From Squalus acanthias (taxonomy: Eukaryota), in contig CM059432.1 in assembly GCA_030390025.1 (NCBI GenBank), positions 17,052,001 to 17,116,000 on the forward strand: 64,000 nucleotides of DNA. Reading direction: 5' to 3'. Made by a program: the position numbers and the translations under genes. Under the pieces are notes generated by a model. That model saw nothing but the letters and a program-made list of their open reading frames with translations. It ran no database searches and was not told the origin of the DNA. Of this stretch, positions 1 to 64,000 are shown one piece after another (the first letter of the stretch is position 1; the number at the start of each line of letters is the position of its first letter).

Positions 1-3000
1 TGTCCAACAGGTTCGAGGCTCTTACTCCCTGTGAGGACGGGAGCAGGGACTGCAGGGAGGATGAGCAACCTGGCCACAGCACCGTGGAACGGGGGGCCAT
101 TCAAGTCGGGGGAGTAAAAAGAAATGTTGTAGTGGTAGGGGATAGTATCATAAGGGGGATAGATAGGGTTCTTTGCAGCCGAGAGCGAGAGTCCCGAAGG
201 TTGTGTTGCCTGCCCGGTGCCAGGGTTAAGGACATCTCCTCTGGGCTGGAGAGAAACTTGGAGTGGGAGTGGGAGGGGGAGGATCCAGTTGTCGTGGTCC
301 ATGTTGGTACCAACGACATAGATAGGACAAGGAAAGAGGTTCTGCTGAGGGAGTATGAGCAGCTAGGGGCCAAATTAAAAAGCAGAACCACAAGGGTAAT
401 AATCTCTGGATTACTACCTGAGCCACGAGCAAATTTGGCTAGGGTAAATAAAATCAGAGAGTTAAATGCGTGGCTCAAAGACTGGTGTGGGAGAAATGGG
501 TTTTGCTTCTTGGGACACTGGCACCAGTACTGGGACGGGAGAGAGCTGTTCTGTTGGGACGGACTTCACTTGGCCAGTGCTGGGACTAGAATCCTGGCGA
601 ATCGAATAACTCGGGCTGTAGAGAGGGCTTTAAACTAATTAGTGGGGGGGAGGTTTCAAGAGAGCGAAGAATAAAAATGTCAGCGGAGAAGGCAATAGAG
701 CAAATTAGCAGTGGGGAAATTAAAAACCAGAGCGTGTCAGGAAGGGACAGAATATATAAAGATAAAGGTAAAGTAGTAAAGGGGGTAAAAGCAGGAATAA
801 ATTGTCACAAAACATGTTTAAAAGTTCTTTATCTGAATGCATGCAGCATTCGTAACAAAATAGACGAGTTGACAGTACAAATAACTACACATGGGTATGA
901 TCTGGTGGCCATTACAGAAACATGGCTGCGAGGTGACCATGACTGGGAACTAAACATCCAGGGGTATTTGACTATTAGGAAGGACAGACAGGAAGGAAAG
1001 GGAGGTGGGGTGGCTATGTTAATAAAGGATGGAATCACTGCAATAGTGAGAAATGATATTGGGTCAAAGAATCAGGATGGTGAAACAGTTTGGGTAGAGA
1101 TAAGGAATAATAAGGGGAAAAAGTCACTAGTGGGCGTAGTCTATAGGCCTCCTAACAGTTGTAACTCTATTGGTCGGAGTATAAATCAGGAAATAGTTGG
1201 GGCTTGTAATAAGGGAACAGCTATAATCATGGGAGATTTTAACTTTCATATTGACTGGACAAATCAAATTGGGCAGGGCAGCCTTGAGGAAGAGTTCATA
1301 GAGTGCATTAGGGATGGGTTCCTTGAGCAGTATGTTACTGAACCAACCAGGGGCAGGCAATCTTAGATCTGGTCCTGTGTAATGAGACAGGATTAATAAA
1401 AAATGTCCTAGTAAAGGATCCCCTTGGAATGAGTGACCATAACATGGTTGAATTCCAAATTCAGTTAGAGGGTGAGAGAGTTGGATCTCAAACCAGCGTA
1501 CTAAGCTTAAATAAAGGAGACTATGAAGGTATGAGAGCAGAGTTGACTAAGGTGGACTGGGAAAATAGATTAAGGTGTAAGAAGGTACAGGCGCAGTGGT
1601 GTACATTCAAGGAGGTATTTCACAACTTTCAAGAAAAATATATTCCACTTAGGAAAAAGAGGCGTAAAAGAAAAGACAGCCATCCGTGGCTAAATAAAGT
1701 AATAAAGGATAGTATCCGACTGAAAACAAGGGCATATAAAGTAGCCAAATCTAGTGGGAGGATAGAAGATTGGGAAGCATTTAAAAGCCAGCAAAGAATA
1801 ACTAAAAGATTAATTAAGAAGGGGAAGATAGATTATGAAAGTAAACTAGCAAAAAATAAAAAACAGATAGCAAGAGTTTCTACAGTTATATAAAAAGAAA
1901 AAGGGTGGCTAAAGTGAATGTTGGTCCCTTAGAGGACGAGACCGGGAAATTAGTAGTGGGGAACACGGAGATGGCAAATACGCTGAACAAATATTTTGTA
2001 TCAGTCTTTACAGTAGAGGATACTAAAAATATCCCAACACTGGACAAACGGGGGGCTATTGGGGGGGAGGAGCTAAACACGATTAAAATCACTAAGGAGA
2101 TGGTACTCGGTAAGATAATGGGACTTAAGGTGGATAAATCCCCTGGACCTGATGGCTTACATCCTAGGGTCTTGAGAGAAGCAATGGTAGAGGTTGCGGA
2201 TGCATTGGTGGTAATTTTCCCAAACTCCCTGGATTCGGGAAAGGTCCCAGCAGATTGGAAAACTGCTAATGTAACGCCCTTATTTAAAAAGGGAGGTAGA
2301 CAAAAGGCTGGAAACTATAGACCAGTTAGCCTAACATCTGTGGTTGGTAAAAAGTTGGAGTCCATTATTAAGGAAGCAGTAACAGGACATTTGGATAAGC
2401 ATAATTTAATCGGACAGAGTCAGCAGTTTTATGAAGGGGAAATCATGCTTGACAAATTTGCTCGAATTCTTTGAAGACGTAACAAACAGGGTGGATAAAG
2501 GGGAACCAGTGGATGTGGTGTATTTGGACTTCCAAAAGGCATTTGATAAGGTGCCACACAAAAGATTACTTCACAAGATAAAAAATCACGGGATTGGGGG
2601 TAATATACTGGCATGGGTGGAAGATTGGCTATCTAACAGAAATCAGAGAGTTGGGATAAATGGTTCATTCTCAGGTTGGCAATCAGTAACTAGTGGTGTT
2701 CCGCAAGGGTCAGTGCTGGGACCCCAACTCTATACAATCTATATTAACGATTTGGAGGAGGGGACCAAGTGCAACATATCCAAGTTTGCTGACGATACAA
2801 AGATGGGAGGAAAAGCAATGAGTGAGGACATAAAAAATCTGCAAAAGGACATAGACAGGCTAAGTGAGTGGGCGGAAATTTGGAAGATGGAATATAATGT
2901 TGGAAAGTGTGAGGTTATGCACTTTGGCAGAAAAAATCAAAGAGCAAGTTATTATCTAAATGGAAAGAAACTGCAAAGTGCTACAGTACAAAGGGATCTG

Positions 3001-3713
3001 GGGGTCCTGGTGCATGAAACACAGGTTAGTATGCAGGTACAGCAGGTGATCAGGAAGGCCAATGGAATCTTGGCTTTTATTGCAAGGGGGATGGAGTATA
3101 AAAGCAGGGAAGTCTTGCTTCAGTTATAAAAGGTACTGGTGAGGCCACACCTGGAATACTGCGTACAGTTTTGGTTTCCATATTTAAGAAAAGATATACT
3201 TGCTCTCGAGGCAGTTCAGAGAAGGTTCACTCGGTTGATTCCGGAGATGAGGGGGTTGACTTATGAGGAAAGGTTGAGTAGGTTGGGCCTCTACTCATTG
3301 GAATTCAGAAGAATGAGAGGCGATCTTATCGAAACATATAAGATTGTGAGGGGGCTTGATCGGGTGGAGGCGGGGAGGATGTTTCCACTGATGGGTGAGA
3401 CTAGAATTAGGGGGCATAATCTTAGAATAAGGGGCTGCCATTTCAAAACTGAGATGAGGAGAAACTTCTTCACTCAGAGGGTAGTAAATCTATGGAATTT
3501 GCTACCTCAGAGAGCTGTGGAAGCTGCGACATTAAATAAATTTAAAACGGAGATAGACAGTTTCCTAGCTGATAAGGGAATTAAGGGTTATGGGGAGCGG
3601 GCAGGGAAATGGACGTGAGTCTAGGTTCGGATCAGCCATGATCCTATTGAATGGCGGAGCAGGCCCGAGGGGCCATATGGCCTACTCCTGCTCCTACTTC
3701 TTATGTTCTTATG
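1..3713 (+). mobile_element. CR1-clade LINE, near full length and degenerate (SGNH-esterase ORF1 at 84-638; APE endonuclease-RT ORF2 broken over 677-3618)
   Basis: ORF1 has VVVGDS...VHVGTND...DGLH (GDSL/SGNH). ORF2 pieces have [50 protein letters not shown] and the CR1 C-terminus LYSLEFRRMRGDL. Ends in a TTATGTTC-type tail. Several stops and frameshifts. Confidence 0.95.
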
Positions 3714-5961
3714 TACACAGTTACTTGCCCTGTTTACGCAGGTATTAGATGCCCGGTTTCCCTTGCTGCCCTGTTATCAGCTCACATTTTCAGAAAGGTC
3801 CTGCAAGCAGAATATAGGGAACTAGGAAATAAATTGAAAAGCAGGACCTCAAAGGTAGTAATCTCAGGATTACTCCCAGTGCCACGTGCTAGCGAGAGCA
3901 GAAATAGGAGAATAGACCAGATGAATGCGTGGCTGGAGAGATGGTGTAGGAGGGATTGATTTAAATTCCTGAGGCATTGGGACCGATTCTGGGGAAGGTG
4001 AGACCTGTACAAGCTGGACGGGTTACACCTCGGCAGAAACGGGACCAACATCCTCGCAGGGGCTTTGCTAGTGCTGTTGGGAAGGATTTAAACTAGTTTG
4101 TCACGGGGCTGGGAACCTAAGTGTAGGCCCAGAATGGAGTGAAACAAAGCTGGAAGTGCAAGTTAGAAAAGTAGTCAGCAAAACTAGTAGGGAGCAGAAA
4201 CAAAGGCCAACAGTAAAGAGGGTCAAAGTGCAGAAAAATATTAAACAGGCAAAGTTGAAGGCACTTTATCTAAATGCACGTAGCATTCGCAACAAGGTGA
4301 ATGAATTAATGGCACTAATAGAAGTAAATGGGTATGATGTAATTGCCATTACAGAGACATGGTTGCAGGGTAACCAAAGCTGGGAACTGAATGTTCCAGG
4401 GTACTCAACATTTAGGAAGGACAGACAATAAGGAAAAGGAGGTGGCGTAGCGCTGTTAATAAGGGATGAGATCGGTACGGTAGAGATAAAAGATCTTGGC
4501 TTGGCAGATCATGATGTAGAACTGGAATCAGTTTGGGTGTAGCTAAGAAACAGCAAAGGGCGGAAAACATTGGTGGGAGTTGTGTATAGGCCACCAAACA
4601 GTAGTGGTAATGTAGGGCACAGTATCAATCAAGAGATTAGACGTGCATGTAACAAGGGCAATACGGTAATCATGGGGGACTTTAATCTACATATTGACTG
4701 GGCAAATCAAATTACCACTAATGGTGTGGAGGACGAATTTTTGGAATGCATGCGAGATGGTTTCCTGGATCAATATGTGGAGGAACCAACCAGGGAACAG
4801 GCTATTCTGGATCTGGTACTGTGGAATGAGAAAGGGCTAATCAATAATCTTGTGGTAAAGGGGACTTTAGGGACAAGTGACCATAATATGATTGAATTTT
4901 ACATTAAGTTTGAGAGTGATGTAGTCCAATCTGAAACTAAAGTCTTCAATCTAAACAGAGGAAACTACAAGGGTATGAGGGACAAGTTGGCCATGGTAGA
5001 TTGGGAGACTACACTAAAAGGTATGAAGGTGGACATACAATGGCTAACATTCAAGGAAATAATGCATAATTTGCAACAAACATATATTCCTCTAGGGCAT
5101 AAAAACCCAAAAGGAAATATGATCCAACCATGGATAACAAAAGAAATTAAAGCTAGTATTAGGTCAAAGGAGGAAGCTTATAAAGTTACCAGAAAAAGCA
5201 GTCAGCCTGAGGATTGGGATCTTTTTAGAAATCAGCAAAGGGGGACCAAGAAATTGATAAAGTAAGGGAAAATGTAATATGAGCACAAACTAGCAAAAAA
5301 TATAAAAATGGATTGTAAAAGCTTCTATAGGTATGTGAAAAGGAAAAGACTGGCGAAGGTAAATGTAGGTCCTTTACAGTCAGAGACGGGAGAATATATA
5401 ATGGGGAATGAGGAAATGGCAGAGAAATTAAATACATACTTTGTTTCTGTCTTCACGGAGGAAGACACAAAAAACCTCCCAGAAATACGAGAAAACCAAG
5501 GGTGTGACGAGAATGAGGAACTTAAAGAAATTATTATTAGTAAAAAAACAGTACTAGCAAAATTAATGGGACTAAAAGTCGATAAATCCCAAGGACCGGA
5601 TGACCTACATCCGAGGGTTTTGAAAGAGGTGGCCATTGGAATAGTGGACGCATTGGTTGTCATCTTCCAAAATTCTATAGATTCTGGAACGGTTCCTGCA
5701 GATTGGAGGATAGCAAATGTAACCCCGCTATTTAAGAAAGGAGGGAGAGAGAAAACGGGGAACTACAGACCTGTTAGCCTCACATCAGTAGTTGGGAAAA
5801 TGCTGGAATCTATTATAAAGGATGCAATAACTGGGCACTTAGAAACTAATAGTAAGATTGGGCAGAGTCAACATGGATTTATGAAAGGGAAATCCTGTTT
5901 GACAAACCTGTTGGAGTTCTTTGAGGATGTAACTAGTGGAGTAGACAAAGGGGAACCGGTA

Positions 5962-6637
5962 CGATAGCAAAATACTGCGGATGCTGGAAAATTGAAACAA
6001 CAACAGAAAACGCTGGAAAAACTCAGCAGGCCAGTCAACATCCGTGGAGAGAGAAACAGAGTTAACGTTTCAGGTCGAACCCTTCGTCAGAACTGAGAAA
6101 AAAGCAGGAAATGAAACAGATAAAAAAGCAAGTAGGAGGCTGGGGGGAGGAATAAAAGAACAAAAGGGGTGGTCTATGGTAAGTGGAGACATTAAGAGAT
6201 GCTCAAGGCAAGACGAGATGGTAATAGGACAGGTTAAGAAACAAAAGGTGGCTCAGAAGTGTGAAATGCTGGCAGAATGAGAGACAGCTGCCGTGGGGGA
6301 GAGAGGAAAAAAAAGGGAAAAGGCACAAACCAAAAGGGTGGATAAAATGTGTGTATATATATGTATGTGGTAGGGGCCGAGGTTATGATCTGAAATTGTT
6401 GAACTCGATATTGAGCCTGGAAGGCTGTAAAGTGCCTAATCGGAAGATGAAGTGCCGTTCCTCGAGCTTACGCTGAGCTTCCGTGGAACAATGCAAGAGG
6501 CCGAGGACGGTGAGGTCTGAGTGGGCGTGGAGAGGTGAATTAAAATGACAAGCGACCGGAAGCTCGGGGTCACCCTTACGGACTGAACGGAGGTGTTCCG
6601 CAAAGCGGTCACCCAATCTGCGTTTGGTCTCCCCACA
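5962..6637 (-). mobile_element. Penelope-like element (PLE) 3' fragment: GIY-YIG C-terminus plus 3'UTR
   Basis: GETKRRLGDRFAEH...PVACHFN...IFRLGTLQPSRLN in ORF 6383-6661; hammerhead motif in the 3' region. Confidence 0.88.
6060..6094 (-). ncRNA. Minimal type I hammerhead ribozyme motif (PLE-associated)
   Basis: Minus strand AGUU-CUGACGA-AGGGUUCGACCU-GAAA-CG-UU-AACU: conserved CUGAnGA/GAAA core, stem I AGUU/AACU, palindromic AACGUU stem III region. Confidence 0.8.
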
Positions 6638-6787
6638 GCCCTCTAGGGTAGAGAATTCCAAAGATTCACCACCCTCTGTGTGAAGAAATTTCTTCTCATC
6701 TCAGTCCTGAATGGCCTACCCTTTATCTTGAGGCTGTGGCCCCTGGTTCTAGACTCCCCAGCCAAGGGAAACATTCTCCCAGCATCC
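6638..6787 (-). mobile_element. Short CR1 ORF2 C-terminal fragment fused to the PLE fragment
   Basis: [47 protein letters not shown] on the minus strand. Confidence 0.85.
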
Positions 6788-7422
6788 AGGGGAACCGGTA
6801 GATGTGGTGTATCTGGATTTTCAGAAGGCCTTTGATAAGGTCCCACACAAGAGGTTGGTGAACAAAATTAGGGCACATGGAATTGGGGGTAATATACTAG
6901 CATGGATTGAGAATTGGTTAACAGACAGAAAACAAAGAGTAGGGATAAATGGGTCTTTTTCAGGATGGCAGGCTGTGACTAGTGGGGTACCGCAAGGATT
7001 GGTGCTTGGGCCCCAGCTATTTACAATCTATATCAATGATTTGGATGAGGGGACTTAATGTAACATTTCCAAATTTGCTGATGATATAAAGCTAGGTGGC
7101 AGTGTCAGTTGCGAAGAGGATGTGAAGAGGCTTCAAGGGGATCTCGACAGGCTCAGTGAGTGGGCAAGAGCATGGCAGATGGAATATAATGTGGATAAAT
7201 GTGAAGTTATCCACTTTGGTAGAAAAAACAGAAAGGCAGAGTATTTCCTAAATGGTGAAAGATTGGCGAATACAGATGCTCAGAGGGACCTGGGTGTCCT
7301 TGTACATGAGTCACTGAAAGTGAATGTGCAGGTGCAGCAAGCCATCAGGAAGGCAAATGGTATGCTGGCCTTCATTACAAGAGGATTTGAGTACAGGAGT
7401 AAAGAAGTCTTACTCCAATTAT

Positions 7423-7531
7423 ATAGCGGAGATGCCGGTGTTGGACTGGGGTGGACAAAAGTGAGAAGTCGCACAACACCAGGTTATAGTCCAACAGTTT
7501 TATTTGAAATCACAAGCTTTCGGAGCTGCTG
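7423..7531 (-). mobile_element. 3' terminus of a second Penelope-like element (continues at 22229-22909), split by the Tx1 insertion
   Basis: 7474-7531 is identical to 22229-22286, where the sequence continues into a hammerhead motif and GIY-YIG coding remnants. Confidence 0.85.
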
Positions 7532-8211
7532 ACTGAGGAGCAGCAGCATCAGAGTGGTGGTCTCTGTGACCAGGAAGAGGAGAAGGAGAAGGAGACCAGA
7601 CAGCAGACCACCACCAACAACCAACAACCACAACTGAGGTGCCTGGAGAGAGAGGACAGGAGAGGAGAGGAGAAAGAAAGGAAGGCCAAGGCCATCAACA
7701 ACAGAGGAGAGGCCTTTCCAATACTGCCTCCTCAATTGGCCTCCATTTTAGGAGAGGGAGAGAGGGGAGAAAACAACACAACATCCATCATCTGTTTGGA
7801 AGGAGGAAGGAAGGAAAGAACAGCTACAGGTGGGTGTGATTCTGGGGCACTCTCCCAGAGACTTTGTTTTGTAGGTGGGGGGAGGAAAGAAGAAAAAGAA
7901 GAAGGCCGGAACATCCAAGGGGTGAATCTTTTATTCAAACCAATAATACAAATTACATAGTAAAACCATTACATTCATCCATCAAAATACAGTACAAATA
8001 CCCCCAAACAATACCACACTTTTTTTTAATATTAAAATAATACATCTCACTTAACTCCACATAAAACAACCCATTTCAACACCACAGTGTACAAACACAT
8101 AGCACCATCACAATCCAACTAAATGCCACATATAACATCCACTCCAATAACCCAAGAAACCTGTTCCGCGCCAGTCCCACTGGCACCACCCACCCGACCA
8201 TCCACTCAATT

Positions 8212-8450
8212 GTTCTCCGTGCTGGGCCTCCCGCCCAGGCCACTCTCCTCTGGGTCTTCCACCTTGGGCCTTCTGCACCGGACCCTCCGCACCGGCATTC
8301 CCCACGAGCACCCGGGGTGAAGCAACCGCATCTCCCGACTCCACCTCTGCCGACCAGCCGCCCCGCCCTGGGCCCCCCGCCTGGGGTTCTCCGTGCTGGG
8401 CCTCCCGCCCAGGCCACTCTCCTCCGGGTCTTCCACCTTGGGCCTTCTGC
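8212..8450. repeat. 65-bp direct repeat pair in the inner Tx1 3'UTR (8212-8276 and 8386-8450, one mismatch)
   Basis: GTTCTCCGTGCTGGGCCTCCCGCCCAGGCCACTCTCCTCYGGGTCTTCCACCTTGGGCCTTCTGC occurs twice. Confidence 0.9.
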
Positions 8451-8472
8451 GAAGCGGACAACTTGGAGTGCA

Positions 8473-11400
8473 TTAAATTAAAATAACATTTCCCGGGGAA
8501 ACGATGCACTCCAGTCCCTGCGGCGCCCACCGGTCTCGGAAGGCTTCAAGTGTGCCGGCGGACACCGCATGCTCCATCTCCAGGGCCACCCGGGCGCGAA
8601 CATAGCCGCGGAAGAGAGGCAGGCAATTGGGCCGAACGACCCCCTCGACCGCCCGCTGCCTGGACCTGTTAATGGCCACTTTGGCCAGGCCCAGGAGCAG
8701 TCCTACGAGGAGGTCCTCCGACTTGCTCTCTCCCCTCCGCACCGGGTGACCGTAGATCAGGAGCGTGGGACTGAAGTGCAACCAAAAAGCGAGGAGCAGC
8801 CCCTTCAAATATTCAAAGAGGGGCTGCAACCTCTCACATTCCACATAAACGTGGAACACGGACTCCTCGAGGCCGCAAAAAAGACAGGCGGCCTGGGAGT
8901 CCGTGAACCTACTTAAAAACCGATTGCACGGGACTGCTCCGTGCAACACCCTCCAGGCCATGTCCCCAATAGAAAAGGGGAGTACTCCCACATAGAGAGC
9001 CCTCCATTGGGGACCTTCGCCTCCGCCGGACGGCAAGATGGCACGCCAAGGCGTGTCCGGACGGCAGGCGAAGATGACAAAGTGGAAAGTGTGCAGGAGC
9101 AGCCCGTACAGGAAACCCCTCCGTGCAGAACTGAAGGGCACAGAGGGCATTTCCCCGAGACGGCTCAAGTTGTGAGGCGCCGGTTCCCGAGAGGGGTTTC
9201 GGGGCCGTGCGCCGATGAGGAATTCCGTCCGAACGGAGGTCAGTTCGGACGGGATCGCCCCACGTACTTGAGCCTCCTCGATACACCTATGGAGTCCGGG
9301 CCCAGTGCCACTTTCAGCAACTCGATGGCTTTGGCCGCGCGCCAGACGTCTGCCCAGGAGAGGCGCCGCGCCAACTCCTCTGGCGCCATCCAGCCCGCTC
9401 CTCCGCCATCGAGCAGGTCCCTGACTCTGGTCACCTTGCCTGGCACAGCCCTGCCCTCTGCCAGCCAGCCGATCCGTCGGACGTGGAGGTGCGGATTCCT
9501 GAACAGCGGCTCCCGAAGGAGAGCCGCCACTCCTGACGGGGGAGAACTCCGCCTGGAGGCGACCTGGTTCCAGACCCATAGCAGTTCCTGGTAAAAGACA
9601 GGCAGCTCCCACAGGTAGGCTCGCGTGCGGCCCAATTCCACAAACAGGAGCTGCGTGTCGTAGTTGAGGCCGTGCATCTGGCGGAAGAAATACGTCGCCA
9701 GCGCACACCATCTGGGAGGATTCTCGACGTAAAGGTACCTCTGCAGCGTCTGAAGACGGAAAGTCGCCGCCTGGGTGCGAAGGCACACCAGCGCCTGACC
9801 GCCCTCCCTAAGCGGGAGACACAGAACCGCGGCAGAGACCCAGTGCTTCCTTTTGTCCCAGAAGAAGTCGATGAGCATCTTCTGTATCTTGGCGACAAAC
9901 GCAGGGGGAGGGATCAAAGTGACCAACCGGTACCACAACATGGCGGCCACCAGCTGGTTTATGACCAGCGCTCGACCCCTGTAGGACAACACTCGGAGCA
10001 ACCCCGTCCAGCGTCCTAGGCGAGCGGTGACCTTGGCCTCCAGCTCTTGCCAGTTCGCCGGCCAGGTGTCCTCGGCAGGGCTGAGGTAGACTCCCAAGTA
10101 GAGGAGGTGTGTTGTGCTCCAGGCGAAGGGCCTGAACTCCTCCGGCAGGGAGTCCACCTGCCACTGGCCCACCAGGAGTCCAGAACATTTCTCCCAGTTG
10201 ATCCTGGCGGAGGATGCGTCCGAGTAAATCTGCTGGCATTCTCGCATCCTCCGCAGGTCGACGGGATCCGTGACCATGAGGAGCACGTCATCGGCGTAAG
10301 CCGAGAGGACGACCTCCATGCCCGGCCCTTGCAGAGCCAGTCCCGTCAACCTCTTCCGCAAGAGGCGCAGGAAAGGCTCCACGCAAACGGCATATAACTG
10401 ACCGGACATGGGTCATCCCTGACGCACCCACCTCCCGAAGCGAAGGGGCGCCGTCAAAGACCCGTTAACTTTAATCAGACACTCCGCGGCGGCGTACAGA
10501 AGTCGGATCCGGGCGACGAAATGCGTCCCGAACCCGAATGCGCGCAGAGTCCCGAAGAGATACTCGTGATCCACCCTGTCGAACGCCTTCTCCTGATCCA
10601 GGGAAAGGAAGGCGACCGACAGACCAGTCCTCTGGGAAAGGTGGACCAGGTCCCGGACCAGATGGATGTTGTCGTGGATTGTCCGGCCCGGGACCGTGTA
10701 GGACTGGTCGGGGTGGATCATGTGGGCCAGCACGGTGCCGAGGCGGGCAGACATGGCCCTGGCAAAAATTTTATAGTCCGTGCTGAGGAGGGAGACCGGG
10801 CGCCAGTTTTTAAAAAGGCGGAGATCACCCCTCTTGGGCAGCAGGACGATAACCGCCCTGCGCCAAGAGAGGGGCATCTCCCCGGTCGCCAGACTTTCCC
10901 CCAGGACCCGCGCGTAGTCGCCCCCCAAGACGTCCCAGAACGCCCTGTGGAACTCCACGGTCAGCCCGTCCAGCCCCGGGGACTTTCCCCTCGAGAGCTG
11001 GCGCAGGGCGCCGGTCAGCTCCGCCAAACTTAGCGGAGCGTCCAATTCTTCGGCGCCCTCCGGGCCGACCTTCGGCAGGTCCTCCCACAAAACTCTGCGC
11101 GCATCCTCGCTGGACGGATCCGGAGAGAACAGAGCCCCGTAATAGGCCCGGGTCCCCGCGCTGATCCCCTCCGGATCCGAGACCAGAGATCCGTCGTCGG
11201 CCAGCAGCCCCAAGAGCTGCTTACGGACCCCTCGTCTTTTTTCCAGCGAGTAGAAGAAGGGGGAGCCGCGGTCCAGGTCCCGCAGGAACTGGATTCGCGA
11301 CCTCACGTACGCGCCTCGGGACCCGACCAGCTGCAGGTCCTTCAGCGCGCCCTTCTTCTCTTCGTACACCTTCCGCAGGGCCGGGTCTTCGACGACTTGA

Positions 11401-12371
11401 CCGAGACGGGACTCCAGGTCGAGCACTTCTTTCTCCAATCGCCCGACCCGGGCCTCCCGCCTCTTGGTCGACCCCTTCGCGTACTCCTGACAGAAGAGAC
11501 GGACGTGAGCCTTGCCCACGTCCCACCATAGCCTCAAGGAGGGGAAGCCCCCCTGCTTCCTTCTCCAGTCGGCCCAGAACCGGCGAAACGAATCCCGGAA
11601 CCGCACGTCCTCCAGCAGCAGGTTGTTAAAATGCCAGTACGCGGACCCCCCCGGCGCGTGCAACGGAGCGAGCTCCGCCCACACCAGGTGGTGGTCCGTG
11701 CACGGCACCGGCCGCATGGAAGCCGCCGGAACGCAGGAGACGTACGCCCGGGAAATATAAAGGCGGTCGATTCTGGACCTTCCTCCTCCAGACCCCACCC
11801 AAGTGAAGGCGCTGGAGTCGGGATGGAGATTTCGCCAGACGTCCACCAAGTCGAAGGACCCGACCAGGTCCCTCAACTTCACCGTCGCCGTCAGGCTTCG
11901 CGAAGGGCCCGAACGGTCCCTCGCCTCGAGGGTACAATTAAAATCCCCCCCGAGGATGATGCACTCGCCGACGTCGACGGTGCCCAGAAGAGCGGACACT
12001 TCATCGAAGAAGCGCACTTGCTGCGCACCGGGCTGGGGGGCATACACGTTCACTAAATGGAGCGGCACGCCCCCCAGACGAACAGTGACCTGGAGCAAGC
12101 GGCCCGGCACATGCTCCTTGACCCCCAAGATCTCCGGCTGAAAATGCGGGGCCAGCAAGATAGCCACCCCACCGGAAACGTTGGAGAGGTGACTCATGCT
12201 GACCCCTCCTCGCCACTCCAGGAGCCACGTGGCCTCGTCTCCCGGAACGGTGTGAGTTTCCTGCAGGAAGCACACCGCATGCCTCCCTTCCCGAAGGACC
12301 GAGAAGTTATTAAATCTACGGCGTGCCTCTCTGCTGCCGTTGATGTTGAGGCTGGCTATGGTTATCTTCAT
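8473..12371 (-). pseudogene. Inner Tx1 ORF2 (APE-RT-CCHC), disrupted
   Basis: Highly similar to 18262-22161. TGC>TGA nonsense at 10413-10415 (RQG*PMS) and a 1-nt deletion near 9289 that shifts the C-terminus into ORF 8473-9786. Confidence 0.9.
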
Positions 12372-12402
12372 GACAAGAGCATAGTGCAACCTCTACCTTA
12401 CT

Positions 12403-14469
12403 CTAACGGGAGGAGGGAGCGCGGCCGCTAGTCGACCGCCACTCCCTTCCAAGCCAAGCGAGGAAATTCTGGATCCGACGCCGCTCGGCCAGGCCCACGC
12501 CCCCGTCCGCGCCCATGGTTTTGACTGCGGCGCGGACGGAGCAAACGAGCAGCGCCAGATCCGACCATTTATCCTGGCGACCCTGGCCCATGGCCACAAA
12601 GTCCCGGAGTTCCACAACGGGGATGAGGGGGGACCCGGAGGAGGGCACGAGGGCATCCGCCGCCTCACTGGCGACGGATTCCATATCATCCTCAGTGTCC
12701 TCCGCCGGGTCCCCGTCCTCCTCCGGGGGGTCGCCATCGGCCAGCCCTACCTCTGCCCCGATCCCACCCCCAGGATCGGCAGCAGAGGAGTCCTCCCTGG
12801 GCTCCTCCAGAGGCGCCGGGTCAGGAAGCGGCGGCGGCTCGGGGCCCCCCTCCGCCCCCGGCACCGGGGTGCACAGGGAAACCGGGGAGCACATTAGTGC
12901 CAGTTCCCTCAACAACCCCGGCGCCAGCGTCGCAGACGGAGTCAGGGGGCCTTCCCCTTCACCGCCACCATCCTCCGACCCAGCGGACCAGGTACCCTGG
13001 TTATATTGCTCAACCAGGTCGAGCAGTGCCTGGGAGTGGTCCTGACCGTACACGGCGGGCTCTGCCTCATCGGCCTCGCCCGCCCCGGTCCCCAGGATGC
13101 CCGACCTGGCGAGAAACAACGGATCAGCGTAACTCCCCACCGCGGGTAGTTCCGCGGCCCCCCCCATGAGCAGGGCCTCTCCCCCATCCCCGGGAGGCAC
13201 AGGCTGGACAGACTCATCTGTCATGCCCTCCCGGGGGACAGGCGGCCCCTGCCGGATCTCGGTGATGGTGTCGGTGGGGGGGGGCGCAGCACCCGCGGCG
13301 GGCAACGACTCCCCTTGCGAGGGGGGACCCCGTTCCTCACGGTCCTCCCCCTCATCCAGGATGTCGCGCCTCCTTTTCGAAGAGGAGGGACACGAAGGTT
13401 GGGAGACCTCCATGCATACCGAGGCCTCCACCTCCGCTCCCCCCTGTCGATCGGTCTGCTCGGGGGTCCCGGGCCCGGTCACGGCCGCAGGTCTCGATTT
13501 TGCCGCCTTGGCGGATGCGGCCGCAGGCCCGGGCACAAGGTCCCTCGCATTCTCGAACTCCGCCGCCACCCGCGCAAGGTGTAGGGGCGTAAGCTCGGGT
13601 AAGTCATCATATATGTGAAGGGGACCCGCCTGAAGGTGTTTGCTTTTCCTCCGCGCCTTCCTTCCAGTCGGACGCTCCCCCTCCCCTTCGCCGGACGCCG
13701 CGACGGCGTTGACCTCCGGCGTCGACCGCGCATCGGGTGTCGCAGACGTGCGGACAGAAACAGGGGGAGGAGCGGCGGCGGCGCCAGCCTTGGCCGCCTC
13801 AGATGCTTTGGCGGCCTTGGAGGCGGGGCAGTTCTTTCTTATGTGCCCCACCTCCTTACAGGCATGGCACCGCACACCGTCCGACGTCCAGAAGACGCGG
13901 TAGGCGGTCCCCTCGTGTGTTATGCTAAATGCGCCTTCCGTGTCTTCCTCCCGCGCCAGCTTGATAAACAGCTGGCGCCGGAAGGAGAAGACGTGCCGGA
14001 GGCTGGCCTCCCTGCAGCCGAGCGGGATCGGATTAATCCCCGACCTCACCTCCCCCAGTTGACGTAGGTGGGGGAGGAGGAGCTCAACCGGAACAAATGG
14101 CGGGACATTCGATAGTATGAGTCGCTGCTCGGTGGCCTCGAGCGGATCCACCGGCAGGAAGGTCCCGCCCACGGTGAGCCCCTCGGTGACGGCCAGGGAC
14201 ACCGCCCGCTCCGACCGCAGGAAGAACACAGCCTTACCGTACATTTTAGAGGCCGCAACGATGGCTGAGGGGCCGACTACCCCAGCCATGGCTTTGACGC
14301 AAGCCTCTATGGTCATGTTGGGGTGAGTGTAGCTCTTCACCCCCAGCTTTTTTGTCAATAGCCTGAAAGGCGACGGGGCAGCAGAAGCAGCGGGACCAGC
14401 TGTGGCCGTGGCTGCCACACCCGCGTACGACCTTGCTTGCCCCGCCGCCGGCGAAGATGTGCTCGCCAT
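12403..14469 (-). CDS. Inner Tx1 ORF1 (gag-like, zinc knuckle), 688 aa from MASTSS
   Basis: Open frame; IVAASKMYGKAVFFL, LSNVPPF, CHACKEVGHIRKNC (CX2CX4HX4C), long Pro/Ala/Glu-rich tail. Confidence 0.88.
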   Translation of the reverse strand: MASTSSPAAGQARSYAGVAATATAGPAASAAPSPFRLLTKKLGVKSYTHPNMTIEACVKAMAGVVGPSAIVAASKMYGKAVFFLRSERAVSLAVTEGLTVGGTFLPVDPLEATEQRLILSNVPPFVPVELLLPHLRQLGEVRSGINPIPLGCREASLRHVFSFRRQLFIKLAREEDTEGAFSITHEGTAYRVFWTSDGVRCHACKEVGHIRKNCPASKAAKASEAAKAGAAAAPPPVSVRTSATPDARSTPEVNAVAASGEGEGERPTGRKARRKSKHLQAGPLHIYDDLPELTPLHLARVAAEFENARDLVPGPAAASAKAAKSRPAAVTGPGTPEQTDRQGGAEVEASVCMEVSQPSCPSSSKRRRDILDEGEDREERGPPSQGESLPAAGAAPPPTDTITEIRQGPPVPREGMTDESVQPVPPGDGGEALLMGGAAELPAVGSYADPLFLARSGILGTGAGEADEAEPAVYGQDHSQALLDLVEQYNQGTWSAGSEDGGGEGEGPLTPSATLAPGLLRELALMCSPVSLCTPVPGAEGGPEPPPLPDPAPLEEPREDSSAADPGGGIGAEVGLADGDPPEEDGDPAEDTEDDMESVASEAADALVPSSGSPLIPVVELRDFVAMGQGRQDKWSDLALLVCSVRAAVKTMGADGGVGLAERRRIQNFLAWLGREWRSTSGRAPSSR

Positions 14470-16088
14470 ACTGAGGTGGTATAAAGGGCTACACCCACCC
14501 CAAGTCACAGGCCGGGTGATGTTTAAGTGGCCTTGGGTTTTTTTTTGTCTTTTCCCCCCGAGCAGAGGGGGTTGTTTTGAGAAAAAGAAGGCACACCTCT
14601 CCCTTTTATGATTGGAATTGGGAGTGGCCTTCTCCCCTCTGCTCAATTGGGTAATAAATAAGGTTTGAGGTGCCTCATTAGAGAGAGGCAGAGAGAGAGA
14701 GAGAGAGAGGGGGTGGGAAGGAGGAAAGGGGGAAGGCCGCACGGGCCTATTCGCCACTCAGGATAGTGGGTGGGTGGGTGCCTCCTGGGGGGGGGGGGCA
14801 CTCTTCGATGATAAATAAAGTCTTTGTTGATGTTCTTCTGGTGGGGGGAGAAGATGTCTTCACCTGGGAAAAAATAAAGCTGGAGATGCCCAGGCTCAGT
14901 CTACAACCAGGTCTTAACAATGTTCTAAAATGTGAAGCAATCGGCAAGGGGTGCTTGTTGATGGTGTGTGTGGCCAAGTTGTTAGCAAGAGCCACACACA
15001 CTCACACACACCCCTTGCTATCCCGGTCTTCTCCTTCTTCTTTCCTCCCCCCACCTCAAATACAAAGTCTTTTGGAGAGTGCCCTTTTTAACACCCACCT
15101 CTCGATGTTGTTTTCCTTCTCGAAGGCTCGCTCTCCCTCCTTCCAAGCAGATGTTGGTCTTGTTCTCCCCTCTCTCCCTCTCTCGTAATGGAGACCAGTT
15201 GGGGAGGCAGTGATGGAAAGGCTTCCCTCTGTTGCTGTTGCTGGTCTCCTCTCTCTCCTCTCCTCTCCTCTCTCACCTCAGCAGCAGTCGTGGTTGTAGC
15301 TGTAGCTGCAGGCGTGGTGGAGGTGGAAAAGGTCTCCACTCTGTCCTTCGTGGCTCCTTCTCCTTCTAGGCACAGAGAAAAGAGACCTCTCCTTTCCCCT
15401 CCTCTTCTCAGCAAACGGCGCTCACCCGTTCACGCAGCACCGTGTTGAGCTGAGTCCCTCGCAGCCTCAGCCTCTGCCTCCGTCTGTCCTCGCCTGGGAC
15501 CGCACTCGGGGTGTGTGTGTGTGTGGCTTCTGTAAAAGCTAGGCCGCACACACCATATTAAACACCCCTTTCCCATTGCCTGACCTGGGACAGCTGGAGC
15601 TGCCGAGGTGAAGTCCCCAATTAATTTAATCTTATTGGGCATCGTTAAGACCTGGTGCAGGACTGAGCCTGGGCATCTCCAGCTATCCCAGGTGAAGACA
15701 TCTTCTCCCCCCACCAGAAGACCACCACCAAAGACTTTTATTACATCGGAGAGTGCACCCCCCTGCCAACACCCACCCACCCACCATCCTGAGTGGCGAC
15801 CCTGCCCTTGCGGCTTCCCTCCTTCCCACCCCCCCCTCTCTCTCTCTCTTTGTCTCTTGTCTCTCTCTGCCTCTCTCTCTAAGAGGCACCTCAATCTATT
15901 TTAATTAAGTACCTATTGAGCAGAGGGGAGAAGGCCCCTCTCCCAATTAATTCATATAAAGGGAGAGGTGTGCCTTCAATTTAAGAGCTCCCTCTGCTCA
16001 GGGGAAAACAAAAACAAAAAAACCGAGGCCATTAACACCTTCAGGCCTGTGACTTGGGGTGAGTGTAGCCCTTAAGGACCAACCCATC

Positions 16089-18236
16089 ATGGCGACCACA
16101 TCTTCGCCGGTGGCGGGGGCAGCGAGGACATACGCAAGCGTGGCAGCCGCGGCCACGGCCGCAGCCACGAGTCCTCCTGTTAACCCGTCACCTTTTACCC
16201 TCCTTACGAGGAAGAATGGGGTCAAGAGCTACACTCAGCCCAATATGACAATAGAGGCGTGCGTAAAAGCCATGGCTGGGGTTGTCGGCCCTTCAGCCAT
16301 CGTCGCCGCCTCTAAAATGTACGGCAAGGCTGTGTTCTTCCTGGGGTCGGAGCGGGCGGTGTCCCTGGCCATCGAGAAGGGGCTCACCGTGGGTGGGACC
16401 TTCCTGCCGGTGGACCCCCTTGAGGCCACCGCGCAAAGGATTGTGGTTTCCAACGTCCCGCCCTTTGTTCCAGGTGAGCTCCTCCTCCCCCACCTACGTC
16501 AACTGGAGGAGGTGAGGTCGGGGATCACACCCATCCCGCTCGACTTCCGGGAAGCCAGCCTTCGGCACGTCTTCTCCTTCCGGCGCCAGCTTTTCGTCCG
16601 GCTGGCGCGGGAGGAGGACGCGGACGGCGCGTTCACGGTGCTCCACGGGGGGACCGCCCACCGCGTCTTCTGGACCTCGGACGGCGTGCGGTGCTACGCC
16701 TGTAAGGAGGTGGGGCACGTCCGCAAAAACTGCCCCGCCTCCAAGGCCGCCACGACACCTGGCGCGGCCAGGGCTGGCGCCGCCGCCCCCCCTCCCCCTG
16801 ATACTGTCCGCGCGTCGACGGCGACGGATGCGCGGTCGAAATCGGAGGCCAACACCATCACGGCCTCCGGCGGGGGGGAGGGAGAGCGTCCGGGGGGAAG
16901 GAAGGCGCGTAGGAAAAATAAACACCTAAGGGCGGATCCCCTCGTGGAGGAAACATCCGAGTTGACCGAACTCACGCCCGAGTACATCGCGGAGTTGATC
17001 GGGACGCATGAGACTGGGGGGGTCCTCGTGCCCGGGCCCGTGACCGTGACCGCAACTGCCAAGGCAGCTGAATCAAGACCTGCGGCCGGGCTCGGGCCCG
17101 AGGGGCCCAAGAAACCCAGTCGTCGGAAGGGGGCAGAGAGGGAGGCCCCAGCAGACATGGAGGCCTCCCCCTCTCCGGGCCCCAACATGTTAAAAAGAAA
17201 GCTCCGCCCCCAGGAGGAGGAGGACTGCGAGGAGGAAGGTCCCTCCGCAGAAGGGGAGTCGTCACCCGCCGCGGGTGCTGCGCCCCACCCCACCACCGTC
17301 ATCGTCGCGCGCGAGCGGCGGGGGTCGCCTGTCCCTCGGGAGGGTGAGACAGCCGAGTCTGTCCGACCTGTGCCTCCCGGGGATGGGGAAGAGACCCTGC
17401 CCGTGGGGGGGGGTGCGGAACAACCCGCGGAGGGAAATGTAGTTCCGGAACCGTTGCTCCTCGCCGGGTCGGGCGTCCTGGGGACTGGGGCGGGCGAGGC
17501 CAAAGAGGCTGAAGCCGAGCCCGCCTTTTACAATCCAGATATCTCCCAGGGACTGCTCGACCTGGTGGAGGAGTATAACAATCCCCAGTCCGCTGGGTCG
17601 GAGGTTGGTGGCGGGGAGACAGAAAGCCCCCTGACTCCGTCTCTGATGTTGGCGCCGGACGTACTGGAGGAATTTGAGATTATTTTCTCCCCGGTCGCTC
17701 CGGCACCTGAGGCGGGGGGGGGCCCCGAACCGCCGCCGCCTCCCGGCCCGGCGCCCCTGAAGGAGCCCAGGGTGGACTCCTCTGCCACCGATCCTGGGGG
17801 TGGGATCGTGACGGAAGTGGGGCCGGCCGGTGCGGCCGAGCCGTTCGCTGCACCCCGTGCGACGGACGGGTCGGCCGCCGGTGACGACCTCCCGGAGGAG
17901 GACGGGGACTCGGTGGTGGGCATCGAGGACGATTTGGAGTCCATCGGCAGCGAGGTGATGGACGCCCTCGTGCCCTTCACCGACTCTCCCCTCATCCCCG
18001 TAGGGGAACTCCGGGATTTTATGGCCATGAGCCAGGGTCGTCACAAGAAGATCCGGCTGGCCCTCGACAAGTGGTCGGAGCTGGCGCTGCTCGTCGTGTC
18101 CGTCCGCGCCGCCGTTAAAATCATGGGCGCGGACAAGGACGTTGGCCGGCTCGAGCTGCATCGGCTCAAGAGTTTCCACACTGGGCTGCTGAGGGAGTGG
18201 CGGTCGTCAGTGACCGCGCTCCCTCCCCTCCGTTAG
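16089..18236 (+). CDS. Outer Tx1 ORF1 (gag-like, zinc knuckle), 715 aa from MATTSS
   Basis: Uninterrupted frame; VSNVPPF, CYACKEVGHVRKNC; homologous to the inner ORF1. Confidence 0.9.
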   Translation: MATTSSPVAGAARTYASVAAAATAAATSPPVNPSPFTLLTRKNGVKSYTQPNMTIEACVKAMAGVVGPSAIVAASKMYGKAVFFLGSERAVSLAIEKGLTVGGTFLPVDPLEATAQRIVVSNVPPFVPGELLLPHLRQLEEVRSGITPIPLDFREASLRHVFSFRRQLFVRLAREEDADGAFTVLHGGTAHRVFWTSDGVRCYACKEVGHVRKNCPASKAATTPGAARAGAAAPPPPDTVRASTATDARSKSEANTITASGGGEGERPGGRKARRKNKHLRADPLVEETSELTELTPEYIAELIGTHETGGVLVPGPVTVTATAKAAESRPAAGLGPEGPKKPSRRKGAEREAPADMEASPSPGPNMLKRKLRPQEEEDCEEEGPSAEGESSPAAGAAPHPTTVIVARERRGSPVPREGETAESVRPVPPGDGEETLPVGGGAEQPAEGNVVPEPLLLAGSGVLGTGAGEAKEAEAEPAFYNPDISQGLLDLVEEYNNPQSAGSEVGGGETESPLTPSLMLAPDVLEEFEIIFSPVAPAPEAGGGPEPPPPPGPAPLKEPRVDSSATDPGGGIVTEVGPAGAAEPFAAPRATDGSAAGDDLPEEDGDSVVGIEDDLESIGSEVMDALVPFTDSPLIPVGELRDFMAMSQGRHKKIRLALDKWSELALLVVSVRAAVKIMGADKDVGRLELHRLKSFHTGLLREWRSSVTALPPLR

Positions 18237-18261
18237 GTAGAGGTTGCACTATGCTTCTGAG

Positions 18262-21200
18262 ATGAAGATAACCATAGCCAGCCTCAACATCAACGGCAGC
18301 AGGGAGGCGCGCCGTAGATTCAATAACTTCTCGGTCCTTCGGGACGGGAAATATGCGGTGTGCTTCCTGCAAGAAACCCACACCGTTCCGGGAGACGAGG
18401 CCACGTGGCTCCTGGAGTGGCAAGGAGGGGTCAGCATGAGTCACCTCTCTAACAATTCCTGCGGGGTGGCTGTCTTGCTGGCCCCGCATTTTCAGCCGGA
18501 GATCTTGAGGGTCAAGGAGCACGTGCCGGGCCGCTTGCTCCAGGTCACTGTTCGCCTGGGAGGCGTGCCGCTCCATTTAGTGAACGTGTACGCCCCCCGG
18601 ACCGGTGCGCAGCAAGTGCGCTTCTTCGGAGAAGTGTCTGCTCTTCTGGGCTCCATCGACGTGGGCGAGTGCGTCATCCTCGGGGGGGATTTCAATTGTA
18701 CCCTCGAGGCGCGGGACCGGTCGGGTCCCCCGCGAAGCCCGGCGGCGATGGAGAAGTTGCGGGACCTGGTCGGGTCCTTCGACTTGGTGGACGTCTGGCG
18801 AAATCTCCATCCCGACTCCAGCGCCTTCACGAGCGTGAGGTCTGGAGGAGGAAGGTCCAGAATCGACCGCCTTTACATTTCCCGGGCGTACGTCTCCTGC
18901 GTTCCGGCAGCTTCCATGCGGCCGGTGCCGTGCACGGACCACCACCTGGTGTGGGCGGAGCTCGCTCCGCTGCGCGCGCGGGGGGGGTCCGCGTACTGGC
19001 ATTTTAACAACCTGCTGCTGGAGGACGCGCGGTTCCGGGATTCGTTTCGCCGGTTCTGGGCCGACTGGAGAAGGAAGCGGGGAGGCTTCCCCTCCTTGAG
19101 GCTATGGTGGGACGTGGGCAAGGCTCACGTCCGCGTCTTCTGTCAGGAGTACGCGAAGGGGTCGACCAAGAGGCGGGAGGCCCGGGTCGGGCGATTGGAG
19201 AAAGAAGTGCTCGACCTGGAGTCCCGTCTCGGTCAGGTCGTCGAGGACCCGGCCCTGCGGAAGGTGTACGAAGAGAAGAAGGGCGCGCTGAAGGACCTGC
19301 AGCTGGTCGGGTCCCGAGGCGCGTACGTGAGGTCGCGGATCCAGTTCCTGCGGGACCTGGACTGCGGCTCCCCCTTCTTCTACTCGCTGGAAAAAAGACG
19401 GGGGGTCCGTAAGCAGCTCTTGGGGCTGCTGGCCGACGACGGATCTCTGGTCTCGGATCCGGAGGGCATCAGCGCGGAGGCCCGGGCCTATTACGGGGCT
19501 CTGTTCTCTTCGGATCCGTCCAGCGAGGATGCGCGCAGAGTTTTGTGGGAGGACCTGCCGAAGGTCGGCCCGGAGGGCGCCGAGAATTTAGAAGCTCCGC
19601 TAAGCCTGGCGGAGCTGACCGGCGCCCTGCGCCAGCTCTCGAGGGGCAAATCCCCGGGGCTGGACGGGCTGACCGTGGAGTTCCACAGGGCGTTCTGGGA
19701 CGTCTTGGGGGACGACTACGCGCGGGTCCTGGGGGAAAGTCTGGCGACCGGGGAGATGCCCCTCTCTTGGCGCAGGGCGGTCATCGTCCTGCTGCCCAAG
19801 AAGGGCGATCTCCGCCTACTTAAGAACTGGCGCCCGGTCTCCCTCCTCAGCACGGACTACAAAATTTTCGCCAGGGCTATGTCTGCTCGCCTTGGCACCG
19901 TGCTGGCCCGCATGATCCACCCCGACCAGTCCTACACGGTCCCGGGCCGGAGTATCCACGATAACATCCATCTGGTCCGGGATCTGGTCCACCATTCCCA
20001 GAGGGCTGGTCTGTCGGTCGCCTTCCTTTCCCTGGATCAGGAGAAGGCGTTCGACAGGGTGGATCACGAGTATCTTTTCGGGACTCTGCGCGCATTCGGG
20101 TTCGGGACGCATTTCGTCGCCCGGATCCGACTTCTGTACGCCGCCGCGGAGTGTCTGATTAAAGTTAACGGGTCTTTGACGGCGCCCCTTCGCTTCGGGA
20201 GGGGGGTGCGTCAGGGATGCCCCATGTCCGGTCAGTTATACGCCGTTTGCGTGGAGCCTTTCCTGCGCCTCTTGCGGAAGAGGTTGACGGGACTGGCTCT
20301 GCAAGGGCCGGGCGTGGAGGTGGTCCTCTCGGCTTACGCCGATGACGTGCTCCTCGCGGTCACGGATCCCGTCGACTTGCGGAGGATGCGAGAATGCCAG
20401 CAGATTTACTCGGACGCATCCTCCGCCAAGATCAACTGGGAGAAATGTTCTGGACTCCTGGTGGGCCCATGGCGGGTGGACTCCCTGCCGGAGGAGTTCG
20501 GGCCTTTCGCCTGGAGCACCACGCACCTCCTCTACCTGGGAGTCTACCTCAGCCCGGCCGAGGACGCCTGGCCGGCGAACTGGCAAGAGCTGGAGGCCAA
20601 AGTCACCGCTCGCCTAGGGCGCTGGACAGGACTGCTCCGAGTGCTGTCCTACAGGGGTCGAGCGCTGGTCATAAACCAGCTGGTGGCCGCCATGTTGTGG
20701 TACCGGTTGGTCACTTTGATCCCTCCCCCCGCGTTTGTCGCCAAGATGCAGAAGAAGCTCGTCGACTTCTTCTGGGACAAAAGGAAGCACTGGGTCTCTG
20801 CCGCGGTTTTGAGTCTCCCGCTTAGGGAGGGCGGTCAGGCGCTGGTGTGCCTTCGCACCCAGGCGGCGACTTTCCGTCTTCAGACGCTGCAGAGATACCT
20901 GTACGTGGAGAATCCTCCTAGGTGGCGTGCGCTGGCGACGTATTTCTTCCGCCAGCTGCACGGCCTCAATTACGACACGCAGCTCCTGTTTGTGAGAGTG
21001 GGTGGCACGCGTGCCAGCCTGCGGGAGCTGCCTGTCTTCTACCAGGAACTGCTATGGGTTTGGAACAGCGTCGCCTCCGAGCGCAGTTCTCCCCCGTCAG
21101 GAGCGGCGGCCGTCCTTCGGGAGCCGCTGTTCAGGAATCCGCACCTCCACGACCGCGGGTTCGGCTGGCTGGCGGAGGGCAGGGCTGTGCCCGGTAAGGT

Positions 21201-22161
21201 GACCAGAGTTGGGGACCTGCTCGATGGCGGAGGAGCGGGCTGGATGGCGCCGGAGGAGTTGGCGAGGCGCATGTCTTGGGTCAACGTCCGGCTCGCGGTC
21301 AAAGCCATCGAGTCGCTAAAAGTGGCACTGGGCCCCGTCTCCACTAGGTGTGTCGAGGAGGCTCAAGCACGTGGGGCGATCCCGTCCGAACTGACCCCCG
21401 TTCGGACGGAATTCCTTATCGGCGCCCGGCCCCGAATCCTCCCTCGGGAGCCGCCGCCTCACCACTTGAGCCTTCTCGGAGAAATGCCCTCCGTGCCCTT
21501 TCAATCCGCACGGAGGCGTTTCCTGTACGGGCTGCTCCTGCACACTCTCCACTTTGCCATCTTCGTCTGCCGTCCGGACACGCCTTGGCGTACCATCCTG
21601 CCGTCCGGCGGAGGCGAAGGTCCCCATTGGAAGGCTCTCTACGCGGGAGTCTTCCCTTGTTCTATTGGGGACTTGGCCTGGAGGGTGTTGCACGGAGCAG
21701 TCCCGTGCAATAGGATCTTAAGTAGGTTTACGGACTCCCAGGCTGCTTGCCATTTCTGCGGCCTGGAGGAGTCCGTCTATCACATTTATATTGAGTGTGA
21801 GAGGTTGCAGCCCCTCTTTCATTATTTGAAGGGGCTGCTCCTCAATTTCTGGTTGCACTTCAGCCCCACGCTCCTGATCTACGGTCACCCGGTGCGGAGG
21901 GGAGCGGGTAGGTCGGAGGACCTCCTCGTAGGACTGCTCCTGGGCCTGGCCAAGAAAGCCATTAATTGGTCCAGGCAGCGGGCGGTCGAGGGGGTCGTTC
22001 GGCCCGATTGCCTGCCTCTCTTCCGCGGCCATGTTCGCGCCCGGGTGGCCCTGGAGATGGAGCACGCGGTGTCCGCCGGCACGCTTGAGTTTTTCCGCGA
22101 CCGGTGGGCGCCGCGGGGGCTGGAGTGCATCGTCACCCCGGACTTCCAAATTTTGATTTGA
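18262..22161 (+). CDS. Outer Tx1 ORF2: APE endonuclease, reverse transcriptase and C-terminal Cys/His motif, 1299 aa, intact
   Basis: SLNING, FLQETH, GGDFN, RIDR, TDH (EN); KSPGLDG, WRPVSLLSTDYK, LDQEKAFD, GVRQGCPMS, YADD (RT); CHFC-X7-H-X4-C. Confidence 0.95.
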   Translation: MKITIASLNINGSREARRRFNNFSVLRDGKYAVCFLQETHTVPGDEATWLLEWQGGVSMSHLSNNSCGVAVLLAPHFQPEILRVKEHVPGRLLQVTVRLGGVPLHLVNVYAPRTGAQQVRFFGEVSALLGSIDVGECVILGGDFNCTLEARDRSGPPRSPAAMEKLRDLVGSFDLVDVWRNLHPDSSAFTSVRSGGGRSRIDRLYISRAYVSCVPAASMRPVPCTDHHLVWAELAPLRARGGSAYWHFNNLLLEDARFRDSFRRFWADWRRKRGGFPSLRLWWDVGKAHVRVFCQEYAKGSTKRREARVGRLEKEVLDLESRLGQVVEDPALRKVYEEKKGALKDLQLVGSRGAYVRSRIQFLRDLDCGSPFFYSLEKRRGVRKQLLGLLADDGSLVSDPEGISAEARAYYGALFSSDPSSEDARRVLWEDLPKVGPEGAENLEAPLSLAELTGALRQLSRGKSPGLDGLTVEFHRAFWDVLGDDYARVLGESLATGEMPLSWRRAVIVLLPKKGDLRLLKNWRPVSLLSTDYKIFARAMSARLGTVLARMIHPDQSYTVPGRSIHDNIHLVRDLVHHSQRAGLSVAFLSLDQEKAFDRVDHEYLFGTLRAFGFGTHFVARIRLLYAAAECLIKVNGSLTAPLRFGRGVRQGCPMSGQLYAVCVEPFLRLLRKRLTGLALQGPGVEVVLSAYADDVLLAVTDPVDLRRMRECQQIYSDASSAKINWEKCSGLLVGPWRVDSLPEEFGPFAWSTTHLLYLGVYLSPAEDAWPANWQELEAKVTARLGRWTGLLRVLSYRGRALVINQLVAAMLWYRLVTLIPPPAFVAKMQKKLVDFFWDKRKHWVSAAVLSLPLREGGQALVCLRTQAATFRLQTLQRYLYVENPPRWRALATYFFRQLHGLNYDTQLLFVRVGGTRASLRELPVFYQELLWVWNSVASERSSPPSGAAAVLREPLFRNPHLHDRGFGWLAEGRAVPGKVTRVGDLLDGGGAGWMAPEELARRMSWVNVRLAVKAIESLKVALGPVSTRCVEEAQARGAIPSELTPVRTEFLIGARPRILPREPPPHHLSLLGEMPSVPFQSARRRFLYGLLLHTLHFAIFVCRPDTPWRTILPSGGGEGPHWKALYAGVFPCSIGDLAWRVLHGAVPCNRILSRFTDSQAACHFCGLEESVYHIYIECERLQPLFHYLKGLLLNFWLHFSPTLLIYGHPVRRGAGRSEDLLVGLLLGLAKKAINWSRQRAVEGVVRPDCLPLFRGHVRARVALEMEHAVSAGTLEFFRDRWAPRGLECIVTPDFQILI

Positions 22162-22228
22162 TTTATTAAGTTTCATTTAAAGTTTTAATTGATTTACAGT
22201 AAATTTTGATTTGTCCAACCAAAAAGAG

Positions 22229-22909
22229 CAACACCAGGTTATAGTCCAACAGTTTTATTTGAAATCACAAGCTTTCGGAGCTGCTGCTCCTTCGTCAGGT
22301 GAAGTGAAGAAATAGAAATCGGCACAGCATATATAGACAGAGAACAATGCCTGTGCAGAGTACAATGTCAGACGCCTACAGTTAATCTTTCTGACTGCCT
22401 TTTATCACACCTCGGCAGAGAGACAATCAGGTTAGTCAGGAAGACATTATATCAAAGACATAGCAAAATACAATTAAGACAATGAGGTGGGGTCACAGGG
22501 GGTCTAATGTGTCAGATGCTGCAGTCTGTATGGAAAACCATAAACTTTAAACTTTTTACTTTTTTTACTGGAAATCACATCTGTGAACAAGCCAACGACG
22601 ACTCGAGTCTGGATGACTCTACGTCAGGTGGGGTTACATGTAGCGTGACATGAACCCAAGATCCCGGTTGAGGCCGTCCTCATGGGTGCGGAACTTGGCT
22701 ATCAGTTTCTGCTCGATGATTTTGCGTTGTCGTGTGTCTCGAAGGCCGCCTTGGAGAACGCTTACGCGACCATGCAGACACTGCGACAACGTATGAACGG
22801 ACACCGCGTAACAATCGCCAGGCAGGATTGTTACCTCCCAGTCGGGGAACACTTCAGCAGTCAAGGACATTCAGCCTCGGATCTTCGGGTAAGCGTTCTC
22901 CAAGGCGGC
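22229..22909 (-). mobile_element. Penelope-like element fragment with an inverted 5' segment (22766-22909 on +)
   Basis: Minus: SVLQGGLRDTRQRKIIEQKLIAKFRTHEDGLNRD. Plus: TMQTLRQRMNGHR...PVGEHFS...LRVSVLQGG (GIY-YIG). 21-bp inverted duplication at 22745-22765 / 22889-22909. Confidence 0.85.
22265..22302 (-). ncRNA. Minimal type I hammerhead ribozyme motif (PLE-associated)
   Basis: Minus strand UCAC-CUGACGA-A-GGAGC-AGCA-GCUCC-GAAA-GC-UU-GUGA. Confidence 0.82.
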
Positions 22910-22913
22910 ATCT

Positions 22914-23280
22914 GAACATAGGAACAGGAGTAGGCCATGTAGCCCCTCGAGCCTGTTCCGCCATTCAATGAGATCATGGCTGATCTGCGACGCAACTCCA
23001 TGTACCTGCCTTTGGCCCATATCCCTTAATACCTGCAGTTAACAAAAAGCTATCAATCTCCAATTTAAAGTTAACAATTGATCTAGCATCAATTGCCGTT
23101 TGCGTAAGAGAGTTCCAAACTTCTACCAGCCCTTTGTGTGTAGAAGTGTTTCCTAATTTCACTCCTGAACGGTCTGGCTCTAATTTTTGGACTATGTCTG
23201 CCCGCTTAGTCCTAGAATCCCCAACCAGTTTCTCTCTATCTATCTACCCTATCAGTTCCCTTTAACAGCTTGAAAAGTTC
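22914..23280 (-). mobile_element. CR1 3' fragment
   Basis: VEVWNSL...FKLEIDSFL...GIKGYG and a CR1 3'UTR hairpin/tail like the other CR1 copies here. Confidence 0.8.
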
Positions 23281-23379
23281 GATTTTTTTTTGTGTGTGTG
23301 TATGTGTGTGGAGACATTAGTGGTGAAGACTATTTTGCTTTTCAAACCATGCTCTGCTGCACTGGAGGCAGGAAAGATG

Positions 23380-23933
23380 CCGGTTGCTGCCCAGTGTTGG
23401 CCTTGACAACCGATCCAGTTGCGACTCTCTCTCTCTCTCTCCGCACCGCCGTTGAAGGAGCGCGCGCACACGCACACGCACGTCGCTCCCAGTTTGAATC
23501 GGCCTCTCGCGCGCGAGCCGGCAGGGGCGGGCGAGAGCGCGCGCGTGCGTGCGGGGAACGTTGCCGCGCAGGGAAGTGCGGCGGGCGCGAGCCGCTGAGA
23601 GTGTGGAGAAGGTGAGGGAAGAGGAGGAGGAGAAGACGTGGCGAATCAAGATCGAGAGAAGCGGGATTTGTCCACCAAGGAAATAAATAGGAAGGGAGAA
23701 AAAAAAAAATCAAACAGGGGAATTTTTGTGTGTAGAAAATCATGTGATCACAGTTGCCCAACACTTTCCGATGGAGAGTCGGGGAAAGCCGCCAGTCAGC
23801 TGTTGGACAAAGTTGTGTGTTCTCAGTGTTAAACCGGGTCAGTGCAGTTCGTTCAGCGACATGGTGCTATTTTCCTGATTTTTAAACTCGCTTTTGGGAC
23901 CCATACATGGCCATTCACAACTATTAAGATATC
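23380..23933 (+). promoter_or_regulatory. CpG island: likely DENND3 promoter and non-coding first exon
   Basis: Non-repetitive CpG-dense stretch (GCGCGC runs, GGGGCGGG GC box) followed by a GTAAGT donor at 23934. Assignment to DENND3 is inferred from position and orientation. Confidence 0.6.
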
Positions 23934-24743
23934 GTAAGTATTTAATTGGGTTTATTACCTGCACATACTTCCATGCTCTTCACATTTCAGATTGTTGATG
24001 TTGCATGCCGCATTTTGATTTGAGATTTCTTTTGAGTTGCTCTGTGGGGCACAGCTTGGCTCCCCATCTCATTTCCTGTTTCGCCAAGTCTTGGGCTTTA
24101 ATCTTTTCTGGGACTCGACCCCAGCAAGAGAGTTTCAAACTTGTTCTGAGGCATTCATTTCTGGGAAGGAAATTAACTCCAAAAAAAATTACAGGCTTTT
24201 TTTTAACTGCAGATTGTTTGGCATCTGTATTTTCAAACTGTGCTGTGTAAGATGCAAGGATATTTGTGTGTGTTTCCTGAAGTGAGTAAATGAAGTAAGA
24301 AAAGTGAGTCTTGTTTCCTGTGGCATTGCTGACTTTGAGTCAGAGGATATGCTGTTTTATAACAATAGGGGTGTTATGCTGGTAGGACATAATCAGAGTC
24401 ACTGCTTTATAGTGACTGAATAAGTCAAATTCTACTTTTTATTATGTGCTTTTTTGCCTTTTTTTTTTACTGCAATCCTGTCCCTTATTTTTACATTGCA
24501 CAGAATATATATCACAGAAGCAAGCCATTCGGCCCAACTAGTCAGTGCTGGTGTTTATACACCAAACGAGTATCCTTCCATTCCATCTAACTTTTCTCCG
24601 TCTTTCAGCATCATGTATTCATCTAGTTTCCTTTTGAAAGCATCTAAGCTGTTTGCCTCAATCACTTCCTTTGGTAGCCCGTTCCACATTCTAACCACTC
24701 TCTGAATAAAGACATTTCTCCTTATTTCCCGATAAGATTTTTA

Positions 24744-25213
24744 AAAGAAAGAAAGACTTGCATTTATATCGTGCCTTTCATGACCTCAGGACGTCCCAAA
24801 GCGCTTTACAGCCACTGAAGTACTTTTGGAGTGGAGTCACTGTTGTAATGTAGGATACGCAGCAGCCAATTTGCGCACAGCAAGCTCCCACAAACAGCAA
24901 CGTGATAATGACCAGATAATCTGTTTTTGTTATGTTGATTGAGGGATAAATATTGGCCAGGACACCGGGGATAACTCCCCTGCTCTTCTTTGAAATAGTG
25001 CCATGGGCTCTTCTGTGTCCATTTGAGAGAGCAGACGGGGCCTCGGTTTAACGTCTCATCCGAAAGGTGGCACCTCCGACAGTGCCGCACTCCCTCAACA
25101 CTGCACTGGAGTGTCAGCCTAGCTTTATGTGCTCAAGTCCCTGGAGTGGGACTTGAACCCACAATCTTCTGACTCCGAGGCGAGTGTGCTACCCACTGAG
25201 CCACAGCTGACAC
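24744..25213 (-). mobile_element. tRNA-headed SINE with Deu-domain-like core (DeuSINE/SacSINE1-like), full length
   Basis: Minus strand: A box TGGCTCAGTGG, B box GGTTCAAGTCC, core TTCGGATGAGACGTTAAACCGAGGCCCCGTCTGCTCTCTC..., L2-like tail and (TTTC)n. Multiple copies in the window. Confidence 0.8.
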
Positions 25214-25229
25214 TTAATGGTGCCATGGG

Positions 25230-26860
25230 ATCACGTCCTATATGACTGTGACGAAGATAAATTGTCACTCGTCCTTGACCTGTCTGCAGCCTTTGACATG
25301 GTTGACCACACCATCCTCTTCCAACGCCTCTCCACCGTCGTCCAGCTGGAAGGAACTGTACTCGCCTGTTTCCATTCTTATCTATCTTATCTATGACGGG
25401 AACGGTAGCATAGTGGTTATGTTACTGGACTAGTAAACCAGAGGCCTGGACTAATGATCCGGAGACATGAATTCAGATCCCACCATGGCAGCTGGGGAAT
25501 TTAAATTCAGTTAATTAAACAAATCTGGAATAAAAAGCTAGTATCAGTAATGAATGACCATGAAACTACCGGATTGTTGTAAAAACCCATCTGGTTCACT
25601 AATGTCCTTCAGGGAAGGAAATCTGCCGTCCTTACCCGGTCTGGCCTATATGTGACTCCAGACCCACAGCAATGTGGTTGACTCTTAACTGCCATCTGCC
25701 ACTCAGTTGTATTCACCACCTTCGAGGGCAATTAGGGATGGCAATAAATGCTGGCCTTGCTGGTGACGTCCACATCCTGTGAATAAATAAAAAAAGTCAT
25801 AGCCAGAGAATCACCTGCAATGGCTTCTCTTCCCGCTCCCGCACCGTTACCTCTGGTATCCCCTAAAGATCTATCCTTGGGCCCCTTCCAATTTCTCATC
25901 TACATGTTGCCCCTCAGCAACATAGCATCAGTTTCCACGACACCCAGCTTTACCTCACCACCACCTCCTCTCTCAACTGTATCTAAATTGTCAGATTGCT
26001 TGTCTGACATCCAGTACTGGATAAGCAGAAATTTCATCCAACTAAACATTGGGCAGACTAAAGCCATTGACTTCAGGCCCGCCACAAACTCCGTTCCCTA
26101 GACACCGACTCCATCCATCTCCCTGGCAACTGTCTGAGGCCGAATCAGACTGTTCGCAACCTTGGTGTCATATTTGACCTCGAGGTGAACTTCCGACCAC
26201 ATATCCGCACCATCACTAAGACCACCTATTTCCACCTCCGTAACATCGCCCGACTCCGCCCCTGCCTCAGCTCATCTGCTACTGAAACCCTCATCTATGC
26301 CTTTGTTACCTCTAGACTTTACTATTCCAATGCACTCTTGGCCGGCCTCCCACGTTCTACCCTCTGTAAACTTGGTCATCCAAAGCTCTGCTGCCCGTGT
26401 CCTAACACCCATCACCACTGTGCTCGCTGACCTACATTGGCTCCTGGTTAAGCAACACCTTGATTTTTAAAATTCTCATCCTCATTTTCAAATCCTTCCA
26501 TGGTCTCGCCCCTCCCTATCGCTGTAATATCCTCCAGTCCTCTGAGATATCTGCGCTCCTCCAATTCTGGCCTCTTGCACATCCCCGATTTTAATCGCTC
26601 CATCATTGGCAGCTGTGCCTTCAGCTGTTGAGGCCCTAAGCTCTTTCCTCCTTTATGACCTACCTCTTTGACCAAGCTTTTGGTCATCTACCCTAATAGC
26701 TCCTTATGTGACCAGCGCCTTGGGACGTTTTACTACGTTGAAGGTGCTATAAAAATGTAAGTTGTTGTCGGTGTCAAATTTTGTTCGATTACGCTCCTGT
26801 GAAGCGCCTTGGGACATTTTACTACTTTAAAGGTGCTATATAAATGCATGTTGTTGTTGT
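25230..26860 (+). mobile_element. L2-clade LINE 3' fragment, decayed, interrupted by a SINE at 25398-25795
   Basis: LDLSAAFDMVDHTIL, HIRTITKTTYFHLRNIAR, AFVTSRL-Y-NALL, LHWL; tail GTGAAGCGCCTTGGGAC...TATAAATGCATGTTGTTG. Confidence 0.82.
25398..25795 (+). mobile_element. Bipartite tRNA-headed SINE made of the 5' ~310 nt and the 3' ~85 nt of the LINE at 42977-47153
   Basis: GGGAACGGTAGCATAGTGG head; body matches the reverse complement of ~46865-47153; tail GGGCAATTAGGGATGGCAATAAATGCTGGCCTTGC...AATAAAAAAA matches the LINE 3' end. Confidence 0.85.
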
Positions 26861-28327
26861 CTCTTGTCCGTGCCTTCAGACAAAACAGTCTTTCCCAAGG
26901 CAGTTTGAAGCAATACAAGCCCATGATGCCTTTTGAACTTGGTCAAGTTTAACCATAGTTCAGCATGCTTTCTGATTTCGGTCAAGTTCCCATTGTCCTT
27001 TGCTCCAGTGGTGTGTCGATACAGATGATCCGTTCCTTGGGCTATCGATCCCAAATTAGTCTCACTGTAATTTTGTCCGAATTGTGTTGACTGCACGAGT
27101 TATCTTTCATTTGCTGTTCATACTTTTAATCCATCTTGCTCTTTTACCAAGTCCATTCTTGAAAAGTCCAAATTCTTCACAGCCGAGTTTAATTGACAAT
27201 TGCATTTTATAAAAAGGGTCACTGGATAGTAGTTAATGTGAATCTTATCTTTCTTGCTATATATATCCCCACAAGGGTCAAAAGAGGAAAAAAAAAACAA
27301 ATGCACTAAATTGCCAGCTTTTTCCTAAAACTTGGGGTTTGAATTCTGTTGAGATGCTGGTGATGCCAATATTAGAATATTTTCTCTTGTTCGAAGGAAT
27401 GGCAAGCAAAGGTTATTTGTGTGTGTCAGTTTTTGATAGCCCTATTATATGACAGAACTGCTTTCAGTGGCAACAAGAAAGAATTGCATACACAAATTGC
27501 ATGCACAGTTTTTCCAATCATGAGTGCAGCTTTACTGCTACAGTTCCTGTGAGATTCATGCATGCGCAGTTCGTGTAAAATTATATTCGTGACTTTGCCA
27601 GCAAAGCCAGACCTTCCTGAATGTTGGGGTAAGGTCAGTATAAGCATGTATGGGTGGTCTTGGTGCGTAGGCCCACAATGGCGTACCTGAGTTGTGTGGC
27701 GACTGTTTGTTTGCGGTGGCAGTTTGGATTGAAGGCAGCAAGGCAAAGCCCCATTTCAGAAGGTTTGCATTGTTTCGAAAGGAAAGAGTGTCAAGTTGTT
27801 GAATGCTCAAGGGTTGTTGCCAGTGAATTGATGGAGCATTATTTTAGCTTGTACTGAGCTTTTAATCCGCTATCAATATGTCCTTCAGATTTTGACTATA
27901 TATAGTACAACCTTGTTTTCTTTATTACTGGATCGGTAGGTGGGTCAATGCAGCAATTCTTCATTTCAATTGGATCATCCACTCCTCCGATATAGCAAAA
28001 GCACTTGCCCTTCAAATTGGTCTGACCAATGTGAATCTTTCTGCTGTAGATAATTTCTAGTTAAATATACTGTTTTAGGTCAACATGTATCTCATATGAC
28101 TTTAATTGAAAACGTGTGAGATGTTTTGAACAACAGAGAAACCATAGAGGCTTGCAGTACAGAGAAAGGTCATTTGGTCGGTTGTGTTATTGCCAACTTG
28201 TTGCTAGAGCAGTCCAAACTTAATCCTTGACCTGCTGTATCCCCATAGCTCTGTTTATCCTCTGCTTCAAATGTTAGTCCACTTTTACTTTAAAAGATGC
28301 AATAATCTTTGCCTCAACAACTTCATG

Positions 28328-28793
28328 AAAGAAAGACTTGCATTTATATAGCGCCTTTCACGACCACCGGACATCTCAAAGCGCTTTATAGCCAATTAAG
28401 TACTTTTGAAGTGGAGTCACTGTTGTAATGTGGGAAACATGGCAGCCAATTTGTGCACAGCAAGCTCCCACAAACAGCAATGTGATAATGACCAGATAAT
28501 CTGTTTTTGTTATGTTGGTTGAGGGATAAGTATTGGTCAGGACACCGGGGATAACTCCCCTGCTCTTCTTCGAAATAGTGCCATGGGATCTTTTACGTCC
28601 ACCTGAGAGAGCAGACGGGGCCTCGGTTTAACATCTCATCCGAAAGACGGCACCTCTGACAGTGCAGCACTCCCTCAGCACTGCACTGGAGTGTCAATCT
28701 AGCTTTATGTGCTCAAGTCCCTGGAGTGGGGCTTGAACCCACAAACTTTTGACTCAGAGGCGAGTGTGCTACCAACTGAGCCACAGCTGACAC
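28328..28793 (-). mobile_element. DeuSINE-like SINE copy
   Basis: Closely similar to 24744-25213. Confidence 0.85.
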
Positions 28794-28889
28794 TGTTTTA
28801 TATCATGTGGTAAAGCATTGCCTGCGCTAACAACTTTGTACAAAGATTACTCCAAGTTGTTCTCCTCACTCTCTTAAGTGACTATTTAA

Positions 28890-30237
28890 TAGTGGGTAAG
28901 CTTTTAGAAATGATAATCAGGGACAAAGTTAATAGTCACTTGGACAAGTGTGGATTAATTAAGGAAAGCCAGCATGGATTTGTTAAAGGTAAATCGTATT
29001 TAACTAACTTGATCGAGTTTTTTGATGAGGTAACAAAGAAGGTTGATGAGGGCAATGCGGTTGACATGGTGTATATAGATTTCCAAAAGGCGTTTGATAA
29101 AGTATCACATAATAGGCTTGCCAGCAAAGTTGAATGATGCGGAGTTGAAGCCCATGGAATGAAAGGGACAGTGGCAGCATGGATACGAAATTGGCTAAGT
29201 GACAGGAAACAGAGAGTAGTGGCGAACGGTTGTTTTTCAGACTGGAGGAAGGTATACAGTAGTGTTCCCCAGGGTTCGGTTCTAGGACCACAGCTTTTCT
29301 TGATATATTAATGACTTGGACTTGGGAGTACAGGGTACAATTTAAAAAATTGCAGATGACGCAAAACTTGGAAGTATAGTGAACAGTGATAGACATCAAG
29401 AAGACATAGACAGGCTGGTGAAATGGGCGGACACGTGGCAGATGAAATTTAAGGCAGAAAAATATGAAGTGATACATTTTGGTAGGAAGAATGAGGAGAG
29501 GCAAAAGGGTACAATCCTAAAGGGGGTGCATGAACAGAGAGACCTGGGGGTATATGTGTACAAATCATTGAAGGTGGCAGGGCAGGTTGAGAAAGCGGTT
29601 AAAGCATACGGGATACTGGGCTTCATAAATAGAGGCATAGAGCACAAAAGCAAGTAAGTAATGATGCACTTTTATAAAACACTGGTTCGGCCTCAACTGG
29701 AGTATTGTGTCCAATTCTGAGCATCGCACTTTAGGAAGGATGTGAAGGCCTTAGAGAAGGTCCAGAAAAGATTTACGAGAATGATTCCAGGGATGAGGGA
29801 CTTCAGTTACGTGAACAGACTAGAGAAGCTGGGGTTATTTTCCTTGGAGCAGAGAAGGTTGAGAGGAGATTTGATAGAGGTATTCAAAATTATGAGGGGT
29901 CTAGACAGAGTAGATAGAGAGAAACTGTTCCCAATAGCGGAAGAGTCGAGAACCAGAGGACACAGATTCAAGGTGATTGGCAAAAGAACCAAAGGCGACA
30001 TGAGGAAAAACTTTTTTTTACTCAGCGAGTGGTTAGGATCTGGAATGCACTGCCTGAAAGGGTGGTGGAGGCAGACTCAATCGTGGCTTTCAAAAGGGAA
30101 TTGGATAAGTACCTGAAGAAAAAAAAATTGCAGGGCGATAGGGAAAGGGCGGGGGAGCAAGACTAGCAGAAAGCCGGCACGGGCTCGATGGGCCGAATGG
30201 CCTCCTTCTGTGCTGTAACCATTCTATGATTCCATGT
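28890..30237 (+). mobile_element. CR1 3' fragment (RT to tail)
   Basis: QHGFVKGKSYLTNL, IDFQKAFD, LFSLEQRRLRGDL; tail ATTCTATGATTCCATG. Confidence 0.9.
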
Positions 30238-31245
30238 ACGTCCTGTACACGGGGTACTTTTTGACTCATATGGTAAAGAAGCAGTAGGGGGGTAGATGAA
30301 TCTGGCTTTGTGCATGTCTTGAAACAAAGCAGTACAACATAATTGAGTGGTATCAGACTCATCGATAAAGAGACCACAACAAAAACTCGTTTTATGAAGG
30401 CACAATTTGGGGGAATGAGGAAGCAATTGATGGAGCTGGACTGGAATAGACTGATGCGCAAAAGTGGTATACTTTTAAATGCACATTGCAGGAATTACAA
30501 ATTTAATTTAGATCAGGTGAGAAATACAATAGGAATTTGAGCAAACCTATCTGGGCAACAAAGGAAGTAATAGAGAGTAAGGACAAAAAAAAAAGGAAAT
30601 GGCTGAATAAACTGGTTTCATTCTGGCTGGAACCTTTATAAAATCATGAGAATCAGGAGTGTACCAAAGGATTGGAGAGAATGAAATATAACACCTATCT
30701 TTAAAAAAAAAGGGCAAAAGGGCTGCCCTAGAAATTACAAGCAAGTGAACCTGACATCCATCATGGGTACAACGTTAGAGGCTATCCTGAAGAAGCGTTC
30801 CACAAAACTCCATGGTGAAGCTTGAAGTCATTAACCCAAGTCAGCATGGCTTTACAGGGGCAGGCGAAGATCATGCTTGAATTCTTTGAGGAAATATCAC
30901 AATTTGTTGATAAAGGGAGCTCTGGGAATTTTTAAATCTAGACTTCAGCAACATTTGCGATTCAGTATCACACTGGAAGTTGGTCTATAAAGGTAGAGAA
31001 GCATGCAATAGGTTGGCAATTATTGAAGTGGATTAGCAACTGGCTCCATCAAAAAAGACAAAGGATGGTCGTGCATGGAGCTGCGTCTTAGGCGTGCTAC
31101 CGGAGTGCGCTACGGATTAGTTCTGAACCTTGCCTATTCATTTTTATACTATATTTGGAAGTGGGGATGGGGGGAAAAAAACTGTCAGAATTTGCCAATG
31201 ACACCAAGGTGGGGGACAGGAGATCCATCAGTATATAATACTTTG

Positions 31246-31503
31246 GAAAGAAAGAACTTGCATTTATATAGCACCTTTCACGACCTCAGGACTTCCCAAA
31301 GCACTTTACAGGCAATGAAGTACTTTTGAAGTGTAGTCACTGTTGTAATGTAGGAAACGTGACAGCCAATTTGTGCACAGCAGGGCCCCACAGACAGCAA
31401 TGTGATAATGACCAGATAATCTGTTTTAGTGATGTTGGTTGAGGGATAAATATTGGCCAGGACACCGGGTAGAACATCCCTGCTCTTCTGAGAAATAGCG
31501 CCA
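31246..31503 (-). mobile_element. 5'-truncated DeuSINE-like copy
   Basis: Matches the 3' half of 24744-25213. Confidence 0.8.
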
Positions 31504-31719
31504 TTTGAATTGGTGCACATTTGTTGCTTCAAGCCTCAACTACTTCTTGGTGGTCTGCTATCTTCCAAAATTTAAAGTACTGCACATAGAAAGGAAAAAC
31601 AAGCAGCATGTGTAGTCCATGAATGGTGTTGAAATAGCCAAGAATTAAGTTGAAAGTGAACTAGGCATCTTGATAGACTCGACACTCAACACATCATAGC
31701 AATGCAGAGCAGCAATCAA

Positions 31720-32011
31720 CCTTGAGGAGGTGATGGTGGGTCTTCCTCTTGAATCATTGCAGTCCATGTGGTATTGTAGCAGTTTTTTTTTATACACTTC
31801 AGAGGGCAGTTAATAGTCAACCACATTGGTCACATATAGGCCAGGCCGAGTAAGAACCGCAGGTTTCCCTCCCTAAAGGACATTAGTGAACCAGTTTTGT
31901 TTTTACAACAGTCCAACAGCTTTCATTGCCACTTTTACTGATGACCAGCTTCTTGATTTCCAGATTTTTAAAAACTGAATTTAAATTATCAAACTGCCAT
32001 GATGGGATCTG
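31720..32011 (-). mobile_element. Diverged bipartite derivative of the tRNA-headed LINE, with a different deletion junction
   Basis: CAGAGGGCAGTTAA...CCCTAAAGGACATTAGTGA...CTGAATTTAAATT matches the 5' body; TTGAATCATTGCAGTCCATGTGGT matches the LINE 3' end near 43077. Confidence 0.65.
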
Positions 32012-32649
32012 TACGTCACCAAATTTTTTTAAGGTTAATCTTACACATACAAATTAACTTCAACATAAAAGTAGGGAGTTTGTCAAACAGTGACGAACAA
32101 TGTAAAAGACTTCAAGAACATGTAGAACGGTTAAAGGAATGGAGGTGGCAATGTGGAGAAGGGTGAGATAATGTATTCTGGAAGGAAAAATGAGGGATGT
32201 CAATATATACTCGATAGAAAGATGCTGAAGGGTGTGGTTGAACAGAAACACCTAGTGGTTCCAAAACCCTGAAACTTCAAGAGCAGGTAGATTAAGCCAT
32301 CAAAATGGCCAAGGGCATTTGGATTTTTGGAAAAAGGAGGATAGAATACAAAAGCAACAGAATTGAGAAATTTGTCAACAGGCAATGGTTAAGCCACAGT
32401 TAGAATCTGTGTACAGTTTTGGGCACCCTATTATAGAAGGGACGCTAAAGCCACAGTAGGTGCAAAGTTGATTCACCAGGATGATGCCTAGGATAAGAAA
32501 CTATAGTTAGAAGAGGAGATTTGAGATACTGGCACTGCAGCAGAGAAGAATAAAATGAAATTTAATAAGAGGATTTGAAAATTTTGAAGGACTTTGATGG
32601 GGTGAATAAGACGACTATTTTGTCTGTTTGGGGACTCAATGACAAGGAA

Positions 32650-34260
32650 TTTAAACTGACTGGCCTGTAGTTGCTGGGTTTATCCTTACACCCTTTTTTG
32701 AACAAGGGTATAACATTTGCAATTCTCCTGTCCTCTGGCACCACCCCCGTATCTAAGGAGTATTGGAAGATTATGGCCAGTGCCTCTGCCATTTCTTCCT
32801 TAACCTCCCTCAGCATCCTAGGATGCATCCCATCCGGTCCTGGTGACTTATCAACTTTAAGTAAAGCCAGCCTTTCGAGTACCTCCTCTATCAATTTTTA
32901 TCTCATCCAGTGTCTCTATTACCTCCTCTTTCACTATGACTTTGGCAGCATCTTCTTCCTTGGTGAAGACAGATGTAAAGTACTCATTTAGTACCTCAGC
33001 CATGCCCCCTGCCTCTCCTTTTTGGTCCCTAATTGGCACCACCCCTCCTTTTACTACCCGTTTATTATTTATATGCTTATAGAAGACTTTTGAATTCCCT
33101 TTATGTTAGCTGTCAATCTATTCTCCTACTCTCTCTTTGTCCCTCTTATTTTCTTTTTCACTTCCCCTCTCAACTTTCTATATTCAGCCTGATTTTCACT
33201 TGTATTCTCAACCTGACACCTGTCATACGCACTCTTTTTCTGCTTCATCTGACTCTCTATCTCTTTCGTCATCCAGGGAGCTCTGGTTTCAGTTGCCCTA
33301 CCTTTCCCCCTCGTGGGAATGTACCTCGACTGTACCCGAACCATCTCCTCTTTAAAGGCAGCCCATTGTTCGATTACAGTTTTGCCTGCCAATCTTTGAT
33401 TCCAATTTACCCGGGCCAGATCCATTCTCAACCCACTGAAATTTGCCTTCCTCCAATTAAGTATTTTTACTCTAGATTGCTCCCTGTCCTTTTCCATAGC
33501 TAATCTAAACCTGATGATACTATGATCACTGTTCCCTAAAAGTTCCCCTACTGACATTTGCTCCACTTGACCTACTTCATTTTCCAGAACCAGATCCGGC
33601 AATGCCTCCTTCCTCGGGCCGGAAACGTACTGATTGAGAAAGTTCTCCTGAACACACTTCGGAAATTCTTCCCCCTCTCTGCCCTTTACACTATTGCTAT
33701 CCCAGTCTATATTAGGATAATTGAAGTCCTCCATTATCACTACTCTATAGTTCTTGCACCTCTCTGTAATTTCCCTGCAAATTTGCTCCTGTATATCTTT
33801 CCCACTAGTTGGTGGCCTATAGAATACACCTAGTAATGTAATGGCATCTCCATTATTTCTTAACTCTAACCAAATAGATTCTGTCCTTGACCCCTCCAGG
33901 ACATCCTCTCTCTCCAGCACTGTTACATTCTCTTTAACCAATACTGCCACCCCACCTCCTTTCTTTCCTTCCCTATCTTTCCTGAACACCTTATATCCAG
34001 GAATATTTAAAACCCAATCCTGCCCTTTTTTGAGCTAGGTCTCCGTTATCGCCACAACATCATATTCTCATGTGGCCATTTGCGCCTGCAGCTCGTCAAC
34101 CTTATTTACACACATGCATTGTAACCCTGTCTTAGACCACCTTGTATTTTCTCTTAGTCTGACCCTACCTTATACTGTACGATTTCTTACTCTAGTGCTT
34201 TCTGTCTCACCCCCATCCTTTGTGCACTTTGCTTCTCCTTTCTAATGCTACATCCTGGCG
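32650..34260 (-). mobile_element. CR1 fragment (endonuclease to early RT)
   Basis: ORF 33126-33989 (GGGVA, YRPP, DFN, SDH) and 32562-32894 ([14 protein letters not shown]). Confidence 0.88.
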
Positions 34261-34677
34261 CACTGTGAAAAAAGTGTGTGTGTGTGCGTCTCTAAAGAAC
34301 AATTGGAAGTAGTAATATGGCTTTATTTCCTCTTTGCATCCTCCTAGGCATAGGACATTGGTTAAATTATATGTTATGCTAGCTGTCACAGCTAAGATTG
34401 GGAAATTCAGCACAGTGATTGAACTTAAGATTGGTTTGTATGGTTCTGCAGCATGCACCTTGTGTAACCACTTCTCATCTAAATAGTATGACATTTCCAC
34501 TTCTGCTTCAACTGACCTTTTTGAAATGCTTTCTTTTTAGCAGAGGAGCAGAGAAAGGGTGGGTGAGTGACAAATAATATAGCTCTAACCTTTAATTGGC
34601 TATACTTGTGGCTCCTTGCTTAATATATTTGGAACAGCCTTCCCATTTTAGCCTCTGCATAGGCAACATATGTCACT

Positions 34678-35416
34678 AATACAAAAAGCAAAAAACTGCA
34701 GATGCTGGAAATCTGAAATAAAAACAGAAAATGCTGGAAATACTCAGCAAGTCAGGCAGCATCTGTGGAGAGAGAAACAGAGTTAACGTTTCAGGTCGAT
34801 GACCCTTCGTCAGAACTGGAAAAAGTTGGAGATGGAACAGGTTTTTAAGCAAGTGTAGGGGCAGGAAAAGGGGGGAGGGGAGGAAAGAACAAAAGGGAAG
34901 GTCTGTGATAGGATGAAAGGCAGGAGAGATTAAGAGACAAAAGGGTTGATGGTGCAAGGCAAAAGGAGATGGTAATGGGACAAGTTAAGAAACAAAAGAT
35001 GACTCTAGATGAAGTGTAAATGGCAATGGCAGAATGATCGGCAGCTGCTGTGTGAGAGAGAGAGAAAAATAAATGATAGGGGCAGAGGTTATGGTCTGAA
35101 ATTGTTGAACTCGATGTTGAGTCCAGAAGGCTGTAAAGTGCCTAATTGAAAGATGAGGTGCTGTTCCTCGAGTTTACGTTGAGCTTCATTGGAACAGTGT
35201 AAGAGGCCTAGGACGGAGAGGTCAGAGTGGGAGTGGAGTGGAGAATTGAAGTGACAGGCAACCGGAAGCTCGGGGTCACCCTTACGGACTGAACGGAGGT
35301 GTTCCGCAAAGCGATCACTCAAACAGCGATTTACTTGTACTTCTTGCAATTTAGTATACTGTATTTGCTGCTCACGATGCGGTCTCCTCTACATTGGGGA
35401 GACCAAACGCAGATTG
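34678..35416 (-). mobile_element. Penelope-like element fragment, same family as 5962-6637, with inverted 5' segment (~35320-35416 on +)
   Basis: Minus: DRFAEHLRSV...GTLQPSGLNIEF. Plus: KQRFTCTSCNLVYCICCSRCGLLYIGETKRRL (GIY-YIG N-terminal half). Confidence 0.88.
34781..34817 (-). ncRNA. Minimal hammerhead ribozyme motif (PLE-associated)
   Basis: Minus strand AGUU-CUGACGA-AGGGUC-AUC-GACCU-GAAA-CG-UU-AACU. Confidence 0.8.
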
Positions 35417-35625
35417 TGGCAGCAAGTGGTGATGACCTGGAAGTCGCTGCCGACAGAAGTGGTGGAAGCGGAGACACTCAATGTTTTCAACGGGAGATTG
35501 GATAGGCACTTGCAGGGCTACGGGGATAGAGCGGGGGAATGGGACTGACTGGATTGCTCTACAGAGAGCCGGCACGGACTCGATGGGCTGAATAGCCTCC
35601 TTCTGTGCCGTTATGACTCTATGAC
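35417..35625 (+). mobile_element. CR1 3' end fragment
   Basis: Similar to 30030-30237; tail ATGACTCTATGACT. Confidence 0.75.
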
Positions 35626-36048
35626 TTGCATTTATATAGCGCCTTTCACGACCTCAAGATGTCCCAAAGCGCTTTACAGCCAATAAAGTACTTTTGAAGT
35701 GTAGTCATTGTTGTTAGGTAGGAAATGTGGCAGCCAATTTGTGCACAGCAAGGTCCCACAAACAGCAATATGATAATGACCAGATAATCTGTTTTAGTGA
35801 TGTTGATTGAGGGATAACTCTCCTGCTTTGATATAGTGCCATGGGATCTTTTACGTCCACTTGAGAGAGCAGACGGAGCCTTGGTTTAACATCTCATCCG
35901 AAAGACGGCACCTTTGACAGTGTAGCACTCCCTCAGTATTGCACGGGAGCGGCAGCCAAAATTTTTGCGCTCAAGTCTCTGGAGTGGGACTTGAACCCAC
36001 AAACTTCTGACTCAAGCGCGAGTGCTACCCACTGAGCCACAGCTGACA
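35624..36048 (-). mobile_element. DeuSINE-like SINE copy
   Basis: Closely similar to 24744-25213, with a small internal deletion. Confidence 0.85.
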
Positions 36049-36103
36049 CCACAAACTAAGCCAACATCAGTATGGCTTTGCTGTGTTGTTCCGCATCATG
36101 TGA

Positions 36104-37067
36104 TGGAAAGAGGAGTGTTTCACAAGCTTCACTCAAGTACAAGATGGCCCCCTTCAACTTTAAGTGGTCCCACTCCTTCAGCTATCCTTTTACCTCTCCT
36201 GTGCTTTCTGCTTCTCTTTTATATTGGCTGCCTGTTTTATTCCATACTCCTTTGTAGCCTTGCTCATCTTTTTTGCTTAGTTTCTATATGCTTTTTATAT
36301 TTCTTATAGTTTTCTTCCATGGTTTTTAAACTTTTTTTTGCTCTAACTTTTCTGTTTATCCATGGAACTTCTGCCATTGACGCACTCTCTTTGCTCAACC
36401 TGCATCTTATTCATGATGCATTTAAATATCTCCTACTGATGGTCCACTGTTTGATCTGCCATTTTTTCTGACTGGTTAATCTGGACTCAGTCCCCTTTCA
36501 TTCTCCAAAAATAAACCATTTCCAACCCTTTGCCTTTACGTAGGATGTGTGTACATATCTACTTCTATCTATTGTATGATTAGCAAAATAAAAGTTGAGC
36601 AATAATTCTGATTCCATTCCCAACTCTGTTTCATGACCCTCACTAGCCTTGTTTGAATGCTTACCTTGCTTGGCTGTACGCTTTCAGGCTGGAACTAAGC
36701 TTCACCCAAATGTGAACCCGATTTTCACTTTTTTTCATAAAATCAAAGCACCCAATTTGATGCAAATGAAAAATTGCTAAAAATAAACACCAATGTCCAA
36801 GAAATAGTCCCAGATATATTATCACAATCAACTAGCTTGATATTTTAGGTTTTTGATTGGCGTCCCAATGTCTTCAGATGTGCAATTTTTTAAAGTCTGG
36901 CTGTTATGGTGACTTTACACCAACACTTTTGGCTTTTGATTTGAGTGGTTCATATCCAGTCGTTATTTTTCAGTTATTATATGCAAATTTTGATGAGCAC
37001 TTGTGAGAAACTACATCAATATGTGATCTTGTACTTGAGTGAAGCTTGTGAAACATCCCTCTTCCCA
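36104..37067. repeat. Inverted-repeat-bounded AT-rich segment (perfect 30-bp IR at 36116-36145 / 37026-37055)
   Basis: TGTTTCACAAGCTTCACTCAAGTACAAGAT and its exact reverse complement, with ~12 bp of imperfect outward extension. Confidence 0.75.
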
Positions 37068-37263
37068 CGAAGGCACAATTTGGTGGAATGGAAAATCATT
37101 TCCAAGTCTATTTACAATTGGTGTTGGAAATGTAAAACAGTCACATGATTTAATCAGCATTAAAAAGAAATAGAGGCAATGTAACCTGAGACCATGCTAC
37201 CTTACCTTTCCATGTGATAGTACCAAGGGTTGTGGATAGAATTCCCTTCTTTATGTACATTTT

Positions 37264-37965
37264 GGGCCAAAAATTCGGCACTTGCTGGGTGAGTACGCAC
37301 TGTGTACTCACCCGTAAGGCCTCCTGAAGTGCCGGTTTCCTGCATACACGTGCCAGGAGAGGCTGCGCACATGCAGCAAACTTAGGTTTTTTTTCAGGTT
37401 TCTCCGGGAGGGTAAGTATTGAAGAGGCTGCACTTTTAAAAAGGAGGCGCAAGACCCGTTTTCAACAAGGTTAATTAAAGTGGTTAATTAATTACAATTT
37501 AAAAATTTTTTCAACAGGTTTATCTTTTTTAGATACTTTAAAGAAAGGTAAGTTTATTTTTAGCACTGTTAAAAAGTATTTTAATTTTTTCAAATTAAAA
37601 TTTTGTTTAAAGTAGTTAATTTATTTAACTTATAGTTATTTTAAAAATGTGATGGTTTTAAAAAAATGTATTTGAAGTTTAGGTGTTGTTTTGGGGCCGA
37701 TTTCAATTCATAGATTTGACAGGTCCTGTCAAATCTATGAATGAAAGATGGTCTGCTGCCATTGGCTCTCCATGGCCCACGTGATCCCAGGGGATGCATC
37801 GCACTAACTACGCCCCTGGGACACGCAAGCACTGCGCGCCGACAGTTGGGGGAAGCCCAGGAGCTGAAGTCCCCGTGGGCCCAGAGGTCAGCGGCAGGCG
37901 CGGTCGGTAGGTGCGTGCGGGATCCTTGCACCCACAGGAAGCCAGGGAGCCTAATTTCTGGGCCT
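37264..37965. mobile_element. Non-autonomous DNA transposon (MITE; GGGCC termini, probably Harbinger/PIF type)
   Basis: Imperfect TIRs GGGCCAAAAATTCGGC / GCCTAATTTCTGGGCC; internal hairpins; second copy in opposite orientation at 46076-46842. Confidence 0.8.
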
Positions 37966-39577
37966 TTATGCAAAGTGAATGTAATATATGGTTATTTCAG
38001 TTTTTAAAGATGCAGATAGATATTCTTTTGAGTTTTTAAACTCTTGGACAAGTTTGCAGCTCCAGTGCTAGAAATGTATGCAAATATTGTACTTTTTTGC
38101 TGCTAGTCTTGTGCTTGACTACCATCTCTATTGTGCACAAAAAAGAGTAACCCCTCCCTCCTGTTGGAACTATCAAATTGTAGGCATATTTTATTTTGGG
38201 TCACTGATTCCAAATTATTTACGACGCTGCTGGAAATGTGCTTCCAATGCATGTTGGATCCATTTATACAGACTTAATTATGGTGGAAATATCTCATTAA
38301 TAATGGAAGGAAGTTTAGTATGTTGTACTTTTAATGGGAAGCACCTGGCTTCTCAGTCTAGACATTACAAGACATTTCACAGGTTGAGGTGTGTGTGTGT
38401 TTGGGAGGGAGCAGGTGCAAAGGCATTGGCCCTGATATTAACCTGGAGATTGGAACGGAGCATGGGGGGACGGTAACAGGTGATGGGGAAGCCTGGCCAA
38501 TTTTAACGGACGTCCGTGAGTATAATGCCCACCCGCTCGAGGCAATTTCCCAGCGCCTACTTCATGGTCCAGTGCTGCTCTGGAAGAGAGGTAGAGAGTT
38601 GGGAGGTATTTTGAAGGAAGCAGACAAGAACATGATGGATGAAATGTCTGCATAGAGAGGGAAGATCTCTCTATGATTTAGTGATGCTTTCCTGGATGTT
38701 CTGCTGGGTGCTGTAAGGGCCAGGAGAAATGTTCAATTCCCCACAAGTGGTAAGAAAAAAACAGCTGCCACAACATGAGTAGAGGTGGCTGAAGAAGTTA
38801 GTAGCAGGAGTGTAAAGATGAAGTTGTGGTTACAGTGTTAACCATTTCCATGACCTGACTAGGTCAGAAATGGTCAGCAAACAGTAATATTTATCCAACT
38901 CCTGCACAGCACCCCCTCTATTCTCTCTTGTCAATTCTACACCATTCACAGCACTCCTCACCCCATCACTTTCTTCAGCGGTTCGATGCACCTCCTCTCC
39001 TCCTCACTCCCGTAACATGCGCGCTTCCTACTTCCTCTACTGCCAGTAACCCCAATCCTCATCTCATTTGATCTGACCTGCTCGACCTCCACCCACTCTC
39101 ATTACACATCCTGAAATGGCACTGTGGCCACTTGCTTCAATTGAATGCCATTCCCACTTCTTTTACGTCTGCCTGATTCTCACCTTCACTATATGCACTA
39201 CATCCGTAGGATGCACACATTCTTGAGAGCTACTCGTAAGTCTCTTGTACCCACTTTGCAGGAGAAGAGAGCGCAGAGTGCCAGGACCGGTGGAGGACCT
39301 CAGGAGATAGCAGAAGTGACCCTGGCAGAGGAGAAGGCACTTGAGATAAGTGGCACCTTGAGCATCGGAGATGGCGAAGTTGGTGGACCACCAGAGTAGG
39401 GGTTCCGACCCGCATCTTCCATGAAAGAACTTCACCTTCAGTAGACTTAAGAACATCAACAACTCTGGTCAAGTGATTCATATGCATATCAACATTTTCA
39501 AAGTACCATCACTAAATCTTAGCCATTTCTTCTCTGCACCAATGCCATCACACAAAGAACATGAGCCCCTGCCCGCA

Positions 39578-42143
39578 GAAACATAGAAACATAGAAGATA
39601 GGAGCAGGAGTAGGCCATTCGGCCCCTCGAGCCTGCTCCGCCATTCAATGCGATCATGGCTGATCATCCAAATTCAGTACCCTGTCCCTGCTTTCTCCCC
39701 ATATCCCTTGATCCCCTTAGCCTTAAGAAATATATCTAACTCCTTCTTGAATATATTTAATGAGTTGGCCTCAACTTCCTTCTGTGTTAGAGAATTCCAC
39801 AGGTTCACCACTCTCTGGGTGAAGAAATTCTTCCTCATCTCAGTCCTAAATGGCTTACCCCTTATCCTTAGATGGTGACCCCTGGTTCTGGACTCCCCCG
39901 CCAATGGGAACATCCTTCCTGCGTCTAGTCCTGTTAGAATTTTATAAGTTTCAATGAGATCCCCGCTCATTCTTCTAAACTCTAGTGAATATAAGCCTAA
40001 TCGACCCAATTTCTCTTCATACGTCATTCCTGCCATCACAGGTATCAGTCTGGTGAATCTTCGCTGCACTCCCTCCATGGCAAGAACATCCTTCCTCAGA
40101 TAAGGTGACAAAACTGCACACAATACTCAAGGTGTGGTCTCACCAAGGCCCTGTACAACTGCTCGAATCCTCTCGCTATGAAGGCCAACATACCATTTGC
40201 CTTCTTAACCGCCTGCTGCACCTGCATGCTTACCTTCAGTGACTGGTGCACAACGACACCCAGGTCTCGTTGCACTTCCTCTTTTCCCAATCTGTTGCCG
40301 TTCAGATAATAATCTGCCTTCCTGTTTTCGCATTTATCCACATTGGGCAGATGCATGGCAGATGCAGTATAATCACCCAACCTGTCCAAATCATACTGGA
40401 GTTTCTCTGCATCCTCCTCACAGCACACACGCCCACCCAGCTTTGTGTCGTCTGCAAACTTGGAGATATTACATCTAGTTCCCTCGTCTAGATCATTAAT
40501 ATATACAGGAAACTGTTTGGTATCCGGCACCGACGGGACCGGCGTGGTGCCGGTTGATCAAAAGTTCCGGATAACGGAGAGTTATATCTACCGAGGCTAT
40601 TTTTAACAAACAAAAATCAGACTCCTGTTACTGCCGTGTTCGGACTTCCGACAGTGCCAGGAGGCCGAGTAGTGGCACTTTGGAGAACTACCCCCACTGA
40701 CTAACTCGGCGTTCGCGGGAGACTCGGACTCGGCAACATTGCCGGTTATTTGAGAGGAGTTTTCGGAGTACTCGGCGTTCGCGGGAGACTCGGACTCGGA
40801 CTCGGCAACATTGCCGGTTATTTGAGAGGAGTTTTCGGAGTATGATTTTTGCCGGTTAAGAGAGAATATTTAGGTGCCGGTTAAACAAGAGTTTCCTGTA
40901 ATGTGAATAGCTGGGGTCCTAGCACTGATCCCTGCGGTACCCCACTAGTCACTGCCTGCCACTCGGAAAAAGACCCGTTTATTCCAACTCTTTGCTTCCT
41001 GTCTGCCAACCAGTTTTCTATCCAAGTCAGTACCTTACCCCCAATCCCATGTGCTTTAACTTTGCTTGCTAATCTCTTATGCGGGACCTTATCGAAAGCC
41101 TTCTGAAAGTCCAAATACACCACATCCACTGGTTCTCCCTTATCTATTCTACCAGTTACATCCTCAAAAAATTCCAGTAGATTAGTCAAGCATGATTTAC
41201 CTTTTGTAAATCCATGTTGACTTTGTCCGATCCTGTCACTGTTTTCCAAGTGCTCTGCTATTACATCTTTTATAATGGACTCTAGCATTTTCCCCACTAC
41301 CGATGTCAGGCTTACCGGTCTATAATTCCCCATTTTCTCTCTACCACCTTTTTTAAATAGTGGGGTTACATTAGCTACCCTCCAATCCATGGGAACTGTT
41401 CCAGAGTCGATAGAATTTTGGAAGATGACCAGCAATGCATCTACTATTTCTAGGGCCACTTCCTTAAGTACCCTAGGATGTAGATTATCAGGCCCTGGGG
41501 ATTTATCGGCCTTCAATCCCGTCAATTTCCCTAACACCATTTCCCTACAAATACTGATTTCATTCAATTCCTCCCTCTCATTCGACCCTATGTTCCCCGA
41601 CATCTCTGGGAGGTTATTTGTGTCCTCCTTTGTGAAAACAGAACCAAAGTATGTATTTAATTGGGCTGCCATTTCTTTGTTCCCCATTATAAATTCCCCT
41701 GATTCTGACTGCAAGGGACCTACGCTTGACTTCACCAATCTTTTTCTCTTCACATATCTATAGAAGCTTTTACAGTCAGTTTTTATGTTCCCTGCAAGCT
41801 TACTCTCATACTCTATTTCCCCCCTCTTAATTAATCCCTTTGTCCTCCTTTGCTGAATCCTAAACTGCTCCCAATCCTCAGGTTTGCTGCTTTTTCAGGC
41901 CAATTTATATGTCCTCTCCTTGGATCTTATGCTATCCCAAATTTCCCTTGTTAGCCACGGTTGAGTCACCTTTTTTGTTTTATTTTTATGCCAAACAGGG
42001 ATGAACAAATTCTGTAGTTCATCCATGCGATCTTTAAATGTTTGCCATTGCCTATCCATTGTCAACCCTTTAAGTAACATTCCCCAGTCCATCCTAGCCA
42101 ACTCACGCCTCATACCATCGTAGTTTCCTTTATTTAAATTCAG
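39578..42143 (-). mobile_element. 5'-truncated CR1 nested in the Harbinger
   Basis: ORFs 39674-40123, 40096-40530, 40881-41753 and part of 41895-42203; AAACATAG-repeat tail at 39578; closely related to 61049-64000. Confidence 0.92.
40506..40898. mobile_element. 393-bp non-autonomous Tc1/mariner (pogo/Tigger-like) element inside the CR1 RT
   Basis: TA on both sides (40504-40505, 40899-40900); imperfect 26-bp TIRs CAGGAAACT...CCGGCACC; ~66-bp internal tandem duplication; CR1 sequence is continuous when it is removed. Confidence 0.85.
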
Positions 42144-42976
42144 AGTACGAAGACTCCTCAGAGGAAATCGTACCTGCTGAGGACACACCGTTACAGGATA
42201 CATGCATTGCAGGCACCAGCGCAGATACTAACACATCGGTTGGGACTTTCAGTCGGGTAGATGGGCCGGCACCTGGTGACTCTCATGGCACAAATGAGAA
42301 GGAGCAGGCAGTGGTGGCAAGGACAGCAGAGGAGAGTACGTGCAGATGGCGCCATCCTCTCCAAGCACTGCTCAACAGGACAGAGATGCAGAACCCCTGG
42401 GGGCCAGCAAGGAAAAGAAGAATGCAGTTGTGTGAGGTATTGGTATTCCTGCCTGACACACTGTCCACTATGGAAGAGAAGATGGAGGAGTTCATTTCCA
42501 CCATATGTGGGGTGATGTCGCAGGATTTTTTAACTCTGCAATGTACTATGGAGTGTGTGGCCACCTCCATGGAAATTGCAGCCAGGTGCTCACATGAGCC
42601 ACTGCTACCAGCCATTGTAGCTTGCTTACGGCCACTGTGCACACTCTGGGAATGAATATTTGTTCTAGAATGGATACATTGGTGGACATAGTAGATCGGG
42701 TCTTCTAAGGCATTGCTGATCTTCTCCAGTCTGTTTTCCCGCAGATGTGTAGGACTGATGTGCCGCTGCGTCAGGAGAGGTAGAATGGGCAAAGCAAATG
42801 CAGACCTTTTCTCAGCACGTCTTGGCCATTGCCACGCCCTCAACCAGTACCTGACGTGGTTGGTCAGGGATGCCCTGATAGGCACGTGTGTGCAGCCTAT
42901 GGCACCCTGCACTTGTGGGAAGCCAGCCAGAGCTTCAAACCCCAATGCTTTCTCAATCTGACTGTTGTCATCAACT

Positions 42977-45900
42977 TTTCTTTTTATTCGTTTATGGGAT
43001 GTTAGTGTTGCTGGCAAGGCCAGCATTTATTGCCCATCCCTAATTGCCCTTGAAAAGGTGGTGGTGAGCCGCCTTCTTGAACAGCTGCAGTCCGTGTGGT
43101 GAAGGTACTCCCACAGAGCTGTGAAGACGGGACTTCGTCTCCACAATGACTGTACGGTGGTCACTGCTACCAATACTGTCATGGACAGATGCATCTGCGA
43201 CAGGTAGATCGCAGCTGGGTCAAATTCCTGGAACTCCCTACCTAACAGCGACGCTCACATCCCACAAACAAATAAAAAAAAAAGGTAGGGAGTTCCAGGA
43301 TTTTGACCCAGTGGCGATGAAGGATCGGCGATATACTTCTAAGTCAGGATGTTGTGTGACTTGGAGGGAAACTTGGATGTGGTGGTGTTCCCATGCGCCT
43401 GCTGCCCTTGTTCTTCTAGGTGGAAGAGGTCGTGGGTTTGGGAGGTGCTGCCGAAGAAGCCTTGGCGAGTTGCTGCAGTGCATCTTGTAGATGGTACACA
43501 CTGCAGCCACGGTACGCCGGTGGTGGAGGAAGTGAATGTTTAAGGTGGTGGATGGGGTGCCAATCAAGCGGGCTGCTTTGTCCTGGATGGCGTCGAGCTT
43601 CTTGAGTGTTGTTGGAGCTGCACTCATCCAGGCAAGTGGAGAGTATTCCATCACATTCCTTACTTGAGCCTTGTAGATGGTGGAAAGGCTTTGGGGAGTC
43701 AGGAGGTGAGACACTCTCCGCAGAATACCTAGCCTCTGACCTGCTCTTGTTGCCACAGTATTTATGTGGCTGGTCCAGTTAAGGTTCTGATTAATGGTGA
43801 CCCCCCCAGGATGTTGATAGTGGGGGATTCGGCGACGGTAATGCCGTTGAATGTCAAGGGGCGGTGGTTAGACTCTCGCTTGTTGACACTTCTGTGGTGC
43901 GAATGTTACCTGCCACTTATCAGCCCAAGCCTTAATGTTGTCCAGGTCTTGTTGCATGCATTCATTGACTGCTTCTTTATCTGAGAAGTTGTGAATGGCA
44001 CTGAACACTGTGCAGTCATCAGTGAACATTCCCAATTTCTCACCTTATGTTGGAGGGAAGGTCATTGATGAAGCAGCTGAAGATGGTTGGGCCTAGGACA
44101 CTGCCCTGAGGAACTCCTGCAGCGATGTCCTGGGGCTGTGATGATTGACCTTCAACCACCACAACCATCTTCCTTTGTGCTAGGTATGACTCCAGCCAGT
44201 GGAGAGTTTTCCCCCCAATTCCCATTGATTTCAGTTTTACTAGGGCTGCTTGATGCCACACTCGGTCAAATGCTGCCTTGATGTCTAGGGCTGTTACTCT
44301 CACCTCACCTCTGGAATTCAGCTCCTTTGTCCATGTTCGGACCAAGGCTGTAATGCGGTCGGGAGCCGAGTGGTGTTGGCGGAACCCAAACTGGGCATCA
44401 GTGAGCAGGTTATTGGTGAGTAAGTGCCACTTCATAGCACTGTCTATGACACCTTCCATCACTTTGCTGATGATTGAGAGTAGACTGTTGGGGTGGAAAT
44501 TGGCCGGATTGGATTTGTCCTGCTTTTTGTGGACAGGACATACCTGGGCAGTTTTCCACATTGTCAATAGATGCCAGTGTTGTAGCTGTACTGGAACAGC
44601 TTGGCTAGAGGCGCGGCTAGTTCTGGAGCACAAGTCTTCAGCACGATAGCTGGGATGTTGTCGGGGCCCATAGCTTTTGCTGTATCCAGTGCACTCAGCC
44701 GTTTCTTGATATCACGTGGAGTGAATTGGCTGAAGGCTGGCTTCTGTGATGGTGGGGACCTCAGGAGGAGGCCGATATGGATTATCCACTCGGCACTTCT
44801 GGCTGAAGATGGTTGCAAAGGCTTCAGCCTTGTCTTTTGCACTCACGTGCTGGGCTCCACCATCATTGAGGATGGGAATGTTCATGGAGTCTCCTCCTCC
44901 TGTTAGTTGTTTAATGGTCTACCACCACTCACGACTGGATGTGGCAAGATTGCAAGCTTTGATCTGATCCATTGATTGTGGGATCGCTTAGCCCTGTCTA
45001 TAGCATGCTGCTTCTGATTTTTAGCATGCATGTAGTCCTGTGTTGCTGCTTCTCCAGGTTGGCATCTCATTTTTAGGTATGCCTGGTGCTGCTCCTGGCA
45101 TGCTCTTCTACACTCCTTATTGAACCAGGGTTGGTCCCCTGGCTTGGTGGTAATGGTTGAGTGAGGGATATGCTGGGCCATGAGGTTACAGATTGTGGTG
45201 GAATACAATTCTGCTGCTGCTGTTCGCCCACAGCGCCTCATGGATGCCCAGTTTTGAGCTGCTAGATCTGTTCAGAATCTATTCCATTTAGCACGGTGGT
45301 AGTGCCACACAACACAATGGAAGGTGTCCTCAGTGTGAAGTTGGGACTTCGTCTCCACAATGACTGTGCGGTGGTCACTGCTACCAATACTGTCATGGAC
45401 AGATGCATCTGCAACAGGTAGATTGGTGAGGACGAGGTCAAGTAGGTTTTTCCCTCGTTTTGGTTCTCTCCGCACCTGTCACAGGCCCAGACTGGCAGCT
45501 ATGTCCTTCAGGACTCGGCCAACTCGGTCAGTAGTGGTGCTACCGGGACACTCTTGGTGATGGACATTGAAGTCCCCCACCCAGAGTATATTCTGTGCCC
45601 TTGCTCCTCTCAGTGCTTCTTCCAAGTGGTGTTCAACATGGAGGAGTACTGATTCATTAGCTGAGGGATGGCAATAGGTGGTAATCACCAGGAGGTTTCC
45701 TTGCCCATGCTTGACCTGAAGCCATGACACTTCATGGGGTCCAGAGTCAATGTTGAGGACTCCCAGGGCCACTCCTTCCCGACTGTATACTACTGTGTCG
45801 CCACCCCAGGTGGGTCTGTCCTGCTGGTGGGACAGGACATACCCAGGGATGGTGATGGAGGAGTTTGGGACATTGGCTGAAAGGTATGATTCTGTGAGTA

Positions 45901-47153
45901 TGACTATGTCGGGCTGTTGCTTGACTAGTCTGTGTGACTCCCAATTTTGGCACAAGTCCCCAGATGTTGGTGAGGAGGACTTTGCAGGGTCGACTGGGCT
46001 GGGTGTGCCGTTGCCGTGTTCGTAGCTGGTGCTGAGGTCGATGCCGGGTGGTCCATCCGGTTTCATTCTTATTATTGGCCCAGAAATTCGCCTCTCCGGC
46101 TTGCCGCGGGGGTAAGGATCGCGCGCGCTCTTACCTACCGCGCCTGCCGTTGTGTTTTTGGGCCCACGGGAACTTCAGCTCCTGGTCCTGCTCCAAGAGC
46201 CGGTGCGCAGTGCTTGCGTTTCCCAGGGGCGTAGTTAGTGAGATGCGTCCCCTGGGATCACGTGGGCCATGGAGAGCCAATGGCAGCAGACCATCTTTCA
46301 TTCATAGATTTGACAGGAGACCTGTCAAATCTGTGAATTGAAATTGGCCCCAAAAGAACAGCTAAACTTAAAATACATTAAAAAAAACCCCATCACATTT
46401 ATAAAATAACTATATAGTTAAATAAATTAACCACTTTAAACAAAAATTTAAATTTTTGAAATAATTAAAATACTTTTTAAAAGTGATAAAAATAAACTTA
46501 CCTTTCTTTAAAGTATCTTAAAAAGATAAACCTGTTGAAAAAAATTAAAAATTATACTTAATTAACCACTTACCTTGTTGAAAACGGGTCTTCCGCCTCC
46601 TTTTTAATAGCGTAGTTTCTTCACTACTTACCCTCGCGTAGAAACCTGAAAAAAAATCTAAGTTTGCTGCGTGCGCGCAGCCTCTACCGCGCACGCGGTT
46701 CACCTAGGAACCGCCCCCTTCACCATACCGGAAGTTCCGGTTTCCCGCGCATGCGCAGTGCATGCAGGAAACCGGCACTTCGGGACGCATTACGAGTGAG
46801 TACGGACTGTGTACTCACCCGGGAAGGGCCGATTTTTGGCCCAATGTGTTTCGTAGCAGTTTGTTACAACTGAGAGACTTGCTAGGCCATTTCAGAGGGC
46901 AGTTAAGAGTCTGCGACATTGCTGTGGGTCTGGAGTCACATAAAGGCCAGACCAGGTAAGGACGGCAGATTTCCTTCCCTAAAGGACATTAGTGACAATC
47001 CGATAGTTTCATGGTTACCATTATTCATACTAGCTTTTTTTATTCCAGATTTATTTAATTAACTGAATTTAAATTCCCCAGCAGCCATGGTGGGATTTGA
47101 ACTCACGTCTCTGGATTACTAGCCCAGTGACATTACCACTACACTACCGTTCC
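42977..47153 (-). mobile_element. Full-length single-ORF LINE (CR1-group, L2/Crack/Daphne-like; clade uncertain) with tRNA-like 5' head, degenerate
   Basis: CAACT TSD at 42972-42976 / 47154-47158 splits the Harbinger transposase. [66 protein letters not shown] boxes at the 5' end and an A-rich tail. Confidence 0.88.
46076..46842. mobile_element. Second copy of the GGGCC-terminated MITE, inserted in the LINE 5'UTR
   Basis: Reverse-complement homolog of 37264-37965. Confidence 0.85.
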
Positions 47154-49069
47154 CAACTGTGAAGGTGATATATCTATAAATAATGCATCGGTCACCTGCC
47201 TGATGCATTTGTGCGTGGCTGACTGTGACACCTTAGCTCTGACTCCTGTGGCTGCCTGGAAGGATGCGTAGAACTTGAGGGAGGTGGTGACTTTCACCGC
47301 CACTGTCATGGCATGGCCGCCAGGTCCAGCAGGCAGGAGGTCTTCGTCGAGGAGGCTGTAGAGGTCGGCGACCACCTGCCTTGGCATTCGTAGCCTTCCG
47401 AAAGCACCACTCCTCAGGCAGGTCAAGGAAGCTGAACCTCTGTCTATACGCCCTATTAGGTGGGTAAGGCCTATTGTGAACATGACCCCTCTGTTGCTGC
47501 CTTCTCTGCTGCTCACCTGCAATTCCCTCCTCAGCATGCCCTTGCTACTGGTGCTCCTTTTCCTCCTCCTCTCCTTCACTCCAATAGTGTACAGCTATAG
47601 CAGCATCCACAATCAACTTCTCCTTTTCCAAGTTGAAAGTATCAAAATCTCAATCCCAAACAAATTATTCTCACAAAACCATAGCCTACAATGAACTGAG
47701 AAAGCACCCGTGAGTGCAGCAGCTTTATTCAGATCGAGCCTCCTTTACTTTAACCACATTGATCGAGTTGCGACTATTTCTGCCACGGCTCTCCTGGTGA
47801 CCTTGCCGACCTGCTCGAACCCTGTGTAGCAGTCGTTAAAATCACATTGGAGTCCTAATTGCATCATATGATTAAATATATTCATGAGCTCGTTGGTCCA
47901 GATACTCCCCATTGCTAATATCACAGCTGTTTAACCGCTTGCCCGACCGTATCCCGCCCGTCGGTGGGGTGGTGTGGTTTAAAATCAAGGCCATTGTTTT
48001 TGGTGCTTCAAATCATTCAATTTCGCTCTTTTTGAATTGCATTGGTGTATATTTCCAATTGCCAATGGGCTTGTTTTTCAGATATTTTATCTCCCAATTC
48101 TTAACTCCTCCTCCAATTGTCGCTGCTCAAAATCTTTTTTTTGGTTTTGATATACGCAGCAGGAATTTATGTGCATGATATCCTGTTGCATTTCAGTGGT
48201 CCTGAGCTTTCTGACTCCTGATTATTGTTTCCTGTTCATGACAATAGCACACTGGGTTTAAAATTAGTGCATCTAAACGCCTTATTATGTGTGTCATCGA
48301 CTGACCTCAGAAGTCAGGCTCAAGGTGGTAGGTAGCTTGTGATACACACAAGATTGACCTCAAGGTTTCAGCAGCATCTTCAAGCCAACTTCTTTGGCAA
48401 AACCAATCAAACTCTGCAGGATGAGAACATAAGTACTGTGGCAAGTCTATTATGTACATTTTAAAATACACAATGTAATATTTTCAGAAGATACTGTTTA
48501 AAAACAGTTAATTTTTAAACTGTAGAAAATCAGTTTATTTTGTTTCCCTCCTAAAAATTGTCCTGCCATGCTTCAACCCTCACTACTGGACCTGGCTGCA
48601 GTTCCCACCTGATGATGTTGCTATGCTCCAAGATCTTACTGTGCTGCATGCTTTTGGATGGGAATTCCTAATATGGCAAAATGATTGAGATATTAACAAA
48701 TTCCTGTTTGTGGCAGAGTTTGATCTTGGAATAAAGCAGTGGCATCAGGCAGTAGCTACAGTCATGACTGGCAGTCAGAGATGAATTGGGGCAAAAGTAC
48801 TTCTCTGAAGAAAAGCTTGGGAAAAGAATGCTATCATGAACCTGTGGAAGAGGGAAAGAGAATCTCCGTGATCTGAGGGAAGGGGAAGAGTGCTCGAGTG
48901 AACTGGGGAAGGAGCACTGCACCAACGTTATCCTTGCCAGAGTCTTGCTTAGCATTTTTTGTGACTAGTGCTTTATCTCAATTTATCTGTGGCACTTGCT
49001 GTGACACAGCGGGAAGGTATATGATATGTTCCCAGGAGTCTATCAATTTTGGGGTTCAGCTGTAAGTAA

Positions 49070-50470
49070 GAACATGAGAAAATAAGAATTAGGAGCAGGA
49101 GTAGGCCACGCGTCCCCACGAGCCTGCTCCACCCTTCAGTAAGATCATGGCTGATCTTCAACCTCAACTCCACTTTCCTGCCCTATCCCCATATCCCTTA
49201 ATTCCTCTGGAGTCCAAAAATCCGTCTATCTCGGCCTTGAATATACTCAACGACTGAGCATCCACAGCACTTTGGGGTAGAGAATTGCAAGGATTCACAA
49301 CCCTCTGAGTGAAGAAATTCCTCCTCATCTCGGTCTTAAAAGGCCGGCCCCTTATCCTGAAACTATGCCCCCTAGTTCTAGACTCTCCAGCCAGGGGAAA
49401 CAACCTCTCAGCATCTACCTTGTCAGTCCCCCTCAGAATCTTATAAGTTTCAATGAGATCATCTCTCCTTCTTCTTAACTCCAGAGAGTCCAGTCTACTC
49501 AATCTCTCCTTATACGACAACCCTCTCATCCCAGGGATCAATCTAGCGAACCTTCGATGCACCGTATGTCCTTTCTCCGATAAGGAGACCAAAACTGTGC
49601 ACAGTACCCCAGATGTGGTCTCAGCATAGCCCTGCACAATTGTAATAAGACTTCCTTACTCTTGTACTCCAACCCTCTAGCAATAAAGGCCAACATACCA
49701 TTTGCCTTCCTAATTGCTTGTTGTACCTGCATGCTGACTCACTGTGTTTCTTGTATTAAGACACCCAAATCTCTGAACACCAACATTTAATATTTTCTCA
49801 CCATTTAAAAAATATTCTGTTTTTCTATTCTTCCTACCAAAGTGAATAACCTCACATTTCCCCACATTATACTCCATCTGCCACCTTATTGCCCACTCAC
49901 TTAACCTGTCTATATCCCTTTGCAGGCTCTTTGCGTCTTCCTCACATCTTACTTTTCCACCTAGCTTTGTATCATCAGCAAACTTGGATGCATTGCACTC
50001 AGTCCCTTCATCTAAGTCATTAATATAGATTGTAAATAGCTGAGGCCCAAGCACTGATCCTTGCGGCACCCCACTCGTTACAGCCTGCCAATCTGAAAAT
50101 GACCCGTTTATTCCTGTTCTCTGTTTTCTGTCTGTTGACCAATCCTTTATCCATGCTAATACCTTACCCCCAACCCCATGTGCCCTTATCTTGCTTAACA
50201 ACCTTTTATGTGGCACCTTATCGAATGCCTTTTGGAAATCCAAATATACTACATTCACTGGTTCTCCTTTATCTACCCTGCTAGATACATCCTCAAAAAA
50301 CTCTAATAAATTTGTCAAACACGATTTCCCTTTCATAAAACCATGTTGACTCTGCCTAATCATATTATGATTTTTTTAAGTACCCTGTTACCACTTCCTT
50401 AATAATGGATTCCAGCATTTTCCAGACAACTGATGTCAGGCTAACTGGCCTGTAGTTCCTGGTTTTCTCT
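49070..50470 (-). mobile_element. CR1 3' fragment
   Basis: ORFs 49710-50363, 49538-49732 and 49164-49637 carry CR1 RT/C-terminal motifs. Confidence 0.92.
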
Positions 50471-50929
50471 GTTTGAACAGTCTGGATTTAAACATGTATG
50501 CTTATGTGTACTTTCCCATGGCTTCTTGTGTGGAGTTGTCTGGCTCCTGCATGTCATCTCTTAATAGGAAAAATAGACATCTGGAATTTTCTTTGAGGAA
50601 TAGTGAGCATATTTTTCAGCCATACCATTGTACTGCGTATCCTGGAGCATCAGTGTGACACGTGACTGCATGGCTTGTTAAGTCCTTTTGCTTCGATGAA
50701 GACAGTTTCATTTTGTTTAATCTCTAACAAAAATACTGGATTGATCATAATTATTCTACAATATTGTGTTTTTAACGAGATTTATACACTGTTTAAATCC
50801 TCAGTGGCAGATTATTAAAGATGTTGTTGAATGTTCAATACACCGCAGACAAGTTTTTAAAGTTACACTTTTCCCCATTTCCCCCCCTGTGTGACTCTCC
50901 AATTAAGAGCCTTAGAAGACAAGGCAATC

Positions 50930-51013
50930 ATGGCTGATGTCCTACCTAATGCAATATTGGAAATATGTGTAGTTGTGGGAGCATCTAACGAAAAATTGAA
51001 GGAAGTTTGCCAG
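50930..51013 (+). CDS. DENND3: DENN domain-containing protein 3, first coding exon (MADVLPNAILEICVVVGASNEKLKEVCQ)
   Basis: ATG in ATCATGG context, upstream polypyrimidine tract and AG, CAG|GTAAGT donor (phase 0); resembles the DENND3 N-terminus as recalled (LPSGLLELCALLGA). Confidence 0.88.
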
Positions 51014-51324
51014 GTAAGTAGTATTTAAAAAACAAAAACTGTTTCTGGTGTCTACCATTTACCAATGCTGAAAACTGGACAGTTGGAGATACCCGAGAAT
51101 GGTATTGGGCTGACTTTCAGTGTGATTTGCCTTCCCATGTGGCTCCTAGTGGACACGCCTGGCCTCTGGTGTCTCCCCACAGTATCATGGCAGGATTGGC
51201 AACTTAGGATGACTGTGAGGCAAGGTCAAGACCGACAGCACAGTTGGTTCCATGTTGCACTATTTCACCATGCCCCTGCAGTTTTTTTTTAAGTGCTTTT
51301 TAAAAGCAAGATTTGGTTTTATTA

Positions 51325-51636
51325 TCACCCTTTGAAGTGTCTGAAAGTACAACACATAAAATGAATTACTGTGAGGTGTGTGACCATTATTTTGTTGGTA
51401 ACCATTGTGTGCACAGCAAGCTCCCGCAAACCAGCAGATGAATCACCAGTTAATCTATTTTTAATGGCGTTGGTTAAAGAAGGCATGTTGGCCAGGTCAC
51501 TGGGAGAAATCCGTGCTCTTCCTGGAATCATGAAATGGAATTTTAACATCCAACCGAATAGGCAGTTGGGACCTCATTTTAACATTTCATTTGAAGTATG
51601 GCACCTCTGACAATTCAGTATCCTTTCAATACTGCA
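51325..51636 (-). mobile_element. Old diverged DeuSINE-like copy
   Basis: Degenerate TTGTGTGCACAGCAAGCTCCC...GGCACCTCTGACA match to the other copies. Confidence 0.6.
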
Positions 51637-53021
51637 ATTTTGTGAATTTATTAGCTCCCTTCCTGCTCATATGTAGCTCATCCTGGCAGAATAGCTCCCT
51701 TCTTCCCGAAAACTGGTGCCGCTGGCCCATAAATTTTAAACCTTCTTTCTAACACCAGCCCTTTAGCTAGTTGTTTGAGCTCCCTTATCTTCATAACCTT
51801 CCTGATTCCAGCATGGTTGGGGGACTAATGTAGTGATTACCACCCTTGTTGTCCAGCTCCTACACCTACTACCCAAACTCCGAAACCTGCTTCCTTTTGC
51901 AGGCCTTCAGGCTTTTCTTTTCCTATATCGTTGGCTTCCACATGGGCTATGATAACTGGCTGCTCTACCTCCCCATCCATGATCTTCAGTTTTTCTTAAA
52001 TGCTCCTTACCTTACACCTGAGAGGCAACAAAGGATCAAGGACACTCGGTCACAACATCAAAGGATAGAGTCCACCTCTCCAACTAATGAGTTTCCTATT
52101 ACTACTGCATTCCCAACTGAATTGCTAATCTCTTCCCCTTGAACCATCTCCTGTTTTTTGATAACATTGTAATCTATTTGATGGTCTTGCTCACGGGAAG
52201 CCAATGCTTGAAACTTGTTGGAGAGGGTGATTTTGCTCTGGACATTACTGCTCTAGCCTGTCACTTTCTCTGACCTGTGGATAGTCGCCACTCCTCCTTC
52301 TACCACCGATTTCTCCCTATCTCAGTGGGCTACCACCTTCTGAAACCCTTGCTCCAGAAACTTTCCTCCCTCCCTGATGTGTGGACTATCTCCAATGGCG
52401 CCTGAATTCTCAGATCTTGAGCTCAAGTAATTTTGGAGACGCTTCCTGTAGATATGTTTGTCCGAGTCAACATCTGCTACTCAACTCCAATATCCTGCAA
52501 AGAGCTTAATTTACCTTCCTGTGCTGTCATTCGTACTATGAATGTTAGTTAAGTTTTTATTCTTATCTATTTAAATTTCAATTAAACAACTGTCCCCTCC
52601 CGCCCCCGCTTCAAATCCCCACTCTAGTTAACTCTGGAAATTATCATCGCTAAACCTGATCCTGTCCTTGCCGAATATCCACAAATGTGCACTTTCCAGT
52701 TGAGGTCACTTCATTGCCATCAGTTAACATAGTGCAGAATTGGGGTTGAACCAGGGACTTTCTAGTCTATAATATAGTACTATGCATCAGGTTTGGTGCT
52801 TTATTGTACAGACCAGCAAAACCTTAAATGGTTGTTTGAGCTAGCGTCTTGTATGTACTGTATATTTAAAAAAAAAATTGTGTTTTGTCATAAAGTGCAA
52901 TATAAAGACTACTTAAGCATTTACTTTACCTGAATTAGTTCATAGTTCTTGTAATACACTTGTCAATTATATTTTCAGTAATGCTTGTATGTAGCATTGG
53001 TTTGTCTGTTTCTTTCTTTAG

Positions 53022-53304
53022 GCAGCCTATAAAGGTAGTGCTCGATCGAGTAATTGTCTTAGCCCAGAGGTTCGATCAGTTCATGTTCCTCCATTTGTTA
53101 GCAAAGAGGACAGTCAGCCTGGTTACGTTGCTCAAAACTTTAGCAGAACTCCAAGACGCCGCTCATTCAAAAAGAAAAAGGAATACAAGCGTGCAACTTC
53201 TGCTTCAAGCAACGCAAATTCAGGTCACAAAGAGCCACAGACTGAAGAATTTAGCATTCCAAATAATATAGATCTCCACGGGCTACTTCAGTTATGTTTC
53301 CCAG
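53022..53304 (+). CDS. DENND3: DENND3 coding exon 2 (AAYKGS...PEVRSVHVPPFVSKEDSQ...IDLHGLLQLCFP)
   Basis: TTTCTTTAG acceptor, G|GTAAGT donor; 283 nt open in frame with the previous exon; uDENN motifs PEV..VPPF.SKEDSQ and LCFPG. Confidence 0.93.
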
Positions 53305-53971
53305 GTAAGTCATTTATATTTGAAAATCACTTATTTTTCTCCTCTGCACATCCAACCAGGCGAGGACCTTTTACTAAACGTGACGGCACATTTTCTGCTT
53401 TCATCACTGTTTTGTGATGAGTTTGGAATTCAACCCGAAGTACATGCCATGCTTGGGTATGTGTGCTTGTGTGTATTGTTTGCTTTTCTTCAGGTCTTAA
53501 CATTGCTTCCACCTGATCATTCTGCAGTTGAAGCCACAGTTATGGCCCTGAAATTGCGGTGTCTGCATGTGCGAAATCCGGAAATTGCGATCTGTCAAGT
53601 TACACCTTGACAGATCATCTGAACTGCCTGAAAACTCGGTATTGCTGGTGCAGAGTTGGGCTATTTGCCCAACAATTGCCCACACAACTCTTACGACTGG
53701 TAAAAGCAGGAATAGGGCTAGCTTGCATCAATGTAAGGGTATATATAAGGCTTAAATAAAACATTTAAAAATCCAAAATTATGCACATACACTTTAAATG
53801 AGTTTAGGCAAATATTGGCCCAGATTAAGATGTTTAAAATTATTTATCAAAATATAAATTTTTATTGAGATTGGTGTAATGAAGAAACTTACAAATAAAA
53901 TTGCAATTCAGTACATTGTATAATTAGAATTCTGTACATTGCATAATTATTTGGGGATTCCATTGCATATA

Positions 53972-56900
53972 GAACAGATCTAGCAGCTCAAACCTGGGCA
54001 TCCATGAGGCACTGTGGGCCATCAGCAGCAGCAGAATTGTATTCCACCACAATCTGTAACCTCATGGCCCGGCATATCCCTCACTCTACCATTACCATCA
54101 AGCCAGGGGACCAACCCTGGTTCAATAAGGAGTGTAGAAGAGCATGCCAGGAGCAGCACCAGGCATACCTAAAAATGCGGTGCCAACCTGGGGAAGCTGC
54201 AACATAGGACTACACGCATGCTAAAAAGCGGAAGCCGCATGCATGTAACACAATCAACGGATCAGATCAAAGCTCTGCAGTCCTGCCACATCCAGTCCTG
54301 AATGGTGGTGGACCATTCAACAACTAACTGCAGCAGGAGGCTCCATGAATATCCCCATCCTCCATGATGGTGGAACCAGCACGTGAGTGCAAAAGACAAA
54401 GCTGAAGCGTTTGCAACCATTTTCAGCCAGAAGTGCCGAGTGGATGATCCATATCAGCCTACTCCTGAGGTCCCCACCACCACAGAAGCCAGTCTTCAGC
54501 CAATTCAATTCACTCCATGTGATATCAAGAAATGGCTGAGTGCACTGGATACAGCAAAGGCTGTCGTGCTGAAGACTTGTGCTCCAGAACTAGCCGTGCC
54601 TCTAGCCAAGCTGTTCCAGTACAGCTATAACACTGGCATCTATCTGACAAAGTGGAAAAACTGCCCAGGTATGTCCTGTCCACAAAAAGCAATACAAATC
54701 CAATCCGGCCAATTACCACCCCATCAGTCTACTCTCAATCATCAGCAAAGTGATGGAAGGTGTCATCGACAGTACTATCAAGCAGTACTTACTCACCAAT
54801 AACTTGCTCACTGATGCCCAGTTTGGATTCCGCCAGAACCACTCTGCTCCAGACCTCATTACAGGCTTGGTCCAAAGATTAGCATGGAAAATTGAAGCTC
54901 ATGGGATAAAGGGGAAAGTATTGACGTGGATAGAGAACTGGCTGTCAGATAGAAAACAGAGAGTTGGAATAAACGGCTCATTTTCTGAATGGCAGGCAGT
55001 AACAAGTGGGGTACCACAGGGATCTGTCCTGGGTCCCCAGCTGTTCACAATTTATATTAATGACCTGGATCAGGGAGTCGAATGCAGCATTTCCAAATTT
55101 GCAGACGACACTAAACTAGGAGGGGGGGTGGGCTCAGAGGAGGAGACCAGGAAGCTCCAGAGCGATTTGGACAGACTGGGTGATTGGGCGGATAAATGGC
55201 AGATGCACTATAATGTGGACAAGTGCGAAGTTATCCACCTTGGGTGCAGGAACGGGAGGGCAAATTATTATTTAAATGGCAATAAATTGGGAGAGGGGGA
55301 AGTACAGAGAGACCTGGGTGTTCTTGTACACCAGTCACTGAAGGCGAGCATGCAGGTGCAACAGGCGGTCAAGAAGGCAAACGGTATGCTGGCCTTCATA
55401 GCAAAAGGGTTGGAATACAGGAACAGGGATACCTTGCTGCAGCTGTACAGGGCACTGGTGAGACCACACCTCGAGTACTGTGTACAGTTTTGGTCGCCTC
55501 ATCTGAGGAAAGATGTTCTTGCCATGGAGGGGGTGCAGCGGCGATTCACCAGGCTGATACCAGGAATGGCGGGATTGACCTATGAGGAGAGACTATGTAG
55601 TTTAGGGATGTACACACTGGAGTTTAGAAGATTGAGAGGGGACCTCATAGAAGTGTATAAAATTCTGACAGGTCTAGACAGACTAGATGCAGAAGGAATG
55701 TTTCCCTTGGCGGGTGAGAACAGAACTAGAGGACATAATTTAAGGATAAGGGCTAAACCATTTAGGACAGAAATGAGGGGGAATTTCTTCACTCAGAGAG
55801 TGGTGAACCTGTGGAACTCATTGCCACAGAGGGCAGTGTACGCCAGCTCATTAAATATATTTAAGAGGGAATTAGATCTATTTCTACAGGCAAAAGGGGT
55901 TAAGGGTTACGGAGAGAAGGCGGGGACGGGATACTGAATTGAAGGATCAGCCATGATCTCATTAAATGGCGGAGCAGGCTCGAAGGGCCGGATGGCCTAC
56001 TCCTGCTCCTATCTTCTATGTATCTATCTATGTATCTATGGACAAAAGAGCTGAATTCCAGAGGTGAGGTGAGAGTGACTGCCCTTGACATCAAGGCAGC
56101 ATTTGACCGAGTGTGGCATGAAGGAGCCCAAGTAAAACTGAAGTCAATGGGAATCGGGGCAAAAATTCTCCACAGGCTGGAGTCATACCTAGCACAAAGG
56201 AAGATGGTTGTGTTGGTTGGAGGTCAATCATCACAGCCCCAGGACATCGCTGCAGGAGTTCTTCAGGGCAGTGTCCTAGGCCCAACCATCTTCAGCGGCT
56301 TCATCAATGACCTTCCCTCCAACATCAGGTCAGAAATGGGGATGTTTGCTGATGACTGCAGTGTTCAGTTCCTTTCGCAACTCCTCAGATAATGAAGCAG
56401 TCCATGCCCGCATGCTGCAAGACCTGGACGACATTCAGGCTTGGGCTGATAAGTGGCAGGTAACATTTGCACCACACAAGTGCCAGGCAATGACTATCTC
56501 CAACAAGCGAGCGTCTGACCACCGTCCCTTGAAATTCATCAGCATTACCATCGCCGAATCTCCTACCATCAATATCCTGGGGGGGGGTCACCATTGACCA
56601 GAAACTTAACTGGACCAGCCACATAAATACTGTGGCAACAAGAGCAGGTCAGAGGCTGGGTATTCTGCGGCGAGTGTTTCACTTCCTGACTCCCCAAAGC
56701 CTTTCCACCATCTACAAGCCACAACTCAGGAGTGTGATGGAATACTCTCCACTTGCCTGGATGAGTGCAGCTCCAACAACACTCAAGAAGCTCGACACCA
56801 TCCAGGACAAAGCAGCCCGCTTGATTGGCACCCCATCCACCACCTTAAACATTCACTCCCTCCACCACTGGCGACTGTGACTGCAGTGTGTACAATCTAC

Positions 56901-57250
56901 AAGATGCACTGCAGCAACTTGCCAAGGCTTCTTCGGCAGCACCTCCCAAACCCGCGACCTCTACCACCTAGCAGGACAAGGGCAGCAGGCGCGTGGGGAC
57001 ACCACCACCTCCAAGTTCCCCTCCAAGTCACACACCATCCTGACTTGGAAGTATATAACTTCATCGTCGCTGGGTCAAAATCCTGGAACTCCTTCCCTAA
57101 CAGCACTGTGGGAGTACCTTTTACTATACGGACTGCAGCGGTTCAAGAAGGCGGCTCACCACCACTTTCTCAAGGGCAACTAGGGATGGGCAATAAATGC
57201 TGACCTTGCCAGCGATCCCACATCCCATGAACGAATTAAAAATAAAAAAT
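53972..57250 (+). mobile_element. 5'-truncated copy of the same single-ORF LINE family as 42977-47153, interrupted by a CR1
   Basis: Homologous to the reverse complement of ~45275-42977; tail AATTAAAAATAAAAAAT. Confidence 0.88.
54877..56037 (+). mobile_element. CR1 3' fragment with open RT C-terminal frame, nested in the LINE
   Basis: ORF 54750-55937 from RLAWKIEAHG onward; ATGTATCT-type tail; host LINE resumes at ATGGACAAAAGAG. Confidence 0.92.
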
Positions 57251-57678
57251 AATTTGGGGATTCCCTTCATAAATGATTCCATTGTTTTTGTTTAAATTGA
57301 ATTCTGAAGCATTTTCAAAATAGCAAACTTGCTATTGTATCTGCAACATGTTAAAACTGTTATTGTTCGATGACAGTTGGCAATCTTGTGGGCCTGACTC
57401 GATCTACAGGCTCCAGGAAGATAGCATATGGTCCTAGTGATTGAAAACTGTGAAGAATATAAAAAGTTTTTTATATACCATTACAATAAACCGAATTAAA
57501 AATGGAGCATTAAAAAAACCTTGTTTTCAAACTGGGATTATTTTGAGGAATATAAACCCATTGTTTGTCTGCATATAAGTAGCATCATTGCATGGTGAAA
57601 TTTTTGCTGATTACGTACAATATTAAACTGCGCAAAAATAATATGCTGTTCTGCAGAATATTGCTTGTTCATTTACAG

Positions 57679-57794
57679 GAGAACTGCAAATAGAGACTGA
57701 ACCAAAGGAGGACCACTATCATTTCCTGGTGTTCACAGATGTTTTTGGAACAAGGACCTATGGTGTGGTAGTGCAGTTCTACAGACCTATTCAG
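57679..57794 (+). CDS. DENND3: DENND3 coding exon 3 ((G)[38 protein letters not shown]); gene continues beyond the window
   Basis: TTTACAG acceptor (phase 1, matching exon 2), CAG|GTATAT donor; uDENN signature HFLV.TD..G.RTYG. Confidence 0.94.
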
Positions 57795-58959
57795 GTATAT
57801 AAAGTGTACAGTAATAACTCCTTTTAACTTGAAAAATGCAGTGTAGATTCTCACCTGTAGGTTTCCACAGGAAATGTGTGTCTTTTGCAATCTGTCTTAA
57901 TTAGGCAGTTGCCAAATGGAAGTGCTGAGTTCCTGCCAGTGCTTTTCTCAAACTGATGTGCTAAGTGTTGTACTTTTTTTGGTCTGATTGACTGACTGAT
58001 ACTGGATGCTAACCATGTTGGGAATTGATGGGGGTGGGGGCTTTGGGTGGTGGGAAGAATAAATGTGTACTAGTCAGTGCACTAATCACTTGTACACATG
58101 TGCAAGACTTCCCTACAGAGAAAAGGAATAACTATGGGAAATTTCCCCTTTTTGATACTCAGCAACTCTTGCAGGTGGAATTTAAAATAGAATTTTACAT
58201 AACGTGAAGTGTATTAGTTTAACCAATGTACCTTTGCAAATAGTGAGTTCTCGTTTCTGGCTAGGCTGTTAAATCATAGCATCATACAATTTTATAAGCA
58301 CAGAAGGAGGCCATTTGACTCGTCATGCCTGTGCAAGCGCTGTGAAGGAGCTACCATCAGTTGCAGTCCCCTGCCCTTTCCCCATACCTTTTCAAAATTT
58401 TTCTTTTTCAAATATTTATTTACTCTCATAGATTCTGCTTCTACCACTATTTCTGGTAGGGCATTCCATATCCTAACAAGCTTCAGGCGAAAAAAAATCC
58501 AAACTTCTCGTTTTTTGGCTAATCTTAAATTTATGCCTTCTAATTACAGGGTTACTGACCAAAGAAAATAGTTTTTCCTGATGTCCCTTACCAAAATCCC
58601 TCATTAGTTTGAACATCTTAAGCTGATCTTCTCAATCTTTTTCTGCAAATCTTTTGTCTACCCCGTAACCACCTTCTATGTTTTTTTTAAAATTCCTAAC
58701 CTCTTACTTTTGTTTTTGGTGGTGATCTGAAATTTATACACTCTAGTTATCAGCTTCGTGATCAGTGAAAATAGTTTTTCCCAATAAACGCCTCATAATT
58801 TTGAACATTGGTAACATACGAACAATCACGGACAAGTAAAGACTCTCTGGTGCATCGAGCCTGTTCCACACAATTGCGATTCCTTGTGTATCACAATGTA
58901 TACTCGCCACCCCACCCGAAACCAGATATCCCCAACTATTCTAATTGTATTTTGGCTTC

Positions 58960-59790
58960 CCCTTTCTATTTTCTATGGTATGCTTGGGACCTCTTGTTTA
59001 ATATTTTCATAAATGATCTGGAGTTAGCAGTCACAAGCACAGTGGCCAATTATGATACAAAGCTCATGAAGGTGGTGGACTGCAAAGCTGAACAGGATAA
59101 GCTGCAGGATTTGAATATACTTGGGAATTGGGCAGACAGGTGGCAGATGTAATTCAATGTAGAGAAATGCGAAATGCTTCACATGGGGACAAAAAAAATC
59201 CAGGAAGGGACTATTACTTAAATGGAAGAAATTTTCATTGAAAATAAGAGATCTGGGGATCCCTATTGACAATAAATTGAAGTTATCACAATAATGCTTG
59301 GTGGCAGTGAGTAAAGCAAATCAAATGGGATGTATTAAAAGGTCACTATTGAGTCAAAATAGTAAGGTAATCCGGCCACTTTAGAAATCATTAGTGCTAA
59401 CTGCACTTAGAATTACAGTTCTGATCGCTGTAGTACAAAAAGGATCTTGCAGCTGTTGAAAACATACAGAAGAGGGCAGCCCGAATGATTGAAGGGATGG
59501 AAGGATTCGAGGAGTGATTTCCATAAATTAGGCATCTTCTCACTGGAAAAGAGAAGGTTGAGAGGTGATAGGATTCTAAAGGGACTAGATAATGTAGACC
59601 ATGACTAGCTATTTCACCTTGTCCAGAACAGTCGAACCAGGGTACGCGGTCTGCGTTTGAAGAGGGGGGTATATTCAAAACTAATCTGCAGCAATATTAT
59701 TTCGATGAGCGAGTGGTTACTTCTATGGAATAGGCTCCCCAGTGAGATGGTAGAAACAGATATAGTTTTGAAATCTCTAAATGATATAGC
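58960..59790 (+). mobile_element. Old decayed CR1 3' fragment
   Basis: LFNIFINDL, WADRWQM and LEKRRLRG remnants with many stops. Confidence 0.65.
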
Positions 59791-60367
59791 ATTCCTATTT
59801 TCACACACCCTCCTATCTTCTCAAAGTATTCTACCCTCTCATTTGGAATTGGCAGCCTTTGGCACATTATTATTTTAGTTCTTTTTCTGTTTGAAACCTC
59901 TAGCCATATTTATTCTATTTACTTTATTTTCCATGTGTCTCTAACATATAGATCTATGCCTCTTCCTTTTCAATCTATTCTATCTTTCCTACTCATTCTG
60001 TACCTTACTATGTCATATTCTTCTCCATCTGCCAGGGTAAGCCATATTTTGATTCCCTACTGCTACAATGGTCTTCATATATAAGTGACTTACTTTGATT
60101 TTTTTTTTCCTCCTTGTGTGTCCTCAGTGCCTGACTCCTGCTGGAGGCTGGATCCAGCGTTTCTCCCTGAGATAGTGAATTCCTTCCAGTTTATTGGCTA
60201 TCCTTCATCCCTGTATTGGTTTTGTATGGGATCCAGTTATCTCCCTGCCCTCCTCCATTTCAATCTCCCAAACCATCATCTATTTTAAAATTATTTTGCA
60301 GTGGTTGCTTCTATGTTCTCTGCTAACCTTGAGGTTCTTGCATTGTTGATGTGAAACCCATCTTTAC

Positions 60368-60645
60368 TACAACAACAACAACTTGTATTTATACAGCGCC
60401 TTTAACGTAGCAAAAGGTCCCAAGGCGCTTCACAGGAGCGTTATCAAACAAAATTTGACACCGGGCCACATGAGATATTAGGGCAGATGCGTCTTAAAGG
60501 AGGAAAGAGAGGTTTGGGAGGGATTTCGAGAGCTTCGGACCTCGGCAGCTGAAGGCACGGCTTCCAGTGGTGGAGCGATTAAAACCTGGGATGCTCAAGA
60601 GGCCAGAATTGGTGGAGTGCAGATATTGCGAGGGTTATAGGGCTA
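60368..60645 (-). mobile_element. L2 3' end fragment
   Basis: Reverse complement of ~26540-26860-like sequence with a (CAA)n tail on +. Confidence 0.72.
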
Positions 60646-61048
60646 GACTAAACTATTATCCTAACCTGAAAACAATCCCAGTTCGTTTTGAAAATGTCAT
60701 TAGTATTGTTGTAGCTGGTCAGCCATTTGTAGAGTTTCCGCTTCGGGCACAATCAGGAAATTATACCCAAAATGTGCTTGAAATTGTGCTGGTTAGGTTA
60801 CAATTCAAGTTTCTGCTAAAATTAATTTGCAGAATCACAAATGTAAAATCTTCAATGAGCCAGCACAATCGGGCAGTGCAATAGAACTTAATTGTTATTT
60901 TTCCTTTCCATTAAAAAGTATTCCTTGATATATTTAAGAGTGGTAACCTGGTGCAGTTCAATTAATACAGCTGAAAATGGGTTTATCACCAAAAAGAAAC
61001 ATTTTTAATGAGTGTCCAGTCCTCCACCTGTGAGTAACCTGATTTAAA

Positions 61049-64000
61049 ATCATAGAATCATAGAAGATAGGAGCAGGAGTAGGCCATTCGGCCCCTCTAG
61101 CCTGCTCCGCCATTCAATGCGATCATGGCTGATCACCCAAATTCAGTACCCTGTCCGTGCTTTCTCCCCATATCCCTTGATCCCTTTAGCCTTAAGAAAT
61201 ATATCTAACTCCTTCTTGAATCTATTTGATGAATTGGCCTCTGCTGCCTTCTGTGGCAGAGAATTCCACAGGTTCACCACTCTCTGGGTGAAGAAATTCC
61301 TCCTCATTTCTGTCCTAAATGGCTTACCCCTTATCCTTAGACTGTGACCCCTGGTTCTGGACTCCCCGACCATCGGGAACATCCTTCCTGCATCTAGTTT
61401 GTCCTGTCCTGTCCTGTCCTGTCCTGTCAGAATTTTATAAGTTTCAATGAGATCCCCTCTCATTCTTCTATACTCCAGCGAGTATAAGCCCAATCAACCC
61501 AATCTCTCTTCATACGTCATTCCTGCCATCCCAGGTATCAGCCTTGTGAATCTTCGCTGAACTCCTTCCATGGCAAGAACATCCTTCCTCAGATAAGGCG
61601 ACCAAAACTGCACACAGTACTCTAGGTGTGGTCTCACCAAGGCCCTGTACAACTGCAGCAAGACATCCTTGTTCCTGTACTCAAACCCTCTCGCTATGAA
61701 GGCCAACATACCATTTGCCTTCTTAACCGCCTGTTGCACCTGCATGCTTACCTTCAGCGACTGGTGCACAAGGACACCCAGGTCTCGTTGCACTTCCCCT
61801 TCTCCCAATCTATTGCCATTCAGATAATAATCTGCCTTTCTGTTTCTGACACCAAAGTGGATAACCTCGCATTTATCCACGTTATATTGCATCTGCCACG
61901 CTTCTGCCCAATCACCTAACCTGTCCAAATCATCCTGGAGTTTCTCGGCATCCTCCTCGCAGCACACACGCCCACCCAGTTTTGTCGTCTGCAAACTTGG
62001 AGATATTACATCTAGTTCCCTTGTCGAGATCATTAATATATATTGTGAATAGCTGGGGTCCAAGGACTGATCCCTGCGGTACCCCACTAGTCACTGCCTG
62101 CCACTCGGAAAAAGACCCGTTTATTGCAACTCTTTGCTTTCTGTCTGCCAACCAGTTCTCTATCCAAGTCAATACCTTGCCCCCAATCCCATGTGCCTTA
62201 ACTTTACAAGCTAATCTCTTATGCGGGACCTTATCAAAAGCCTTTTGGAAGTCCAAATACACCACATCCACTGGTTCTCCCTTATCTATTTTACCAGTTA
62301 CATCCTCAAAAAATTCCAGTAGATTAGTCAAGCATGATTTACCTTTTGTAAATCCATGTTGACTTTGTCCAATCCTGTCACTGTTTTTGAAGTGCTCAGC
62401 TATTACATCTTTTATAATGGACTCTAGCATTTCCCCCACTACCGATGTCAGGCTTACCGGTCTATAATTCCCCGTTTTCTCTCTACCACCCTTTTTGAAT
62501 AGTGGGGTAACATTAGCTACCATACATTCCATGGGTACTGGTCCAGATTCCATCGAATGTTGGAAGATGATCAGCAATGCATCTACTATTTCTAGGGCTA
62601 CTTCCTTAAGTACCCTAGGATGTAGATTATCAGGCCCTGGGGATTTATCGGCCTTCAATTTCCCTAACACCATTTCCCTACAAATACTGATTTCTTTCAG
62701 TTCCTCCCTTTCATCAGACCCTATGTTCCCCAACATCTCTGGGAGGTTATTTGTGTCTTCCTTTGTGAAGACAGAACCAAAATATGTATTTAATTGGTCT
62801 GACATTTCTTTGTTCCCCATTATAAGTTCCCCTGATTCTGACTGCAAGGGACCTATGCTTGATTTCACTAATCTTTTTCTCTTCACATATCTATAAAAGC
62901 TTTTACAGTCAGTTTTTATGTTCCCTGCAAGCTTACTCTCGTATTCTATTTTCCCCTTCTTAATTAATCCCTTTGTCCTCCTTTGTTGAATCTTAAGCTG
63001 CTCCCAATCCACAGGGTTACTGCTTTTTCTGGCCAATTTATATGCCCTCTCCTTGGATCTTATGCTGTCCCTAATTTCCCTTGTTAGCCATGGTTGAGTC
63101 ACCCTTTTTGTTTTATTCTTATGCCAAACTGGGATGAACAAATTCTGTAGTTCGTCCATGCGGTCTTTGAATGTTTGCCATTGCCTATCCACCGTCAACC
63201 CTTTGAGTGACATTCCCCAATCAATCCTACCCAACTCGCACCTCATACCATTGTAGTTTCCTTTATTTAAATTCAGGACCCTAGTCTCTGAGTCAACTAC
63301 TTCACTCTCCATCCTAATGAAGAATTCTATCATATTATGATCACTCCGACCCAAGGGGCCTCGCACAACAAGATTGCTAATTAATCCTTTCTCATTGCAT
63401 AATACCCAGTCTAAGATGGCCTGATCTCTGGTTGGTTCCTCGACATATTGGTCCAGGAAACCATCCCGTAAACACTCCAGGAATTCCTCCTCCATAGTAT
63501 TGTTACTAATTTGGTTAGCCCAATCTATATGTAGATTAAAGTCACCCATGATGACTGCTGTGCCCTTATTGCACGCTTCTCTAATTTCCCTTTTAATGCC
63601 ATCCCCAACCTCCACATTACTGTTTGGAGGTCTATATATCACTCCCACTAACGTTTTCTGCCCCTTGTTATTTCTCAGTTCAACCCATACAGATTCCACA
63701 TCATCAGAGCTAATATCCTTCCTTTCAATTGTGTTATCCCCTCTTTAACCAGCAATGCTACCCCACCTCCCTTTCCTTTTTGCCTATCTTTCCTGAATAT
63801 TGAGTACCCCTGGATATTAAGTTCCCAGCCTTGGCCACCCTGGAGCCATGTTTCTGTAATCCCAATCAAATCATATTCGTTTACCTCTATTTGCGCAGCT
63901 AATTCGTCCACCTTGTTCCGAATGCTCCTTGCATTAAGACACAAAGCCTTCAGGCTTGGTTTTTTTAACGCTCTTAGACCTATTAGAATTAGTATTTACT
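61049..64000 (-). mobile_element. CR1 LINE ORF2, nearly complete with few frameshifts; runs off the window
   Basis: ORFs 63675-63944, 61930-63699 (589 aa), 61494-62087 and 61143-61493; AATCATAG-repeat tail at ~61049. Confidence 0.95.

Follow-up and report, generated by a model that had tools for sequence, protein, structure and literature searches.

A shark and ray Zenon LINE with a tRNA-like head as a likely protein-coding transcript of RNA polymerase III

The Zenon family of long interspersed elements (LINEs) carries a tRNA-like head in sharks and rays and is likely, judging from its sequence, a protein-coding LINE whose transcripts RNA polymerase III (Pol III) makes and which is translated without an AUG codon. 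The best reading, to which we assign a probability of about 0.55, is that an internal promoter in the tRNA-derived head would drive Pol III transcription of the whole 3.3-kb RNA. LINEs are classically described as coding units of RNA polymerase II (Pol II) and short interspersed elements (SINEs) as non-coding units of Pol III. If the reading is true, a vertebrate LINE whose tRNA-type promoter has been retained in both sharks and rays breaks this split, Pol III can make a 3.3-kb mRNA, a natural signal for cap- and AUG-independent translation becomes available, and new SINEs can arise directly by simple deletion. With an abundant family and a published consensus, the claim is testable by a standard retrotransposition assay in cultured cells. 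Should Pol II be the polymerase, a modest annotation point and an AUG-less open reading frame (ORF) remain.

The Zenon copy in the window

The window, a 64,000-nucleotide stretch of the Squalus acanthias genome, holds on its minus strand a unit identified as a full-length but broken and decayed copy of an elasmobranch Zenon LINE of the CR1 group. It is bracketed by a 5-bp target site duplication (TSD), AGTTG (CAACT on the plus strand), at 47154-47158 on the 5' side and 42972-42976 on the 3' side, within the decayed gene of a Harbinger-type transposase. The empty site is seen in L305, another host-transposon copy, where both flanks join across a single 5-mer, and a further copy (L306) matches Pfam DDE_Tnp_4, of Harbinger type (E=6e-6); the two short transposase fragments in the window gave no Pfam match. 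The original observation of a 5-bp duplication splitting a Harbinger transposase is thereby confirmed.

Read on the minus strand, the tRNA-like head (47082-47153) is followed by a conserved non-coding leader (46843-47081), a MITE inserted later than the LINE (46077-46842; a second copy of the MITE lies at 37262-37964), and the main part of an endonuclease-reverse transcriptase (EN-RT) frame with an Arg-rich N-terminus, APE endonuclease and RT (43283-46076). A copy-specific rearranged block (43123-43282), composed of an inverted copy of the tail and a 90-bp duplication of endonuclease sequence, separates this from the frame end with its stop codon (43040-43122) and from the 3' UTR stem-loop and short A-rich tail (42977-43039). 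The window also contains, on the plus strand, a second, 5'-truncated copy of the same family (53972-57247, split by a CR1 at about 54877-56037) and a short, SINE-like internal deletion form comprising head plus tail (25398-25795), and, on the minus strand, an older, diverged head-plus-tail derivative (31720-32020).

The tRNA-like head as the 5' end of the family

In this genome the tRNA-like head forms a fixed 5' end for the Zenon family. In the window copy it matches the Rfam tRNA model (RF00005) at 47148-47082 with 33 bits (gathering score 29, E=0.0013); ARAGORN called no tRNA, and this copy lacks a 21-nt duplicated hairpin present in the family majority sequence. An A-box-like motif (47136-47146, minus strand), seen by eye in five published consensus heads as well, is joined by a B-box-like motif (47093-47104, minus strand) that falls in the T-arm of the Rfam alignment and also occurs in the published heads. 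A search of the genome for the parent tRNA gave only Lys and Cys genes.

Among 57 endonuclease-anchored copies, 23 extend to the first 10 nt of the head and the remaining 34 end at scattered internal points; no alternative shared 5' end or upstream sequence was found among the 57. Head-anchored matches run on into the endonuclease in 24 of 29 cases. Many SINE-like copies bear this head, as expected if a SINE had inserted by chance beside a 5'-truncated LINE at one locus, but the same head-to-ORF junction recurs in dozens of unlinked copies, in an older subfamily and in the published consensus sequences of five species, which refutes that explanation and leaves it a negligible probability. The copies of this genome and the five published shark and ray consensuses together uphold the head as a family feature and not a chance adjacency. 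Full-length copies had been expected to start at the head within their TSDs; the first half of this expectation held, and TSDs did not prove a family rule. Of 34 copies with both ends, 7 have a match of at least 5 bp, against 8.8% in mismatched controls, and no match is as long as 7 bp. TSDs are thus too rare for a family-wide boundary test, which was dropped.

In all five shark and ray species, the published consensus heads contain the A and B boxes and no T4 (a run of four T) in their first 400 nt by eye, and two hagfish Zenons and one coelacanth Zenon have no tRNA-like head and do contain T4 or longer runs (T4+) in the same interval, also by eye. A rather unlikely alternative holds that the head is a captured SINE-type module and that Pol II makes the LINE RNA, either by read-through or using a promoter internal to the conserved leader; the lack of T-runs would then be a side effect of base bias or of a general avoidance of UU/UA. 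The boxes, however, remain intact in all five species although the intervening sequence is variable; the Zenons that lack the head do have T4 runs; and two poly(A)-signal hexamers lie in the first 135 nt, all of which argue against this alternative.

Scarcity of T-runs on the sense strand

The shortest Pol III terminators are given as TTTT and TVTTT (PMC8466645), and the sense strand of the 3.3-kb majority sequence contains neither. Compared with synonymous shuffles, T4/TVTTT are depleted (0 vs 3.49 expected, P=0.015), as are runs of three or more T (5 vs 11.3, P=0.004), and T4 alone is not significantly so (0 vs 1.83, P=0.12), all of these null tests being based on one majority sequence. The depletion is limited to the sense strand and to T, since runs of A, C and G and the antisense mirror pattern are undepleted. 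When the TT count is held fixed, the deficits in T3, T4 and terminators are gone (P=0.58, 0.60 and 0.22), so the T-run deficit is only suggestive. The predicted rarity of T4+ relative to codon-shuffled expectation thus stands for terminators and T3, and not for T4 alone or at fixed TT.

This outcome is a point for the Pol II alternative, in that the TT count accounts fully for the deficit; TT (75 vs 89) is scarcer than terminator avoidance alone needs, TA is low too (93 vs 113), and TpT scarcity is described in a frog L2 (10.1101/788562). Against it, of five LINE frames examined only that of the Zenon family is short of TT (ratio 0.71, the others lying at 1.01-1.13). Avoidance of Pol III termination is one of several possible causes. 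The window's Tx1-like ORF2, which is matched for T content (20.8%), contains 8 T4 and 13 T4/TVTTT in 3.9 kb (binomial P=7e-4), CR1 frames of the same genome carry 2.74 T4 per kb vs 0.27 in Zenon family copies, and the Phe content of the EN-RT, 1.85%, is below every one of 88 full-length homologues. Each of the 54 distant relatives whose frames span at least 450 aa contains five or more T4, and no Rfam tRNA match was found at the 20 of 80 distant-relative metagenome loci scanned, which are a weak control because they are only 24-37% identical and T-richer. Relaxed ARAGORN matches on such loci were scattered and were not used.

Across 29 family copies there are 21 T4 runs, every one at a position seen in one copy only, and the T4 at 43056 in the window copy and the second copy's T4 runs at 54420 and 57119 are each missing from the majority sequence, in agreement with the proposal that they arose after insertion. 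Between 47170 and 42960 the sense strand has 15 T4+ runs: 13 in the MITE, a T10 at 43283 and the T4 at 43056. The T10 belongs to the inverted tail copy of the rearranged block, 43282-43123, which the ranges originally scanned had left out. Counting against Pol III, 14 of 30 older copies in an unbiased sample have a T4+ about 110 nt into the head (mode T3), and the majority of 20 older LINE copies has T4 at this site. We read these runs, though this is not proven, as post-insertion A-to-T drift, and the tails show the same drift.

Reading frame and translation start

The majority sequence has a single EN-RT frame of 973 codons with no Met before residue 287, and Pfam RVT_1 and Exo_endo_phos were matched on natural pieces of it. 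Only about 350 nt lie upstream and no other frame exceeds 120 codons, so there is no ORF1. The earlier description of an EN-RT ORF lacking ORF1 once the MITE is removed is accordingly right about ORF1 and wrong about an intact frame in the window copy, where stops and frameshifts interrupt it. In the young family, an ATG in good context lies just 5' of the EN-RT frame but out of frame with it (46064-46066 on the minus strand of the window, opening a 48-codon frame). The long frame is kept in the older subfamily through synonymous change. In this subfamily the Arg-rich N-terminus is conserved although even the out-of-frame ATG is absent, so the EN-RT is likely translated without an AUG.

Inspection of the published heads by eye had suggested that translation begun at the out-of-frame ATG passes into the EN-RT frame by a -1 frameshift. 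This idea was rejected: none of 19 clearly old copies has the G of this ATG, and most of the differences between old and young copies at nt 352-435 are silent in the long frame, whereas one creates a stop in the short frame. The leader is a candidate translation signal. An Rfam scan of it found no structure family, its folding z-score is 0.21 (copy L040), and no informative covariation was found between the young and old majority leaders; for known ribozyme or IRES families, an Rfam scan of 42000-58500 to E=5 returned only tRNA above gathering score.

The 3' end and short derivatives

A survey of 112 family tails found short A tails. An AATAAA lies about 45 nt before the tail, and in the window copy it sits in an internal loop of the 3' UTR stem-loop (folding z-score -2.2). 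Just before the A tail, a single T is the mode (44 of 88) and longer runs differ copy by copy, with T4+ in 17 of 88. These runs were considered as copied Pol III terminators and rejected; they are more likely post-insertion drift because T1 is the mode and the length of T plus A stays near 10, a process described for B2 as well (PMC8466645). Head-plus-tail derivatives of 400-470 nt are abundant and have many different deletion joints.

Proposed mechanism and the polymerase

In the preferred Pol III reading, the A and B boxes of the head would recruit Pol III through TFIIIC and TFIIIB, and the polymerase would continue past the body, which holds no terminator, and past the A tail until it meets the next T-run in the flanking DNA. 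With Alu-type SINEs, Pol III likewise reads past the A tail to the next flanking T-run. The RNA would have no m7G cap, and its translation would start at a non-AUG codon just past the point where the conserved leader ends in A-rich sequence. Target-primed reverse transcription would follow, with the EN-RT protein bound to the 3' stem-loop of the RNA that it copies, and repeated internal deletions would yield head-plus-tail copies acting as SINEs. In its fullest form, held tentatively and at slightly under even odds, the proposal is of a high-copy autonomous retrotransposon in sharks and rays that is a natural protein-coding Pol III gene, in which a tRNA promoter yields an uncapped 3.3-kb RNA, selection has stripped U-runs and lowered Phe, initiation from a conserved 200-nt leader needs neither cap nor AUG, and the LINE is also the parent of its own SINEs.

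The young family's good-context ATG and the AATAAA near the tail count against Pol III, both being usable by a capped Pol II transcript, and Kojima (2018) considers autonomous and bipartite LINEs very likely Pol II transcripts (PMC5786205). A division of labor between two polymerases is improbable in our judgement: Pol III would make the short head-plus-tail RNAs and perhaps a full-length template RNA, with rare capped RNAs, made by Pol II from some copies, supplying the protein. This would explain the terminator-free body without cap-independent translation and fits the abundance and varied joints of the short derivatives, but a frame without AUG requires unusual initiation under any polymerase, and LINE proteins usually act on their own mRNA. 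Family sequence occurs in contigs of 20 of 24 listed runs (six organism labels and three metatranscriptomes), which show no start, strand or cap; an extra 5' G was not used as a cap signature, being indistinguishable from a templated G.

Comparison with known families

The caution that such a LINE may already be catalogued was justified, as the family and its consensus are known as Zenon; we found no paper remarking on its tRNA-like head. The elasmobranch Zenons (SquAca_Zenon-1/2/3 and CarCar_, RhiTyp_, ScyCan_ and HypSab_Zenon-1; Stuart et al. 2026, PMC13343379) are the same family, described, like the majority sequence, with no ORF1, one APE-RT frame, an A tail and a length of 3.2-3.3 kb. 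By eye and over the 400 nt compared, the start of SquAca_Zenon-1 (3314 nt) is nearly identical to that of the majority sequence (about 3310 nt), and the 5' 400 nt of the window copy match the same consensus (PMC13343379 supplement). The assignment to Zenon relies on this match together with the single APE endonuclease-RT ORF, the missing ORF1 and the poly-A tail, the last given as unique to Zenon among CR1-group elements (PMC13343379), the homologous RT proteins found being almost all unnamed. In the available parts of that paper, 'tRNA', 'pol III' and 'polymerase III' are absent from the main text and 'tRNA' from the supplement, and the head, T-run scarcity and AUG-less frame go without mention.

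LINE RNAs made by polymerases other than Pol II are known from R1 and R2, for which IRES use has been proposed (PMC2881922); R2 uses Pol I and a self-cleaving ribozyme, whereas Rfam found no ribozyme or IRES here. C. elegans RTE-1 has a 43-aa frame overlapping its main ORF (PMC1291365), which resembles the short overlapping frame here, except that the latter is not conserved in the older subfamily. With tRNA-derived SINEs (SINE2), B2 and other T+ SINEs among them, the family shares a tRNA head with A/B boxes, a terminator-free body, an A tail and growth of T-runs at the tail with age (features as given in PMC8466645). It differs in being 3.3 kb long and encoding its own EN-RT, so that only its deletion derivatives are short and non-coding, and in having AATAAA with no Pol III terminator directly before the A tail in most copies, unlike a T+ SINE-type 3' end. 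Bipartite non-autonomous LINEs and SIDEs (RTE, Vingi, Ingi and R2, PMC5786205; Persaeus from a moth Zenon, PMC6740152) are likewise described as head-plus-tail deletion derivatives of a single-ORF LINE, and Persaeus has no tRNA similarity and no Pol III promoter (PMC6740152). In Kojima's model, as set out in PMC5786205, a tRNA head joins a non-coding derivative, whereas in the shark and ray Zenons the head stands on the coding element itself.

Identification of the element as an elasmobranch Zenon LINE

The LINE that occupies positions 47153 to 42977 on the minus strand of the window is a full-length but broken copy, and its membership in the elasmobranch Zenon family, part of the CR1 group, is well supported by its sequence, short of a tree. 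Zenon elements of elasmobranchs, coelacanth, and hagfish are described in the available portion of the published survey as lacking ORF1 and having a poly-A tail (Stuart et al. 2026, PMC13343379). Comparison with the published consensus sequences covers the first 400 nt of each (PMC13343379). Over this stretch, SquAca_Zenon-1 (3314 nt) agrees by eye almost letter for letter with our majority sequence, which was built from 29 near-full copies lying 2.2–5.1% from it outside CpG. An A-box/B-box head also starts the consensus of four more sharks and rays, where the first 400 nt hold no TTTT (T4), the B box of the ray consensus being short of one base; two hagfish and one coelacanth Zenons have no head and carry runs of four or more T there (PMC13343379). 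The terms 'tRNA', 'pol III', and 'polymerase III' do not occur in the main text of that article. The nearest full-length homologues are 35–37% identical and mostly unnamed proteins, and a gene model from Heptranchias perlo, annotated as aldo-keto reductase (P0036), includes about 220 residues of the ORF, which are probably a mis-annotated exon there.

The copy in the window

A 5-bp target-site duplication had been proposed to bracket one unit, and the duplicated 5-mer (47154–47158 and 42972–42976) is confirmed as a real insertion, since L305, a further copy of the host transposon, is an empty site with both flanks contiguous across a single 5-mer, and L306, also a copy of this transposon, matches Pfam DDE_Tnp_4. 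The tRNA-like head matches the Rfam tRNA family over 47148–47082 (minus strand) at 33 bits (cut-off 29); ARAGORN calls no tRNA gene there. The frame is broken by stops and frameshifts, and a MITE lies inside the unit at 46842–46077. This MITE holds 13 of the 15 sense-strand runs of at least four T, the others being one at 43056 and a T10 in a rearranged block (43282–43123), which the range originally scanned had skipped.

Host-gene exons occur at 57679–57794 (+) and at about 53023–53306, a 38-residue piece giving a weak uDENN match below the cut-off (E = 0.005); the LINE would be intronic and antisense if this host gene spans the region. A second, truncated copy is flanked by an imperfect direct repeat of about 20 bp (53948–53971 and 57249–57273, by eye), longer than any target-site duplication found in full-length copies. 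Another short repeat family has four copies of about 300 nt, 67–91% alike, in 24747–35914.

The tRNA-like head as a family feature

The majority sequence of about 3.3 kb opens with the tRNA-like head and continues with a leader that reaches about nt 350, a single stop-to-stop frame of 973 codons (nt 324–3245), a short 3' UTR that forms a stem-loop (folding z = −2.2), and an A tail; natural pieces of the frame match RVT_1 and Exo_endo_phos. Two endonuclease-anchored genome searches gave 57 usable copies after exclusion of the window copy, the query locus (L269), and an older fragment (L286). The expectation that full-length copies start at the tRNA head is borne out, as 23 of the 57 reach its first 10 nt (two of them near-identical duplicates), the remaining 34 break off at various internal positions and have unrelated flanking sequence, and no alternative 5' sequence is shared among the 57. 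A bracketing duplication does not hold as a family-wide rule: repeats of at least 5 bp were found in 7 of 34 two-ended copies (8.8% in controls), and none reached 7 bp. The dinucleotide ahead of the head is frequently AC or AT despite unrelated flanks (for example, at loci L041, L059, L098, L109, L111, and L112); it may have been copied from source elements as extra sequence or added without a template.

With the head as query, which favors LINE-type heads, 24 of 29 matches run on into the endonuclease, four pass directly to the 3' tail, and one does neither. Head-plus-tail copies of 400–470 nt differ widely in their joints, with a 5' part that extends to about nt 299–346 and a 3' part beginning at about nt 3094–3241, and we read them as repeated internal deletions. 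Elsewhere in the genome, ARAGORN finds tandem arrays of Lys(TTT) tRNA genes with a spacing of about 1.8 kb (C1484, C2208, C29, and C3407; L307–L336).

Scarcity of T runs

The shortest Pol III terminators in the B2 assays described in PMC8466645 are TTTT and TVTTT. Neither occurs anywhere on the sense strand of the majority sequence, which has seven T3 runs. In a comparison with 5000 synonymously shuffled versions of the ORF, terminators (0 observed, 3.49 expected, P = 0.015) and runs of at least three T (5 against 11.3, P = 0.004) are depleted, but T4 alone is not significantly so (0 against 1.83, P = 0.12). The antisense mirror pattern is as frequent as expected, and so are runs of A, C, and G. 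As a composition control we used a two-ORF LINE, which we take to be Tx1/L1-like, present as two back-to-back copies (16053–22161, +; 8473–14757, −) that are 90–94% alike. In the plus copy, the EN-RT frame of 1306 codons is intact and includes zf-RVT, and the ORF1 frame spans 727 codons and has a zinc knuckle. ORF2 of this LINE (20.8% T) has 8 T4, 13 terminators, and 36 runs of at least three T in 3.9 kb (terminators, binomial P = 7e-4). The TTTT richness noted in CR1s was recovered, at 2.74 T4/kb in 22 same-genome CR1 frames versus 0.27/kb in 97 mutually non-independent family frames. Among metagenome relatives from 80 loci, the 54 whose frames reach 450 aa or more each have at least five T4, but are T-richer. 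The T4 runs are private, each of the 21 among the 29 copies occupying a position unique to one copy, and 15 copies have none.

The deficit vanishes when the TT count is held fixed (P = 0.58 for T3, 0.60 for T4, and 0.22 for terminators), and terminator-free shuffles average 89 TT versus 75 observed, so the primary signal is TT avoidance. Transcription by Pol II combined with a compositional bias is a possible explanation, which we consider less likely than Pol III transcription; TpT scarcity has a precedent in frog L2, according to the portion of 10.1101/788562 available. TT scarcity is unique to the Zenon family among five frames tested (ratio 0.71 versus 1.01–1.13), and two control frames are low on one measure each (T4, P = 0.01, 12403–14757; T3, P = 0.03, one CR1). 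Phe codons force TT, and Phe content (1.85%) is below that of all 88 full-length homologues.

At about nt 110 of the head, older copies often carry a run of at least T4: it is found in 14 of 30 copies from a sample whose anchor lies upstream of this run (mode T3), and the majority sequence from 20 older LINE copies shows T4 at this site, with run lengths of 1 to 10. We read this, short of proof, as post-insertion change because tails drift likewise (at least T4 in 17 of 88, mode T1). At both places, A runs after a T turn into T runs of near-constant total length, even in copies about 3% diverged. Over 2029 positions, a less strict selection of 25 older copies shows no terminator.

Translation start and mode of transcription

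In the majority sequence, the long frame is without any Met ahead of residue 287, which lies beyond the endonuclease domain. The young family has an out-of-frame ATG at nt 352, the start of a 48-codon frame, and this ATG is also present in the consensus of the four other species (first 400 nt, PMC13343379). A −1 frameshift from this ATG into the EN-RT frame is ruled out by the headed older subfamily of the same genome, in which none of 19 copies has its G; most changes between subfamilies at nt 352–435 are silent in the long frame, where an Arg-rich peptide is preserved, and one puts a stop in the short frame. Translation therefore probably begins without an AUG, close to where the leader ends in A-rich sequence. 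At about nt 150–330, the leader is nearly invariant between subfamilies and, by eye, among five species (PMC13343379), with no Rfam match and no unusual folding energy.

Zenon family sequence is present in public RNA runs under six organism labels and in three metatranscriptomes, in contigs that show neither start, strand, nor cap. A mixed scheme with both polymerases seems improbable. The best reading, to which we assign a probability of roughly 55% from sequence, is that the element works as a SINE-promoted, Pol III-transcribed coding element. In the open-access literature we found no account of an autonomous LINE that is tRNA-headed or transcribed by Pol III; the known non-Pol II LINE RNAs are those of R1 and R2, for which IRES use has been proposed in the portion of PMC2881922 available.
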